From Candidatus Latescibacterota bacterium (GTDB taxonomy: Bacteria > Latescibacterota > UBA2968 > GCA-2709665): 64,000 nt of DNA. Position numbers and translations under genes: made by a program. The stretch spans positions 64,001-128,000 of the forward strand of contig OZ244744.1 in NCBI GenBank assembly GCA_965219455.1. The letters run 5' to 3'. How positions within the stretch are numbered: the first letter of the stretch is position 1; each line of letters opens with the position of its first letter. Under the pieces are notes generated by a model, which was given only the letters and a program-made list of their open reading frames with translations, had not been told where the DNA came from and searched no databases. Shown here piece by piece: positions 1 to 64,000 of this stretch.

Positions 1-433
1 AGCCGGGATAGACTCTGAGGCAGCCCATTTCCTCCGTGGCTTCGCTGACGTGGATCATTCCTGCAATCATGGTGTTCATCCGGGTTGGCAGATAGCTCCA
101 GTCCTGGTGCATGTGGAAGGGTGTCGGCGCCGTTGTCATCCGCTTCTCGAAGAGCGTGGAATGGTTGAGCACGACGTCGGGGCCGATGAGCTGTTCGACA
201 ATGTCGAGGAACCTATTGTGAAGCAGGGCCGCCATCCACAACCCCGAATACTGCTGCACATTGCGCGTATTGATGACACCTTTATTGTTCGAGGCGCCGC
301 TGTCGTCGTGTCCGTTGAGTTGATGTACAATTCGATCGAATTCGCCTTCAAGCCGGCCCACTTCGTCCGGCGAAAAGACGCATTTGGCCAGGTAGTAGCC
401 GTTTTCCTCGAAAAATGTGCGCATTTTGTTCAT
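1..433 (-). CDS. Phytanoyl-CoA dioxygenase (PhyH) family Fe(II)/2OG oxygenase, runs off the window start
   Basis: Not in the ORF track; my translation from ATG at 433 (SD GGGAGG) gives MNKMRTFFEENGYYLAKCVFSPDEV...IVEQLIGPDVVLNHSTLFEK...FHMHQDWSY...EEMGCLRVYPG, with the F.ENGY, HQD and GCL.V.PG motifs. Confidence 0.85.
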   Translation of the reverse strand, partial: MNKMRTFFEENGYYLAKCVFSPDEVGRLEGEFDRIVHQLNGHDDSGASNNKGVINTRNVQQYSGLWMAALLHNRFLDIVEQLIGPDVVLNHSTLFEKRMTTAPTPFHMHQDWSYLPTRMNTMIAGMIHVSEATEEMGCLRVYPG

Positions 434-448
434 TTTACCCTCCCATCT

Positions 449-1477
449 TTATTCCAGATCCAAAACCACTTCCAGCCCGGTACGCGCGGATTCTTCAGTT
501 GCTTCCAGCACTTTGAGGACGTTCAGGCCGTGAACCTGGGGTATCGGCGTATCCTCGTCGCCTCGTTCAAGCGATTCGATAAACTCGGTGAATTCGTCCA
601 GCAGGCTGTCGCGAACCGGCACGGTCTCGCGTCGCCAGGTCCCGTCGCCGGTGTCGGCGATGAACAACGCCGGCGGACCTCCCCCGCCGTATGGCAGCCG
701 GAAGCGCGCCATTCCCCCCGTGAAGAACCAATCGCCGCCGTATTCCGTGGCCCCGCGCTCCCAGGCGATTCGGCTCACCGTCGCGACGATACCGCTCTTC
801 CATCGGATAAAGTACATGCCGGTATCGTCGCAGTCGATGGCGGGATGTTCGGATTTCGGGTAGGTGAACTGCCCCTGCCGCGCCGAAACGGTGGCGACGT
901 CGTTCCCGATGATCCAGAGCAGCCGGTCGATCTGGTGGGCGCCGTCCATCTGGCCCATCCCGCCGCCCCGTTCGCGGTCCAGCATCCACTCCGGGCGTTT
1001 GTAGGGAACGTAAGGCTTGTGCCACATGTCATAAGCCATGATCACCGAACCCAGGTCACGGCTGTCGACGACGCCCTTCATCGCCTGTACCGCCGGGAAG
1101 TAACGCTGGGTGTGCGCGGTCATGAGCTTGACGCCATTCTCCCGGGCCGCGGCCAGCATCTCCTCGGCCTGCCACGCCCATGCCGCGGTCGGTTTCTCCA
1201 TGTAGATGTGTTTCCCGGCGGCCGCGGCATCCAGCGCGGCCTGGTAATGGAGCCAGTGCGGCAACGTCCCGATGACGACGTCAACGTCGTCGCGTTCCAG
1301 GGTTTCCCGATAGTTGGAAACGAAATCGACGCTGGGATGCATGCTGCGCCAGCGAGCGGCGGCATCTTCCCTGGGCTCGGCGACCACCCTGATTTCCGCG
1401 CCGGGCGTCTTTTTCACAACGTCGATGTACCCGCCGCCGATGCGGCCGGTTCCCAGAACTGCGACACCATAAGCCAT
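449..1477 (-). CDS. Gfo/Idh/MocA family oxidoreductase
   Basis: N-terminal VAVLGTGRIG Rossmann motif, GKHIYMEKP, GGG..DGAHQID; start moved to MAYG at 1477. Confidence 0.9.
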   Translation of the reverse strand: MAYGVAVLGTGRIGGGYIDVVKKTPGAEIRVVAEPREDAAARWRSMHPSVDFVSNYRETLERDDVDVVIGTLPHWLHYQAALDAAAAGKHIYMEKPTAAWAWQAEEMLAAARENGVKLMTAHTQRYFPAVQAMKGVVDSRDLGSVIMAYDMWHKPYVPYKRPEWMLDRERGGGMGQMDGAHQIDRLLWIIGNDVATVSARQGQFTYPKSEHPAIDCDDTGMYFIRWKSGIVATVSRIAWERGATEYGGDWFFTGGMARFRLPYGGGGPPALFIADTGDGTWRRETVPVRDSLLDEFTEFIESLERGDEDTPIPQVHGLNVLKVLEATEESARTGLEVVLDLE

Positions 1478-1580
1478 AAGGCACAAACCTGCTTTCCAGA
1501 CGATTAACAACACATCGCTTCTTGCAGGAAAAGGCGACCGCCGCTCAGCCTTGTCAACATCCTTCTTTTGCCTGCAGCGC

Positions 1581-1700
1581 TCAGGACAGCCACGCGCTGG
1601 CAAACACGAGCGCTGCCGGAATGAAGAAAAATGCGCAGATAATGTATACGATGGCCAACCATTTCGGTTCACTTCCGAGCCTTGCAAGCCACTCGGCTCC
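1581..1700 (-). pseudogene. C-terminal remnant of a Na+/phosphate symporter (NptA-like)
   Basis: Frame reads GAEWLARLGSEPKWLAIVYIICAFFFIPAALVFASAWLS*, resembling the last helix of NptA/PNaS proteins; no start codon before the upstream in-frame stop. Confidence 0.45.
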
Positions 1701-1998
1701 CGTGAATCGACGCGGGCCCGTTGCGAGACGAGAAGATGCGAGGAGCCAAAGGGTCCTTAACGGTGATTATTCTACGAACGCCGCCGCGGACTCTGCTTGT
1801 GTCCGTACCATCAATGTAGCTCTTGACGTTTCGATGCACAATACCGATATAAAACGATATGAAACTCCGAAAGATGAGAGCGGTTTCAATGGCAATATCG
1901 TGCGAAGGTCGAGCAAACGTGCGATGCGAGTCAGCGTAGCAATCCATTTCAATTCTGGGGAAATCCATTAACGGACGAACTAACGGGAGGATATCGAT

Positions 1999-2736
1999 AT
2001 GTCGGATGAAATCGCAACGGCCACTCCAGCGGCGGAAAATCCCCCCGACCGCGCAGCTCGGTGCGCCGGCGTCCTCTTGCTGCTAACCGCGCTCTTTACA
2101 GTCGCGATGGTTTACACAAGAGTGACTGCCGACGCCGACCAGGCACCGCTGTTGAAGTCTCTTCAAGCTGTCGCAGAACACCCCATGATGTACATCGTCT
2201 CGGGAATTGCCCGCGCGATTTCCGGATTGACGATGCTCGTGGCAGGCTGGTTGTTGCTGCATACCTGGATCATCCGTGGGCGCTGGGCAACGCCGTTCGT
2301 CCCGTATCTGTTCGTTCTCTCGGGTAGCTTCACCGTCGCTTCAGGAGCCTTTGCCATCCTTATAGCGTCTCAGCTGGTGCCGGAGGCCATTTCAGCCGGC
2401 GGCCTTACTGCCGCGACCGAAGCCACTGCATTGAACCTGTCGGATAACCTTCGGTGGATAACCGGCAAGCTGGGTTTTTCCGCGGCCGGGATCGCGCTGG
2501 CAGTCGCCGCACGATATCAGTGGCGGGTAGGTGGAACCCTTAGAAGAATAGCGCCGGTATCGGCGACATTGGGCGTCGCGATGCAATTCATCTGGCTCAG
2601 CGCGCCAACAGGGATTCATCCGGTGATCGGAACTGCGTTTCTCCTCTGGCTGATCACTATCGGGACCCTGCTGGCCAGCGGCCGGGTCGAACGGCAATAT
2701 TCGGCGGCTTATGGACGTAGAACCCGATCAGTGTGA
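1999..2736 (+). CDS. Hypothetical integral membrane protein (about 6 TM helices, DUF4386-like)
   Basis: SD GGGAGG upstream; alternating hydrophobic segments. Confidence 0.7.
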   Translation: MSDEIATATPAAENPPDRAARCAGVLLLLTALFTVAMVYTRVTADADQAPLLKSLQAVAEHPMMYIVSGIARAISGLTMLVAGWLLLHTWIIRGRWATPFVPYLFVLSGSFTVASGAFAILIASQLVPEAISAGGLTAATEATALNLSDNLRWITGKLGFSAAGIALAVAARYQWRVGGTLRRIAPVSATLGVAMQFIWLSAPTGIHPVIGTAFLLWLITIGTLLASGRVERQYSAAYGRRTRSV

Positions 2737-2950
2737 CGATCGAATGACTCGTCTGCCGGCGGTATGGCTCATCCTGTCAGGCGTGGCACGAAAAGAGTCC
2801 GATCGGCCGTTTGTAACACCTCGGTGGGGTTCTGTGAAAACCTCGAAGACACCTGAAGTTGAGAAACAACGAGCGTTCTGCAATCCTGGTGCTCCGGGTC
2901 CGGACCGCCACGACATCGGTAGCCGCATGCATGGGGGTGATCGTCAAGCC

Positions 2951-3769
2951 TCAGAATTGCCCCCGGCGGAACGCGTATCGGAGTTCGCCCGTCAGGAGCC
3001 GCCGCTGTTCCGGCGTCACCCGTTCCAGCAGATCAGCCGGCGGGTCATAGCGACTCCACGTCTGCATGAACGGCGCCGTGTATCCATAGACCAGCGAATA
3101 GCGTGGCGGCGCGCCGGGTGTCAGTCTGGGCCCGGCGTGTATCAGCGTTTCGCTCAGGATGAGCACGTCCCCGGCACGGGATTGTAGTTGCCGCGCCAGG
3201 GCCTCGTCCATGAATTCGCGCAACGTTCCCGTGGGCATATTCATTCGATGGCTTCCCGGCACCACCCAGGTGCCGTCCCCCGGACTGTTGTCGGTCAGGT
3301 AGATGAACGCTTTGCTGAACATACAGTGAAAGTGCCCATTGGCTTCAAAGCTGCCGACGTTCGGGGCGATGCCCCGGTGCCAGCCTTCATCGGCGACATT
3401 GGACGCGCAGGGCACGATTTCGTCTTCCGCCTCATTCGGATAGTTGATGAGGTATTGGTGCTCCTCAAGGCGCACGTCACCGCCGACCACGTCCTGAATG
3501 ACGGGTAACAGAACCGGGTGCATCGTCGTTTCCAGCAGATGGGGATGATACCAGGCGCATCGGGAGAGAACCGTGAGCGTCGGTGTCTTCGGATACCCGT
3601 CGTGCTTGTATGCGCACGCGTCATCGGCGTCCATCGTGTCTGCGAGGTCGATGAAACGGCGGCACTCCGCCGGACTGAAAACACCTTGAAGCAGGACATA
3701 TCCGTTGACGTCGAAGAAATAACGTTCCGCGGGCGCCAATTTGGTTCTCGCTTCCGTGTCGGTTTCCAA
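2951..3769 (-). CDS. PhyH family Fe(II)/2OG oxygenase, HxG variant
   Basis: YFFDVNGY, VVPGSH, AGDVLILSETLIHAG, RYSL; first metal motif is WHRG; TTG start with GGAGG. Confidence 0.85.
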   Translation of the reverse strand: METDTEARTKLAPAERYFFDVNGYVLLQGVFSPAECRRFIDLADTMDADDACAYKHDGYPKTPTLTVLSRCAWYHPHLLETTMHPVLLPVIQDVVGGDVRLEEHQYLINYPNEAEDEIVPCASNVADEGWHRGIAPNVGSFEANGHFHCMFSKAFIYLTDNSPGDGTWVVPGSHRMNMPTGTLREFMDEALARQLQSRAGDVLILSETLIHAGPRLTPGAPPRYSLVYGYTAPFMQTWSRYDPPADLLERVTPEQRRLLTGELRYAFRRGQF

Positions 3770-4014
3770 CGTGATTCGCCTCCGTCAAGGTCTTGAAAGT
3801 GCGTTACCGTCCTATTTGGGTTGGATGGGAACGGTCGCATTTTAGTTCAATTAAGGCGGTACCTATAATTGTAACGAAAAAACTCAGTTTGCGACAGGTG
3901 CGGCGCGGTCATAAATTTCTTATGATGAGCGGGAATCCGAACTATCTTCCTGGGTACCGGATGGTTCTTTCAGGATTCACGAATCTGCCCATCCACACGA
4001 CAAGGGATTGAATC

Positions 4015-5271
4015 ATGGCCATAAAGCGGGGCAAACAGCGGATACGGGTCGGCGTGGTCGGTGTCGGCCGGGGCCGCTCCTTTACGCGGGCGGCCGGAGC
4101 GACCGGCATGGAACTGGTCGCAATTTGCGACACCTGGGAAGAGCGGCTGATTGCGGAAGGCAAGACGCTGAACGTACGGACCCACGTCGATTACGACGAA
4201 TTTCTCGGCTGCGACATGGATGCGGTCGTGCTGGCCAACTATTTCCACCAGCACGCGCCGTTCGCCGTTAAGGCGCTCGACGCCGGAAAACACGTCATGA
4301 GCGAAACCGCAGCCTGCCATACGCTGGGCGAAGGCGTGGCCCTGGCGCGGGCCGTCGAAACAAGCGGCAAGATCTACATGTTTGCCGAGAACTACCCCTA
4401 CATGGTCTTTAACCAGGAGATGAAGCGGCTCTATCAAAAAGGCCGCGTGGGTGAGTTCAAGTACGGCGAGGGCGAATACGTCCACCCGGACCCGCCCGAG
4501 GTGAAACTGGCGCGAAGCTGCGGGCGAGACCACTGGCGCAACTGGATCCCCGCCACGTACTACTGCACCCACTCCATTGCCCCGGTGATGTACATCACCG
4601 ACACCAGGCCCACCAGGGTAAACGGCTTTGTCATCCCCTTTGATTTTACCGACCCCGCCCAGACGCTGCACATGAGGCGCTCGGACACCGCCGCGGTGAT
4701 CATCTGCCGCATGGACAACGACGCGGTGATGAAATCCCTGCACGGCGGGCTGCGCGGTCACGGAAACTACGTCCGCATCCACGGCAACAAGGGGGTGATG
4801 GAGAACTGCCGTCACGGCGACAAACAGCGGCTGCGCGTCTGGTACGAACCGTGGGAAAAGCGCAGGGGCGAGCCGGTCGAAACGGTCTACAAGCCCGACT
4901 TCCCCGTCCACCATAACCGGGCAACCCGCGCCGGACACGGTGGCGGTGACTTTTTTACCACCTACCACTTTGCCGAGGCGATCCGCACAGGCGAGCCCCC
5001 CTATCTCAATGTATATCGCGGCCTGGACATGAGCATCGCCGGTATCCAGGCGTGGCGTTCCGCGCTGAACGACTCGGCCCCCATGGAAGTGCCCGACTTC
5101 CGCAGCGAATCGGTGCGCAAAAGATACGAAGACGACCACTGGTCGCCCGATCCCGCCCGCAGGAAGCCGGGACAGCCGCCCTCCAGCATCCTTGGCGAAA
5201 TCGAACCGTCAGACGAGGCCAAAAAGCTGGCCAGAAAGGTCTGGGCGGCACAGGGGTATACGGGGGAGTGA
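4015..5271 (+). CDS. Gfo/Idh/MocA oxidoreductase, GH109-like NAD-dependent glycosidase subgroup
   Basis: VGVVGVGRG, GKHVMSE, FAENYPY, YGEGEYVH, YCTHS, GHGGGDF. Confidence 0.85.
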   Translation: MAIKRGKQRIRVGVVGVGRGRSFTRAAGATGMELVAICDTWEERLIAEGKTLNVRTHVDYDEFLGCDMDAVVLANYFHQHAPFAVKALDAGKHVMSETAACHTLGEGVALARAVETSGKIYMFAENYPYMVFNQEMKRLYQKGRVGEFKYGEGEYVHPDPPEVKLARSCGRDHWRNWIPATYYCTHSIAPVMYITDTRPTRVNGFVIPFDFTDPAQTLHMRRSDTAAVIICRMDNDAVMKSLHGGLRGHGNYVRIHGNKGVMENCRHGDKQRLRVWYEPWEKRRGEPVETVYKPDFPVHHNRATRAGHGGGDFFTTYHFAEAIRTGEPPYLNVYRGLDMSIAGIQAWRSALNDSAPMEVPDFRSESVRKRYEDDHWSPDPARRKPGQPPSSILGEIEPSDEAKKLARKVWAAQGYTGE

Positions 5272-5390
5272 CGTCAATCTGAGACCACGGGGTGACACTC
5301 CCGGCACTGAATCTATGGGTATGCCGTTCCCGTTTCAATGTGCGCCGTCATGGCACAGGACCTGCGTCTTCCGGAGTTACCGGTGAATGG

Positions 5391-6167
5391 TTAGTTCTGT
5401 GTATGGAGATGATTCCCGGGCGGCTTGAAGAGGGAAATTCGGTTGCCCGCGATGTCGTTGAAGATCGCGAGCGAGCCGAAGCCACCGGGAATCTCTTTGG
5501 GTTGCATCAGGGCCGTTGCGCCAAGGCTGACCGCCTTGTCGAGATAGGCTTGCAAATCGTCAACCATAACGGCAACCGAAGGGGCGTTGGGCGGCATACC
5601 ATCCATGTGCTGGAAGATGCCGCCGCCGATGCCTGCCGGCTCTTGCTTCACGAGGCGGTAGTTCATCTCTTGCATAAGGGTGGTCTGCCAACCGAACATT
5701 TCGGTGTAGAAATCGTTAAGCGCTTCTGCGTCGCTTCCGCCGACCTCAAAATGCACGACCGGCGGGGCGTTGCCCTCTGGCGGCATCTCGCCGTCCCATT
5801 CGGCAGGCATGGAGTACAGACCAACGGTGTTGTGGGCGGGGTCTGTGAACGTGGCAATGGAACCCATGCCGGGCGCAATCTCCATCGGCGGCATCACCGC
5901 AGCTCCGCCCATCCCTGACAGCTTATCCAGGGCTGTCCGTAGATCATCAACCTGAATGTAGAAGGTCACATAGTTGCTGACAGGCATGTCCTCGGTGGTT
6001 TCCATGATACCGCCGCCGATGCCGCCTTCGTTGGTCTGCACCAAACCGTAGTTGCCCATCTCCTCGCCCTGCGTCTGCACGTTCCAGCCGAAGAGGTCTC
6101 TGTAGAACTGCTGCAAAGCGGGGCCATTGGGGCCCGCGATTTCAAAGTGGACTACCGGGTTTCCCAT
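5391..6167 (-). CDS. VOC/glyoxalase family protein with two tandem domains
   Basis: Duplicated PVVHFEI/V..FY..FGW..GIGGGI..VDDL..D.A.N modules. Confidence 0.9.
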   Translation of the reverse strand: MGNPVVHFEIAGPNGPALQQFYRDLFGWNVQTQGEEMGNYGLVQTNEGGIGGGIMETTEDMPVSNYVTFYIQVDDLRTALDKLSGMGGAAVMPPMEIAPGMGSIATFTDPAHNTVGLYSMPAEWDGEMPPEGNAPPVVHFEVGGSDAEALNDFYTEMFGWQTTLMQEMNYRLVKQEPAGIGGGIFQHMDGMPPNAPSVAVMVDDLQAYLDKAVSLGATALMQPKEIPGGFGSLAIFNDIAGNRISLFKPPGNHLHTQN

Positions 6168-6323
6168 TATTCCTCCTGACGTTTATGGAAGTTAATTGCT
6201 TGCCTGAACACTGGTATTTAGAACAAATCCCTTTTCGTTTCAAGCGCCTCTTGGGCCAGATTCACCAAAGGACACACCCGCTGGCCGAATACGTTGTAGA
6301 TCACCAAAACTGCATGACGTTCC

Positions 6324-7781
6324 CTACATCGGTCCAATGCGTTCCGGTCCCCTGTCCATGGCGAGCATGGACGCATCGAAACTGCGCTGCATGAGGTCGA
6401 TTTTCAAGTCTGCATGATCGGCGCTGTCCCAGAGATTCTCAAACTCCCCCGGATCTTCGTCCAGGTCGTAGAGTTCGCCCAGGCCGTGCCCGTGATAGAC
6501 CACGAGTTTGTATCGCCGGTTGCGATACATCGTGGCAAACGTCCCGTCGGCCTGGTCAAGCGCGTCGTAAAATTCACAGCGCACGAATTCTCGATGTTCG
6601 TCCGCTGGCTTCTCGCCGCCGAGTATGGGCAACAAAGAACACGCCTGCATGCGCTCGGGCACCGGTAATCCGGCCAGATCCAAAAGGAGCGGGGCGATGT
6701 CGCGCAATTCGACGAGTGCGTCGCTTTTTTTCCCCGATTTCACCCGACCCGGCCACGAAAAAATAAGCGGCACCCGCACCAGGCCTTCGTAAAAACGGCA
6801 TCCCTTCTGAATCAGCCCGTGGTCTCCCAATGTTTCGCCATGATCGCTGGTGAATATTACAAGTGTATTGTCGCGCTGTCCGGTGTCCTCCAGCGCTGAA
6901 ATGATCCGCCCGAGTTGATCGTCGATCAATTTGATCATGGCATAATACCCGGCGATCAGCGTTTTGGCGCCCCGTTTTCCCGCTGTCTCCGGCTCCCGCA
7001 ACCCGTGGGTCTGCGTCCAGGGTATCACGGGGCTCTTGATGTCCAGGGCATCGGGACGGCGCCCTTTGGATTGAAAGTCGATGGCTTCCAGCTTCTCCTG
7101 CTGCGCCAGATCGCTTTCTCTGAACAGCGGCCCGTTCACCTGTTCCGGATCGAACAGATCGCGGTACGTCCTGGGCGGGTTGAATGGCGGATGCGGGTCG
7201 TAGATGTTCACGGAGGCCAGCCAGGGGCCGTCATAGGCTTCGCTCAGGAATTCGATGGTTTTCTCCGCGCACCACGTGGTCTGATGCAATTCCGCGGGCA
7301 CGCCATCGGAACTGTTGATTAATTCCCCAAGTACCTCCCCCTTCGATCGTACCCAGTCGGCGTAGTCGTGCCCGGTCTCCCAATCGTCCCGGGGCGCGTG
7401 GCTGTATTGCCAGTACCGGTACCCGTCATCAACCCGCGCCTCGACGCGCCCGAATGCGCTGGACAGGTGCAACTTTCCAATCAACCCGCAATCGTAGCCA
7501 CCGTCGGCCAGCATCTTCGTGACCAACGGCGTCGTATCCGGAAAGTGCGAATTCCCGTTTCCGTTCACATGGACGGCGCTCGCGTATTGTCCGGTCAAAA
7601 AACTCGCCCGGCTGGGTGTGCAGATCGGACTCTGACAAAACGCGTGCGTAAATGCGAATCCCTCGGCCACGAGGCGATCGATATTGGGCGTGTCGACGTG
7701 GGGGTTCCCCAGAGCGCCAATGGTATCGTAGCGCTGCTGGTCCGTACAAATCCACAGGATGTTCGGCCGGGATCCTCTCAT
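6324..7781 (-). CDS. Formylglycine-dependent sulfatase
   Basis: RPNILWICTDQQR, CTPSRAS (CxPxR), GKLH, FTSDHG, ELYDL..DP.E..NL. Confidence 0.95.
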   Translation of the reverse strand: MRGSRPNILWICTDQQRYDTIGALGNPHVDTPNIDRLVAEGFAFTHAFCQSPICTPSRASFLTGQYASAVHVNGNGNSHFPDTTPLVTKMLADGGYDCGLIGKLHLSSAFGRVEARVDDGYRYWQYSHAPRDDWETGHDYADWVRSKGEVLGELINSSDGVPAELHQTTWCAEKTIEFLSEAYDGPWLASVNIYDPHPPFNPPRTYRDLFDPEQVNGPLFRESDLAQQEKLEAIDFQSKGRRPDALDIKSPVIPWTQTHGLREPETAGKRGAKTLIAGYYAMIKLIDDQLGRIISALEDTGQRDNTLVIFTSDHGETLGDHGLIQKGCRFYEGLVRVPLIFSWPGRVKSGKKSDALVELRDIAPLLLDLAGLPVPERMQACSLLPILGGEKPADEHREFVRCEFYDALDQADGTFATMYRNRRYKLVVYHGHGLGELYDLDEDPGEFENLWDSADHADLKIDLMQRSFDASMLAMDRGPERIGPM

Positions 7782-7812
7782 GTACTCTCCTTCTGCGGAC
7801 TGAAGATGCAAG

Positions 7813-8658
7813 TCACGCGATTCCTCGGTCTACAAGCCTCATACCGTCCTTCATCCAATCGCTGATGCAGGTGACGTCATTGACGGCCCGCATTGCGATA
7901 TTTCGCGATGCCTGACGAAGGTCCAGCCTTCGAACGACAATCTCGTCGGAAAACATACCGGCTTCCGCCATCACATTGCCATCCGGGTGAATGATCTTCG
8001 ATTCACCATGCGATGACCCTGCGCGGTCGATATTGGACGGATCGGCGGGTGCATTCGCCATCACCACGTAAATCCCATTCTCGGTCGCACGGCTGATGGG
8101 CATGGCCCGATAGGCCGACAATTTGTGCTCCGACGTGACCGAACTCTCACAACTGGAGAAAAAGCAAAGCATCGCGCCGGCCGCCGCAGGCAGCCGCACG
8201 AGTTCGGGGTAACGAATATCGTGACAGATCAGGAAACAGGAAGGTACGCCGCACAGCCTGTAAATGGGCAGATGCTGTGCGGGCTCATACCAGCGCTCAC
8301 CCGCAAGATGGATCTTGCCGTAGCGCCCCGGCACCGTGCCGTCCCGGTCTACAATGAGCAGACTATTGTAGCGCCGGACGCCGTCCAGATGGGTCGAGCC
8401 GACGACAGCCGCGATGCTTTTTTCACGGCAGGCCCGGATAATCTGCCGCTCCGCTTCTTCGATGCGGGTTTGATCCAGGCTCGACCAGAATTCGGAGCGG
8501 TCGGAATAGCCGTGCAGGACCCCTTCGTGAAACGCGGCCACGTCCACGTCCTCACGGGCACAGGTGTTCAGCCGGTCGACAACCCTGCACGCATTCCCTT
8601 CGATGTCCTCACCGGCATGCATTTGAACTGCGGCAACGCGCAACCACCTGCGGGGCAT
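7813..8658 (-). CDS. Carbon-nitrogen hydrolase (nitrilase superfamily)
   Basis: LRVAAVQ, FHE, YGKIHL, ICHDIRYPE (E-K-C triad), RATENGIYV; start MPRR at 8658 with SD AGGAGG. Confidence 0.9.
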   Translation of the reverse strand: MPRRWLRVAAVQMHAGEDIEGNACRVVDRLNTCAREDVDVAAFHEGVLHGYSDRSEFWSSLDQTRIEEAERQIIRACREKSIAAVVGSTHLDGVRRYNSLLIVDRDGTVPGRYGKIHLAGERWYEPAQHLPIYRLCGVPSCFLICHDIRYPELVRLPAAAGAMLCFFSSCESSVTSEHKLSAYRAMPISRATENGIYVVMANAPADPSNIDRAGSSHGESKIIHPDGNVMAEAGMFSDEIVVRRLDLRQASRNIAMRAVNDVTCISDWMKDGMRLVDRGIA

Positions 8659-8785
8659 ATCGACCTCCTGAGAGATTGGCAATTTGCGGAGCGCTCGCAA
8701 TATAACACGCGTCAGGGAACCGCGCGAGAGGCAACAAAGGAGGGGCGGAAAGGTAACTACACGTAACGCCGGAGGGCGCGCCGGT

Positions 8786-10108
8786 TCAGTCGCACGCTTC
8801 GGATGTTGGCGGCGTCTGATAGAAGGCCATGCTGGCGTAGCTGACCAGCGAACCGGAATCCTCCTGGCGATTCTGCCCGTAGCTGAGCAGGTCGCCGTGG
8901 CGTTCGGCGCCGGCCAGTAGCGCGTGGAGCGAGAACAGGCCGGAGACGGCGTCCACGTTTCGGCCGTTTTTGTCGGCTTGCAACGCACGGCAAAAGCCGG
9001 TCGCATCGAATCGTTGCGCGTAACCCAGCAGGTCGCGGTCGGCCAACTCGCAGGCGTCCGCCTCGGAATCTTCGACGCGTTCAGGGTGGCCGAACTTAGG
9101 ACCGATATGTGCCAGGTCCACGCTGAGCACGTAGAGGGCACGCTTCCCGCTGGCAGATACCGCCGCCCGCAACGCCGCAAGTTCGGTGGCGATCTCGGGG
9201 GCCTGCAAGGGATCCCGTCCTTCGCTCAGGCAGTGATCGACGCTACCAAGAAGGACAGGTACCACCTCGAACGGCGGCAGTCCCGCCCGCGCATTGATGT
9301 ACTGAAGAAACAGCAGAGCGAACTCAACCGAGTGCTCGGTGCGATGCAGCCACTGCTGCTGCGTGATATCCCGCCCCGCGCAGCGTGACCAATCCTGGAT
9401 TACCCGGGCGTTCGTAGGCACCTGCCCGAATGGGGTTTCGTAATGTTTGCCGGTCGCGACGGCAAAGCTCGTTCCCGGTTCGGTGCCGCCGTTGTGCGCC
9501 ACGCCGAGGATGACATAAAGCTCGAAGGGCGTTGCGCAATCGGCGGCCGAGGCCAGCGCCGTGAAGGCGGGCGGGTAGGTTTCACCGCCCGCGCGCAGAT
9601 CGATGTGCGGACACATGATTGCGGCAAGCCGCGCCGTCGGGTCCCGCTGCACACCTTCATCCTCTGCCTTCCCGGACGAAGCGGCGGCGAAGAAGCTGTC
9701 GAGCATCGCCGCAAGCTCCCCAGGATCCTGAGGGTAGGCGTTGCCGACGTGCCATGCCGGTCGCACGTCCGCGTTCTCATATTCCTCGCGTACCCTGGCG
9801 ATCCGCGCCGCAGCCACGTGGTCATCCAGGTAGCAACCCTCGCTCAATCTGCTCAGCACGCGGCGGATCTCACCGACTCCCAAGTCACCGCCTGGAAGCC
9901 ACTTTCGCAGGGCTTCGTGTATCTGATCGATGGTGTGCCGGCCATCCAGATGCGACAGAACGAGCATCCCGGCCGGTCCGAGCAACAGCGGCTGCGGCGC
10001 GATCTCCAATGGATCGCGCATGTAGAACGCCCGCTCGCCTTCCTGGTCGATCGGGATCACTTCCACCCGGCGCGCGCGGGGCAATGGAGAATTTGTCGCG
10101 AAAGGCAT
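8786..10108 (-). CDS. amrB: AmmeMemoRadiSam system protein B (MEMO1 family), long form with N-terminal extension
   Basis: RPAWHVGNAYP, PHID..AG, ILGVAH, TPFG, HRTEHSVEF, SVDLAHIGPKFG, VSYAS. Confidence 0.85.
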   Translation of the reverse strand: MPFATNSPLPRARRVEVIPIDQEGERAFYMRDPLEIAPQPLLLGPAGMLVLSHLDGRHTIDQIHEALRKWLPGGDLGVGEIRRVLSRLSEGCYLDDHVAAARIARVREEYENADVRPAWHVGNAYPQDPGELAAMLDSFFAAASSGKAEDEGVQRDPTARLAAIMCPHIDLRAGGETYPPAFTALASAADCATPFELYVILGVAHNGGTEPGTSFAVATGKHYETPFGQVPTNARVIQDWSRCAGRDITQQQWLHRTEHSVEFALLFLQYINARAGLPPFEVVPVLLGSVDHCLSEGRDPLQAPEIATELAALRAAVSASGKRALYVLSVDLAHIGPKFGHPERVEDSEADACELADRDLLGYAQRFDATGFCRALQADKNGRNVDAVSGLFSLHALLAGAERHGDLLSYGQNRQEDSGSLVSYASMAFYQTPPTSEACD

Positions 10109-10307
10109 GGCCGCTTTGCAATCTATTTTGCCGAAGAGACGGAAACGACTCGTTTGTACGCCGCAAATAACATAGGTTGTTGTGAAACGTCTGTCAAGAC
10201 GATGAACTTCAACAATCATGGCGGCGGTTTTTTTTTAAAATTTCTGGAACGCGCGATTTGATGCGTCGTTAAATAGGGTAGCTTATCGCTAACTAAAGGA
10301 GAACTTA

Positions 10308-10331
10308 ATGCTTATGCATCTACGGCACTAA
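10308..10331 (+). CDS. Putative leader peptide MLMHLRH
   Basis: AAAGGAG SD at 10295-10301, 6 nt before ATG CTT ATG CAT CTA CGG CAC TAA; followed by GC-rich hairpins. Confidence 0.4.
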   Translation: MLMHLRH

Positions 10332-10437
10332 CCCGCCCCCGCCACCTCGGGCAGGATAGAATCGGCCGACTATCCCCTGACGGCGCGGGACGGAATCGAA
10401 TCGTTCAGACATGAAACAACCATACGGAGGGTGCGCC

Positions 10438-12540
10438 ATGTCGATTCGTCCAGCAATACTCGCGCTCAGCATTGGCCTTTGGGGCTGTGCTGGAAGCAAC
10501 ACCCCGCTTCCCACCGCACCGGCAGAAACGTCACCTGGATCAACCGGAAAGTTACAGTCCATGGATATTTCCACCGGTGCCCGGTTCAAAGGAGCACTTT
10601 CCAAGCCTGCGGTCTTCAGTACAACTTCCGAAACGACAGCCAGAAACCACGGAACCAACCACGCGCCAACTTTCAATGGTTCCGTCGGAAACCAGGAACT
10701 GACCCTGCTACTTCCAAGGGGCCCGTCGGCTCTGCTACGGTTCGAAGGTGAACCGGCGACAGACCCGGACGGAGACGACGTCTCCTATCGTTTCGCGTTT
10801 GCCGTGCCCGGCCTCACCGGGATTCAGACACTTTCGGAGACCCTGTTGCACGTCACGCGGGAAGGTAACAGCTTCGCGTTCCACGGAAACGGGGAAGTAA
10901 CGCCAGGTCAGTTTACCCCTGTTTACGGGGAGGTCGCCAAGATCCCTACCCTGCTGTCGGCAATCTACGCGAGCGATGGAAATGCTGAGAGCGATCCTCA
11001 GGTTTTCAATCTGCACATGGTTTACGACGGCTCAGCTCAGTTTTCCACTCCTGCAAGATACGTCGCGGACCAGCGTTGGGAGATACCCACCCCGATCGAG
11101 TTGTACGAAGGGACAACGTCCCCTGTGAGCGACGACTTGCCCACGTGGACGGCCGTTACCGACGACTATCGGGAGTGGGGATCCGACTGGCGGCCGCCCC
11201 TTATCCGATGTGAGATTGGCTCTGCCTACTTTTCGTACACGCTTCCCGATGGCGGTGATGACAACGCCCTCGTCTCAATGTCCTCACAACAGAGGGCGAC
11301 ATCGGGAACCGTGTCGCTGGCGCTTAAGGACATACCTGATTTTGAGACTCCCGGTGACAGTAACGGGGACAATCAGTACCGGATACGCGTCGTCAACAGG
11401 CACAACATCCACCATCTCGGTGGAGAAGGATCCCCTACGGGGTGCTCCGGATCGGTGCTCGATCTGACCATCCGGGTCAAGGACGTGGGGGCCCCAGCCC
11501 CGCCGGAAGTCGTCTCCGCACGGTTCCGCGACGAGGACGACACGACGGTTGACCTGGAGTGGGCGACGCCCGGCGGTTTCATCGAAAACGGGGCTCCTGT
11601 TGCATTTCCCGCAGGTTTCGAGGTGACCGACTACGACTATCGCTACCGCGCTGCGGGATCGGTCGCGTGGACCGAGGTTACGGATTCGGATCTGACGGAA
11701 ACTGCCGTCACGCTGGAGAACTTGACCGAAAATGCCTACGAAATCCAGGTTCGGGCCACCAACGGGGAAGGTACCGGAGCATGGTCGTCGACCGTGGGGG
11801 CCGAGAGGATTAAGCGCACCGTTTCCTTTGGCGCATCGCGTTACGCCACGGTCGAGGGCGACCCCTCGGGGGTCGAGGTTGCGGTTTATCTGGATCCGGC
11901 GGCAGGCGCGCTACCGATCACGGTGCCCATTTCCGTGGAAGAGGAAGGCGGCGCAGGACCCGAGGACTACTCCGGAGTCCCTTCCAATCTCACCTTTGAC
12001 CCCAACGAGGACATGCGGACCTTCAAGCTGATGGCCATGCAAGATGAAGACCAGAACGAAGGCACGGAAGAGACCATCCGGCTGAACTTCGGGGACCTTC
12101 CATCGAACGTGACTGAGGCAACCCCGGCTTCAGCGCAGGTAGTCCTGGAGGAACCGATACCAGAAATCGAACGGCTACGGATAATTTCCACCCCCGCGAG
12201 CGGTTCTACCTATGGCCGATGTGAGATCATTAGGATCGAGTTGGTCTTCGACATGCCCGTCGAGGTAACGGGAAGACCATTTGTGAATTTCAGACTTGAC
12301 AATCCGATATGGGAGAATGCCGGCTACAAGTCCGGATCAGGCACGGAAAGGCTCGTCTTTGATTACCCGGTCAACAGGCGCGATCTGGACAGAAACGGAA
12401 TATCGTTCAGGCCAAATCAGGTCTATCGGCACAAGGGGACTATCAAGTCGCTTTCCGGCGGCGGCGATGCAAATCTCGACCACGCGGGTTTGCATGACGA
12501 TCCGAATCACAAAGTAAACGGGTGCCTCCGTGACGAGTAG
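10438..12540 (+). CDS. Surface lipoprotein with cadherin-like, fibronectin type III and Calx-beta-like domains
   Basis: GGAGG SD; lipobox LWGC; NHAPTF, ATDPDGDDVSY, PDFETPGDSNGDNQY (cadherin-like), W..P..VTDYDYRYR..YEIQVRATN.EG.G.WS (FN3), VSFGASRY.T.EG..DYSGVP (Calx-beta-like), Y.SGSGT..LVF.Y C-terminal repeat. Confidence 0.85.
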   Translation: MSIRPAILALSIGLWGCAGSNTPLPTAPAETSPGSTGKLQSMDISTGARFKGALSKPAVFSTTSETTARNHGTNHAPTFNGSVGNQELTLLLPRGPSALLRFEGEPATDPDGDDVSYRFAFAVPGLTGIQTLSETLLHVTREGNSFAFHGNGEVTPGQFTPVYGEVAKIPTLLSAIYASDGNAESDPQVFNLHMVYDGSAQFSTPARYVADQRWEIPTPIELYEGTTSPVSDDLPTWTAVTDDYREWGSDWRPPLIRCEIGSAYFSYTLPDGGDDNALVSMSSQQRATSGTVSLALKDIPDFETPGDSNGDNQYRIRVVNRHNIHHLGGEGSPTGCSGSVLDLTIRVKDVGAPAPPEVVSARFRDEDDTTVDLEWATPGGFIENGAPVAFPAGFEVTDYDYRYRAAGSVAWTEVTDSDLTETAVTLENLTENAYEIQVRATNGEGTGAWSSTVGAERIKRTVSFGASRYATVEGDPSGVEVAVYLDPAAGALPITVPISVEEEGGAGPEDYSGVPSNLTFDPNEDMRTFKLMAMQDEDQNEGTEETIRLNFGDLPSNVTEATPASAQVVLEEPIPEIERLRIISTPASGSTYGRCEIIRIELVFDMPVEVTGRPFVNFRLDNPIWENAGYKSGSGTERLVFDYPVNRRDLDRNGISFRPNQVYRHKGTIKSLSGGGDANLDHAGLHDDPNHKVNGCLRDE

Positions 12541-12567
12541 GGAAGTTAAACGAAGGGGGATATAGAG

Positions 12568-13119
12568 ATGCAACGCGAATTCATGGCCCGAGCAATAGAG
12601 CTCTCGGGAATCCAGATGCGGACACGGCGCGGCGGCCCTTTCGGCGCGGTCATCGTCAAGGGCGGTGAGATCATCTCGGAGGGATACAACGAGGTGATCG
12701 CAGGCAACGACCCGACGGCCCATGCGGAGGTCATGGCAATAAGGAAAGCGGGATCACGGCTCCGCGCATTCCACCTGGCCGGATGTGAAATCTATGCCAG
12801 TTGCGAGCCCTGCCCAATGTGCCTTGCCGCCATCTACCAAGCAAGGATCGAGAAGATCTATTTCGCCAACACGGCTGCAGACGCGAGGGACATCGGTTTC
12901 GATGACGACTTGGTCTACGGTGAGTTACAGTTGCCGCGGTCCGAGCGTCGGATACCCTACCGTCAACTGCTGCGAGACGAGGCGCTGGCGGTCTTTCGGG
13001 AATGGCGCAATACAGCGGACCGACCTGAGAACCAGGACACCCGCGGACATGGGCGATCAGAGGTAGCGAACGTTGCACCCCAGGTTGGATCCCAACGGGA
13101 GCGGCGCGTCTGGCTGTAG
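12568..13119 (+). CDS. Zn-dependent nucleoside deaminase (guanine deaminase GuaD-like)
   Basis: GGPFGAVIV, NDPTAHAE, SCEPCPMC, IGFDD. Confidence 0.9.
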   Translation: MQREFMARAIELSGIQMRTRRGGPFGAVIVKGGEIISEGYNEVIAGNDPTAHAEVMAIRKAGSRLRAFHLAGCEIYASCEPCPMCLAAIYQARIEKIYFANTAADARDIGFDDDLVYGELQLPRSERRIPYRQLLRDEALAVFREWRNTADRPENQDTRGHGRSEVANVAPQVGSQRERRVWL

Positions 13120-13131
13120 ACGCGCCGCTCC
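13098..13131. terminator. Perfect 14-bp stem-loop between convergent genes
   Basis: GGAGCGGCGCGTCT-ggctgt-AGACGCGCCGCTCC; no U tract. Confidence 0.5.
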
Positions 13132-13231
13132 TCCTGTTCGCGTTGATTTTACGGGCCATCGACCGTAGCCCCGTGGATCGGGCGGAGATGAATGCACGGA
13201 CGACTCGCTCGAGGCGTTAATCGCTCCGGGG

Positions 13232-13678
13232 TTATCCAGGGTCCAGTGCAGGGTGACGGTGCGTGTAGAGATAGCCGATAAGACCGAGTTGGATAAGCGC
13301 GCCGGGCGCCAGCACGGGCAGGGCGCCGCGCGCCGTCCTGGACACCAGGTCCCATCCGCTCAACCTTGAATACATTTCCAATTCGAAATCCATGTTCGCG
13401 CCGGTATGAAACCAGAATCCCGCGATCCCTCCCAGCACGTAAGCCAGCATCGTGAGGCGGAACAGGCGCAGGACGACCACTCCCCTGTAACGCGCCCGCG
13501 CGGCCACCAGGACGATCCCCAGAGCCAGCAACACCAGGGGCACCTGTTGCCGCCACTCCTCGAAATGGTCCAACAGCAGCAATTCAGCGCCCAGCCCGAC
13601 GCTTCCGAGGACAAAGATCAAGAGGAGACCCAGGCGGAGAGAGATGGTTCCTCGCTTCCTTCCTGCATCTGACATCAT
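13232..13678 (-). CDS. Hypothetical membrane protein (4 TM)
   Basis: ELLLLDHFE, FELEMY, GALPVLAPG segments; hydrophobic pattern. Confidence 0.75.
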   Translation of the reverse strand: MMSDAGRKRGTISLRLGLLLIFVLGSVGLGAELLLLDHFEEWRQQVPLVLLALGIVLVAARARYRGVVVLRLFRLTMLAYVLGGIAGFWFHTGANMDFELEMYSRLSGWDLVSRTARGALPVLAPGALIQLGLIGYLYTHRHPALDPG

Positions 13679-13728
13679 CTGGCCTTTTCAGTTTAAGGAC
13701 CCAGATTTTCCAACAGCCAACCGCGGCA

Positions 13729-15042
13729 TCAATGCTCAGCAATACTCAATCCCAGTCTCAGCGTAAATCCCTTACCCAATGCCTCCCCTTCCGCGAAGCC
13801 GTCCGTCTTGGCGCCGATTTCGAGACCAATTCTCGGCTTGTAACCGCTTGCGCCGACCTGATAGTCGATCCTGGCCCATACCCCGCCGCCCAGTCCCGAT
13901 CGTCCTGCCCTCAGCCGTTCCCCACCGAGGAGAAGCGAGGGCTGATGCCAGAACTCGGCTCTCGGACTGACAGTGATTCCATTCACTGCGGCGAGATTGT
14001 CGACGGCGACACCGAATCCGCCAAATCTATGAAACGAAGGAATCCCGTAACGAAAGAAAACATTCGAGACGCGCCCGGAGTGTACAATGACATTTTCAAA
14101 GGTCACCTCCGAGCCGAACGGGGTCAACCCGAGGCGGAAGGAAGGCAGGTACCCGACCGCGCGAAGCCTGAGCATGGGCAGTTCGGACCCGGCCGATCCG
14201 TGATAGAGATAAGAAACGGCATACGCGTACATCGCCCAGAGTGCGGTGGGATTGAGCAGGCCCACCAGCGTCTGCGCACTCAGGTCTTCCAGAGTCAATC
14301 GGTCGTCTGTTTCGGAATAGCCTTCAAGAAGGTTGAGGTCCCGGAGATAATTGGCCACGTCGTTGCCCGGTCTCGGCCGGGAACCGAAACGGGTGCGCAG
14401 GATGTACCAGGTCAGATCCAGCGACGAAGGCAGGTACACCATGATTTCTCGCGATTTGACGCCGCCGCGCTGAAGCCATCTGGATCGAATGGACTCTGCA
14501 AGAATCGTATTGGCTTCAGATCCCCCTATCGAAATAACGATTCGCTCGTGTCGTGTCGTTCTTCTTTCGGGATCACGTGAGCCGTAGGCAGTGCCGCGAC
14601 TGCTGCCGTAAGGAGGAAACAGACTGAGGTTGTATGAAATATCCCGGTATCCGAACTCCCTGAACCGGGCGCCATGTCCAAAGACCTCGTGTTGGATCAG
14701 GACCAGAAGGTGATCGACAATGTTGTCGACAAGAACCGTCTTGCCCAGCCGGTAAAGAATCCCGGCCGTCTTTCGGCGTTTTGTGCTTTCGTCGAACAGG
14801 CGAGGGCTGAGAATGCGATTCTCAAGGGCGTACACCACACGATGGATCGCGGCAAGGTTCTCCGCCCCTATCTGAGACGACCGCGTCGCGTCGATCCCCA
14901 CCTGATACCGGGCTTGCGGCATCGCCTTGGCAGTCGGAAAGAGAATCAGGATCAACAGCAGCCGGTAAACACAACGAGAGTGTGGCTTCGGCAGGAAACG
15001 CACGTTCCGGGCCTTCACGACTTCAATTTGTTCCAGGGACAC
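13729..15042 (-). CDS. Exported protein with HEVFGHG (HExxGH) motif and beta-strand-rich C-terminus; start uncertain
   Basis: Signal-like LLLILILFPTAKA; HEVFGHGAR, GGSEAN; alternating-residue strands at the C-terminus. Confidence 0.65.
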   Translation of the reverse strand: MSLEQIEVVKARNVRFLPKPHSRCVYRLLLILILFPTAKAMPQARYQVGIDATRSSQIGAENLAAIHRVVYALENRILSPRLFDESTKRRKTAGILYRLGKTVLVDNIVDHLLVLIQHEVFGHGARFREFGYRDISYNLSLFPPYGSSRGTAYGSRDPERRTTRHERIVISIGGSEANTILAESIRSRWLQRGGVKSREIMVYLPSSLDLTWYILRTRFGSRPRPGNDVANYLRDLNLLEGYSETDDRLTLEDLSAQTLVGLLNPTALWAMYAYAVSYLYHGSAGSELPMLRLRAVGYLPSFRLGLTPFGSEVTFENVIVHSGRVSNVFFRYGIPSFHRFGGFGVAVDNLAAVNGITVSPRAEFWHQPSLLLGGERLRAGRSGLGGGVWARIDYQVGASGYKPRIGLEIGAKTDGFAEGEALGKGFTLRLGLSIAEH

Positions 15043-15073
15043 AGTGTGACCTTCACGTCGTCACAACCAAAGG

Positions 15074-15973
15074 TCAAGTCACGCCATACAACGCGAAGGA
15101 AAAATTCGGCGCCGGATCGACCAGGCCGGATCTCTCGTTCAGGTAAAGGCGTTTTTGTGCGCCGGCCGGGAAATTCTCCATTTCGGCAAAGCCGAATCCG
15201 GACATCACGCCTTTCAGTTCCTCCGGCGTGAACGTGGATATCATCGGCTCTCCCCGGCGAGCCACGAAGCGGTCCAGTTTGTCGGCGAATTGCCGACTCT
15301 CCTCCGGAACGAGATGCCCGGCAAGCTTATAGTCGAAAACAATACGGCTGCCCGGTGCTGCGATGCCCGCAATACGACCAAGAGTCTCGCGTATCGCGTC
15401 TTTCGTGAGATAGTAGGTCGTTCCCAGCCACGAAAAAAAAGACGGTGTGAGAGGATCGAAACCGGTCCGGGCAAGCGCCTCGTCGAGATTGTCGGTTTCA
15501 AAATCAATGGGTGCGAAGATCAGATTGGATGGAATCACGCCATTGACTCTCAGCACCTTTTCACGTTTCATTTCCTGGGTTGCCGGATGATCTAGCTCAA
15601 ATATCCGCAACCTGTCCGAAAGCGCATTCTGGCGCATGGAAAAGGTATCGAGACCGGCGCCGAGGATGACATACTGCCCAACGCCCGCCCGCACGGCTTC
15701 CATAAGACGGTCTTCGGCGTACCGTGCCCGCAGGATGATTTCCGTATGTATGGGACGAAATGCCCGGAATACCGTGTGAACGACGATCCAGCTGAACATT
15801 CTGTTCCTGGCAATCACACGCCAGAAATTCGATATCATGTCAATTGCATAGGTGTCGGCGAAGATCGGCGCCTTGTACCATTGACAATGATACGCGCGTA
15901 CGCAAGCCGCCAGATTCGCCGTTCTGCTCGTCCTGTGCGCCTGCGAAGACAGTCCGGACTGCTGCAAAGCCAT
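15074..15973 (-). CDS. SAM-dependent methyltransferase (leucine carboxyl methyltransferase/TIGR00027-like)
   Basis: SRTA...RAYH, IFADTYA, RARYAED, QYVILGAGLDTF, FELDHPATQ, WLGTTYYL. Confidence 0.9.
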   Translation of the reverse strand: MALQQSGLSSQAHRTSRTANLAACVRAYHCQWYKAPIFADTYAIDMISNFWRVIARNRMFSWIVVHTVFRAFRPIHTEIILRARYAEDRLMEAVRAGVGQYVILGAGLDTFSMRQNALSDRLRIFELDHPATQEMKREKVLRVNGVIPSNLIFAPIDFETDNLDEALARTGFDPLTPSFFSWLGTTYYLTKDAIRETLGRIAGIAAPGSRIVFDYKLAGHLVPEESRQFADKLDRFVARRGEPMISTFTPEELKGVMSGFGFAEMENFPAGAQKRLYLNERSGLVDPAPNFSFALYGVT

Positions 15974-16217
15974 TCGACCCCTCAACTGGTATCAATACCT
16001 TTACTTGAACCCTGTTCACTAGTGCGGCGGAAACTCCGGAGTGTGCAGGCGAGACGCCCCACATAGGAAAATAAGACCCATTCGGCAATAAATCAAGGTG
16101 CCGAACGTGGGCCGGCGCGGCGCGCTCAACGGAGTTTTCAAAGGCCGTGGTGGATAGCAGAACCCGGCACCGATCAATCAACAACCTCGGTCCCCAGGAA
16201 AAAGACAAGAAAGCGAC

Positions 16218-16290
16218 TTGACATTCACCTCCAATTTCGTTACTATCGTATTTAACTCTATAAAATAGAGAACTCTAATTTAATGACAAA
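16218..16290 (+). promoter_or_regulatory. Sigma70-type promoter followed by a palindromic operator
   Basis: TTGACA(16218)-17 bp-TACTAT(16241); downstream CTCTA-taaaa-TAGAG and a second AACTCTA half-site. Confidence 0.7.
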
Positions 16291-16301
16291 GGAGATGTTC
16301 C

Positions 16302-16871
16302 ATGCATCCCGAACGAAGACTTGAAGAGGACATTGCTTTTGTTCGCGAGGCCGTCGAAAAACGCGATCGGATGCACTATAGATCCATCGCCATAGCCGTG
16401 CTTTGGGCGGTCATCCTCGCCACCGGTCATGCGCTAAGCGACTTTTATCCCCACTTCAGTCCCCTCTTCTGGTGCACCGCGACCCCCGTCGGATACCTGC
16501 TCAGCTTCCGGATCGCCGCGCGAGAAGCACGGACGAAGGGAGTCGCCAACCGAGGGCTCAGAGCCAGGTTCGGTTTGCACTGGGGCAGTCTGTTTGTCGT
16601 CATTTTCTTTGTCATATTCATCGCTTTGTCTCACCGTCTCGAACATTCGGTAATGAGCCAATTCATCACGCTGACTGCCGGTGTCACCTGCTTTCTGGCA
16701 GGCCTGCACCTGGACCGGCGCCTTCTTGTGCCGGGCATTGTTACCATCCTGGGCGCACCTGCCGTTGACTTTCTCGCCCCCTACCCGTGGACCATTGTCG
16801 GCCTGGCCATTGCCGCCAGTCTGGTCGTCAGCGCGATATGGATGAAGCCTCGTGACGATAACGCAATCTGA
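16302..16871 (+). CDS. Hypothetical membrane protein (6 TM)
   Basis: AAAGGAG SD; LEEDIAFVR N-terminus typical of membrane proteins coupled to winged-helix regulators. Confidence 0.75.
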   Translation: MHPERRLEEDIAFVREAVEKRDRMHYRSIAIAVLWAVILATGHALSDFYPHFSPLFWCTATPVGYLLSFRIAAREARTKGVANRGLRARFGLHWGSLFVVIFFVIFIALSHRLEHSVMSQFITLTAGVTCFLAGLHLDRRLLVPGIVTILGAPAVDFLAPYPWTIVGLAIAASLVVSAIWMKPRDDNAI

Positions 16872-17181
16872 GACCACCGCCAACGGCATTGCCCAACTGG
16901 ACAAACTGCTCGAACACCGGTCCCGGTTTGGCGCATGCGTGCTCCTCGCCGACGTTGACGCCCTCAACTTCAGCCGCTTGAAGCAACTGTTGAAAGAAAC
17001 CGACGGCAACATGGGCGCGCACCTGCGAAAACTGGAAGACGCGGGCTATTTGCGGGTCAATAAGCGGTTCGAACACCGGAAACCGGTTTCGTGGTACAGT
17101 CTCAAAACAGAAGGACGTCTGGCACTAACTTCACATATCAAAGCACTGCAAACCGTCATCGTCGGTGCGGGAATAGAGTGA
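16852..17181 (+). CDS. Winged-helix transcriptional regulator (HTH_34/MarR-like)
   Basis: LEHRSR, F..LK..L.ETDGNMGAHLRKLEDAGY, KP.SWY.L..GR. Confidence 0.9.
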   Translation: MTITQSETTANGIAQLDKLLEHRSRFGACVLLADVDALNFSRLKQLLKETDGNMGAHLRKLEDAGYLRVNKRFEHRKPVSWYSLKTEGRLALTSHIKALQTVIVGAGIE

Positions 17182-17328
17182 TTGAATTCAGTATACAATG
17201 ATCGCGAAACGACCGGTTAATGAGGCGGCAGTAGATTTACGCCGTGTCTGTGCTTCGAGAGATCACCAGACTATTTATGCCTGCGATCTGTCGCCTTTGA
17301 ACACGACCCTACACGATGGAGAACTACC

Positions 17329-18189
17329 ATGCGATGCGGAATATATGGTTTGATTGTCACCATCCTGGTCGCCACTCGGCCGGGATGGGCAATCGCACAG
17401 CAACCTCAGGAATCGCAGTATTCAAGACCTGCGATTACACCGTTCGAATCCGCCGATACGGCAGGCTCGGATCGTAATACCCTTATCGAGGGAAGATTCA
17501 CACTGAGAAAGGGTGTAAGTGAGAACAATCTCGACTCAATGTACGCCGCTCGTGGGACATTCGAGCGCGCCCTGACCGACACCGTACTTTCAACATGGGG
17601 CCACTATTACGTTGGCCTCGCCGACTATCGGATCGCCAATGTTCTATTGGCACAGGATAAAAAACGTGAAGCCGACGCGTCGGTGCACCTCAAGAGAGCA
17701 GTCGAGCATCTACAGATCGCCAAACGGGCTGTTGACGACCGGGAAGAAACCAATGAAACCGCCGCGGAAGTTTGCGCATTGCTCTCAAACGTGTACGGAC
17801 GACAGATTTCATTGAGTCCAATAAAGGGAATATTCCTGGGACCTAAAGCGAAAAGCGTCTTAAGGAAAGCCGAGCAACTCGCACCAGGCAATCCCCGCGT
17901 TGTTCTAAGCAGCGCAATCAGTTACCTCATGACGCCGCGGTTGGTGGGTGGGAACAAGACGAAGGCGATGGCAGGCTTCCGGCGTGCGACGAAACTCTTC
18001 GCCCGCGAGAAGCCGGCCGATCCCAACCATCCCGTCTGGGGTCATAGTGATACCTACATATGGATGGGTATCGCACATTTGGAAAGGAACGAACGGGAAG
18101 CCGCGCGGGAGGCTTTCGCAAGAACGCTCGAAATTGATCCGGACAATCGCTGGGCCAGGAAAAAGCTGTCGGGAGATCTGGCGAGGTAG
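17329..18189 (+). CDS. Exported tetratricopeptide repeat protein
   Basis: Signal peptide; A..LAPGNPR, TP...GG...A, P.WG, A.EAF...LEIDPDN.WA. Confidence 0.8.
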   Translation: MRCGIYGLIVTILVATRPGWAIAQQPQESQYSRPAITPFESADTAGSDRNTLIEGRFTLRKGVSENNLDSMYAARGTFERALTDTVLSTWGHYYVGLADYRIANVLLAQDKKREADASVHLKRAVEHLQIAKRAVDDREETNETAAEVCALLSNVYGRQISLSPIKGIFLGPKAKSVLRKAEQLAPGNPRVVLSSAISYLMTPRLVGGNKTKAMAGFRRATKLFAREKPADPNHPVWGHSDTYIWMGIAHLERNEREAAREAFARTLEIDPDNRWARKKLSGDLAR

Positions 18190-18297
18190 AGAAGAGAGAA
18201 CCAGCGCACGGGGGTCGTTTGTGGCATCTCGTACGAGCTCTCAATCCACGCACGATATCATCCTGAAGTTGTGCAAGCCAATCAATACATCGAGAAG

Positions 18298-20709
18298 ATG
18301 ATGTTGAAATTTCACTTTACGATGGCCACAAGGAAATTGTTAAGGTCCAAGATTCACACTTGTATCAATATCGTTGGTCTCGCGTTGGGTATAACCTGTT
18401 GTCTGTTAATTGCGTTTTATGTTGAGGACGAATTAAACTTCGACGGTTTCCACAGACAAGCGCACAGGATTTATCGTGTCACCAGCGAAGTGGCTCGCAC
18501 GGGGATGGGGGTCACCCAATCCGCTACCACGCCCGCGCGACTCGCCCCGACCCTCCTGGCAACCTATCCCGAGATACAGACGGCTGTTCGTCTGTATCGC
18601 AAAACCTCTGTTGTCGTGCGTGACGTACGGGCGCAATTCCAGGAGGAACGCTTTTTCTACACCGATCCTGCTTTTTTTGAAGTCTTTTCATTCCAGCTCA
18701 TTGATGGAAATCCGGCCGAGGTCCTGGAGGCGCCATTCTCTGTAGTCCTTACCCAATCGACAGCCAGACGGTATTTCGGAGATGAACGCCCAATAGGCGA
18801 AGTACTCAATATTGACCGAAAATTCGATTGCAAAATTACTGGCATCGTCCAGGATCCACCCAATGACTCACATATCCAGTTTGATTTCCTGGCGTCGTTC
18901 ACAACTGCTGAAACGTTGGAACCGTGGATTGTTAACTGGGAGTGGCCCCCGATGTACACATATCTCCTGCTTCATCAGGGGCGTGACATAACAAAGATTC
19001 GAAACCATATGTCGGGATTTGTCGCCCGCCATCTACCTTCGCGTTTGCAAGGGCGGGTGAGTTTTGACATGCAGTCCTTGCGGCGTATACATCTGCATTC
19101 CCATCTTGAAAAAGAACTGACGCCTAACAGTGATATAACCTATGTGTATGTTTTTTCTATAATTGCCCTTTCCGTGCTGCTCATAGCCTCTACCAATTTC
19201 ATTAACATGGCGACAGCCCGGTCAGCGCCACGCGCATTGGAAGTTGGCATCCACAAGGCATTTGGCGCACGCCGCAGCCAGCTTGCGAGGCAATTCTTGT
19301 GCGAATCGATACTAGTCGTGGCACTTCCAACGGCGCTTGCACTTGCACTTGTAGAATGTCTGTTGCCGACGTTTAATTCTGTTTCACAAAAGGATCTCGG
19401 ATGGCGGGATCTAGGATATCTAACCGTCTTCCTCCTGTCAGCTGGTGTCACAATCGGATTGGGCGTGCTTGCAGGTATCTATCCGGCGTTGTACCTTTCC
19501 AGATTTGACCCGGCCAGGGCTGCAAGAGGCAATTCATTTTCGCTTCAACGCGGCTCTGCCCGGCTACGAAAGGGGCTGGTGATCCTGCAGTTCGCCATCT
19601 CAAGCATACTGATCATCAGTACAATGATTGTCCATAATCAGGTTGATTTCATGCGGTACGCACGACTTGGATTTGAAAGGGAAGCGTTGGCGATTGTACC
19701 CTTACGGGAGATTGACGATCAGAGGAATCACACGGTACTCAAACAAAAATGGGCTGACGTAGCCGGCGTGATTGGCGTGACAGGTTCTTCCGGGGTACCA
19801 ATTAATATCGGGATTGACAGGTTCTTTATCTATCCAGACAACGTTCGAGATGATAGTCTGGAGATCGCCACTTTAACTGTGGACAGGGATTTCGTGAAGA
19901 CCTACGAGATGGTTATTCGCGATGGTCGCGACTTTTCGGAACATCATTCCAGTGACGCGAACGAGGCATTCCTCGTAAATGAAGCTGCGGCCAGGAGGAT
20001 AGGTTGGCCGCATCCCATCGAGGCGGAAATGACACTTCGGTACTGGAGAGATGAATGGGTTAGAAAAAAAGGTCGAGTCATTGGACTCGTGAAGGATTTC
20101 CATTACCATTCTTTGCATCGATCCATTGAGCCCATCATTTTTCACATCGATGCCATAGATGAATCTTACTATTATACCTTTTTGTCAGTACGCATTTCCA
20201 GTTCGGATGTTCGCAATGTATTGCGCTTCATGGAACAGAAATGGAAGGAATTCAACCCCAATCGCCCGTTCGAATTCTTCTTTCTGGACGAACGAATTGA
20301 TCAGATGTATCGTGCCGAAGAAAGGCAGGCTGGTATCTTGACTGCGTTCGCGATGATCGCCATCTCCATCGCCTGCCTTGGGTTATTAAGCCTCGCGACG
20401 TTCGCTACTGAACAAAGGACGAAGGAAGTTGGTGTAAGAAGAGTCCTCGGTGCTTCAACTGTAGACATCGCGCTTATGCTCACAAAGGATTTCTCAATAT
20501 TGGTAATCTTTGCAAATTTGCTTGCATTTCCCTTTGTTTATTTCATCGTCAAGCCGTGGCTTGAGGGTTTTCCATATCGAATCGACCTTGGAATAAACCC
20601 CTTCCTCATCGGTGGCCTGCTGAGTATTGCAATTGCTGTTGCGACTGTAACCTATCACGCCCTAAAGACCGCAACGACCAATCCAATCCAAGCGCTGCGG
20701 TACGAATAG
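18298..20709 (+). CDS. ABC transporter permease, duplicated MacB/FtsX type
   Basis: INIVGLALG, DE.NFD.FH..RIYR, NFINMATARS..RA.EVG, QFL.ES, GIYPA, EQRTKEVGVRRVLGAS, NP..ALRYE; codon usage visibly AT-richer than flanks. Confidence 0.92.
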   Translation: MMLKFHFTMATRKLLRSKIHTCINIVGLALGITCCLLIAFYVEDELNFDGFHRQAHRIYRVTSEVARTGMGVTQSATTPARLAPTLLATYPEIQTAVRLYRKTSVVVRDVRAQFQEERFFYTDPAFFEVFSFQLIDGNPAEVLEAPFSVVLTQSTARRYFGDERPIGEVLNIDRKFDCKITGIVQDPPNDSHIQFDFLASFTTAETLEPWIVNWEWPPMYTYLLLHQGRDITKIRNHMSGFVARHLPSRLQGRVSFDMQSLRRIHLHSHLEKELTPNSDITYVYVFSIIALSVLLIASTNFINMATARSAPRALEVGIHKAFGARRSQLARQFLCESILVVALPTALALALVECLLPTFNSVSQKDLGWRDLGYLTVFLLSAGVTIGLGVLAGIYPALYLSRFDPARAARGNSFSLQRGSARLRKGLVILQFAISSILIISTMIVHNQVDFMRYARLGFEREALAIVPLREIDDQRNHTVLKQKWADVAGVIGVTGSSGVPINIGIDRFFIYPDNVRDDSLEIATLTVDRDFVKTYEMVIRDGRDFSEHHSSDANEAFLVNEAAARRIGWPHPIEAEMTLRYWRDEWVRKKGRVIGLVKDFHYHSLHRSIEPIIFHIDAIDESYYYTFLSVRISSSDVRNVLRFMEQKWKEFNPNRPFEFFFLDERIDQMYRAEERQAGILTAFAMIAISIACLGLLSLATFATEQRTKEVGVRRVLGASTVDIALMLTKDFSILVIFANLLAFPFVYFIVKPWLEGFPYRIDLGINPFLIGGLLSIAIAVATVTYHALKTATTNPIQALRYE

Positions 20710-20740
20710 GTAAGAGCCAGGCTTTGCAGCAAGTTGCACA

Positions 20741-20785
20741 AACGACAAAGACCGCGAACCGGCAATTCTCGCGGTCTTTGTCGTT
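20741..20785. terminator. Bidirectional terminator-like hairpin
   Basis: 17-bp perfect stem AACGACAAAGACCGCGA / TCGCGGTCTTTGTCGTT between convergent genes. Confidence 0.75.
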
Positions 20786-20953
20786 ATGGACCAGGAATCG
20801 GAAACACGGTTGAGGCGTCGTGGCGCTCTGACACCCCTCTACGGCCCTTTGACAAGCTCGGGGGCACTTAACCCCGGGGAGGAGGGGCTGGGTGCAGCAG
20901 GATCCGTCTGTCGTATACGATTGCGAGGCTTCCCGATAAACGTGAACCGATCC

Positions 20954-21481
20954 CTACGTGGATTCCCCTTCGACGAATTTGGCGATGACAAGCCCCGCCA
21001 GAAGCCATGCGATCAACGAGTCAAGGATGATTACAAGCGTATACGACGTCGAGAAGCCAAACCAGTTCCAGTAGGGGAAGTGGCTCACAAAGCCGATGGC
21101 CACACCTGCAAGCGCCACGAAGCGAACCCGTTCCCAGTAACCGAGATTCGACGTGTTGCCCAGCAGAAGAAGAACGAGCAAGGCGGAGACCGCTTGACCC
21201 ACAAGGCCGACACCCATCATACGGCCCATGTTCGTATCGGCGCCGTCGGGCAATACGTTCGCGAGGGCGAATACTGCTCCTGGCTTGAGGTCTTCCTGGG
21301 CAAATGGTAAATAGTAAATTCCGGCAGTCGTCGCGTTTTCCTTGAGGACCGTTGAAACAGCCGATTCGTCTTCGAATTTGTTCGCAACCGCATTATGCCA
21401 CGGCAATATCGTCCAGGAGATAAACCCCCAGGCGAACAGGACAACGGCAGACAAAACCACGGCGAGTACACAGTTCTTCAC
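20954..21481 (-). CDS. Hypothetical membrane protein
   Basis: AAGGAGG SD, GTG start; WG.ISW..LPWH, GIY.LP, PYWNWFGFS. Confidence 0.8.
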   Translation of the reverse strand: MKNCVLAVVLSAVVLFAWGFISWTILPWHNAVANKFEDESAVSTVLKENATTAGIYYLPFAQEDLKPGAVFALANVLPDGADTNMGRMMGVGLVGQAVSALLVLLLLGNTSNLGYWERVRFVALAGVAIGFVSHFPYWNWFGFSTSYTLVIILDSLIAWLLAGLVIAKFVEGEST

Positions 21482-21653
21482 AAAGAGACCTCCTTCTGGT
21501 GGTTATCCAGGGATAAAGCACAGACGGACGCGTCGAAACCGTCCGTTTCGGGTACCTTAAGAATTCGAGATCGCGGCCGACAACAACTGCCGCCGGCGAT
21601 CGCTGGCGACTTGCCACCGGATTCCGATTTTTCGCCCACTCCAACATATTGAA

Positions 21654-22016
21654 TCAGTCGCCAACGAACTGGCGCAGTTCGAAGACGTTGCCTTCCGTGT
21701 CGCTGATGACGGCGATACGCACCGGTATGCCGCCGCCGGCCTCCCGGACGTTTCTGACTTCGCCCCCGCCAGCCACGACTTCCTTCACCGCGGCGTCGAG
21801 ATCATCCACGTGGAGATTCAGCCCGGCGTGGGCGACGGCGCCCTCGCTCATCCCGGTAGACAGGATATGGAGCGCCACGATGCACCCTCCGCATTGAAGC
21901 GTACTCCACCCCGGCGATTCGAACACGGCGTCCAGTCCGATGACGTCCCGGTAAAAAGGCAGCGCCCTGTCCATATCTTTGACGTAATGGACGACCATGG
22001 GTTCTGTAGCGTTCAC
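21654..22016 (-). CDS. VOC/glyoxalase family protein
   Basis: V.DMDRA..FYRDV.GL, VDDLD, DTEGNVFEL; SD AAAGGAG. Confidence 0.9.
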   Translation of the reverse strand: MNATEPMVVHYVKDMDRALPFYRDVIGLDAVFESPGWSTLQCGGCIVALHILSTGMSEGAVAHAGLNLHVDDLDAAVKEVVAGGGEVRNVREAGGGIPVRIAVISDTEGNVFELRQFVGD

Positions 22017-22115
22017 GCTTCTCTCCTTTCCGAAATGGTTGCCAAACCGCGTTATCGAAACACGTCTCGGCTATTCTAATCTCGCAATGCTTCAATCCCG
22101 ATCTGCCTGTAACGG

Positions 22116-22826
22116 CTAGACGAGCAGAAGAACCCCGAATGCCAGCAGCGCCGCGTAGAGAACGCGTTGAAATCGGGCGGGAGGGATGCGCGCGCCGATG
22201 ACCTGGCCCAGAACAACTGCGAGAATGATGGCCGGCACGGCCGGCAGATAGAATCCGAATACGTCCCCCGTCCACAGTCCAGCCAATCCGTGGCTCGCCA
22301 CAATGAGCAGGGTCGAGGGAAAGAAGTACCCCTGCAGCGTCGCCCTGAAGTGTTCGGGCGGCCACCGCCGCAGAATCCCGTAAACAGCCACCGGCGCCGC
22401 GTTGACGTTATATGCGCCGCCGAGAATGCCGGACGTGAAACCGAACGCGTGCGCCCATCCGATATGTTCAAGCCTCGGCAGGACAGAGGTTCTCAGGTTA
22501 TATAGACCGACAGCAATGAGCAGGATTCCGAGCCCGGCCTTGAAGACATCCTGGGGTGCGAATCGAAGAATCAGCAGACCGAGAGGAATTCCAAAAACCG
22601 AAGCGGCGAGCAAATGTAGCGCGGCCCTGACGTCCAGGTCCCGCCAGGATCGAACCAGAAGCAGGGCGATTGTCGTCAGCATTGTCAGGCCGACCAGGGG
22701 CGTCGCCACTTCGACATCGAGAACCGTCACGAGCATCGGCATCGCCACCAGGGCGGTTCCGAATCCGAGCGTCGAATGGACCAACGCCGCCACAAACACG
22801 ATCGCGACTACCGTGAACAAGAGCAT
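22116..22826 (-). CDS. Sulfite exporter TauE/SafE family protein
   Basis: GFG.ALVAMP, G.PLG, GF.SG.LGGAY, FRATLQ.YF. Confidence 0.88.
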   Translation of the reverse strand: MLLFTVVAIVFVAALVHSTLGFGTALVAMPMLVTVLDVEVATPLVGLTMLTTIALLLVRSWRDLDVRAALHLLAASVFGIPLGLLILRFAPQDVFKAGLGILLIAVGLYNLRTSVLPRLEHIGWAHAFGFTSGILGGAYNVNAAPVAVYGILRRWPPEHFRATLQGYFFPSTLLIVASHGLAGLWTGDVFGFYLPAVPAIILAVVLGQVIGARIPPARFQRVLYAALLAFGVLLLV

Positions 22827-23007
22827 ATTGATTCGCTTGGAATCGTGCAAACAACAGCAGAATTCAACGCCGATTCCTCACCTCTGGAAAATCATCTGAG
22901 GCGACGTTACGTCTCGCTGTAACTCGGGTCAGGGCTAAACTTCACCTTCACGATGAAATTTCAATTAGAATCCTTATCTTAGCTTGTTTTTTTATGCTCC
23001 AACGATC

Positions 23008-24351
23008 TTATCTTGACCCGTACATTCTAATTGCATTCTTGAAAGCATAACTACAAAGGGCAATCCAAACCAAACGGACAATTCCTATAGCATTTAGCCA
23101 CGCCGTATTGATCCCAGACAAAACCTCCCCATATCTCTCCGCCCCAAGAGCGGCCATTAAGCCATCTGCATAAAAGAGAATCCTGATCGGACTATAAAAA
23201 CAAAATTCCCAATACCCATCAAAAGAAACTCCCTCTCCCCAGAGAAAAAGAAATGGAACAGCATTGAGAACCAAATACCCCCCAACGAGCCAGATAATAG
23301 GACGAAGCCAAGACGTGTAAAATTCCGACGATACACCCCGCCATCCCAACAAGAGCCAGTCTTGCCACCCCTGCCAACTCTTGTACCACTTATCGTTTTT
23401 CACGTGTGCATAGTCAACCAAAGATATATAACTGGCAATCGTGTTTTCTTGACCTATATCTCCCCTTACATGTGCCAAATTTTTAAACTTGACGAACAAA
23501 TCTCTCATATCATGAAATCTCCCAACATATCTCTTGACATAACGAGTATTCAACAACCTCTTTCCGATCTTTTCATTGCGTCCAAAAAACATCCTAAGCA
23601 AATTATATTCCTGTGCAACATCATATTTGACAAAATTACCATGTGGATCGAATTCTCTACGATTAACTACCTGATCCCACGTCAAAATATCTACCTCATT
23701 ACCACCATCAAAATAGCAGCTTATTGGATACCTACATGGAAAGTGAAAATCTAAATCCAATCTTCTAATTCTATTCTCATTGAAAATCAAAGACAGCCCT
23801 TTCTTCTTATTGTTATCATTATCACCGCTTCTCTTTACAAGAACATGTGTGAAATCATTTTTATCGAAAACTACACTACTGTGATCCGGAAAAGAAAACT
23901 CACAATCCCCTGTATTCCTTACAAAACACAATGATTCTCCAAGATCGGAATCGTGAAATTCAGGTACAAACTCTATGCCAGTTTCCCAAATATTATCCAT
24001 TGAAAACTGACAGTTCTCAAAACGCAAACTTGCTGCCATATCCGAAAGCCCATACCTTATCTCAGCATCATGATCCCTATGATGTTTTTCACGACCATCG
24101 GTAATGAGAATATCAAGATTCTTTACACAAAGTAACAAAACATCCCAACCTCTTTCATTATCGCTACCACTTGCCAAACTCCACTGAACGTACCCCTCTA
24201 ATGTACTCCCACCGCCGTGCCTAGTCACATCTTCTGATTGTACACCCTGAAAACACAAGACACGAGACAACTCTTCGCACGACACATCCTTACGTTCCCC
24301 AACCGGTTTCTTATTAATAGGTAAAACCCGGCCAATCAGACGTTTCAACAT
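23008..24351 (-). CDS. AT-rich hypothetical protein with beta-helix-like N-terminus and C-terminal TM helices
   Basis: Uninterrupted 447-codon ORF in the most AT-rich part of the window; FENCQF, FVRN, FDKNDF, FNENRI strands; SEFYTSWLRPIIWL followed by hydrophobic helices. Confidence 0.75.
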   Translation of the reverse strand: MLKRLIGRVLPINKKPVGERKDVSCEELSRVLCFQGVQSEDVTRHGGGSTLEGYVQWSLASGSDNERGWDVLLLCVKNLDILITDGREKHHRDHDAEIRYGLSDMAASLRFENCQFSMDNIWETGIEFVPEFHDSDLGESLCFVRNTGDCEFSFPDHSSVVFDKNDFTHVLVKRSGDNDNNKKKGLSLIFNENRIRRLDLDFHFPCRYPISCYFDGGNEVDILTWDQVVNRREFDPHGNFVKYDVAQEYNLLRMFFGRNEKIGKRLLNTRYVKRYVGRFHDMRDLFVKFKNLAHVRGDIGQENTIASYISLVDYAHVKNDKWYKSWQGWQDWLLLGWRGVSSEFYTSWLRPIIWLVGGYLVLNAVPFLFLWGEGVSFDGYWEFCFYSPIRILFYADGLMAALGAERYGEVLSGINTAWLNAIGIVRLVWIALCSYAFKNAIRMYGSR

Positions 24352-24665
24352 CTCACAACACCCCGAAAAGGAATCCCGGCGAACGACCCCTTTATGATGA
24401 TTCGCCGAACCAAAATCCCTATCCCGTAGCTGGACTTCGCGCTGTTTAGCGACAACAAAACAAGTGGCAATGAATGTCCGAGCCTGTTGTTTTCCGCCAT
24501 AAGAGGTTTTTGTTTGAAGAGTACCTGCCGCGGGGATTTGGAGATGCGATGGAGCGAATCATTGGCAGTCAGGGTTCGACCTACCTCGAGAACCCGTGGG
24601 ACACGGTTTGTGCTGTTGGCCTGGACGCAGAATACATCTGGCTTTGCCATGTCTTCACGTAACTA

Positions 24666-25703
24666 TCACTTTGACTTGCTCCGGTACTCGCGAAGTCGTG
24701 TACAGTCAACCAGCCGGTCAATTGTATTCGCTGTAAATACCTTCCCCCTCGTCGCAAGGATCATCTTCTTCATGTCTTCCCTGCGGACCCCGAAGCCGCG
24801 ACCGCCAATACAGGCGACAACCTGGAATCTCGGGTTTTTTCTCGTACGACCGGAAAGACTCAATTCACCCAGATGTTGAATCCTCGTAACTTTATCGCGT
24901 GCTGTCCCGTCATCTTCCGTTATTTTCGCCTCGATGATAATCTGAGGGTTGAATTCGCTCGGTACCATAAAGTCCGGTGTCTGGTCAAATCCCTCGATTC
25001 GTTCAGCGCGTTTCGTCTTACGGTAGCTGACCCCGGTCCTTACGAGCTCATCTTCAATCGCTGACTCCAGACTATCTCCTATAAGTTCACTCACCGAGTC
25101 ACGATGACCGGCAAATGGCCTTCCCAGGAATCGTTCGTACAGCAACATAGCATAAGGGACACCAATCCTCGCAAGGTTCTGGATGCTATCGACGCCGCGA
25201 CTCGTGTCGGCCTTGTCCAAGCGATGCAATTGGTCGCTCGGCACGTCCGGGACACCATGTACCAATAGCTGACAAGCTGCATTGACCATTGCTTGGAGCC
25301 GTACTAAGCTCTTTTGACCTGGGTTCAGTTCGTTCTCTGGTGCCATTCTGACCTTACGGTCAATCGAACGAGCGAATCCCTGGCTTACCGTGACACCGGT
25401 TCTCTGTGTGGTGACATAACCCCATTCAGGTGGGGTAAATCCAAGCATCGAACGCAAAACAACAATTGAAATCGGTTTGGAAAACACAACCGGAAGCAAC
25501 TCCTCAGGTTCAAAACTAGAGAAACTTTCGGTCGCAGCTTTCAAAGATTCGTACCCTCGCTCGAACACCGAATATTCAACAAAACCGACCCCTTTGGGAA
25601 GAACGATGAATTCTGACTCGAGGCTTGCAAATACGGCATCAACATAGCTGTCTGGGTCTGCGACAACCACATCAAAGGGGACTTCAAAAGGGAACTTCGG
25701 CAT
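24666..25703 (-). CDS. Putative type II restriction endonuclease (PD-(D/E)xK)
   Basis: TPDFMVP...IIIEAK catalytic motif, DGTARDK; overlaps the 3' end of the methyltransferase. Confidence 0.75.
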   Translation of the reverse strand: MPKFPFEVPFDVVVADPDSYVDAVFASLESEFIVLPKGVGFVEYSVFERGYESLKAATESFSSFEPEELLPVVFSKPISIVVLRSMLGFTPPEWGYVTTQRTGVTVSQGFARSIDRKVRMAPENELNPGQKSLVRLQAMVNAACQLLVHGVPDVPSDQLHRLDKADTSRGVDSIQNLARIGVPYAMLLYERFLGRPFAGHRDSVSELIGDSLESAIEDELVRTGVSYRKTKRAERIEGFDQTPDFMVPSEFNPQIIIEAKITEDDGTARDKVTRIQHLGELSLSGRTRKNPRFQVVACIGGRGFGVRREDMKKMILATRGKVFTANTIDRLVDCTRLREYRSKSK

Positions 25704-27888
25704 ACTCAACTCCATACTCCACATTTTTCTCGCGCGTGGCGAACAAGGGGAGGTTCTCTGCAGGCCCGCCGTGCTGCAAGCAGGCTTCTACATCCGTCCA
25801 TCCACCAAAGTCATGGATCCAATCGGCGACTCGGAGGATGCGTCTATTCGTTGGTTCGTCTTTCTGCCATCCTTGACGCAAAGACCAGATAGCCAGTCGG
25901 ATGAGATGTCCATATGCTACACATCTGATGTCACCGTCAGTTGGTCTTACGTTTCCGTTCCGTAAATGCTCCAAGTCTTTGGCAACGATGCGAGCTACTT
26001 CATCCGGGTTCCCGGCAAGCCATTTTCTTTGCATTGAACCAGTTTTTCGACAGACAAATATGGTGTCGACAATTGAGGAACCGGTCCCTCCTATATGTAT
26101 TGATGCACCCATTTCCGCCGGACAGGGAAGAGACGCCGAACATGTCAATCCTGAATCTAGGATAGCAACAGCTATAGGATAATAGGCTTCTACTTTGTTG
26201 TGGTGGTAGGTAAATGCCAACGGCGAACCCAGCTTTAGTGCCTTCGACATACATTGAAAAACGGAGGAAAGTCCGTCCGTAAAATGACTAATGCCCCGTC
26301 CCATGTCGACATTGCAGGTCAATTCATTTGGTGTGCGAGTCGACGAGACTTTGAATGCTTCTAGATCTCTGCCGATGAGCTTTCGCAACCAAACATAACA
26401 GAAATCCATGAGTTCTGCGTATTGCACATTGCCATAATAGGGCGGATCTGTAAAAACTGCGTCAAGTGAACCTTCAGGCAGCCTGGTAGATGCTGCGTCT
26501 CGACAAGAGATATCAATGAAGCGTGTTGATTCGGATCCGTCGTTCAGACGGCCGCCGATCCTTTCTCCTTCGACAGGTACGATTTTTTTTGATCGTCCCT
26601 GATGGATTACTTCAAACGGATGATCACAATATAATTTTGCTTTCTTAAACTTCTCGATGATGTTTGCCCATCCACCGCTACCCACACACACGTTCCGGCC
26701 TGACTCAATCATCCCAATTAAATTCGACTCGCAATGGATCAATCCGACTGGAAAACCGTGAATAGAGAATATATCCAAGGACTTCAATGCCCTTGTGTCG
26801 TAACGACACAGCATGTTTTGGTATCGGAGTAGATCAGACAGATTTGTAGCGAGAGCGTCACGGATGCGGACATCTTTGATTTTGCTGATCATTGCGGCCG
26901 ATAGTTCCAGGCCAAGTAACTGCCGACTGTTGAAGAGTTCTCGATAGCGAGTGTAACCCCAACGATGCAGGCGATTAGTCTCGTCGCCACTCGGGATCTC
27001 ATCGTCTGGAACATGATCATGGCGAGTCTCAGCCCAACGACGTTCAACCTCCGTAAGGCGCTCCTCATCCTGTCTATCCGGTCTCTTGAAGAATCTTCCG
27101 TTGTGGGATTTTTTGCACGCAGGACAATGATATTCCAATGCAAAAAGACGGTGCCGTGGAGGTCCAGCGTTCGGGTCAGGATACTTATTTTCGGCCCCAC
27201 AAGCCGAACATGAGCACCGGTTTCGCCTCGCAGGTCCATTCAATGTCAGTTTCGTATCGCAATAAATGCAATGTCCAGGGGTTTTACGATCGCTGCATTC
27301 GATCAATTCCCGGCAGTTCGGGCAAATAAACACGTTTTTTGGATGCCTGGAATCGGTGGAGAGGAGGTAGCCGGGAAAGAGATCTATATCGCTCTGACAT
27401 TGATGACACGACTTAACTTTGACCCATAGGAAGTATTTGGTATGGGCAGTGTTCGAGCCACAAAGTGTGCATTGTGTTCGATATAGATGTCCGATTTCCT
27501 TGTCTAATTTCCCTCGAAGGGATTCTGCGGCCTGAGTATATTCACGGAGATCGAGAGACTCGATTTCCTGTGTAACAATCCAGTATGACATAGGGTTTAT
27601 ATCGAATCCGGTGACATCACAGCCGACGCGGTTTGCCTCCAGAATTGGAATACCTCCGCCCATAAACGGATCGGCAACATGGCGGCCAGAAAGGTCGTTT
27701 GACATATAAAAGGTCTCTCGAATTGGTCTATCCAAGAACTCGGAGAGCAGTAGTCCGCGAAACAGTGTGCCCGGACGTCGAGCAAACCACTTGTGAACGG
27801 CAATAATTGGCCGGTAATTCTGCTGGATCTGCTTTTCCCTTAACGCCAGGTTCGCAATAAACGAAATATCGTAGTGCTTTTCTATCAT
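25684..27888 (-). CDS. DNA amino-methyltransferase with Zn ribbons (COG1743/DUF1156-like)
   Basis: HKWFARRP, motif I DPFMGGG, multiple CxxC pairs, motif IV VFTDPPY, FTYHH. Confidence 0.9.
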   Translation of the reverse strand: MIEKHYDISFIANLALREKQIQQNYRPIIAVHKWFARRPGTLFRGLLLSEFLDRPIRETFYMSNDLSGRHVADPFMGGGIPILEANRVGCDVTGFDINPMSYWIVTQEIESLDLREYTQAAESLRGKLDKEIGHLYRTQCTLCGSNTAHTKYFLWVKVKSCHQCQSDIDLFPGYLLSTDSRHPKNVFICPNCRELIECSDRKTPGHCIYCDTKLTLNGPARRNRCSCSACGAENKYPDPNAGPPRHRLFALEYHCPACKKSHNGRFFKRPDRQDEERLTEVERRWAETRHDHVPDDEIPSGDETNRLHRWGYTRYRELFNSRQLLGLELSAAMISKIKDVRIRDALATNLSDLLRYQNMLCRYDTRALKSLDIFSIHGFPVGLIHCESNLIGMIESGRNVCVGSGGWANIIEKFKKAKLYCDHPFEVIHQGRSKKIVPVEGERIGGRLNDGSESTRFIDISCRDAASTRLPEGSLDAVFTDPPYYGNVQYAELMDFCYVWLRKLIGRDLEAFKVSSTRTPNELTCNVDMGRGISHFTDGLSSVFQCMSKALKLGSPLAFTYHHNKVEAYYPIAVAILDSGLTCSASLPCPAEMGASIHIGGTGSSIVDTIFVCRKTGSMQRKWLAGNPDEVARIVAKDLEHLRNGNVRPTDGDIRCVAYGHLIRLAIWSLRQGWQKDEPTNRRILRVADWIHDFGGWTDVEACLQHGGPAENLPLFATREKNVEYGVEYAEVPF

Positions 27889-27982
27889 CAGACGGCTACC
27901 CATCCTTATATTGCGAACCACCCATTTATTCTAAGGATATTCTTAGCATCTCACATTGCACTGGGCAGATAATTGAGCAGGC

Positions 27983-28023
27983 AAACAAAAACCGCCACCC
28001 TCGGACGACCTGAAAGCAGCGAT
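27983..28023 (-). terminator. Rho-independent terminator of frr
   Basis: Minus strand AUCGCUGCUUUC / GAGGGUGGCGGU stem (many G-U pairs) followed by UUUUGUUU. Confidence 0.55.
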
Positions 28024-28046
28024 TGCTGGAGGACGATCAGGAGAAG

Positions 28047-28604
28047 TCAGACCTCCATAATTTCCTCTTCCTTCCGCGCCAGCAGCTTGTCGATTTCCGC
28101 CACGAAATCGTCGGTCAGCTTCTGCACCTGTTCCTGCCCCTTCCTGGAATCGTCTTCGGGTATCTCGCCCTCTTTCTGACCGTCCTTGAACATCTCGTTG
28201 GCGTCCCGCCGGGCGTTGCGCACCGAGACCTTGCACTCTTCCGACATCTGGCGAACCACGCGTACGAGCTCCGTACGGCGCTCTTCCGTCAGATGTGGGA
28301 TCGGCAGACGAATAACCGTTCCATCGCTGGATGGCGCCAGACCCAGATTCGACGCCTGTATGGCCTTTTCAATAGCCGGGATTGCGCTCTTGTCCCACGG
28401 CTGAAGAACAATCAGCCTCGGCTCCGGCACGCCAATGGTGGCCACCTGGTTCAGCGGCACTTTGGTACCGTAATACTCAGCGCGAATATTGTCCAGTAAT
28501 GCGGTGTTTGCACGTCCCGTGCGAACCGTGGCTATTTCGTGTTGAAATGCTTCCACGGTTTTTTCCATCGCCTGCCTGGTCTCTGAAAGAATCTCGTCAA
28601 CCAT
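28047..28604 (-). CDS. frr: Ribosome recycling factor
   Basis: RTGRAN, YYG..VPLNQVA, QPWD, IEKAI..SNLGL.P, LTEERR, RNARRDAN. Confidence 0.98.
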   Translation of the reverse strand: MVDEILSETRQAMEKTVEAFQHEIATVRTGRANTALLDNIRAEYYGTKVPLNQVATIGVPEPRLIVLQPWDKSAIPAIEKAIQASNLGLAPSSDGTVIRLPIPHLTEERRTELVRVVRQMSEECKVSVRNARRDANEMFKDGQKEGEIPEDDSRKGQEQVQKLTDDFVAEIDKLLARKEEEIMEV

Positions 28605-28725
28605 CTGATGCGTCCCTTCGTGAAGAAAGCGGACTCCTTATGATAAGGATATTCCGGACCTCAACTCCCGTGGGCCGCCCAACGGGCCAACGGGCCTGAT
28701 TCGCTGCCCGGAGAACCGGACGCAC

Positions 28726-29325
28726 TCAGCTCTCCTCCCCGAGAACAAACCGCACAAACCGTCTGATGGTTACATTTTCGCCGCACTGGGCGATCAGTTC
28801 CATTAGCATGTCCCTGACTGTCTTGTCCGGATCTTTCACAAAGGGCTGTTCCATGAGGCAAACCTCCTGGAAATACTTCTCCACTCGCCCGTCTACAATC
28901 CGGTCGAGAACCCGCTCGGGTTTGCCCTCATCCAGCGCCTGTTGCCTGAAGATCCGGCGTTCACGCTCGATGCTTGACTCATCCAGCTCGTCCCGGCTCA
29001 CGGCCACGGGCGCGCTGGCGGCGATGTGCATAGCAAGATCCCGGGCAAAAGTCTGGAACTGATCCGTCCGGGCAACAAAATCGGTCTCGCTGTTGACCTC
29101 CAGCATCACGCCAAGCTTGCTACCCGTGTGGATGTACGACGTGATCAGCCCTTCTTTCGCCGCGCGGTGCGCGCGGTCTTCCGCCTTGGCAATACCGCGG
29201 GTCCGGAGAAGCTCGATGGCTTTTTCCATATCCCCGTCACTCTCGACGAGAGCCCGTTTGCAGTCCATCATCCCCACATTGGTCTTGGCCCGTAGTTCCT
29301 GAACCATCTTCGCAGAAATAGCCAT
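28726..29325 (-). CDS. tsf: Elongation factor Ts (short form)
   Basis: ELR.KT..GMMDCKRAL, EVNSETDFVAR, MHIAA..P, EQPFVKDP, IRRFVRF.LGE. Confidence 0.98.
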   Translation of the reverse strand: MAISAKMVQELRAKTNVGMMDCKRALVESDGDMEKAIELLRTRGIAKAEDRAHRAAKEGLITSYIHTGSKLGVMLEVNSETDFVARTDQFQTFARDLAMHIAASAPVAVSRDELDESSIERERRIFRQQALDEGKPERVLDRIVDGRVEKYFQEVCLMEQPFVKDPDKTVRDMLMELIAQCGENVTIRRFVRFVLGEES

Positions 29326-29375
29326 TTGTTCCCCGCAGGCGTTACGCCTCTCCGTTCTTTCCTGGCTGTTATTCG

Positions 29376-30134
29376 TTAGACTTCGGTAATTTCGGTAATT
29401 TCCGGGCCAAGCAACTGGGGTTCGTCATCCGCCCGGTCGGGACCCTCTCGTCGTATCTTCTCACCCTCCAGTACCGCATCGGAAACCAGGCGGGTAATAA
29501 GTCCGATGGACCGGATGGCGTCGTCGTTGCCGGGAATCGGATAGTCGACGTCGTCCGGATTGCAGTTGGTGTCGACGATGGCCACAACCGGTATGTTGAG
29601 ACGCCTCGCTTCGTGGACGGCGATCTTTTCCTTTTTTATATCAACCACGAAAACCAACCCCGGCAAGCGGCCCATATCCCGGATACCGCTCAAGGATCTT
29701 TCCAGTTTCTCTCGCTCACGCTCCAGCCGCAACACCTCTTTTTTGGTCAACTTCTCGTGGGTCCCGTCCGCTCCCATCTTATCGAGCGTTTCAAGGCGCC
29801 GAATGCTCTGGCGAATAGTCTGGTAATTCGTCAACATCCCGCCAAGCCAACGTTCGGTTACGTGAAACATCTCACAGCGCTTCGCTTCCTCTAAAATTAC
29901 GTCTTTTGCCTGTTTCTTCGTTCCCACGAAGAGCACCGAATCGCCTCGTTGGACGGCCTGGCTGATAACCTGATAGGCTTCTTCGATCTGCTTCAGTGTT
30001 TTTTGCAGATCAATAATGTATATACCGTTGCGTTCGATAAAGATGAACTTCCTCATCTTGGGATTCCAACGGCGGGTCTGATGCCCGAAGTGGACCCCGG
30101 CCTCCAGCAACGCTTTCATTTCAACGACAGCCAT
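29376..30134 (-). CDS. rpsB: 30S ribosomal protein S2
   Basis: [48 protein letters not shown]. Confidence 0.99.
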
Positions 30135-30153
30135 ACAATCCTCCTGAAACTCC

Positions 30154-30230
30154 GGGTTGATCCTCTGTGACCGTCAACCCGCAAACCAGTCGGAAACCGA
30201 CACCCGGCCTGCGGTCGGGACACATGTGAA
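30154..30230 (-). ncRNA. t44 / S2 autoregulatory leader RNA
   Basis: Minus strand UUCACAUGUGUCCCGACCGCAGGCCGGGUGUCGGUUUCCGACUGGUUUGCGGGUUGACGGUCACAGAGGAUCAACCC shows the CACA, GGGUG, GAGG and AACCC hallmarks immediately 5' of rpsB. Confidence 0.8.
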
Positions 30231-30279
30231 ATAGGCGCGTCGCCAGGTGCGCAACACGCCGATAGGAAAAGACAACCGA

Positions 30280-30672
30280 CTAACGTTTCGAAAACTGGAA
30301 CCGCTTACGTGCCCCCGGGCGGCCCGGCTTTTTGCGCTCCACCTCTCGCGCGTCGCGGGTCAACAGCCCGGCCTCGCGCAGCGGCTTCTTGAGATCTTCG
30401 TTCAGGGCAAGCAGGCTGCGGGCGATACCCAGCCGTACCGCGCCGGCCTGGCCGCTCAGACCACCACCCTTGGCGCTGGCGACGATATTGTATTGCCCGA
30501 TCGTCTCCGTAACCGCCAACGGCTGTTCCACGATCATCACAAGCGTCTCACGCTTCAGATAATCCAGGATCGGCCTGTCATTGATTACAATCTCTCCGGA
30601 ACCCGGAAAGAGCTTCACGTTTGCCGTTGCCGACTTGCGCCGGCCTCTGGCAGAAGCAAGGATCTCTGCCAA
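30280..30672 (-). CDS. rpsI: 30S ribosomal protein S9
   Basis: GRRKSA.A, GGGLSGQAGAVRLGIAR, TRDAREVERKKPG, QFSKR; TTG start with GAGGAGG. Confidence 0.99.
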   Translation of the reverse strand: MAEILASARGRRKSATANVKLFPGSGEIVINDRPILDYLKRETLVMIVEQPLAVTETIGQYNIVASAKGGGLSGQAGAVRLGIARSLLALNEDLKKPLREAGLLTRDAREVERKKPGRPGARKRFQFSKR

Positions 30673-30848
30673 GATCCCACCTCCTCTCGGTCAACGATTC
30701 TCCAACGATGCCTGGTGTCCCGTCCCAGAAATATGTCACCGTTCATGCGCCGATTCATCCCGTCTCGCTACGTTCCCTTCACTCGCTGCGCCCGTTCTGG
30801 TCCCGTCTCTTCAGGGCGCTGACGTCAACTGATTGGGTTTTTGATTCA

Positions 30849-30876
30849 AGCTGACGGCTGAGAGCTGATAGCTGTT
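30849..30876. repeat. Degenerate tandem heptamer repeat (4 units)
   Basis: AGCTGAC GGCTGAG AGCTGAT AGCTGTT in the rplM-rpsI spacer. Confidence 0.6.
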
Positions 30877-30944
30877 TTTACTGCTTCTGGTCGGCCGAAT
30901 TTTGGCAATCTATTTCAGGGACAGAACACTGGATACGGCGGATT

Positions 30945-31379
30945 TCACATCAGTTCAATCGCTTCGGGGACCTGACTCTGATGGGGATGATCGGGACCCG
31001 CGTAGATCCGGACCTTTTTCATCATTCGGCGCCCCAGTTTCGTACGCGGCAACATCCCTCGAATGGCGTGCTCCAGCACAAACTCCGGTTGCGTTTCGAG
31101 CGCCCGCCTGAGGGTTTTGGTTTTCAGGCCGCCTGGATATCCGCTATAGCGCTTATAAACCTTCTGTTCGGGTTTATTGGCGCCCTTGACAACGAGCTTG
31201 TCGGTGTTTACCACAACGACGTGATCGCCGGTATCCAGGTGCGGCGTATAAATTGGTTTGTGTTTGCCCATGAGAATCCGGGCCACCTCGCTTGCAAAGC
31301 GACCCAGTACTTTACCCTCCGCATCAGCCAGAAGCCATCTGCGTTCAACGTCGCACGCTTTAGCGCTTGGCGTATTCAT
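30945..31379 (-). CDS. rplM: 50S ribosomal protein L13
   Basis: RW...[50 protein letters not shown]. Confidence 0.99.
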
Positions 31380-31460
31380 AAATCCACACGGCGTCCGCTT
31401 AGACGCCGCGTTCGAACTCACCTCCTCTCCAAGCCGGTTCCACGAAATGTTAAGCCTCAA

Positions 31461-31489
31461 AAGATATAGAGCGCGTGTGACTTTGTCAA
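31461..31489 (-). promoter_or_regulatory. Sigma70 promoter of the rplM operon
   Basis: TTGACA-17 bp-TATCTT on the minus strand. Confidence 0.75.
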
Positions 31490-31510
31490 GCACAAACCCT
31501 TATGGGACAG

Positions 31511-31565
31511 AAAAATGCGCCGCGATTCGGGAGCCGGTTGTCCGACCACATCCCATCACGGCGCA
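31511..31565 (-). terminator. Long hairpin plus U5 terminator
   Basis: UGCGCCGUGAU...AUCGCGGCGCA followed by UUUUU on the minus strand. Confidence 0.65.
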
Positions 31566-31709
31566 ATTCTCGAGACGGCCTCCATCTCACGGCGCCCCGA
31601 ACACATAGCCGGGGCCCGTCGGAAAGACGGATCGCCTGTCTTTCGATGGCTGTTTAGATTCGCCAGGCGCGTTACCAGACGAGATGTTCTCCCGCACCCG
31701 GCAGCGCAC

Positions 31710-31745
31710 CTAACTACAGCCACCTCCACTGGTCATTTCGCTCAT
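31710..31745 (-). CDS. Small ORF MSEMTSGGGCS
   Basis: Perfect SD AGAAAGGAGGTG, GGAGG 7 nt before ATG; own promoter upstream. Confidence 0.45.
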   Translation of the reverse strand: MSEMTSGGGCS

Positions 31746-31773
31746 TTGACCACCTCCTTTCTGTGTAAGCAAA

Positions 31774-31802
31774 AATATACGCCACCGGATCGCGGAAGTC
31801 AA
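31774..31802 (-). promoter_or_regulatory. Sigma70 promoter driving the sORF/sRNA unit
   Basis: TTGACT-17 bp-TATATT on the minus strand. Confidence 0.7.
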
Positions 31803-31820
31803 AGGCTTTCTCCAGCCGGG

Positions 31821-32687
31821 TCAGGTCCGTGGATCCAGCGCATCCCGCAGTCCATCTCCGAGCAGGTTAAACGCCATTACGGACGAAAATATCGCCAGGC
31901 CCGGAAAGGTTAATACCCACGGCGCCCGCAGTACCAGTTCCCGTCCACCGGTCAACATCGCACCCCACTCAGGCGTCGGCGGCTGCGCGCCCAATCCCAG
32001 GAAGCTCAGTCCCGCCGCATCGAGTATGGCGGTAGCCAGACCCAACGTGGACTGTACAATCAAAGGCGTGAGGCAGTTCGGGAGAACAGAAAAAAACAGG
32101 ATCTGAAAATCACGCGCACCAAGCGCTCGCACCGCCTGCACGTAATCCTGTCCGCGGACGGCCAGCGCTGAAGCCCGCACCAGACGGGCGTACTGGGGCA
32201 CCGCCACGATTCCGACCGCCAGCATCGCATTTTCCAACCCCGGTCCCAGGATGGCTACAATGGCTATGGCCAGAAGGATGCTGGGAAATGCGAGCATCAG
32301 ATCCATTGCCCGCATTAACGCCTGATCCAGCGCGCCGCCCCAGTACCCCGACACGAGCCCGATCGGTACGCCCACGATCAGCGCGATCAGTACTGCTGAA
32401 ACGCCCACCCGAAGCGAAATCCGCGCGCCGTGGATGACGCGGCTCAGAACATCCCTGCCAAAATCATCCGTACCGAACGGATAGGTCAGCGACGGTGGTT
32501 TGAGGCGTTCATACAAGTTCTGCGCAAACGGATCATGCGGCGCCGCCAGGGGCGCGGCGATGGCCAGCAACAGGAACCCCAACAGGAGGATACCGCCGGC
32601 GGCTGCCAGTCGGTTCTTCAGGAGGCGTTTCCAGAACAGCCCGCCCCAACCGGCAGCTTGCAGGACCTGTGAAGCCTCGGATTCCAC
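31821..32687 (-). CDS. dppC: Dipeptide/oligopeptide ABC transporter permease (DppC/OppC); start approximate
   Basis: FGTDDFGRDVLSRVIHGARISL, LAFPSILLA, LSFLGLGAQPPTPEWG, FNLLGDGLRDALDPR. Confidence 0.92.
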   Translation of the reverse strand: MESEASQVLQAAGWGGLFWKRLLKNRLAAAGGILLLGFLLLAIAAPLAAPHDPFAQNLYERLKPPSLTYPFGTDDFGRDVLSRVIHGARISLRVGVSAVLIALIVGVPIGLVSGYWGGALDQALMRAMDLMLAFPSILLAIAIVAILGPGLENAMLAVGIVAVPQYARLVRASALAVRGQDYVQAVRALGARDFQILFFSVLPNCLTPLIVQSTLGLATAILDAAGLSFLGLGAQPPTPEWGAMLTGGRELVLRAPWVLTFPGLAIFSSVMAFNLLGDGLRDALDPRT

Positions 32688-32719
32688 GGTTGATCCCGGA
32701 TGTGGATGAAATAGCGGGT

Positions 32720-33733
32720 TTACGTTTCGTTCTGGTGTCTGATTCGCGGGTCCAGCCACGCGTACATCACGTCGGCAACGAGATTGATAAGCGCAAACGT
32801 CAGCGCAACCAGCAGTACCCCTCCCTGAACGGCCCGGAAGTCCCTTGAATATACCGCTAGCAGAAGCCACCGCCCCACGCCCGGCCATGCGAATATCGTT
32901 TCCGTAATTACCGCTCCGCCGAGCAGGAATCCGAACTGCAGACTGATTACCGTCAGCACGGGAATAAACGCATTTTTCAAGGCGTGTCGGAAGATTACGA
33001 CCCACTCCGAAAGCCCCTTTGCCCAGGCCGTACGCACATAGTCCTCCTTGAGCACGTCCAGAAGGCTGGATCGCGTCATGCGCGCAATCACCGCCATCGG
33101 CACGGTGGCCAGGGTAAGACCGGGCAACACGAGATGCCAGGCGGCGTCGCCAAAGGCCGGCCAATCCCAGGCAAGCAGGCTGTCAATCAGATAGAGACCG
33201 GTCACTTCCGGAATAAACAGGTGGGTGCTGAGCCGTCCGGATACGGGAAATAACCCGAGAAACACCGACATCAGCAGAATAACCATTAAGCCCAGCCAGA
33301 AAATGGGCATCGAGAGCCCGGCAAGGGAAACCGTCATGCCGAGATAGTCCACCACGGAACCCTTGCGGGACGCCGAAACCACGCCGGCGAATATTCCGAC
33401 TCCGCAGGCAAGCAGCATGCTCATCAATGTGAGTTCAAGTGTCGCGGGGAACCTGGCCAGCAACTCGGAGGAAACTTTCGCGTGGGACTTGAAGGAACGC
33501 CCCAGGTCGCCCTGCAGCAAACCCCACAGGTACAGGCCGAGCTGTACATGCAGTTCCTGATCCAACCCCAGTTGCTTTCGCAGCTCCGCCACCTGTTCCG
33601 CGTTGGCGCGTTCACCAAGCATCACCTGCGCCGGATCGCCAGGAACGAAATGAACCATCAGAAACACCAGAACCACGATTCCCAGCAGCATGGGGACGAG
33701 TAGAAGCAAACGTTTCAGGATAAAGACGCCCAT
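32720..33733 (-). CDS. dppB: Dipeptide/oligopeptide ABC transporter permease (DppB/OppB)
   Basis: PGDPA, GDLGRS, RFPATLEL, SMPIFWLG, DYVRTAWAKGL, TETIFAWPG, LDPRI. Confidence 0.95.
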   Translation of the reverse strand: MGVFILKRLLLLVPMLLGIVVLVFLMVHFVPGDPAQVMLGERANAEQVAELRKQLGLDQELHVQLGLYLWGLLQGDLGRSFKSHAKVSSELLARFPATLELTLMSMLLACGVGIFAGVVSASRKGSVVDYLGMTVSLAGLSMPIFWLGLMVILLMSVFLGLFPVSGRLSTHLFIPEVTGLYLIDSLLAWDWPAFGDAAWHLVLPGLTLATVPMAVIARMTRSSLLDVLKEDYVRTAWAKGLSEWVVIFRHALKNAFIPVLTVISLQFGFLLGGAVITETIFAWPGVGRWLLLAVYSRDFRAVQGGVLLVALTFALINLVADVMYAWLDPRIRHQNET

Positions 33734-33794
33734 GATGGGTATCGCCTCGAAATTAACGGGAAGATGCCAATTCATCCAGGATCGAATGGCGCTT

Positions 33795-35357
33795 TCAATC
33801 CGTTTCCGCGATTCGCACGTTCTGGAACCACTTGCTACCGGTTGGATGCAGAGCAAAACCGCTTACCGTCTTCTTGAACGCAGCGGTCTGCGCCGCGTGC
33901 ACGAGGGGCACCCAGGGCGCATCGTGGAACACGATCTCCTGCGCCTTTCGGTAAAGCCCGGTCCTCACGGCGATGTCCACTTCCCTTTGCGCCTGCAACA
34001 GCACGTCGTGCAGTTCGTCGCTGCGGTAGAACGCGATATTGTTGGCGGGATGTCGAGTCGCGCTCTTATCCAGCAGGACGTACAGAAAATTATCCGGGTC
34101 GCCATTGTCTCCGGTCCAACCCAGTAGCGCCATATCGTGCTGACCCCTGGAAACCTTGTCCAGATAGGTTCCCCATTCGTAACTCACGATCTCGGCCTGG
34201 ATACCGACCGCCTGCAGATCGGCCTGGATGGCCTGGGCTATCTTCCTGGGCTGCGGCATGTACGGGCGCGGCACCGGCATAGCCCACAGCGTGGTCTTGA
34301 ATCCATCCGTATAACCGGCTTCGGCCAGAAGCTCGCGGGCCAGTTCGGGATCGTAGGCGTATCCTTCAATGCCTTCGTGATAGCTCCACATCGACGGTGG
34401 AATCGGATTGACCGCAGGCAACGCCAGACCTTGATACAGATTGTCCACCAGCGCCTGTTTGTGGATGGCATGGTTCACCGCCCGCCGCACCTTGATGAGG
34501 TGGAACGGCGCCCGATCCATGTTCATTGCCAGATACCCGACGTTCATTCCCGGCTGGGTCAGGAGCCGAAGGTTCGGATGCTCTTCAATATTCGGGATAA
34601 AATCGGGCACCAGATGATCCATTCCGTCGATCGAACCCTGGATGAGTGCAATCAGACGCACGGAATTCTCCGGAATGCTTCTGAAAATCAGCCGGTCGAT
34701 CTGCGGCGCATCGGCCCAGTAGTCGGGATTACGCTCCAGTACCACCCGGTCATCCCGTATCCATTGCACAAACCGAAACGGGCCTGTGCCCACGGGGTTC
34801 CGTGGAAAGTCCGCTCCGTGTTTCCGCACGGCCGAGGGACTCACGATCCCACAGAAATTCATCGCGAGATTCGACAGAAACGGTGCATTTGGACGCGTCA
34901 GCGCGATGGAAACCGTATGATCGTCCACTTTCGTCACATCCCCGACGATGTCGCTCATCGACATACTGTTCCAATACTGGTACGCGCCTTCCACACGATG
35001 AAACGGATGGTCGGGCTTAAACTGCCGGGCCAGCGAAAACACCACCGCTTCCGCGTTGAACGGTGTACCATCGTGGAACCGAACGTTTTTCCTGAGTTGA
35101 AACGTCCACGTTTTCAGATCATCCGACGTCGTCCACGCCTCTGCCAGACCCGGCGCCAACTCGGTATTTCCCTGGCGGAAGGTTACAAGCGTATCATAGA
35201 TGTTGTCACAGACCTTGAATGACTCGCCATCGGTCTCCAGTGCGGGATCCAGCCCCACGGTATCACCGCCCCTCCCGAACACCAGGGTTCGGGGGCGCTC
35301 AGCAACGCAGGCGGCGGCGGTCAGCAACACAAACAGAAGAAAAACACGCATCCGCAT
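33795..35357 (-). CDS. dppA: Peptide ABC transporter substrate-binding lipoprotein (DppA, SBP family 5)
   Basis: Lipobox AAAC; LAPGLAE.W, FHDGTPFNAEAV, PVGTGPF, VRRAVNHAI, MPVPRPYMP, GWTGDNGDPDNFL. Confidence 0.95.
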   Translation of the reverse strand: MRMRVFLLFVLLTAAACVAERPRTLVFGRGGDTVGLDPALETDGESFKVCDNIYDTLVTFRQGNTELAPGLAEAWTTSDDLKTWTFQLRKNVRFHDGTPFNAEAVVFSLARQFKPDHPFHRVEGAYQYWNSMSMSDIVGDVTKVDDHTVSIALTRPNAPFLSNLAMNFCGIVSPSAVRKHGADFPRNPVGTGPFRFVQWIRDDRVVLERNPDYWADAPQIDRLIFRSIPENSVRLIALIQGSIDGMDHLVPDFIPNIEEHPNLRLLTQPGMNVGYLAMNMDRAPFHLIKVRRAVNHAIHKQALVDNLYQGLALPAVNPIPPSMWSYHEGIEGYAYDPELARELLAEAGYTDGFKTTLWAMPVPRPYMPQPRKIAQAIQADLQAVGIQAEIVSYEWGTYLDKVSRGQHDMALLGWTGDNGDPDNFLYVLLDKSATRHPANNIAFYRSDELHDVLLQAQREVDIAVRTGLYRKAQEIVFHDAPWVPLVHAAQTAAFKKTVSGFALHPTGSKWFQNVRIAETD

Positions 35358-35373
35358 AGACGATCTCCCCAAG

Positions 35374-35394
35374 AAAAAGCGGCCGGAAGGCCGT
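35374..35394 (-). terminator. Short terminator between the isomerase gene and dppA
   Basis: ACGGCC-uucc-GGCCGC followed by UUUUU on the minus strand. Confidence 0.5.
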
Positions 35395-35435
35395 ATGACA
35401 CACCCTGCTGACCGCTGACGTCGGACATCCGTTTG

Positions 35436-36434
35436 CTACTCGGCGAACGCCGCGTCGAATGCCACAGCCGACGGCACGAAATCCACGCTGTTCACAAACG
35501 CACACGCCTCTGCCGCCCCGTGTTCCCGGTCCATTCCGGAATCCTCCCACTCCACGGACAGGGGGCCGCCATAACCAACGCCGTTCAACGCGCGAATGAT
35601 TTCTTCAAAGTCCACGCTGCCCCGGCCCAGGGACCGGAAATCCCAGGAACGATCCGTGTCGCCAAACTCGGTGTGCCCGCCAAAAATTCCAGCTCGCGTG
35701 GGCAGTGGCGAGAGATACGCGTCTTTCATGTGGACATGGTAGATGCGTTCCTTAAACTCACGTATAAACGCCACGTAATCCACATTCTGGTAAACCAGAT
35801 GGCTGGGATCGTAATTGAAACCGAACTCGCTTCTGCCCCCCAGCGCCGCGACCGCCCGTGCGGCGGAGGCGCTATCGAACGCGATTTCCGTTGGATGCAC
35901 TTCCAGGGCAAACCGAACGTCGCTCTTTCCGAACGTATCCAGAATGGGATTCCATCGATCCGCGAAATCCCTGAAACCGGCATCGATCGCAACCGGAGAC
36001 ACCGGCGGAAACGAATACAGCAGATGCCAGATGGACGACCCGGTAAAGCCGTTGACGACGCTTACGCCAAGCGCCCTGGCCGCCTCGGCCGATGTCATCA
36101 TATCCTCGGCCGCCCGGCGTTTCACCTCTTCCGGTTTCCCATTCCCCCACACGTGAGGGGGCAGAATCGCACGATGACGTTCGTCTATATTGTCGCAAAC
36201 CGCTTGTCCGACGAGATGATTGCTGATCGCCCAGAACTTCAGCCCGTGCTTTTCCAGAATCTCGTGCCGACTCCGGCAATAGCCATCGCTGGAGGCAGCC
36301 TCGCGGACGTCCAGATGGTCTCCCCAGCACGCCAGCTCCAACCCGTCGTACCCGAACTCCGCGGCTTTCTCTGCCATCACATCCAGGGTAAGATCCGCCC
36401 ATTGTCCGGTAAACAACGTACAGGGCCTCGCCAT
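35436..36434 (-). CDS. Sugar phosphate isomerase/epimerase (xylose isomerase-like TIM barrel)
   Basis: [59 protein letters not shown]. Confidence 0.93.
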
Positions 36435-36503
36435 AACCTTTACTCCTTCCAAATGCCCACAGCTTCCGCCTGTCGCGCGAACCGCGCAGCCGGCTGCCGG
36501 GGA

Positions 36504-37673
36504 TTACACTTCCGGGACCTCCTGCCACCGGTCCGATCTCGCCGAATCGCTGGCCGCCTCGAGCACGGCCTGAACCCGTGCGCCTTCCTTGAAATTCGGT
36601 GACGCCTCCCGGTCGTTGGCGATCGCTTCGAAAAAATCCTTGATCTCATGCACAAATGAATGCTCCCACCCGACGATGTGGCCCGGCGGCCACCATGCCG
36701 ATATGTACGGATGTACGCCTTCGTTCACGATGATCTCACGGAATCCCTGTATGTGCCCCTCATCCTCGCGGGAATAGAATTGCAGTTCGTTCATCTTTTC
36801 CAGGTTGAACGCGAGACTGCCTTTGCTTCCGTTAATTTCAAACCGGTTGTGATTGCGCCTGCCCGCCGCAAACCGGGTGGCCTCGAACGATCCCAGGGCA
36901 CCGCTATTGAATCGTGCAAGGAACAGGGTTGCATCATCTACCGTGACCGATCCCATCTGTTTGGATTTTCCGCCCGTCGCGCCCAGCGACGAATCGATCG
37001 ATTCCGCCAACGGGCGTTCCTTGATGAACGTCGTGTCGGCGGCGACGACAGAACGAATATCTCCCACGAGATGCAGCGCCAGGTCGATTATGTGCGCATT
37101 CAGATCCCCGTGCGGCCCGGAGCCCGCCTTGTCCTTCTCGAAACGCCAAACCATCGGGAAATCAGGGTCGACAATCCAGTCCTGCAGATACACTGCGCGC
37201 CAGTGATAAATCTGACCGATTCGCCCCTCTTCAATCAACTGTTTGGCCAGGGCAACCGCAGGTACACGCCGGTAATTGTACGCGACCATTGTTTTCCCGT
37301 CGGACGCTTCGGATGCCCTCAACATCGTCTGCGCCTCCCGGAGATTATTCGCAAGCGGCTTTTCGCAGATAACATGCTTGCCGGCTTCCAGTGCGGCAAT
37401 CGCCATCGGCATATGCAGATTCCCCGGCGTGCAGATATCGATCACGTCAATATCATCCCGCGCAACCACGTCCTCCCAATTCGTATTCCACTCCTCCCAT
37501 CCGAACGTCCGTGCCGCCGCCGCCACGTTGTCTCTGTTCGAACCACAGATCACCTTCATAACCGGCTCGACGCCCGTATCCGGGAAAAACATCGATACCT
37601 TCCGGAACGCATTGCTGTGGGCCTTGCCCATAAACGAATAGCCCAACAGCCCGATATTCAATCGCGTGGCCAT
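36504..37673 (-). CDS. Gfo/Idh/MocA family oxidoreductase
   Basis: GYSFMGKAHSNA, GKHVICEKPLA, NYRRVPA, YLQDW, AGSG..GDLNAHIID, WWPPGH. Confidence 0.95.
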   Translation of the reverse strand: MATRLNIGLLGYSFMGKAHSNAFRKVSMFFPDTGVEPVMKVICGSNRDNVAAAARTFGWEEWNTNWEDVVARDDIDVIDICTPGNLHMPMAIAALEAGKHVICEKPLANNLREAQTMLRASEASDGKTMVAYNYRRVPAVALAKQLIEEGRIGQIYHWRAVYLQDWIVDPDFPMVWRFEKDKAGSGPHGDLNAHIIDLALHLVGDIRSVVAADTTFIKERPLAESIDSSLGATGGKSKQMGSVTVDDATLFLARFNSGALGSFEATRFAAGRRNHNRFEINGSKGSLAFNLEKMNELQFYSREDEGHIQGFREIIVNEGVHPYISAWWPPGHIVGWEHSFVHEIKDFFEAIANDREASPNFKEGARVQAVLEAASDSARSDRWQEVPEV

Positions 37674-37879
37674 AAAATCCCCCTTGTCCCATTCCGATGC
37701 CGAATCCGTATCAGAAGCGGATTCAATATATGATTCTACAACACCGTGTCAACGCCTATCCAACTTCGAAAATTTGGATTCACAGACGCTGAAAAGCGGA
37801 CTTCGGACGGCGTTCGACGGAAAATCCTCCGCCATATTCGTGTGAAATGTCGCCTGACGTTTTTCGAGTCAAGTCTTAC

Positions 37880-39181
37880 TCAATCGGTCGTGTAACCGAT
37901 GCAATACAGATGCGTCGCCGTCCGAATGAAAAGCTGCGATCCGGAAGACACGGGCGATGACAACGTGTACGTGCCGTCCAGTTCATTGGTAGCCAGAACC
38001 TCGAATTTCGGCCCGGCGGCCAGGACGGTCGTCACAGCATATTCATTCAACAGAAACAGCTTGCCATCAGCCAGATGAGGTGACGCGCTAACAACGCCCT
38101 GTGCCGTTCTCTCGGCCCCCCACACAACGGCACCGGTCTTTGCGTCGAGACAGGTTGCAAGACCGCGATCGTCGACCATGTAAAAGTACTTCCCGTCACA
38201 GGCTGGCGTGGGCACATCCGGCGAGCCGGCACCCTCCCACTTCCACACCACGTTGTCGGAAATATCGCCCGTGCCGCCGGCAGCCAGCGCCAGCAAGGGC
38301 CGTCGGCGGGTCGGCGCATAAATCATCTCGCCGACCACCACGGGAGACGCCACGATCCGATAATTACCCCTCCGTTCCGGATTCAATCCCTCAGCCCGCC
38401 AGATTTCGCGCCCCGTTTCCGGATCGTGCCCGGTCACACAATCCCCGCCCGTAATCACAATCTGAGTTTTGCCGCCTTGCTTCAGCAGCGCGGGGGTCGT
38501 GTACGAATCGGGAGACTCCCACACGGCATCCGTCGCGCGCGCCTCGCGCCAGACTTCCTTTCCGTTCGCGTCGTCCAACGCGACGATATACGAGGGTTCA
38601 TCCGTGCGCATTCCGTGAAACACCTGCAGGATGAGCTTGTTATCGTACAGAATCGGTGACGACGCGTACCCGAAATTCAGACCGAAGTCGCCGTAGTCCT
38701 TTTGAAGACTGTGCGTCCACACCGCCTTCCCATCCATGTCCAGGCACGTGACAACCCCATTGCCCGTAACCACCCACACGTGCGCGCCGTCCGTTACGGG
38801 CGAAGGCGACGAGTTGTTGTGTTTGCGCCAAAGAACGTTGCCCTCATCCAATTTGTAACGCCAGCGTTCAACGCCGTCTTGTTTTGACAGACACAGGACA
38901 AATATCTCCGGCCCACCCGGTTCCCGTTCCTCCGGCCTTTGCGCAGGCGACGGCGAAGTCAGAAAAATGCGATCTTTCCAGATAACGGGCGTGCTACCGC
39001 TCCACGAGGGTAATTCGGTCTTCCAGATGATATTTTCCTCAAGGCTCCACGACGCGGGGAGATTCGTGGCCGAGCTAACCCCGTTTTGCTGCGGCCCGCG
39101 CCACTGCGGCCAGTTATCGGCGTGAATGCCGAGCGGGAAAAGTGCCAAAATACAAACCACGCGTGTAATTTGACCAACCAT
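37880..39181 (-). CDS. PQQ-binding-like beta-propeller repeat protein
   Basis: Signal peptide, NWPQWRGP, WKTELP, SPSPVTDG, YASSP, SYTTP, TG.EIW, SSP. Confidence 0.92.
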   Translation of the reverse strand: MVGQITRVVCILALFPLGIHADNWPQWRGPQQNGVSSATNLPASWSLEENIIWKTELPSWSGSTPVIWKDRIFLTSPSPAQRPEEREPGGPEIFVLCLSKQDGVERWRYKLDEGNVLWRKHNNSSPSPVTDGAHVWVVTGNGVVTCLDMDGKAVWTHSLQKDYGDFGLNFGYASSPILYDNKLILQVFHGMRTDEPSYIVALDDANGKEVWREARATDAVWESPDSYTTPALLKQGGKTQIVITGGDCVTGHDPETGREIWRAEGLNPERRGNYRIVASPVVVGEMIYAPTRRRPLLALAAGGTGDISDNVVWKWEGAGSPDVPTPACDGKYFYMVDDRGLATCLDAKTGAVVWGAERTAQGVVSASPHLADGKLFLLNEYAVTTVLAAGPKFEVLATNELDGTYTLSSPVSSGSQLFIRTATHLYCIGYTTD

Positions 39182-39425
39182 GGAATTTTCTCCTCAAGAG
39201 TGAGACATTCACTTTGTTTTTCATCAAATTTGACAGATATTACCTTCTGATGGTTCCCGCGTTCCCACAGGCGCCGCGATGGGATGGTTGCCAGGCGTTT
39301 TCAACCCGGCCTATCCTGTAGGGCAAGTGCAAATTTCAAATGAAACGGCATTGGCGTTCAATCAGCAGCGAAAGGTTCGACCGTCTCGCAGCATCCCGTG
39401 CAATCCCAAACTGAAAGGACAATAC

Positions 39426-40004
39426 ATGCAACTATTCGACGGTAATACCCTCGACGGCTGGGCAGCCACCGGCAATCCCGGCGGTTGGACCGTAGATCAG
39501 GGCTGTATCTTCTGCACCGCTGAAAACGGAAAATACCTGTATTATACGAACGACCAATTCAGGAATTTCGAACTATCGCTCGAGTTCAAACACCCGCCCG
39601 GAGCCAACAGCGGCGTATTCTTCCGCTGGACCGATCTGGATAACCCGGTGCAGACCGGTGTTGAAATCCAAATCCTGGATACGCATGGTCGCGAACCCGC
39701 AACCACCAAATGCTGCGGCGCGGTCTATGATGTACAGGCCCCCACGCACAACGCCTGCAATCCCGCGGGCGAATGGAATCACATGATCCTCTACGCCGTG
39801 GACAACATCATCCGGGTTATCTTAAACGGAGAGCAAATCACCGACATGGACCTCAGCCGCTGGACCGCCCCGGGCCGCAACCCGGACGGTACCCCCAACA
39901 AATTCGACCGGGCATACCGCGAAATGACCGAATCCGGCTACATCGGGCTTCAGGACCACAATAGCCGGATCTGGTTCCGCAACATGGAAATCGAAAAACG
40001 CTGA
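39426..40004 (+). CDS. DUF1080 / 3-keto-disaccharide hydrolase family protein
   Basis: LFDGNTLDGW, NFEL..EFK, ANSGVFF, EIQILD, GAVYD, GEWN, GYIGLQDH..IWFRN. Confidence 0.93.
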   Translation: MQLFDGNTLDGWAATGNPGGWTVDQGCIFCTAENGKYLYYTNDQFRNFELSLEFKHPPGANSGVFFRWTDLDNPVQTGVEIQILDTHGREPATTKCCGAVYDVQAPTHNACNPAGEWNHMILYAVDNIIRVILNGEQITDMDLSRWTAPGRNPDGTPNKFDRAYREMTESGYIGLQDHNSRIWFRNMEIEKR

Positions 40005-40018
40005 CCCACCCGAAAAAG

Positions 40019-40048
40019 AAGCCAACCCGCTCGGCAGCAGGTCGGCTT
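40019..40048. terminator. Terminator-like hairpin between convergent genes
   Basis: AAGCCAACC...GGTCGGCTT flanked by A-rich and T-rich runs. Confidence 0.45.
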
Positions 40049-40084
40049 GTTTAAAGATCGAATACCGCCCGCAGCCTCGAACCC

Positions 40085-41347
40085 CTACAACCCGTAGTGC
40101 GCGTCGATTGCCCTCTGGTATCCGTCCACCTCGCCGCGCAGCATCTCCTCCAGAGACACCTCCCGTCCCAGCAGTCCCGATTCCAGGATCGCGTAGCTCA
40201 ACGCCAGGTCTATCGTCCCCTCCTCCCCGGACATGCGTACAGGCGAACCGTCATGGATAGCGCGCAGCCAGTCCAGGTTCTCCAGTGCGAATGCATCCGT
40301 GATCCCGGCGGGCATCGCTTCCGCCAGTTCCTTGTCCGGGGCCTCCCGTCGGAAACGCTCCAGGACGTCTTCCCCGGACCGATCCTCCGTGAAGATCTTT
40401 CCGTCGGACAACGCCCCCCGGCTGCCGAATACGTTGGTGCCTCCCGGCACCCCGATCTGCGTGCCTCTGGCGCTGCGTGCCACGGCCATATGCCCGATGG
40501 CTCCGTTTTCAAGCCTGAAATTCGAAAAGAACACGTCGTCGACCTGGTTCTCGACCTCATCCGCGACCCTGAGGTCGTCGTCCGACATCAACACCCTTAC
40601 CGGCTCGAGAATCCGCCACACGGCCTGCACCGAATGCACCGGTCCGCAAATCGTCCGCACGCCGTTGAACAGATGCACCCCCAGATCAATGGATACCCCG
40701 CCGCCGGCACCCAGCCTCGACTGCCTCCAGGGCGTACGCGCGGCAACCACATCGGGCCGGTGAGACCGGAACCCGATCGCACCGCGGTAGACCATCTGCA
40801 CGTTGCCGATCAGTCCCTGCCTGACGGCCCATCGGTTCGCGCGGACCGCCGGATTGAAGTTCACATTCTCCGCAACGCTCAACACCGTATCGGTATCGGA
40901 TGCCACTTCACACATCCGCCGTGCGGCCCGGACCGAAATCGCCAACGGCTTCTCGACCGTCACATGCCTGCCGGCCTGCATCGCATCGATGGCGATGGTG
41001 TGATGGGTATCGTGCCCCGTCAGGACGCACACCGCGTCGACCGGTCCGTGTTCAAGCATATCGCGATAGTCCGTGTAAATCGCCGCTTCCTGACCGGGAT
41101 GCAGATCGCTTATATAGGCGTGCGGCGCATTCAACGGGTCACCCGGCGCCTCCACCGGCGCCGGTCTGGGTCCCGGCCCTTCGCCCCGCGTTCGGAACCG
41201 GAGGGCATCCTCGGTCCTCCTCGCGCAGAGTGCTGTAACCCGGAAGAGATCCCCGTAACCGTTATCCTGCAGGATCCTGAACCCACGTAAATGCGCGTTC
41301 AGGATTCGCCCGCATCCGATCACGCCAATTCGAACTGCAGAAGACAT
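40085..41347 (-). CDS. Gfo/Idh/MocA family oxidoreductase
   Basis: IGVIGCGRI, HVTVEKPLA, VAEN, GGG..IDLGVH, YQ..ID.HYGL. Confidence 0.9.
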   Translation of the reverse strand: MSSAVRIGVIGCGRILNAHLRGFRILQDNGYGDLFRVTALCARRTEDALRFRTRGEGPGPRPAPVEAPGDPLNAPHAYISDLHPGQEAAIYTDYRDMLEHGPVDAVCVLTGHDTHHTIAIDAMQAGRHVTVEKPLAISVRAARRMCEVASDTDTVLSVAENVNFNPAVRANRWAVRQGLIGNVQMVYRGAIGFRSHRPDVVAARTPWRQSRLGAGGGVSIDLGVHLFNGVRTICGPVHSVQAVWRILEPVRVLMSDDDLRVADEVENQVDDVFFSNFRLENGAIGHMAVARSARGTQIGVPGGTNVFGSRGALSDGKIFTEDRSGEDVLERFRREAPDKELAEAMPAGITDAFALENLDWLRAIHDGSPVRMSGEEGTIDLALSYAILESGLLGREVSLEEMLRGEVDGYQRAIDAHYGL

Positions 41348-41403
41348 ACGCGATGTCCCTTGTTCCCGTAAAATGACGAACCCTGTGTTCCTGGCACGGA
41401 ACA

Positions 41404-42387
41404 CTAGATCCAGCCCGGCGTACCAATAGTATCCGCGATCGGGATCGCCCGTTCGAGTTCCGCATCGGTCAACGGCGGCAATTCTACGGTACGTGCGTTC
41501 TCCTCCACCTGGCGGCGGTTTTTGGCCCCGGCGATGACGCACGACACCCCCGGGTGATCCAGCACAAAACGCAGCGCTGCCTGCGCCATGGTTCGCTTCC
41601 GGTCTTGCAGGAACAGCAGCTGCGGCAGCCGCTTGAGCCCATCGACCGTCTCCGGTTTGTTGAAGCGTTCGTATCGCACGTCGTTTTCGGGGATGACGTC
41701 AGCCCCGGCGCCGAAATACCTGCCCGTCAGTTGCCCCTTTGCCAGTGGCACGCGAATCAACGTGCCGATATCCTCGGCCTTCGCCCAGTGCAGCAACCCT
41801 TCCGCCGTGCGTTCCAGCAGATTATAGCCGACCTGCAACATATGTACAGGACCCAGTGACCGAAGCCTATCGACCGCTGGCCGGCTATTGGTCGAAATCC
41901 CGTACCAACGCACCTTGCCCGCCTGTCGGAGCCTCGCGAGCGCATCCATTACCGCCGGCATCGCCCAATCGTAGGGAATGGCGTGCAACTGGTAAATGTC
42001 GATATGCTCCATTCCCAACCGTTCCAGGCTTCGCTCGCACGCCTCGGTAATCCTGTTCCGCACGGCCGACTCATCCCGCGTGCCGGAGTCAACCCCCGCG
42101 TTCGGCTGGACCTTGGATGCCACGACCCACCTGTCTCTCCGGCCTCGCAGGGCCTTTCCCACCAGGATTTCGCTGTGCCCCTCGCCATAACTCTCGGCGG
42201 AATCAATCAGATTGATCCCGAGTTCCTCGCACCGGTGAATCAGCGCAATCGACTCGGAATCCTCTGTTCCGGTCCATCCGAACCGTTTACCATCCGCCTG
42301 CCTCTGCATCCCGGATATCGGAAATGCGCCCAACCCGATTTCCGAAACCTCCAATCCGGTTTGTCCAAGCGTGCGGTATTTCATCAC
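41404..42387 (-). CDS. Aldo/keto reductase
   Basis: YRTLGQTGLEVSEIGLG, DSAESYG.GHSE, SLERL..IDIYQLH, GKVR..G.S, YNLL, PLA.G.LTG, AQAALRF. Confidence 0.95.
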   Translation of the reverse strand: MMKYRTLGQTGLEVSEIGLGAFPISGMQRQADGKRFGWTGTEDSESIALIHRCEELGINLIDSAESYGEGHSEILVGKALRGRRDRWVVASKVQPNAGVDSGTRDESAVRNRITEACERSLERLGMEHIDIYQLHAIPYDWAMPAVMDALARLRQAGKVRWYGISTNSRPAVDRLRSLGPVHMLQVGYNLLERTAEGLLHWAKAEDIGTLIRVPLAKGQLTGRYFGAGADVIPENDVRYERFNKPETVDGLKRLPQLLFLQDRKRTMAQAALRFVLDHPGVSCVIAGAKNRRQVEENARTVELPPLTDAELERAIPIADTIGTPGWI

Positions 42388-43943
42388 GTGTCCTCCAACA
42401 GCATCGCCCTTGTCTCGCCGCCGGGCGGCAGAACAACATCATGCCACGCCGCTCCCGGCTGCCTCCAGGAAAAGCTCACGTACGCGTCACCACCGTTGTT
42501 AATCCGGACGCTCCCCGCCGCCGGGCCGGGTGGGACGACCAGCGAAACCACCTGCTCCGGTAGACCGGGCTCACCGACCGACCGGCGAAATTCCACCGCG
42601 GGCATCACCGCGCCCAGGCGCTCTCGGGCGCCCAGTACCAAAGGTCCGTAGCATCCGGTCACTGCTCCGGAACCCCAGTTTCTTCCGTGGCCGGCCGCGA
42701 CGGAGCAGACTGCCCCGCCCATGTCCGCATGCTCCCGTCCGCCCCTCAACACGCGTCGCGCCACCCTTAACTTCCTCGATGCCTGCCTCAGCGCCCGCGA
42801 TGCAAAAGAAACATCCCCGGTGATCTGATAGGCCAACGTCAACGTGGCCGTGCAGGGCTCGCGCCCAGGCGCGATCCGGTCGATGCCGTCTACCTGCACA
42901 CCCCAGTGCACCATATCCGCCCGTTTTCCGACGCCTGGAAAGACCATTCTCGGAATCTCGGGCACCATCAGCACGAGTTCACCGGCTTCCCCGTCCGGTA
43001 TCCGCGCAACCATCTCGCGGATGCGGCCATCCAATGTATCGTCGCCGAATGCGCCACGGTAATATGAGACGGCAGCCGCGCCGGGATCGCAATACGGGTC
43101 GTGAAGCATGACGACAAGCCCCTCCACGATCCGAAACGCCGCGTCGCGGAAGACCTGCTCGCCTGAAAGCAGGAACAGGTCACCCAGCGCCTGAACCGCT
43201 CCGGAGGCGAGAAGGACCTCCACACCCGCCGCCGGATCGCCCTGTAAACGGTGGCTGGCGGCGCTCATCCGACGCTGCGATTCCGTGTATCCGCATTCAC
43301 GGAGCGGATGCCCGTCCGGCCCCCACATCACCGGCAAATCCCCCTTCGGAGCCGCAACGATCATCTCCGCGCGACGCCGGCCGTATCGCAACGCCCAATC
43401 CAGGTACCGATCCTGTTTCAGTACCCGGTAGGCCGCCAGGGCGATATGGATAAACCGGAAATGCTCCGCCAGTTCCACCGCGTGCTCCGGATCCCGCCCC
43501 ACGGCCCGCGTTCCGATGTGGTACCCGTAGAACCGATTCCGAACCCAGTCGAACCACGCCGGAATCCCCTCCACCCAGTTCCCGATATGTTCCGCCGCGT
43601 CGGCGAGCAGTGCCGCTGCCACGCGATCCTCAGGAAACAGACCCAGGTAGCGCGGGAGAAAAAGCAGAAACGGTTCGGTGCCGTGATGCGCTTCAGCTTC
43701 CGGCTCGTAACCGTGCAGACATTCCCGTTGGACCCAACCCGCAAGCTGATCCCGGAGATGCTCGAAATGTTCCACCACTGCCGGGCTGCCCGTTGCCAGA
43801 AAGTGCGGAAACCAGGCCAGGGCGTAGTTCGCTTCATCCTCTCCCCCGCCGTGCCGGCCCGGCGGATCCATGCTCCGGCTCTGCTTCAACCAGGCTTCCA
43901 TCTCCTTCCGAAGGGCGACGTAATGTCGGAAACAGGTCTGCAT
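42384..43943 (-). CDS. Hypothetical protein (helical, possibly alpha/alpha toroid)
   Basis: 519-codon ORF with host-like codon usage; stop overlaps the AKR start. Confidence 0.75.
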   Translation of the reverse strand: MQTCFRHYVALRKEMEAWLKQSRSMDPPGRHGGGEDEANYALAWFPHFLATGSPAVVEHFEHLRDQLAGWVQRECLHGYEPEAEAHHGTEPFLLFLPRYLGLFPEDRVAAALLADAAEHIGNWVEGIPAWFDWVRNRFYGYHIGTRAVGRDPEHAVELAEHFRFIHIALAAYRVLKQDRYLDWALRYGRRRAEMIVAAPKGDLPVMWGPDGHPLRECGYTESQRRMSAASHRLQGDPAAGVEVLLASGAVQALGDLFLLSGEQVFRDAAFRIVEGLVVMLHDPYCDPGAAAVSYYRGAFGDDTLDGRIREMVARIPDGEAGELVLMVPEIPRMVFPGVGKRADMVHWGVQVDGIDRIAPGREPCTATLTLAYQITGDVSFASRALRQASRKLRVARRVLRGGREHADMGGAVCSVAAGHGRNWGSGAVTGCYGPLVLGARERLGAVMPAVEFRRSVGEPGLPEQVVSLVVPPGPAAGSVRINNGGDAYVSFSWRQPGAAWHDVVLPPGGETRAMLLEDT

Positions 43944-43950
43944 ATAGGGT

Positions 43951-44100
43951 CTACAATAGTGTCTGCAGGAGCAGTGTCGCCAGCCCCAGGTAAATCAGGA
44001 TGCCAGCCACGTCGGCCGCACGCTGCCTGTTCAACACGCGGGCAAGCGCTTTCCTGTCCTCCAGGGCGGGGAGTTCATGGGTCAACTCCATCAATGCCAT
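43951..44100 (-). pseudogene. mgtE: Internally deleted magnesium transporter MgtE (N-terminus fused to last TM helix)
   Basis: MALMELTHELPALEDRKALARVLNRQRAADVA resembles the MgtE N-terminal ...L..L...xADIA; DVAGILIYLGLATLLL resembles the MgtE C-terminal TT..D..G..IY.G.A. Confidence 0.6.
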
Positions 44101-44169
44101 CGATACGCGCGCCGGTCTTCCCGCTCGATGGTTCGGATGTTCCGTAGCCGTTCGCCACAACGTCCTCTG

Positions 44170-45537
44170 TCAGGAGATGCGTTTGAGCCCCGCATCGAAC
44201 GCCGACACAATTCGATCCGCTTCTTTCCGGGTCAGTATCAGGGGCGGCGCCAGAAAGAAAATGCTTTCCGGCCCGGCCATCACGTGGCTCATGCGCCCCA
44301 CGATCACGCCGTGTTCCAAAATGCCCGCCTGCACGGCAGCAACCCGCGCGGCATCCACCATGGCGCCATTCTCCGCGGTAAGTTCCACGGCGATCATCAG
44401 CCCCTTGCCTCGCACGTCGCCGACGAACGGAGAATCCAGCCCTCTTAATTCGTCCAGAAGGTACGCGCCCACCTCCGCCGAATTCTCCCACAATCGTTCG
44501 GCCATCATAATGTCCAGGTTCGCCAGGGCCGCGGCGCAACAAACCGGGTGCCCGCCATAGGTGGCCACCGAGGAGAATTCACGCGCTTCGTCGGGCTCGC
44601 CCATAAACGTTTCGAACACCTCCGACGTCACCGCGCAGGCCCCGAGGGGCAAATAACCACTGGACACCCCTTTGGCCAGGGTCATCACGTCCGGAACCAC
44701 ACCCCAGTGCTCCGACGCGAACAGTTTGCCGGTACGGCCGAACCCCGTAATCACTTCGTCAAGAATCAAGAGCACGCCATACCGGTCACAGATCTCGCGC
44801 AGGCGGGGAAGGTACTCGTCCGGCGGGATGATCACGCCGCCGCCGCCGATTATCGGTTCGGCGATGACCGCAACTACCGTTGTCGGATCCTCCCGGACAA
44901 TGACCTCTTCGATCTCGTCCACGCACGCCACGCCACAGTCGGGATAGGTCAGTTTCAACGGGCAGCGATAACAGTAGGGAGGGTCCACGTGGAAGAACCC
45001 CGGCATCAGGGGCTCGAACTTGGCCCGCCTCGCAACCTGTCCCGTCGCGGACATGGCGCCATAGGTAAACCCGTGATAACCCTGGTATCGCGCGATCACC
45101 TTGTACCGGTTCTGGCCCGGAAATTTCTGCCGGCCGTACTGCCGCGCAATCTTCAACGCCGTCTCGTTCGCCTCCGAACCGCTGTTGGAGAAAAAAAGAT
45201 GGTTGAGATCCCCGGGCAGCAATTCAGCCAGCCTGGTTGCAAGCTTTGCGGCAGGCAGATTCACCTGGAGATGGGGATAGTACGAAAGCCGCAACATCTG
45301 TTCGTACACGGCCGTCGCAATCTCCTGGCGGCCGTATCCCACGTTGACGTTCCAGAGTCCCGCGTAAGCATCCAGGTACTCCCGACCCTCGGCATCCACC
45401 ACTCTTGTTCCCTTCCCTCTGTGGACCACCATCAGATCCCGGTGCTCCAGAGACCGGTGCTGTACCATCGGATGCCAGACGTGCGCGCGGTCCTGCGCCC
45501 GAATTTCCTCAACATCCGGTTGATGTGTGTCCGCCAT
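44170..45537 (-). CDS. Class III PLP-dependent aminotransferase
   Basis: D..HVWHP, YLDAYAGLWNVNVGYG, SGSEANETA.K, YHG.T.GA, AEPI.GGGG, DEVITGFGRTG, AKG.SSGY.P, TYGGHP. Confidence 0.95.
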   Translation of the reverse strand: MADTHQPDVEEIRAQDRAHVWHPMVQHRSLEHRDLMVVHRGKGTRVVDAEGREYLDAYAGLWNVNVGYGRQEIATAVYEQMLRLSYYPHLQVNLPAAKLATRLAELLPGDLNHLFFSNSGSEANETALKIARQYGRQKFPGQNRYKVIARYQGYHGFTYGAMSATGQVARRAKFEPLMPGFFHVDPPYCYRCPLKLTYPDCGVACVDEIEEVIVREDPTTVVAVIAEPIIGGGGVIIPPDEYLPRLREICDRYGVLLILDEVITGFGRTGKLFASEHWGVVPDVMTLAKGVSSGYLPLGACAVTSEVFETFMGEPDEAREFSSVATYGGHPVCCAAALANLDIMMAERLWENSAEVGAYLLDELRGLDSPFVGDVRGKGLMIAVELTAENGAMVDAARVAAVQAGILEHGVIVGRMSHVMAGPESIFFLAPPLILTRKEADRIVSAFDAGLKRIS

Positions 45538-45570
45538 CGGCTTCCCCCGTTCTGATCGACGATATTTGGC

Positions 45571-45651
45571 TTGACTCCCCCGGGCCTCATATCTACTTTG
45601 CAACCTCGATTTCAGAGGCACCATCATACGCTATTCAACGACTGAAGTCAA
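45571..45651. promoter_or_regulatory. Pair of face-to-face sigma70 promoters
   Basis: Plus strand TTGACT(45571)-17-TACTTT(45594); minus strand TTGACT(45651)-17-TATGAT(45628). Confidence 0.65.
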
Positions 45652-45811
45652 GGTCAACCCCGGAGGTTCACGTCCGGCCCTCGCACGCAGCGGGCCGACC
45701 GTTTCCCGTGTGGAATACGTACCGCCGGGGGTCGATTGTTCCCCCTTTAAGGGTGTGCGGCAACCGACATCCCGCCGCGCCAGGTGAGCCAACGGCGGTT
45801 CCGGAAATTTT

Positions 45812-47116
45812 ATGGTCACACCCGAACACCATACCGTCATCATCGTGGGTGGGGGCCCGGCGGGTCTGCCATTGGCCGTCGTGCTTGGCGGATGGCATCC
45901 GTATTATTGCGGCGGCGGCCTTTTCCGCGACCGATACGAGCAGGTCGACCGCTACCTTCGGAGCGTGAACGGCACGCTGCTCGGCCTCGATTTCAGAGCC
46001 GTCGTGAATGCCGGTATCCGTCCGGTGGACCTGTTTCGGCTTCTGCACCATCCGGGACAGAAGTTCCGCGGCCAGGATGAAATCGCCCTGAAATTCCGCA
46101 GACGTGAACCCGTCGACGTGTTGCTGATCACCCAGGAAGAGGTCGGCGGCGTGTGGAACAATGTACCGAAAAACATGTTCACGCTTTCTCCCGGACAGTG
46201 GATGGAATTCGCCTTCCATCCGCTCGACCGGCATTGCCGCGAACAACGGATAGATCTCGACGTCAACGCCCTGATCGCCAAACGTCATCTCATCGACTAT
46301 TACCACGCCGTCCCGGGCCGCTTCGAGGTCGCCGACCACATACGCACACACGAAAGAGTTACGCGCATCCAGCCTCACGACAGGGGTTTTCTGCTCACAT
46401 ATAGTGAAGTCGGCACGGGAATCTCTCGTCGTTACACCTGCAAGTACCTCGTATACGCGGTGGGCCAGCGTTGCATTCTGCGAAAACTCAACGTACCGGG
46501 CGAACACCTCCCGTTCGTAACTTCAGGCTACGATCAACCCGAAAGCTATCCCGGCAAACGCATCCTTGTCGTGGGGGGAGGCCGGTCCGCCGATTGGGCG
46601 GCGACCGAGCTGCACGACGCCGGCAAACAGATCCACTACGTCATGCGCCAGCCCTTCGATCATCACTGGCGCCTCATTTCCGACAGCCGCTTCGGCCTAC
46701 CCTACTACGCGCGCATCGCCGATATCATGGAAGGCCGATCCGACCGCCTGAATGCCCGCTATGAAACCCGGATCCTCGGTTTCGAGAAGGGCGTGTCCGG
46801 CGGTATTGCCACCCTTTGCCGCAATGGCAACCGCGAAACACTGGAAATCGACCACGCCATCCTTGAAATCGGCGGCATTGCGGATTACTCTCTCTTCGAG
46901 GGTTTTCCACCGCTCCCTGCAGTGGACAAATATGACAATTATCGCTTCCAGGTTCATCAATTGCCCATATATCCCCACAACTATGAATCCACAGCCGTAA
47001 CAAACCTGTATCCCGGCGGTTACCTGGCCGAAGGCATCGGCCTCGTGGTGATCGGTATGCACGGCACAACCTACGCCATCGCCGGTGACATTCTTCAGAA
47101 AGAAGGGCGGCTGTAG
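45812..47116 (+). CDS. FAD/NAD(P)-dependent oxidoreductase, OSGIN1/OKL38-like
   Basis: IIVGGGPAG (FAD), ILVVGGGRSA (NADPH); GGVWNN...MFTLSPGQWM and L.VPGE.LPF resemble animal OSGIN. Confidence 0.85.
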   Translation: MVTPEHHTVIIVGGGPAGLPLAVVLGGWHPYYCGGGLFRDRYEQVDRYLRSVNGTLLGLDFRAVVNAGIRPVDLFRLLHHPGQKFRGQDEIALKFRRREPVDVLLITQEEVGGVWNNVPKNMFTLSPGQWMEFAFHPLDRHCREQRIDLDVNALIAKRHLIDYYHAVPGRFEVADHIRTHERVTRIQPHDRGFLLTYSEVGTGISRRYTCKYLVYAVGQRCILRKLNVPGEHLPFVTSGYDQPESYPGKRILVVGGGRSADWAATELHDAGKQIHYVMRQPFDHHWRLISDSRFGLPYYARIADIMEGRSDRLNARYETRILGFEKGVSGGIATLCRNGNRETLEIDHAILEIGGIADYSLFEGFPPLPAVDKYDNYRFQVHQLPIYPHNYESTAVTNLYPGGYLAEGIGLVVIGMHGTTYAIAGDILQKEGRL

Positions 47117-47277
47117 ACCACGGCCCGGGCCAACTCGGGCGTGAGCGGAATCCGGACTGCTCCCTACCCGGGCCACCCCTGAAAATATCCGTGGACATTT
47201 CACCGCACAGGCCTTATTAAAGAAGGCCAGGGACCGATTTAACGGTTGTAACAATAGTCATTGCCGGGGAGGCGTCC

Positions 47278-48477
47278 GTGCCCGTCACCATCCGCGACGT
47301 CAGAACCATTCTCACCCAGCCGGCCGGATCACGCCTCATCGTGGTCAAAGTCGTCACTTCCGAACCCGGTCTCTACGGCCTCGGCTGCGCCACGTTCACC
47401 CAGCGTTTCCATGCGGTCCGCACCGCCCTTGAAAAACACATCAAACCCCTTCTCATCGGACGTGACGTCGACCGCATTGAAGACATCTGGCAGATATGTA
47501 TGCTCAACGGATACTGGCGCAACGGCCCCGTACTCAACAACGCGATTTCCGGCGTCGATATCGCTCTATGGGACATCAAGGGCAAGCGCGCGGGCATGCC
47601 AGTCTATCAGCTGCTGGGCGGCAGATGTCGCGAAGCCGCAGCCTGTTACGCACACGCCGACGGTCGAGACAGGAACGAAGTCCTCGACAACGTCCTGAAA
47701 TTCCACGAACAGGGCTACCAGCACATTCGCGTGCAGATGGGCGGGTACGGCGGCAGGACGTCCCGCTTGCGCAAACCGGAAGGTTCGCAGGAGGGCGCGT
47801 ATTATGATCCGCGGGAATACGCCCGCGGGATGCTCGACATGATCGGGCATGTCCGCGCAAACGCCGCCCCGCATATCGAACTCCTCCACGACATCCACGA
47901 ACGCATGGTCCCCATAGACGCGGTCCAGTTCGCGAAGAATGCGGAACCCTTCAAGCTGTTTTTCCTGGAGGATCCGCTCGCCCCGGAAGATCTGGAATGG
48001 TTCCGAAACATCCGGCGTCAATGCGCCACGCCCATCGCCATGGGGGAACTCTTCAACCACCCGCGAGAGTGGACCCCACTCATCGAGGACCGGCTGATTG
48101 ACTTTATCCGAATGCACATCAGCCAGATGGGGGGCCTTACCCCCGCCCGCAACGTGGCGATATTTGCCGGCATGTACGGCATTCGCACCGCCTGGCACGG
48201 TCCCGGCGACGTTTCGCCCGTCGGCCACGCCGCCAACCTGCACCTGGATCTCTGGGCGCCCAACTTCGGAATCCAGGAGTGGTGCCGTTTCAACGAACTC
48301 GTCTACGAGATCTTTCCGGGCACGCCTGAAGTTAGAGGCGGTTACATGTATCCCAACGACCGGCCCGGCCTCGGTATCGACATTGACGAGGACCTCGCCT
48401 CGAAGCACCCCTGTCAGGATGAGATTATCGGCTGGACGCAGGCCCGCCTGCCGGATGGCTCACCCGCCAGGCCCTGA
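47278..48477 (+). CDS. Enolase-superfamily acid-sugar dehydratase (RspA/ManD-like)
   Basis: GLGCATFTQR, YWRNGPV.NNAISGVDIALWDIKGK, LLHDIHER, FFLED, MGELF, TAWHGPGDVSPVG. Confidence 0.93.
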   Translation: MPVTIRDVRTILTQPAGSRLIVVKVVTSEPGLYGLGCATFTQRFHAVRTALEKHIKPLLIGRDVDRIEDIWQICMLNGYWRNGPVLNNAISGVDIALWDIKGKRAGMPVYQLLGGRCREAAACYAHADGRDRNEVLDNVLKFHEQGYQHIRVQMGGYGGRTSRLRKPEGSQEGAYYDPREYARGMLDMIGHVRANAAPHIELLHDIHERMVPIDAVQFAKNAEPFKLFFLEDPLAPEDLEWFRNIRRQCATPIAMGELFNHPREWTPLIEDRLIDFIRMHISQMGGLTPARNVAIFAGMYGIRTAWHGPGDVSPVGHAANLHLDLWAPNFGIQEWCRFNELVYEIFPGTPEVRGGYMYPNDRPGLGIDIDEDLASKHPCQDEIIGWTQARLPDGSPARP

Positions 48478-48576
48478 ATCCAACACCCGATACGGATCGC
48501 GATCACCGCTCCTTACCGACGGGCGGTCTCGTCCGCCGGTGATCGAAATCCATAAATTCCAACCAGGGAGGACCGA

Positions 48577-49446
48577 ATGATAAGAATCGGAATCGTAGGC
48601 GCGGAAAACAGCCACACCGTCGCCATTTCGAAAACGTTGAACATCGACAAAAAAGTACCGGGCTGCCGCGTCACCCATGTATGGGGCGAAGCCGACCGGT
48701 ACGCCAAAGACGCTCAGGATCGTGGACAGATCCCAAATATTGTCAGGAACCCCGAAGATATGATCGGTCAGGTCGACGCCGCGTGCGTGGACCATCGCGA
48801 CGCGAAATACCACCTGCCGGCGGTCTGGCCGCTGATAGAAGCCGGAATCCCGGTATTTGTGGACAAACCGTTCTGTTATCGCGTCTCGGAGGGCAGGCGT
48901 TTCCTGGACCGCGCGGCGGGACTCGGGGTCCCTGTCTGCTCCTTTTCGGTGTTACCCAAACAGAAGTCCTTCAGCCAACTGAAAAAAGACATCGGTGAGT
49001 TGGGTCGGATCGTCTCCGTGGTTACGACCGGTCCGTGCGATATCAAATCCAATTGGGGCGGCGTCTTCTTCTATGGTATCCACCAGGTCGACATGGTCGT
49101 GCGGCTGCTTGACAGCGACATTACCCACGTGGATGTCAACAGGGGTAAAAAGAATCATACCGGCACGCTTTACTCCGCGAGCGGCGCCATCTCCACGCTC
49201 AATCTCTTCACCGAAGGTCACTCCGCATTCCACGTGTCTGTGATCTGCGAAAAAGGGCGCGTCGACCGCGTCATCGGCTATGACGACAATCCTTATCTGG
49301 GCGGCGCAGAAGCCTTCTGCAACATGTTTAAAACCGGCATCACCGACGAAACGCGCGAGTCGATGCTGAAGCCGGTTGCCGTACTGGAAGCGATGGAGAA
49401 ATCCATCGACCAGAAAAAGAAAATCGAAGTACCGTCCATCGCATAG
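48577..49446 (+). CDS. Gfo/Idh/MocA family oxidoreductase
   Basis: IGIVGAENSH, P.FVDKP, FFYGIH. Confidence 0.85.
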   Translation: MIRIGIVGAENSHTVAISKTLNIDKKVPGCRVTHVWGEADRYAKDAQDRGQIPNIVRNPEDMIGQVDAACVDHRDAKYHLPAVWPLIEAGIPVFVDKPFCYRVSEGRRFLDRAAGLGVPVCSFSVLPKQKSFSQLKKDIGELGRIVSVVTTGPCDIKSNWGGVFFYGIHQVDMVVRLLDSDITHVDVNRGKKNHTGTLYSASGAISTLNLFTEGHSAFHVSVICEKGRVDRVIGYDDNPYLGGAEAFCNMFKTGITDETRESMLKPVAVLEAMEKSIDQKKKIEVPSIA

Positions 49447-49557
49447 AGGCACGTCGGCGGGACCCGTCCGGAGTTTCTCATCGCCGCACGGGACAGCCGT
49501 GCGGAACCCCCCGGACGCAGCCGGCCCGATGATCATACCATCCCGCGTGGGCTGGCT

Positions 49558-50601
49558 TCAGCATCCTATCGCTTCCCTCAGCACCCTGAGGTGGTTCTCG
49601 CCGAGAATCTTGCCGACGTCGCCCTCCGAATACCCCCGCGCCAGCAGTCCCTCGGTAATTCGAGGAAATGCGGTCGCGTCGTCCAACAGGGTGCCCCCGC
49701 CGTCGAAATCCGATCCGATGCCCACGTGGTCCACGCCTGCAAGCTGCACTGCGTGGTCCACATGGTCAAGAAGTCGCATGAACGTGGGCTCTGTCGTATC
49801 GACGAAACGGGGCACAAACGTCACACCCATCGACCCGCCGTTCTTCGCGAGCGCTCTGATCTGTTCGTTGCTCAGGTTTCTTGGATGGTCGCACACCGAC
49901 TTGCAGTTGCTGTGCGAAGCGATCACCGGCTTTCGGGAAACGTCCATCACGTCCCAGAATCCTGCTTCGCTGATGTGCGACACGTCCACCAGCATTCCCA
50001 GGTTGTTCATCTCCTCTACAAGCCGCACGCCGAAACGGGTCAGTCCTCCGCGGGTACGTGCCTCGGCATTTCCGTCCGCGGCCAGGCTGCTGACATCGTG
50101 CGTCAGTCCGATCGAACGTATGCCCATCCTGTGAAGCATGCGAAGCACATTCACGCTGCCTTCCACCCCGTCGCTGTTCTCGATCGCCAGCACGACCGCC
50201 AGTTTGCCGTCACGTTTTGCGCGCGAAATATCGCCGGCGGATTTCGCCAGCACGACTTCGCCGCCGTGTGCTTCCAGTTCAGAGTCGAAGAACCCCATGG
50301 CGTCCAGCGCATAGGTCAGATGGTTTTTCACGGCAAGGGTGACATCGACGGCGAAAAAAGCCGCGTCCAGGCCTCCCTTTCGCATCTTGGGAAAATCAAT
50401 CTGTACCGTGGATTCCAGGGTCTGCCGGTCCAGCAGCCCCCTCAATCCGGCCACACTCGCGTTCCGACGGTCTCCGTCGGGCGGTGGGCTGCCGGAAAAT
50501 CCCAGATTTCCACGGCGAATATGATTGACGATCGCATCGTTGTGCGAATCGACCACCAGAGCGCCTCGATGTACGCGTGCCGCGTCGTTCCCGTCATTCA
50601 T
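49558..50601 (-). CDS. Membrane dipeptidase (peptidase M19)
   Basis: DSHND, D.PKM..GG, IEN, LTH, GLT.FG, DVSH, ASHSN, HPRN, GIGSDFDG, ILGEN.LRV. Confidence 0.95.
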   Translation of the reverse strand: MNDGNDAARVHRGALVVDSHNDAIVNHIRRGNLGFSGSPPPDGDRRNASVAGLRGLLDRQTLESTVQIDFPKMRKGGLDAAFFAVDVTLAVKNHLTYALDAMGFFDSELEAHGGEVVLAKSAGDISRAKRDGKLAVVLAIENSDGVEGSVNVLRMLHRMGIRSIGLTHDVSSLAADGNAEARTRGGLTRFGVRLVEEMNNLGMLVDVSHISEAGFWDVMDVSRKPVIASHSNCKSVCDHPRNLSNEQIRALAKNGGSMGVTFVPRFVDTTEPTFMRLLDHVDHAVQLAGVDHVGIGSDFDGGGTLLDDATAFPRITEGLLARGYSEGDVGKILGENHLRVLREAIGC

Positions 50602-50694
50602 GAAGATCTCTCCATTGAAATGCCAGATTCCGTTTTCCGTGGGTGAGTTAAAGACGAAACAGACGATCGACGTTGCTCGCAGGCCCTGCCACTG

Positions 50695-51957
50695 TCAGAA
50701 ATAATAACGCAAAGACGCGAAATACACCGCCGGATACAGTCCGAACTCCGATTCAGGGAACTCTGAAAATCCGGATTGAGTGGAGCCGGGGCGCCCACCA
50801 ATCCCGTAGAACACGCCACCGGAAACAGACGCATCCTGGAAGAATCCATACTCGAAGGCTGGCGACAGAAACGCCGACCGGTCCGCAAGGTTCCACAGCA
50901 CCGGCACGCGAATCGACCAGAGCGGTGTGAGTTGCCATGCCAGTGAAGGCGCCGCATAGTGCCTGCCCAACAGATAGACTCCTGCCGTGGTATGGGTCGG
51001 ATCGTTGAGCAGACTCCGATAGTCCCGGGTACTGGAAACGCCCGCGCCGTTCAGGTGATACTCGAGGGTACCATAGACCCCATTTGAGAATCGATAGTCG
51101 AGACCGGTCGAAATCCGCATGAACGACCGGCCACCCGCCGCGCGGGTCCACGCGGCCTCCAGCCATGCGCCCGCGTCCCCCAGCGACCTGGCCAGGTCCG
51201 CACCCAGGAGCAGATTATCCTGGTACATCATCGCCGTCACATAAACATCCGTTCCGTGCGTAAAGAAACGGCCGCGAACAAAGCCCGCGCCACGCTTCTT
51301 CGAGAGATCCCATCCTGGAATAACACCTGCGTCCAGTTCGCCCATCATCCCAACAGGCGCACGCAACCTGATCGCATCCACCCCCACCCGTTCTTCTTTG
51401 TCCATCACCTCGGGGGAATATGGCACGATGACATCGGTCGGATTCACCGCCCGCGCCGAACCGAATGCGACGACCTGTCTGCCAACGTAGACGTCCGCAC
51501 GCGGCAGTGAAACCGTCACCGACGCGCGGTCCAGATTCTGGGTTACGGTAAACCCCCGGCCCGTGCCGTCAGTACGAGGAAACAGTCTGGTCCTGAGATC
51601 CTTCACCCGGTAACCGAAAAGCGCGGGCGCCGGCAACCGGGAGGCTTCCAATAACGGCGCACCCGGGATTCTCCCGGACAATTCGTACGCGAACTCGCCC
51701 GATAGCCCGGGACCCGGTCGCCAGAACAACTCGAAGCGAACGCGGTTCAACAATATCCGCCGGGTCTCCGGGTTCCGGATTTCCGAGTCGGGCACCGGCA
51801 CCTGAACCATTGCAAAGCTCTTCACGTATCCACTCAGCCTGAGGCTGCCTTGGTCCGTCCACGCCCGCGTCGGCATCAGGACAAAGAGAATCAGGCAGCA
51901 CAGGAATAACCCATTCGCCTGCGGGTGGGGCCTGCTACTACCCGCTCCGGGTAACAT
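50695..51957 (-). CDS. Putative outer-membrane beta-barrel protein of the LolA-like/ABC cluster; start uncertain
   Basis: Signal-like segment; LDRA, GRQ.V.FG, NPTD, D.EER.GVDA, terminal YYF. Confidence 0.8.
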   Translation of the reverse strand: MLPGAGSSRPHPQANGLFLCCLILFVLMPTRAWTDQGSLRLSGYVKSFAMVQVPVPDSEIRNPETRRILLNRVRFELFWRPGPGLSGEFAYELSGRIPGAPLLEASRLPAPALFGYRVKDLRTRLFPRTDGTGRGFTVTQNLDRASVTVSLPRADVYVGRQVVAFGSARAVNPTDVIVPYSPEVMDKEERVGVDAIRLRAPVGMMGELDAGVIPGWDLSKKRGAGFVRGRFFTHGTDVYVTAMMYQDNLLLGADLARSLGDAGAWLEAAWTRAAGGRSFMRISTGLDYRFSNGVYGTLEYHLNGAGVSSTRDYRSLLNDPTHTTAGVYLLGRHYAAPSLAWQLTPLWSIRVPVLWNLADRSAFLSPAFEYGFFQDASVSGGVFYGIGGRPGSTQSGFSEFPESEFGLYPAVYFASLRYYF

Positions 51958-52639
51958 CCTGTACAATGCATCCATCCTTCAGCAACACCAAACGTTTCGC
52001 CCGATCCATAATCATCTGATCGTGAGAAGAAAATAAAAAAGTCATCCGCCGTCGCTCGTTTAATTCCCTCATCAGGTCCAGGAGCGCGGCGCCAGTGGCT
52101 GAATCCAGATTCGCCGTGGGTTCATCCGCGAGGATCAGATCCGGCTGCGAGACCATCGCCCGGGCGACCGCCACGCGTTGTTGCTGCCCGCCCGAGAGTT
52201 GGGGTGGGCGCCGGTCCTCCATTCCCTCCAGACCAACAGTGGCCAACATCTCCCGCACCCGTTCGCGGCGCGCGCGATGCGGCACCCCCTGCAGCAACAT
52301 GACATATTCGATATTTTCGAGCACCGTCAACACCGGGATCAAATTGTACGCCTGGAATATAAACCCGATATGGTCCCTGCGAAAGTCGGACAGCGCGCGT
52401 CCGCCCATCTCGCTGATCGGTGTTCCGGCCAGCCTGACCCGGCCGATTGTGGGCGAATCCAATCCGCTCAGGATATTGAGCAACGTGGATTTGCCGGATC
52501 CCGACGGTCCCGCAATGGCAGTAAACTCACCCTGCGAAACTTTGAGATCCACAGACCTCAACGCCGATACGCGCACCTCCCCCGCGCGGTAAATCTTGCT
52601 CACGCCTTCCGCTTCTATCACCACGGAATTTCCCGTCAT
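51938..52639 (-). CDS. ABC transporter ATP-binding protein (LolD/MacB type)
   Basis: [40 protein letters not shown]. Confidence 0.96.
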
Positions 52640-52668
52640 ACTTCACTCCCAAGCCCCGCGGTTTGTAT

Positions 52669-53895
52669 TCACTCGTACGTTTTCATCGCCTCAGCCGGAT
52701 TCAGGCGGGCCGCGTAGACGGCCGGATAGACCCCGGCAACCAGCGTAAAAAGAAATACGCACACCGGAAACAGGACGAACTGCTCCACCCGCAGGACCGG
52801 ATAAATCAACTCCCGCAGCGTCACGCCCGCAAACTCAATGCCGGCGTAATCGATCCCATAGATGGAATACACGGAAGTCACGACGAATCCCAGACCGCAA
52901 CCAATCACAATGCTGAGCACTGAAAGCGCACCCGCCTCGAACAGAACCATCATCGCCATACGGCCTGGACGGGTGCCCACCGCGCGCAGGACACCGAACT
53001 CGAACATCCGTTCGTGAAGCGACATGAACAGGGTGTTGACAATGCCCAGTGACACCACTGCAAACAGGATGGCGCCCACAATAAACGATGAGAACCCGGT
53101 CATTTCAACCACCGCACTGAGTTGGGGCATCAGGGCCCGCCAACTCCGGGCTGCGTTTCCGTTTCGCGACAGTCGCGACCAGAAAAGGGCATCCGTTGCC
53201 TCGTTTCCGGAGGACGACTTGAAATGCAGGGCAATCTCGTGCACCTCACCAGGAAGTCCGAGTAGACGTTGCACGGTCTCGATATGCGTGAAACCCACCC
53301 CGCCGTCCAGCTCACCGACGTCAAAGTGGAAAATCCCGCCCACCCGGAACATCTCCTGGGCTAATTCGTCGGTTTCAGCCTCCGCCGCCGTCACGACCAC
53401 CCGGTCGCCCACGCCGACCTCCAACGTTTTGGCCAGTTTCGACCCCAGCAGAATCTTTCGACGGTCATCTCGCTCGAGGAACGAACCTTCAACAATGACC
53501 TCGTGGATTTTGGAGAACGCCCTTTCCAGGTCGGGGTCGACGCCGTAAAGCAGCACAGTGCCCGACGTCGCCGGCGAGGCCAGCATACCGGGCGTCTGGA
53601 CGCGCAACGAAATGCGTTCCACTTCGGGATCGGCCTTCAGGCGCTCCAACACACCGGGCAGCCCCCGCACGGTCCGCGACACCTCGCGGGTGCTCCTGAA
53701 TCCTTCGGCGTGTACCTGGCCGTGTCCCATGAATGTATCCGTCGCAATCCGAATGATGCTTTCGGACATCCCGATCATCAGTCCGTCGGTAAAGATCAAC
53801 GCCGCCAGCCCAATTCCGATGGCGAACCCGGCCAGCAACGTCCGCCGTGCGTTTCGAAAAGTATTCATCCAGGCTATTTTCATTAAAAACAACAT
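52669..53895 (-). CDS. ABC transporter permease (LolC/E, FtsX-like)
   Basis: RN.RRT, GH.QVH, NTLFMSL.ER..EFGVLRAVG, YPA..AARLNP.EAM. Confidence 0.92.
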   Translation of the reverse strand: MLFLMKIAWMNTFRNARRTLLAGFAIGIGLAALIFTDGLMIGMSESIIRIATDTFMGHGQVHAEGFRSTREVSRTVRGLPGVLERLKADPEVERISLRVQTPGMLASPATSGTVLLYGVDPDLERAFSKIHEVIVEGSFLERDDRRKILLGSKLAKTLEVGVGDRVVVTAAEAETDELAQEMFRVGGIFHFDVGELDGGVGFTHIETVQRLLGLPGEVHEIALHFKSSSGNEATDALFWSRLSRNGNAARSWRALMPQLSAVVEMTGFSSFIVGAILFAVVSLGIVNTLFMSLHERMFEFGVLRAVGTRPGRMAMMVLFEAGALSVLSIVIGCGLGFVVTSVYSIYGIDYAGIEFAGVTLRELIYPVLRVEQFVLFPVCVFLFTLVAGVYPAVYAARLNPAEAMKTYE

Positions 53896-54000
53896 GATGT
53901 GTTCTTTCGACGACCCATTCGGATTTTCCGAACCGATCCCGACGCGCCGTGGACCCGCAACGACGCCGAGCCATCCGCGGATGAGGGCGCCAGTCTCCGC

Positions 54001-55215
54001 TCAATGTGTTCGCATCGCCCGCGCGGGCGCCACTTTTGCCGCGCGGGTCGCGGGAAACAGACTCACAAGAACGGCGGTGCCGAAGGTCAGCACCGCCGGA
54101 ATCCAGACCGACCGGAACGTAACCATACTGATCAGCCGATCGAAAACGTAACCGCCGTACTCCACGGGCGTCGGATAGACGATTCCATGTTTCGACAGGA
54201 TGGTGTTTCCTATCAAGCCCAAAACCCCGCCAAGAAGCACGCTGAAACCAGACAGATAGACCGTCTCGCCCAGGATCAACAAAAACACGTTCGCCGGCCT
54301 CGTACCCAGCGCGCGCAGAACGCCAAATTCACGTGTACGCTCCAGAATGGCCATCAGTACGGTATTCAGGACACCGATGGCCACAATCAGATTGATGATT
54401 CCCAGAGAAATCCACATGCCCTGAACATCGGCCTGCATCGCCCGGTAAAACGTGCGTTCAACCACCTGCCACGGTGAAACGTCGAGGGAGGCATCCGCCA
54501 GGAGGCCTTCCAATTGTCCAGCGGCGTGCAACGACGCCGAAGGATCCTCAAGCACAATTGCCACTTCGTGAACGCGGCGACCCAACGCCAGGAACCGCTG
54601 CGCCTCCTCGAGGTGCATATAACAGGCCGCGCGCTGGTACGGATCGGTGCCGTCGCCCACAATGCCCACGACGCGGTAGACGTCGTTGGCTATGGACCCG
54701 TCCGCTGCCTGCCCGATCAATATTACCTCATCGCCCGTGGTTGCGTTTAACGCCTCCGACAGTCCATGGCCCAGCATCACCTCCGACCCGGAACGCCCGG
54801 TCAGAAAACGACCCGCGCTCACTTTTAATTTGAGACGGGTCGTCCGTGCTTCGCGGCCGGGCAACACGCCCACAATCCGCGCGCCCGTGGTCTTTTTGCC
54901 TGCCGCGGCGAGTACCGGAGAATACACCCGGGGCGTCCATGCTTCCACACCGTTTAATGACCCGATGATCTCCCCGACCCGATCCGGATCGCCAATAGCA
55001 TTGTAAAGCGTGGGCCTGTCAAGATACCCTTTCCCGTGAACCTGGACGTGGCCGGTCCGGTCCCTGGTAAACGCCTCGATCAGACCCAGATAGGTGCCAT
55101 CCGAAATCCCGATGGACAACGAGCACAGCAAAAATCCGCCCGCCATCGCCGCCAGTGTCAACACCGATCGACGACGCTGCCGGAATAGATTTCGAAACGC
55201 GATTCTGAGCACCAT
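54001..55215 (-). CDS. ABC transporter permease (LolC/E, FtsX-like)
   Basis: IAFRNLFR.RRRS, GHVQVH, NTVLMAILERTREFGVLRALG, FPA.RAA. Confidence 0.92.
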   Translation of the reverse strand: MVLRIAFRNLFRQRRRSVLTLAAMAGGFLLCSLSIGISDGTYLGLIEAFTRDRTGHVQVHGKGYLDRPTLYNAIGDPDRVGEIIGSLNGVEAWTPRVYSPVLAAAGKKTTGARIVGVLPGREARTTRLKLKVSAGRFLTGRSGSEVMLGHGLSEALNATTGDEVILIGQAADGSIANDVYRVVGIVGDGTDPYQRAACYMHLEEAQRFLALGRRVHEVAIVLEDPSASLHAAGQLEGLLADASLDVSPWQVVERTFYRAMQADVQGMWISLGIINLIVAIGVLNTVLMAILERTREFGVLRALGTRPANVFLLILGETVYLSGFSVLLGGVLGLIGNTILSKHGIVYPTPVEYGGYVFDRLISMVTFRSVWIPAVLTFGTAVLVSLFPATRAAKVAPARAMRTH

Positions 55216-55357
55216 GGACGAATATCCGCCTCGTACTTAACTCTACAAAAACGATGAAGCCGTCAGCCTGACTCTGCGCCACTGCCGCTGACAGCGACCC
55301 GATGCAGCGCACGGAACCACCCCTCCTGCGGAAACCCGTTGTACTGCTCCCTGCTGT

Positions 55358-56107
55358 TCATCGGCGGCGCCGCAAATTCCGATGCGTAAACGTCTCCTTT
55401 GCCAGTTGACGATCGAATCGTGCGTCCAGATATCGAATGACCGTTCGGTATCCTTCTTTTCTCAACGGCTTCATTTCCAGCACCGCGGGCAAGGTACGCC
55501 CTCCGAAATCCCTGGGTTCCGAAAACGTCATCTCCCGCATCGGATCGCCGCGCTCGTCGAAATAAACGTACGAGAGCGGGATCAGATCGGACTTTCGTAT
55601 CTCAAGTACGATCTTTCCCCAAACCGTGGGTGTCTCATCCCGCGGAATCAGCACGATTTCATAAGCCTGGTCGTTCCCGGGCTTCCCGAAAGCCGGCTGG
55701 TAATCCGCCGCGAGCGAACTCTCCTTCACCAGATCGTCATTGGTAAAATCGGAACCCATCCAGGATCCCATCATCATCGACGGCGGAACTTTAATCACTT
55801 TGTCGATCCTGGGGAAATAGTTCCACATATCTGTATTCATACGCAACGTGGAGGTGCCCGCTTCTTTTTTCGGGGCCAGAATCGTGACAAAGGTCTTGCA
55901 CAACCCTTCGGTCCACATCTTCATCCGGAGGGTCCGCCGCCAGTGGGGCGTCTGGATTTCCATTTCCAATTCGGCGAAGCTGGTTTCGCTCCGGTACAAC
56001 CGGTCCATACGATCCACCAGCACCTGAATATCCCGGATCTCTTCCGCATGAACGCCGGTGGAACACAGAATCAATCCGGCCAGCGCGATTGGAAGCGTTC
56101 GCAGCAT
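55358..56107 (-). CDS. Outer membrane lipoprotein-sorting protein (LolA-like)
   Basis: D.LYRS.TS, TP.WRRTL, PKKEAG, MWNY.P, PPSMM.GSWMGSDFTNDDLV. Confidence 0.92.
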   Translation of the reverse strand: MLRTLPIALAGLILCSTGVHAEEIRDIQVLVDRMDRLYRSETSFAELEMEIQTPHWRRTLRMKMWTEGLCKTFVTILAPKKEAGTSTLRMNTDMWNYFPRIDKVIKVPPSMMMGSWMGSDFTNDDLVKESSLAADYQPAFGKPGNDQAYEIVLIPRDETPTVWGKIVLEIRKSDLIPLSYVYFDERGDPMREMTFSEPRDFGGRTLPAVLEMKPLRKEGYRTVIRYLDARFDRQLAKETFTHRNLRRRR

Positions 56108-56171
56108 CAGGTGCTCCTTTCCCTTGCGGCGTCCGTTGCCATGCCGGTCACCTGACATCCCCAACAGATCG

Positions 56172-56927
56172 CTATCGCTTCCAGAATGGACTTGCCACGT
56201 CCGAGAACGTAACCCGGCCGAAATCATCCGGCGCATGAAACTGCGGCTCCGGCGTAGTGCTGGCGGACCACTGGCTGAACTGCGCGTTGGTTTTTCCGCC
56301 CAGCCGGTTCAGGTTCAGGTTCCAGACGTCACCCGGCGCCGGCGGTGTGCGTTTGGCGACCCCGGCGAAATTCTCGAACGGTATGGCGGCCTCCAGGACC
56401 CAGTATGAATCGGTATCCTCGTCGTGGTTTAACGTGCCCGCGATAAACGTTGAAACCTGAAGACCTCTCGCCCGCCACCCCGTATGCACGACCTCACCGG
56501 CCCCCTTCGGATTGAACCGTTCCAGATAAATACTCAGTACATTCATCTCGATATTGAAATAAACGTGCGGCATGTCCGGATTCGGGGCCATAAACACTTC
56601 CACGCAGTCGTCATCGTAAACGGCGCTGTTTCGCTCGGTGTGATCCGCCCAGATATGGGCGTCTTCGCAGATATACGCCACGTAGAGATGGGTATCGTCC
56701 CAGAGAATCTTCGCCACCGTCTGCTCCTGTTTGCCTTCGCTGTACCAGGGAAAGACGAACGCCCCCACGTCGGGCGCAGCCACCCACGCCGGTTCGTCCA
56801 GCCGTCCGTCAACGGTTATCGGCGTTCCTGCTCGATAAATCGAATAGCTCGGCCAACCTTCGGCATGCGCTGAATCAAACGCCAGGAAAACAACAAGGAA
56901 CACAATACTCGCCAGCAGAAATTCCAT
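56172..56927 (-). CDS. Carbohydrate-binding family 9-like (CBM9-like) exported protein
   Basis: DGRLDEPAW, K.LWDD..LY, DDCVEVF, YFNIE.N, W.LE.AIP, GDVW.LN..R, FH.P..FG. Confidence 0.88.
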   Translation of the reverse strand: MEFLLASIVFLVVFLAFDSAHAEGWPSYSIYRAGTPITVDGRLDEPAWVAAPDVGAFVFPWYSEGKQEQTVAKILWDDTHLYVAYICEDAHIWADHTERNSAVYDDDCVEVFMAPNPDMPHVYFNIEMNVLSIYLERFNPKGAGEVVHTGWRARGLQVSTFIAGTLNHDEDTDSYWVLEAAIPFENFAGVAKRTPPAPGDVWNLNLNRLGGKTNAQFSQWSASTTPEPQFHAPDDFGRVTFSDVASPFWKR

Positions 56928-56951
56928 TACCCGACCTCCTGTCTCAATAAT

Positions 56952-57137
56952 TCACAGTGAATCCGTACTCTCACACAACGCGCGAAGAAACGCGGCGTCC
57001 GCCATCAGCGCGGCCTCTGGGTCGTCTTCGCGGACAAACTCGACTTCCAGAAATCCGTCGAAACCCGCCGCCGCAAGTTCCAGAACCTCCGCGAACGCCC
57101 GGTCTTTAAACGCAATTGTGCAAAGCGCAGTCTTCAT
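56952..57137 (-). pseudogene. Internally deleted sugar phosphate isomerase/epimerase (N- and C-termini joined at GFDG)
   Basis: MKTALCTIAFKDRAFAEVLELAAAGFDG is the family N-terminus; GFDGFLEVEFV...D..FL is the family C-terminus; 61 aa versus about 260-300 aa for intact paralogues in this window. Confidence 0.75.
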
Positions 57138-57163
57138 CCTCGCGTCTCCTCGGAAATTGACCT

Positions 57164-57192
57164 ATAATACCCCGACCACAGCCGGATGTCAA
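57164..57192 (-). promoter_or_regulatory. Sigma70 promoter of the leftward operon
   Basis: TTGACA-17 bp-TATTAT on the minus strand. Confidence 0.75.
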
Positions 57193-57361
57193 ATCGAATG
57201 GCGGTATCCGGATGCCACTCGGAGAGGCCCGGCGTCGCCCTGATTCAATGCGCTGCAGCCACGAGTCCGCGTGCGGCGTCCGGGCAATCGGTTCATCGCC
57301 GGTCGGGAACAATGGGTCGCGGAAAAAAGTCCTGTGACAGCTTGTTCCCGTGAATTCAGGA

Positions 57362-57395
57362 TCCTGTTGACAGGACTCAGGACCTTTTGTACTTT
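57362..57395 (+). promoter_or_regulatory. Sigma70 promoter with palindrome over the -35 box
   Basis: TTGACA(57367)-17-TACTTT(57390); TCCTGT-tg-ACAGGA at 57362-57375. Confidence 0.65.
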
Positions 57396-57562
57396 AGCGG
57401 AAGGCAGTCGTACCGTGGCGCCGGGGCCGGTTCGCCGTCCCTTCCACACGTCCCCTTGAATACGGATTTCCGGAATCGGGTTCCCGCGCCCGATCCGCCT
57501 CCAACTTCAGGCAACATGGATATCTTGATGTATTGGATCTATCGAAAATGGGAAGGAAGGCA

Positions 57563-58402
57563 ATGAGCCGGTTCAAATTCGGTATTCTGGAAGACGTACT
57601 GCAGTCAGACTGGTTGGATGTGTTCCCGAAAGCGAAGGCACTCGGCTACGACGGCATCGAACTGGGAATCCGGGGGAACACCTATCGCGACTCCGACCTC
57701 TGGAGCGAAGCGGGCATCGACGCCCTGGGGCAGCGCGCCGAATCGGCGGGCGTTCCCATCTTCTCCGTTTGCCTGCACACGTTCTGGCAATATTCCTTTG
57801 CCGACCCGGACGTGGCGAGCCGCTTTATGGCCAAACAGATCGTCTTCCAGGCCATTCATGCCTGTAAGGTCCTTGACATCAAAACCATACTCATTCCAGT
57901 CACCAATCCACTGGCGTTACCCCCCCGCGAAGCCGCCCATCGGTGGACCTACGAAACCCGGGCAGTTGCCTCCCAGGCGGCCGGGATGGGCATTCGGATC
58001 GGACTGGAGAACGTGGGCCGCAGCCACGTCGTCACCGGTGAACACATGAGGGAACTGATTGAAGCGGTAGACAATCCGTACGTGGGGGCCTACTTCGACG
58101 TTGGCAACGCGCAGATGCTTGGCAGCAACTCGGTCTCTGACATCCACTGCCTGGGTGATCGGATTCTGCAGGTCCACATCAAAGACCCACGAAAAGACCG
58201 TACGCCCTGTTATGTTGGCGAGGGTGACATCGACCTGGAGGGCTGTCTGAGAGCACTGGCCGAAGTGGGATACAAGGGCCCGCTCGTCTTTGAGACGCCT
58301 CCTCTGGATGACGCGGTGTCGACCGCGGAACGCAACCTCAGAACCCTGAAATCTCTGGTCGAATCGACCGTCGTGGAATCGAGCGGAAGCGCGAATTCCT
58401 GA
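57563..58402 (+). CDS. Sugar phosphate isomerase/epimerase (hexulose-6-phosphate isomerase-like)
   Basis: LGYDGIEL, IGLENV, VGAYFDVGN, QVHIKD, GEG.ID, GY.G.LVFET. Confidence 0.92.
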   Translation: MSRFKFGILEDVLQSDWLDVFPKAKALGYDGIELGIRGNTYRDSDLWSEAGIDALGQRAESAGVPIFSVCLHTFWQYSFADPDVASRFMAKQIVFQAIHACKVLDIKTILIPVTNPLALPPREAAHRWTYETRAVASQAAGMGIRIGLENVGRSHVVTGEHMRELIEAVDNPYVGAYFDVGNAQMLGSNSVSDIHCLGDRILQVHIKDPRKDRTPCYVGEGDIDLEGCLRALAEVGYKGPLVFETPPLDDAVSTAERNLRTLKSLVESTVVESSGSANS

Positions 58403-58444
58403 AGGGCGACAAGAGAACGATCCATTCCAAAGTGTACGTACGCA

Positions 58445-58481
58445 AAAATCCCGCTACAAGCGTTACCGCCCGCGGGATTTT
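58445..58481. terminator. Bidirectional terminator
   Basis: AAAATCCCGC...GCGGGATTTT between convergent genes. Confidence 0.65.
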
Positions 58482-58500
58482 CTGTTTCCGAACCATCATC

Positions 58501-59274
58501 CTAGGTTGGATGATGCCGCTTCCTGAACGCGTAAGCCAGCCCACGAAGCACCAAGTCGGGATCAGAAAGGTGCGACGATTTGAGATAGGGTGAAAGCAAC
58601 GGCGCATCTCCGCCGGTCAGGAGTACGCGCGGCGCCCCGACCACGGTGACGGTCAGCTCTTCGACCACACGATCCACGGCTCCAGCCGCCCCGAACACCA
58701 CACCCGCCCGTATACACTCCGGCGTGTCCCGCCCCACCGCCGATGCCGGTGCTTCGAGTTCCACCTCGGGCAGCAAACTGGTCCCCGACGCGAGTGCGTT
58801 CACCGTGGCCTGCAGGCCCGGCGCGATCGTTCCGCCCATAAAACATCCCGCGGTTGAAACCAGGTCTACTGTCAGGGCGGTTCCCGCGTCAACCACAATG
58901 ACGGGGCCGCCGACCAGCCGGAACGCCGCCGCGGCAGCCAGAAGCCGGTCGACTCCCACGGCTTCCGGCCTCTCCACATCGACATCGATTCCTGGATCGG
59001 TTCGGGCATCGGCCTCGATCAGATGGCACCCTGAAAACGTCCGGACGGCCCCACGCATAACTTTCGTCATTCCCCTGACCACCGACGAAGCGATGGCCCC
59101 GTCCAACGCCCGAATTCCGATACCCGCACCTTCCAGTACGGCGCTCAGGCGCGTCGAGTACGCGCCACTGCCCAGCCCGGGGTCGGTGCCCATGGACCAG
59201 CGGGTCCGCATGTCGCTGCCGTCGAATATGGCACAGCCGATACTGGAATTCCCGATGTCAAGCGCAAGAAACAT
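58501..59274 (-). CDS. coaX: Type III pantothenate kinase
   Basis: LALDIGNS, SSVV, VGVDR, VVDAGTA.T.D, GG.IAPG, TGGDA, LVL.GL. Confidence 0.95.
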   Translation of the reverse strand: MFLALDIGNSSIGCAIFDGSDMRTRWSMGTDPGLGSGAYSTRLSAVLEGAGIGIRALDGAIASSVVRGMTKVMRGAVRTFSGCHLIEADARTDPGIDVDVERPEAVGVDRLLAAAAAFRLVGGPVIVVDAGTALTVDLVSTAGCFMGGTIAPGLQATVNALASGTSLLPEVELEAPASAVGRDTPECIRAGVVFGAAGAVDRVVEELTVTVVGAPRVLLTGGDAPLLSPYLKSSHLSDPDLVLRGLAYAFRKRHHPT

Positions 59275-59348
59275 ACACGTACTCAGTAATGGCATCCGGA
59301 CCGGAAACCACGTGCCAAAAAGAACGAGGATCCTCCTGTTGTCAATCG

Positions 59349-60383
59349 CTAAACCGTCCCTGCGCCACCCACGTCTCCAATCATGACCCTCGTGATCCCG
59401 CCATCGACACCCCGCACCAGGAGTGCGCCATCGGTTCCGACGTCCTCCGCCACGCCCTCAACGAATCCCGCGTCCGTCGTGATGCGAACCGGCTTGCCCA
59501 GCATCCGCGCTTTGCCCTTCCACAGTGTACCTATCTTCGCCTCATCCAGGCTGGCGTATACCTGCTCCAGCGCCCAAAGCACCTCGGCCAGGAGTGTCGT
59601 CCGCTCGTACACCCGACCCGTCCCGCACCGGAGGGATGTCGCGGTGTTTTGCAGACCCGATGGAAAGTCTGCCTCTTCCTGGTTCACGTTTATCCCGATG
59701 CCGAGAACGGCGAAGCGCAATCTGTCGACGCCGCCACGCGCCTCCGTAAGGATGCCCGCGAGCTTGCGGTCGTTCAGATACAGGTCGTTGGGCCATCTGA
59801 CGTCGGGGCGGACTCCGGTAGAAGCCTCGACGGCGTCGGCCAGGGCGACGGCCGCGCCGAACGTAAGCATCCAGGCGCGCGAAATCGTCAGTCGGTATCG
59901 GAGAATCAGTGAAAACCAGAGTCCCACGCCAGGCGGCGAAAACCACTTTCTGCCAAGACGCCCGCGACCGGCCTCCTGATGTTCCGCGAGGACCAGGGTG
60001 CCGTGCGGCGCGCCGGCGAGAGCAGCCCGCGTGGCCAGGGCATTTGTTGAATCCAACTCCAGGAAGCACACGGGAGACCGGCCCAGGACGCGGGTCCGCA
60101 GGTGTCCGAGCAGGCCGGTCCGGAGGATTACATCCGTTTCGGTGTCCAGACTTATGCCCGCACCGGGACAATCCGAAACGGAATACCCGAGGCGCCGCAT
60201 CGCGGCTATTCCGCTACGGACGTCGTCGGGCCTGCAGGCCAGCGCCGCGGCCAGATTTTCGACGGAAACCCGCTCCGCCCGTTGTTTGCCCAGCGCCTCG
60301 AGAACGCGATACGCAATGGGGGTCTCAACGCCGCCGGTACCGGTGGCTGATTCCGTGGAAAAACACGGCCGTTTCGCGCTCAT
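59349..60383 (-). CDS. birA: Bifunctional biotin-protein ligase/repressor
   Basis: N-terminal HTH, STN, AEHQ.AGRGRLGRKW.SP, RWPND, KLAGILTE, GIGINV. Confidence 0.95.
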   Translation of the reverse strand: MSAKRPCFSTESATGTGGVETPIAYRVLEALGKQRAERVSVENLAAALACRPDDVRSGIAAMRRLGYSVSDCPGAGISLDTETDVILRTGLLGHLRTRVLGRSPVCFLELDSTNALATRAALAGAPHGTLVLAEHQEAGRGRLGRKWFSPPGVGLWFSLILRYRLTISRAWMLTFGAAVALADAVEASTGVRPDVRWPNDLYLNDRKLAGILTEARGGVDRLRFAVLGIGINVNQEEADFPSGLQNTATSLRCGTGRVYERTTLLAEVLWALEQVYASLDEAKIGTLWKGKARMLGKPVRITTDAGFVEGVAEDVGTDGALLVRGVDGGITRVMIGDVGGAGTV

Positions 60384-61243
60384 CGGAACAACAGGCTCAT
60401 GTCCATGGACGGCGCCGAATGCGTCAACGCGCCAACCGAGATCAGATCCACACCGGTCTCGGCCACGGCGCGAACGGTTTCGAGTGTGACGTTGCCGGAT
60501 GCTTCCAGAAGGGGCCGCTCCCGTCCGAACGCCTTCGCCAGCGCCACCGCGAGGCGCGTGGTGTGCAGATCCATATTGTCCAGCATCACCCGATCCACGC
60601 CCACGGCCAGCGCGTCGTCCAATTCGCGAAGGGTTTTTACCTCCACTTCGATTATCACGCACCTCCGGTCCCGGGCCATTGCCGCCTTCACCGCGGCGAC
60701 CGCCGGTCCGATACCGTCTGCAGCTTCGATGTGGTTTTCCTTGAGGAGCACCATATCGTGGAGTCCCATCCGGTGGCTTGTTCCTCCCCCGGCGACAACC
60801 GCGTACTTGTCCGGCATCCGCAGTCCGGGCGCGGTCTTCCGGGTATCCAGAATCCTGACGCCCGTCCCGGCAACGGCGGCCACGTAGGCTGCCGTTTTCG
60901 TCGCGATTCCGGACATTCGCTGCAGGAAATTCAGCGCCGTGCGTTCCGCTGTCAGGATGCCCCGGGCGAGGCCCTCAACATCCGCCAGCACATCCTCGAC
61001 GTCAACGCGTGCGCCATCCGCGGTTCGGGGCGTCACCCGGATTCGTGAATCAACCCGATGAAATACCCGTTCCGCCACCGGCAGACCCGCGATCACACCC
61101 GGCGCCCGTGCAATCAACACGGCTCGAGCCCGGGTATTCTCGCGCACAGTCCAGGCGGTAGAAATGTCGCCGTCGCCCACGTCTTCCAGGATCGCCGCTT
61201 CGACAACGCGGTCGATGCCATCCCATTCCGGCAGGTTCGCCAT
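60380..61243 (-). CDS. nadC: Nicotinate-nucleotide diphosphorylase (carboxylating)
   Basis: ED.G.GD, ERTALNFLQRMSGIAT, LDTRKT.PG, HR.GL.D..L.KENH, MLDN, EASG, GVD.IS.GALTHS. Confidence 0.97.
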   Translation of the reverse strand: MANLPEWDGIDRVVEAAILEDVGDGDISTAWTVRENTRARAVLIARAPGVIAGLPVAERVFHRVDSRIRVTPRTADGARVDVEDVLADVEGLARGILTAERTALNFLQRMSGIATKTAAYVAAVAGTGVRILDTRKTAPGLRMPDKYAVVAGGGTSHRMGLHDMVLLKENHIEAADGIGPAVAAVKAAMARDRRCVIIEVEVKTLRELDDALAVGVDRVMLDNMDLHTTRLAVALAKAFGRERPLLEASGNVTLETVRAVAETGVDLISVGALTHSAPSMDMSLLFR

Positions 61244-61244
61244 G

Positions 61245-63266
61245 TCAGTCCAAATCCAGTGTCCCGTCCGGGACCCCCTTCATGCCCGCTTTCAGCCTGG
61301 TAATCTCGTCTCTATATTCGGCCGCTCTTTCGAATGCCAGTTCCGCCGCGGCCCTGGCCATTTTGTCTTCGAGATCCGCGATAACGTCCACCAGGTTGGC
61401 GCCGGCCTCGTACCCGGACGTCTCCTCCGCCGCAAGCGGCATCTCCTCCTGCCTGGCATCGGCGACCGCCGTGGCTTGCAGAATCTCATCCCTGCTCTTG
61501 TAGACCGTCTGCGGCACAACGCCCAGGCGCTCATTGTATGCCTGCTGCACCTGCCGTCTGCGGTTGGTTTCTTCGATCGCCCGCCGCATGGAGTCCGTCA
61601 CCCTGTCCGCGTACAATATGACCTTGCCGGCCAGATTTCTGGCCGCCCGGCCCGCCGTCTGAATCAGCGACCGCGTCGAGCGCAGGAAGCCCTCTTTATC
61701 CGCATCCAGAATCGCGACAAGGGATACTTCAGGCAGATCCAACCCCTCGCGCAGCAGATTCACACCCACCAGAACGTCGAATTCACCCAGCCGCAACCCC
61801 CTGATGATTTCGACGCGCTCCAATGAGTCGATTTCCGAATGCATATAGCGGGCGCGTATACCCAGATCACGCATGTATTCAGCCAGGTCCTCCGACATTC
61901 TCTTGGTCAACGCGGTTACAAGCACCCGTTCTTTGCGGGCCACCCGCTCGCGTACCTCGTCGATCAGATCGTCCACCTGCCCGCGGACCGGACGCACCAG
62001 CATCTCCGGATCCAGTACCCCGGTAGGCCGGATAATCTGCTCGACCACAATGCCCTGTGTCGTTTCCAGTTCATAGTCCGCAGGTGTGGCGGACATGAAA
62101 ATCGCTGTTTTCATCATGCCTTCGAATTCCTGAAAATAAAGCGGGCGATTGTCCAGCGCGGCGGGTAGCCGAAACCCGTGTTCCACCAGTGTCGTCTTTC
62201 GCGATCGATCGGCATTCCACATCCCCCGGACCTGCGGCAACGTCACATGCGACTCGTCGACGACAACCAGGAATTCCTCCGGGAAATAGTCCAGCAACAC
62301 GTGGGGCGGCTGGCCGGGTTCCCGCCCGTCGATATATCTCGAGTAATTCTCGATTCCCGCGCAGTAGCCAATCTCACGCATCATCTCGATATCGTACCGC
62401 GTGCGGGTCTCCAGCCGCTGGGCTTCCAGGAGTTTTCCCTGGTTTCTGAATTCGTCAAGTTGCCTGGCCATGTCAATCTCAATCTGCTCGATCGCCCGCT
62501 CGATCCGCTCGCCGCTGGTCACGAAATGCCGCGCCGGGTAAATCGCCGCTCGTTCTCGCGTCTCCAGCACCTCCCCGGTCACCGTTTGCACCAGACTGAT
62601 CGCATCCACTTCGTCACCGAAGAACTCCACGCGAACCGGATCGTCCCGTTCGGGTCGATAGATCTCCACCACATCGCCGCGAACCCGAAACGAACCCGGG
62701 CCGAAATCCACGTCGTTCCGCGTATAGTGTATGTCCACCAGCCGGCGAAGCAATTCGTCCCGGTCCAGCCTTTCCCCCCGGTCGATCATCACGTGCATAC
62801 GCTCGTACTCTTCCGGATTGCCGATTCCGTAAATGCAGGATACACTGGCCACGATAATCACATCCCGGCGTTCCATCAACGCGCTTGTCGCACGCAGGCG
62901 CAGCCGGTTGATCTCATCGTTGATATCCGCTTCCTTTTCGATGAACGTATCGGTTACCGGCTTATAGGCCTCGGGCTGATAGTAGTCATAATAGGATATG
63001 AAATACTCCACTGCGTTGTCCGGAAAGAACATCTTGAATTCACCGTAAAGCTGAGCCGCCAGCGTTTTGTTGTGCGAGATCACCAGGGTTGGCATCTGTA
63101 TCGCCTCGATGACCTTTGAAATCGTAAACGTCTTCCCCGTTCCAGTCGCTCCCAAAAGGGTCTGAAACCGGTCACCCCGTTGAACGCCCTCGCTCAATTC
63201 GGCGATGGCCTGGGGCTGGTCGCCCGCCGGTTCAAACGGCGCCTGGACCCGAAATCTCGTCATCAT
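61245..63266 (-). CDS. uvrB: Excinuclease ABC subunit B
   Basis: [64 protein letters not shown]. Confidence 0.99.
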
Positions 63267-63592
63267 CAACCTCGCGAAAATCTCACAACTGAAAAACAGT
63301 GACCAAATGTATAGATAATTTAGAGATGGATCGATGGAAACGCAAGTACTATGCGTAAGATCCCGACTTTCGTCATGCTCGATATTCTCCTGCCTGTACG
63401 AGGCGGGATGATTCCCAACGAATACGCAAATCAGCCTCTGCCACAAAAATACGACGAATTGGCGCTTATTGTACTTTTATTTTGGGTTCAATCTGGTTAA
63501 ATTTCATTGCAAGAAGACATTACGCCGTCTCATATGACGCCCGCGCGTCCGGAAAGGTCGTTTACACAGACTCACGATTAAATCGGAAAGAT

Positions 63593-64000
63593 ATGAATCG
63601 CCTCTGTCATCGCGCATTTCCGTTCTTTCTTGCCGGCGCGGTTTCCGCCTGCGGCGGCAGGAATCCTCCCGCTCCCCTGTCCCCCGCGGGAACCGGAAGC
63701 AGCGGCGAGGCCGAAAGGACCTCATCGCTGCCGGACAGGAATTTCCTGGACGTCTCCCGCTTTCCCCTGAACCATCTGATTAGCGGTAACGTCGCCAAAG
63801 ACGGCATTCCCGCGCTGACAGATCCGGATTTCGTCCGCGAGGGTTCGGTCTATGCGGCCTACCTCAAGGACGAAGATCTCGTACTTGGCCTCTACCTCAA
63901 CGGCATCGCCAAGGCCTATCCACACAATATTGGCTGGCACCATGAAATCATCAACGACGTCATCGGCGACCGGTACATGGTTATCACGCTATGCCCGCTC
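63593..64000 (+). CDS. DUF3179 domain lipoprotein, runs off the window end
   Basis: Not in the ORF track; my translation: MNRLCHRAFPFFLAGAVSAC...KDGIPALTDPDF...LKDEDLVLG...AKAYPHNIGWHHEIINDVIG...ITLCPL. Confidence 0.88.
   Translation, partial: MNRLCHRAFPFFLAGAVSACGGRNPPAPLSPAGTGSSGEAERTSSLPDRNFLDVSRFPLNHLISGNVAKDGIPALTDPDFVREGSVYAAYLKDEDLVLGLYLNGIAKAYPHNIGWHHEIINDVIGDRYMVITLCPL

Follow-up and report, generated by a model that had tools for sequence, protein, structure and literature searches.

A bacterial flavoprotein family with an OSGIN-type insertion and a YpdA-like core

The stretch of DNA analysed here (the window) comprises 64,000 nucleotides of a contig from a Candidatus Latescibacterota bacterium. 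At positions 45812..47116 of its plus strand, the list of open reading frames and the translation contain a coding sequence that starts with ATG and encodes a protein of 434 amino acids (P0001). An earlier note, made from the sequence alone, had placed at this locus a bacterial homologue of the animal proteins OSGIN1/2. The limits of the open reading frame were exact and the eight blocks quoted from the window were all located in P0001 (residues 9-18, 21-31, 55-61, 74-81, 112-131, 160-164, 226-235 and 251-260). Full-length relatives of equal length share 57-100% identity with it, and its AF2 model has a mean pLDDT of 87.7 and a pTM of 0.84. P0001 is a flavoprotein built of two Rossmann domains, with FAD and NAD(P)H as its predicted cofactors. 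It is probably cytosolic, since it has no obvious signal peptide. The Pfam domain Pyr_redox_3 (4.6e-21) covers only residues 92-287, the N-terminal GxGxxG region (residues 8-25) being matched apart.

On the minus strand, and divergent from the flavoprotein gene, lies a gene for a class-III (omega-type) aminotransferase (44170..45627; Pfam Aminotran_3, 7.8e-101; NCBIfam PRK07678, 510 bits for a cutoff of 488). Downstream, on the plus strand, are found an enolase-superfamily acid-sugar dehydratase of the ManD/galactonate-dehydratase-like type (47278..48477; Pfam MR_MLE_N and MR_MLE_C; NCBIfam ManD, 400 bits, under the cutoff of 550) and a GFO/IDH/MocA-type dehydrogenase (48577..49446; Pfam PF01408, 2.4e-9). 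These neighbours are those that the earlier note had described, and it had suggested that they may hint at the substrate. This was not borne out, as only one of 10 related loci (L005) was syntenic among the matches listed. In the same matches, L005 is also the only one of the 10 in which the aminotransferase adjoins the flavoprotein gene as it does in the window, and an MR_MLE gene stands beside the flavoprotein gene at 3 of 11 loci (the window, L005 and L010). A 519-aa ORF of no recognisable family (42384..43943, minus strand) is conserved near the flavoprotein gene in two Latescibacterota loci according to tblastn (60% identity in L005, 76% over a fragment in L003); it gave no Pfam, NCBIfam, PDB or PADLOC match, and PADLOC, PDB and NCBIfam searches with the other neighbouring ORFs of unknown function were likewise empty. 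The neighbours that recur loosely are genes for GFO/IDH/MocA, xylose-isomerase-like TIM, SBP_bac_5 and acid-sugar dehydratase proteins. Because these families are also common elsewhere in the window, no substrate was deduced from the context. Neither promoter-like sites (3, for 2.0 +/- 1.5 in shuffled sequences) nor terminator-like sites (2, for 5.4 +/- 2.0) rose above the shuffles, and no Rfam family or tRNA was detected in the window.

The FAD-binding GxGxxG motif, GNGPSG in OSGINs, reads GGGPAG in P0001 (residues 13-18; 45848..45865, plus strand; regex match at residue 13). G13, G15 and P16 are conserved across the family, OSGIN-like, YpdA-like and outgroup rows of our alignment, and are kept in 22/22 OSGIN-like rows and in 8-9 of the 9 family rows. 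The Cys of the YpdA motif GGGPCG, as read in the HMMER alignment, is an Ala in P0001. Row conservation defined a second block at residues 112-132 (46145..46207, plus strand), which includes a GG.W motif (GGVW, residues 112-115) and the sequence LSPGQWME (residues 125-132). G112, G113, W115, S126, W130 and M131 are present in all nine family rows (S126 in eight) and in 20-22 of the 22 OSGIN-like rows. W115 is also found in three FMO/MSMEG_0569-like rows and is missing from the YpdA-like and TrxR rows. The second, NAD(P)H-type dinucleotide motif is GGGRSA (residues 255-260; 46574..46591, plus strand; regex match at residue 255). It is followed by R279 (46646-46648, plus strand), an Arg kept by all nine family rows, 19 of the 22 OSGIN-like rows and 10 of the 11 YpdA-like rows; by analogy, it is likely to be the ligand of the 2'-phosphate of NADPH. 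Finally, the alignment revealed a family-specific motif, NLYPGGYLAEG, in the putative C-terminal FAD-contact region (residues 398-408; 47003..47035, plus strand). G403 is invariant in every group, whereas the family has Y404, G408, L411 and V413 where OSGIN-like proteins have P, D, F and R. P0001 contains no CxxC, and no Cys is invariant among the 123 members of the bacterial family, C210 and C221 being present in 86% and 75% of them, respectively.

The earlier note had reported an atypical insertion of about 70 aa. We indeed found approximately 74 residues (27-100; 45890..46111, plus strand), mostly helical, located between helix A of the FAD fold and canonical strand 2, as delimited by DSSP analysis of the AF2 model and by the alignment. 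DSSP assigned strands at 28-32 and 93-97 and helices at 36-41, 43-50, 61-66 and 71-79, with a pLDDT of 85-96 over these blocks. In a 48-row alignment the insertion was carried by all 31 rows of the family and the OSGIN-like clade and by none of the 17 other rows (YpdA-like, TrxR and FMO-like), each of which has three residues in the corresponding columns. The insertion of P0001 aligned with that of named animal OSGINs and faced a gap in YpdA-like rows; G27, P30, L49, D60, P71, L78 and P81 are conserved in family and OSGIN-like rows alike. GxGxxG and GG.W are separated by a median of 93 residues in the family (119 of the 120 members with both motifs) and by 96-102 residues in 20/20 named animal OSGINs.

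OSGIN/OKL38 proteins form a group of flavin-containing monooxygenases present in animals, in fungi and in some protists. Their resemblance to YpdA has been on record since 2004. The central claim of the earlier note, that P0001 is a bacterial OSGIN1/2 homologue collinear with the animal proteins through the insertion, was supported by profile alignment, search ranks, searches with OSGIN queries and trees. When a library of 1.84 billion proteins was searched with phmmer, seven full-length OSGIN-like representatives (in order P0140, 3.4e-26; P0148; P0149; P0153; P0154; P0163; P0165) preceded the first YpdA-like one (P0169, 3.2e-13). The closest match outside the family, P0140, has few relatives, one of them close (P0183) and two weak (E 1e-6 and 3e-5). 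P0163 is a named insect protein, OSGIN2-like of Cimex lectularius (E 9.5e-15), whose relatives carry the names OSGIN1/2 of insects, arachnids, fishes and amphibians. The margin was small, with 70.5 bits for this named animal OSGIN versus 65.5 bits for the best YpdA-like representative. Profile alignment of the family with 20 named animal OSGINs (hhalign) gave an E value of 2.5e-39 over 426 columns (residues 6-441), insertion included, and an HMM made from the same number of named animal proteins matched P0001 with 91.6 bits in one end-to-end domain (residues 5-430). Judged by the phmmer and hhalign E values, the resemblance goes far beyond chance. Blocks equivalent to those quoted were collinear in the OSGIN1 of a fish (P0341, Misgurnus; 9-430 versus 16-485, 23% identity, E 6e-18). 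Reciprocally, 10 of 10 queries from animal OSGINs scored the bacterial family above every YpdA-like protein of the local set, and for all nine OSGIN-like targets the family HMM gave a higher score than the YpdA-like one. Ordinary YpdA proteins as best hits, combined with an insertion that does not align with OSGIN, were thus not what we observed.

OSGIN1, OSGIN2 and OSGN-1 of C. elegans share with P0001 two Rossmann domains, a collinear alignment from end to end, the GG.W and LS.G.WME blocks, a Bdr/YpdA protein as best PDB relative, and a partial Pfam pattern in which Pyr_redox_3 begins only past the insertion. As judged from the alignments, their insertion, of approximately 74-100 residues, would lie at the same helix A/strand 2 position and include the same G..P(Y/H)Y, NP..LFD.L.HP-type and L.HP elements. 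P0001 is shorter and devoid of the variable loops of animal OSGINs, and its NADPH motif is GGGRSADW instead of GAGLSAAD. More generally, the OSGIN signature VVGAGLSAAD ... H.FR is replaced in the family by VVGGGRSADWAA ... YVMRQ, R258, D261, W262 and Y276 standing where OSGIN-like proteins have L, A, D and H. At the C-terminus, P0001 has YPGGYLAEGIGL where OSGIN has GPLxGDNFVRF, and the OSGIN pattern GPL.GDNFVRF reads YPGGYLAEGIGLVV in the family. P0001 is also bacterial, whereas the role ascribed to OSGIN in PMC10945809 is in cytokinesis and stress responses. P0001 is therefore a homologue but not an OSGIN proper: it belongs to a sister family and is no OSGIN orthologue. Bacterial proteins of the OKL38 type are not wholly new, as InterPro flags some of them (81 bacterial proteins in its OKL38 family, according to a 2025 review, PMC11940746), and P0001 does not represent a new kind of system. 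That review was the only relevant item in a literature search for links between OSGIN/OKL38 and YpdA, bacterial homologues or horizontal transfer.

The best solved relative of P0001, both in structure and in sequence, is YpdA/Bdr (TIGR04018; PDB 7a76, 7a7b and 7apr), with which it shares a similar NADPH domain, a two-domain architecture and the lack of a redox-active Cys near the flavin. In a Foldseek analysis of the AF2 model, 7a76 came first (E 1.9e-21, TM by target 0.82-0.84); behind it ranked FNR, TrxR and three N-hydroxylases (KtzI, SidA and PvdA). The family profile matched Bdr at 3.8e-18, and its hhalign alignment with YpdA-like proteins had an E value of 3e-39 over 295 columns. P0001 itself scored 123.9 bits on a YpdA-like HMM versus 91.6 bits on the animal-OSGIN HMM. 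The core of the protein (approximately residues 100-430) thus appears at least as YpdA-like as OSGIN-like, and its NADPH domain and C-terminus appear either YpdA-like or family-specific. On the other hand, neither the contiguous FAD Rossmann fold of YpdA nor its GGGPCG motif is found in P0001, in which the 74-residue insertion interrupts the fold.

The P0001 family is compact, with members in at least Latescibacterota, Gemmatimonadota, Poribacteria, Zixibacteria and Chloroflexi. In a genome scan, at least 600 stretches matched, 14 were confirmed and at least 10 are family members; the species of the window was absent among the matches listed. The phylogeny, which the earlier note had proposed in order to see whether bacterial copies are basal or nested, set the family outside animals, as the sister group of the entire OSGIN-like clade. 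Grouping of the two had a UFBoot of 92 and an SH-aLRT of 85 in a careful search with the insertion columns removed. In other trees the SH-aLRT was 80, 85 with the insertion columns dropped and 99 without the long FMO rows. The family (100/100) and the OSGIN-like clade (100/99) are each monophyletic, and 1.28 and 0.84 changes per site separate them along their stem branches. FMO-like rows branched beside this grouping on long branches, and TrxR rows fell outside it. A tree joining the family to YpdA was not rejected by the AU test (delta lnL 10.9, p 0.144). On sequence evidence, the family thus has an intermediate place, with the YpdA/Bdr bacillithiol-disulfide reductases on one side and the eukaryote-type OSGIN (OKL38) proteins on the other, and is the sister of the OSGIN-like clade.

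An alternative reading would make P0001 a YpdA/Bdr-type, NADPH-dependent disulfide reductase of low-molecular-weight thiols carrying an extra subdomain, in which the reduced FAD would act directly on the disulfide. The structural and HMM comparisons and the surviving family + YpdA tree point in this direction, as does the NADPH domain, whose sequence PGE.LPFV..Y....Y.G.R.LVVGGGRSA is nearer YpdA than OSGIN. YpdA is described in a preprint (bioRxiv 10.1101/2020.12.02.408641) as reducing its disulfide at the flavin directly, without a catalytic Cys, and because of this the missing Cys leaves room for a reductase. TIGR04018 is the best NCBIfam match of P0001, but with 63.8 bits, over residues 156-280 only, it is far below the cutoff of 339.9 and the 347-433 bits of true YpdAs. 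Moreover, the insertion and the GG.W/LSPGxWME block of P0001 are lacking from YpdA (11 of 11 YpdA-like rows), and the maximum likelihood trees join the family to OSGIN-like proteins. Nor are the host phyla known to produce bacillithiol. Taking both sides together, we consider a YpdA-type reductase rather unlikely.

With moderate confidence, the best explanation overall is that P0001 is a bacterial FAD/NAD(P)H enzyme, sister to OSGIN, that most likely works by oxygenation. Its most likely activity would be that of an NADPH-dependent flavin monooxygenase/oxidoreductase whose substrate is a small nucleophile with sulfur or nitrogen. The GG.W motif, common to the family and the FMO-like rows, was counted toward oxygenase chemistry, as was the lack of both a CxxC and an invariant Cys. 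Class B monooxygenases (FMO; SidA, PvdA, KtzI) likewise combine a GG.W past the FAD motif with two Rossmann domains. P0001 differs from class B FMOs in that a regex search found no FxGxxxHxxx[YF] motif in it, and its FMO matches were weak (PF00743, E 0.01, 14.8 bits versus a cutoff of 22; ArsO, 35 bits versus 425). The low-Mr thioredoxin reductases (TrxB), after which some relatives are annotated, share the superfamily fold; they differ by the redox-active CxxC of their NADPH domain, and TIGR01292 gave 28.9 bits versus a cutoff of 343. In the proposed mechanism, FAD would be held by GGGPAG and the C-terminal G403 motif together with the acidic end of strand 2, and would be reduced by NADPH bound on GGGRSA and R279. 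Reaction of the reduced flavin with O2 would most likely give a C4a-(hydro)peroxyflavin, which may oxygenate a small soft nucleophile (thiol, thioether or amine), by analogy with the reaction of OSGN-1/OSGIN1 on methimazole. For these two proteins, PMC10945809 reports FAD binding and NADPH-dependent oxidation of methimazole and TNB. A probable role of the insertion and the LSPGxWME loop is to give form to the substrate pocket or to a contact surface in an oligomer.

Another oxygenase function, N-hydroxylation (SidA/PvdA/IucD-like) of an amine that the divergent omega-aminotransferase would supply, as part of a small pathway of catabolism or secondary metabolism, was suggested by the adjacent aminotransferase gene, by the Foldseek matches to KtzI, SidA and PvdA (TM by query 0.55-0.60) and by Pfam Lys_Orn_oxgnase, which is precomputed on many relatives and matches P0001 weakly (E 3.2e-4). 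We regard it as improbable, as the latter match (20.4 bits) is under its cutoff of 21.3, of the 10 related loci listed only the syntenic L005 has the aminotransferase as neighbour, and YpdA and OSGIN are far nearer in sequence.

As to the origin of the gene, the earlier note had envisaged either a prokaryotic source of the OSGIN family or a host-related acquisition. Several of the carrier phyla include sponge symbionts. A recent capture of an animal OSGIN from a eukaryotic host, which would fit with eukaryotic OSGINs being the nearest distinctive relatives and with the presence of the family in Poribacteria, Latescibacterota and Gemmatimonadota MAGs, is disfavoured and indeed very improbable because the family branches outside animals, long stems lead to it and to the OSGIN-like clade, and the local G+C (0.59-0.61) is that of the window, and it is further opposed by the mere 23% identity with fish OSGIN1, the chromosomal setting with rpsB, tsf, frr and uvrB, and the lack of plasmid-borne members (three weak partial PLSDB matches, none of them from the family). 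A prokaryotic source fits the data but is unproven. The family would then be the prokaryotic lineage that gave rise to eukaryotic OSGIN. While still in bacteria, a YpdA-like reductase would have acquired both the insertion and a GG.W chemistry like that of FMO, and only later would the gene have reached an early eukaryote; we consider this scenario doubtful.

OSGIN1/2 are presented in the 2025 review (PMC11940746) as disease-linked proteins for which neither a solved structure nor a physiological substrate is known, in a literature that treats them as confined to eukaryotes. Since the closest distinctive relatives of P0001 are the animal OSGINs, it can serve as a convenient bacterial substitute for this poorly understood human enzyme family, and a soluble protein of 434 aa should express easily for structural and mechanistic work. 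Such genes are labelled "thioredoxin reductase" or "NAD(P)-binding domain-containing protein" in databases, which our analysis corrects. By joining an OSGIN insertion to a YpdA-like core, the family appears as an evolutionary bridge from bacterial thiol-disulfide reductases to OSGIN monooxygenases. If it were indeed the prokaryotic source of OSGIN, the bacterial enzyme would share the physiological reaction of OSGIN and would provide a tractable model in which to solve the first structure of the OSGIN type and to find what OSGIN1/2 oxidise, be it a small molecule or a protein.

The gene starts with ATG, lies at 45812..47116 on the + strand and encodes a flavoprotein of 434 aa (P0001). The region is chromosomal, with rpsB, tsf, frr, rplM and uvrB in the same window, and the G+C content around the gene (0.59-0.61) is that of the remaining window. 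The earlier note had proposed a bacterial homologue of animal OSGIN1/2 from a series of collinear sequence blocks, and all eight could be located in P0001 (residues 9-18, 21-31, 55-61, 74-81, 112-131, 160-164, 226-235 and 251-260). The Pfam model Pyr_redox_3 (pyridine-nucleotide-disulphide-oxidoreductase fold) matched residues 92-287 only (4.6e-21), the N-terminal GxGxxG (residues 8-25) forming a separate Pfam match. Two dinucleotide motifs were found, GGGPAG at residue 13 and GGGRSA at residue 255, and motif scans of P0001 detected neither CxxC nor the FMO motif FxGxxxHxxx[YF]. P0001 reached no cutoff of the curated NCBIfam models; the top one, the bacillithiol disulfide reductase YpdA/Bdr (TIGR04018), scored 63.8 bits, short of its cutoff of 339.9. 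P0001 is a two-Rossmann flavoprotein with FAD and NAD(P)H motifs and an OSGIN-type insertion, and it lacks the catalytic Cys pair.

An exhaustive phmmer search with P0001 over 1.84 billion representatives gave 544 matches at E <= 1e-3. Beyond the protein's own family (P0001 and its insertion-bearing bacterial relatives), the best full-length matches were P0140 (3.4e-26), P0148 (1.5e-19), P0149 (2.4e-19), P0153, P0154, P0163 (9.5e-15) and P0165, all collinear with P0001 from about residue 5-9 on through the insertion. P0163 is named 'oxidative stress-induced growth inhibitor 2-like [Cimex lectularius]', and its relatives in insects, arachnids, fishes and amphibians carry OSGIN1/2 names. The first YpdA-like match, P0169 (3.2e-13), ranked below these OSGIN-like proteins, and its alignment starts only at residue 119. 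By BLASTP, residues 9-430 of P0001 aligned with 16-485 of a fish OSGIN1 (P0341; 23% identity, E 6e-18); with a true YpdA (P0216), only 156-408 aligned (E 4e-10). In the multiple alignment the insertion was shared with OSGIN-like proteins and was a gap in YpdA-like ones, in agreement with the proposed homology. Seven of its positions (G27, P30, L49, D60, P71, L78 and P81) are conserved in the family and OSGIN-like proteins and are gaps in the YpdA rows. G113, W115, W130 and M131 are likewise conserved and replaced by other residues in YpdA, W115 being present too in three FMO/MSMEG_0569-like rows. The relationship also held in reverse: each of 10 named animal OSGIN queries ranked the family (54-101 bits) above all YpdA-like proteins (at most 60.6 bits) of a local set, which was picked by likeness to P0001 and may miss YpdAs nearer OSGIN.

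An AlphaFold2 model of P0001, built on 27 family members, was confident (mean pLDDT 87.7, pTM 0.84). The insertion of about 70 aa described earlier is predicted to form an extra, mostly helical subdomain (residues ~27-100; E28-32, H36-41, H43-50, H61-66, H71-79, E93-97; block pLDDT 85-96), placed after Rossmann helix A (19-25) and before canonical strand 2 (103-106), itself followed by GG.W. Foldseek comparison of the model with the PDB placed Bdr/YpdA on top (7a76, E 1.9e-21, TM by target 0.82-0.84), followed by TrxR-like FNRs, TrxR and the N-hydroxylases KtzI, SidA and PvdA. The PDB contains no OSGIN structure, and a 2025 review states that none has been solved (PMC11940746).

Profile comparison of the family with 20 named animal OSGINs gave an E of 2.5e-39 over 426 columns (6-441); hhalign with 20 YpdA-like proteins was as strong (E 3e-39), but covered 295 columns (105-437). 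On locally built HMMs, P0001 scored 91.6 bits with animal OSGIN as a single domain (5-430) and 123.9 bits with YpdA-like proteins in two domains (5-25 and 98-363). All nine OSGIN-like targets preferred the family HMM (93-163 bits) to the YpdA-like HMM (56-108 bits), and all five YpdA-like/TrxR-like targets preferred it (74-91 bits) to the OSGIN HMM (36-72 bits). The family is therefore a bridge, the nearest relative of both groups. It differs from OSGIN in its NADPH motif (GGGRSADW instead of GAGLSAAD) and its C-terminal motif (YPGGYLAEG instead of GPLxGDNFVRF).

Trees were built with nine family and 22 OSGIN-like rows, the latter including 'int' and 'unk' representatives without taxon label. 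Three outgroup rows were of TrxR type (E. coli TrxB, a cyanobacterial TrxR domain and a TrxR-like protein) and three of FMO type (two FMO-like proteins and one of the MSMEG_0569 family). Rooted against this set, family and OSGIN-like proteins formed one clade. Its SH-aLRT support was 80 in a quick search on all columns and 85 when the insertion columns 62-173 were removed; a careful search without these columns gave UFBoot 92 / SH-aLRT 85. The three FMO-type rows are long branches, and leaving them out gave SH-aLRT 99. In the careful search the family (100/100) and the OSGIN-like clade (100/99) were each recovered. Animals lie deep within the OSGIN-like clade and the family outside it. All 31 rows of the joint clade carry the insertion and none of the 17 others does, which makes it a single change on the tree. 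The best tree holding the family with YpdA was not rejected by the AU test (delta lnL 10.9, p 0.144).

P0140, P0171 and P0183 (378-422 aa, from short assembled contigs) form a small group that branches basally within the OSGIN-like clade (100/99) and is the nearest non-family match of P0001 (E 3.4e-26); they could represent a second prokaryotic OSGIN-like lineage. P0165 and P0174 (400-424 aa, OSGIN-like, without taxon label) are sister to animal OSGINs (UFBoot 98 / SH-aLRT 96).

Of 8000 candidates scored in a search of 5.8 billion clustered proteins, 509 matched at E <= 1e-3. The 120 matches listed cover 92% or more of P0001 at 57-100% identity. Where a source is named, it is a MAG of Latescibacteria, Handelsmanbacteria or Gemmatimonadetes, and the annotation reads 'thioredoxin reductase', 'NAD(P)-binding domain-containing protein' or 'hypothetical protein'. 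Scanning GTDB species genomes matched at least 600 stretches, of which 14 were confirmed, with at least 10 family loci: at least five in Latescibacterota, two in Gemmatimonadota, and one each in Poribacteria, Zixibacteria and Chloroflexi. No Cys is invariant across the family. Loci L001-L009 share ~60-64% identity with the window copy across Latescibacterota, Gemmatimonadota, Poribacteria and Zixibacteria, and the Chloroflexi copy 41%. Such unusually high cross-phylum identity points to strong constraint on the protein or to its lateral spread between these phyla.

The divergent upstream neighbour encodes an omega-type class-III aminotransferase, which scores 510 bits on PRK07678 (cutoff 488). 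Downstream, on the strand of the flavoprotein gene, come a ManD/galactonate-dehydratase-like member of the enolase superfamily and a dehydrogenase of the GFO/IDH/MocA type, then an M19 dipeptidase on the opposite strand. The hope that this context would hint at the substrate was disappointed: among the loci listed, the arrangement recurs in one of 10, L005 (Latescibacterota). An MR_MLE gene adjoins the flavoprotein in three of 11 loci (window, L005 and L010), and L008 has a GarD-like dehydratase nearby. GFO, xylose-isomerase-like TIM and SBP_bac_5 genes are repeated neighbours across family loci, but since these families are common elsewhere in the window, no substrate was deduced. Promoter/terminator, Rfam and tRNA scans of the window added nothing informative. 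In L005 (OZ240241.1, 8403-15291), the ManD-like gene downstream of the flavoprotein is split in two parts, and the ~6 kb between them holds four transposase genes, each of a different type (IS1595, Mutator, ISL3 and ISAzo13). A 519-aa ORF (42384-43943, - strand), for which searches of Pfam, NCBIfam, the PDB and PADLOC found nothing, is kept near the flavoprotein gene in two Latescibacterota loci: the L005 copy is 60% identical over 513 aa, and a 179-aa fragment in L003 is 76% identical. A 426-aa ORF (50695-51975, - strand; no Pfam, NCBIfam or PADLOC match) is the immediate upstream neighbour of genes for an ABC ATPase, a pair of MacB/FtsX-type permeases and a LolA-like protein (51938-56236). 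The G+C content falls to 0.476-0.498 at 22000-28000, against ~0.58 elsewhere. Four - strand ORFs there (23008-24351, 24345-24650, 24666-25724 and 25684-27921) had no Pfam match at 1e-8, and one of 745 aa matched the PADLOC DNA-methyltransferase models HmaB (1.5e-22), PglX (1.1e-21) and DUF1156_MTase (8.7e-21). A restriction or defence island may have been acquired here, beside frr-tsf-rpsB.

As to function, OSGN-1 and human OSGIN1 are reported to bind FAD and to catalyse NADPH-dependent oxidation of methimazole and, directly, of TNB (PMC10945809). The GG.W of P0001 is common to monooxygenase-type relatives. NADPH would reduce the FAD of P0001, and the most likely route, which we advance tentatively, is that the reduced flavin forms a C4a-(hydro)peroxyflavin oxygenating a small thiol, thioether or amine. 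In YpdA/Bdr, according to a preprint, bacillithiol disulfide is reduced at the flavin itself, with no redox-active Cys (bioRxiv 10.1101/2020.12.02.408641); direct disulfide reduction by P0001 is a less likely alternative. A probable role for the insertion and the LSPGxWME loop is to form a putative substrate pocket or oligomer interface. OSGIN is regarded as eukaryotic in the literature. No paper describing bacterial proteins that share the OSGIN insertion as a family was found in the literature searched, which took in few subscription journals. We rate P0001 and its relatives as a bacterial sister family of OSGIN.
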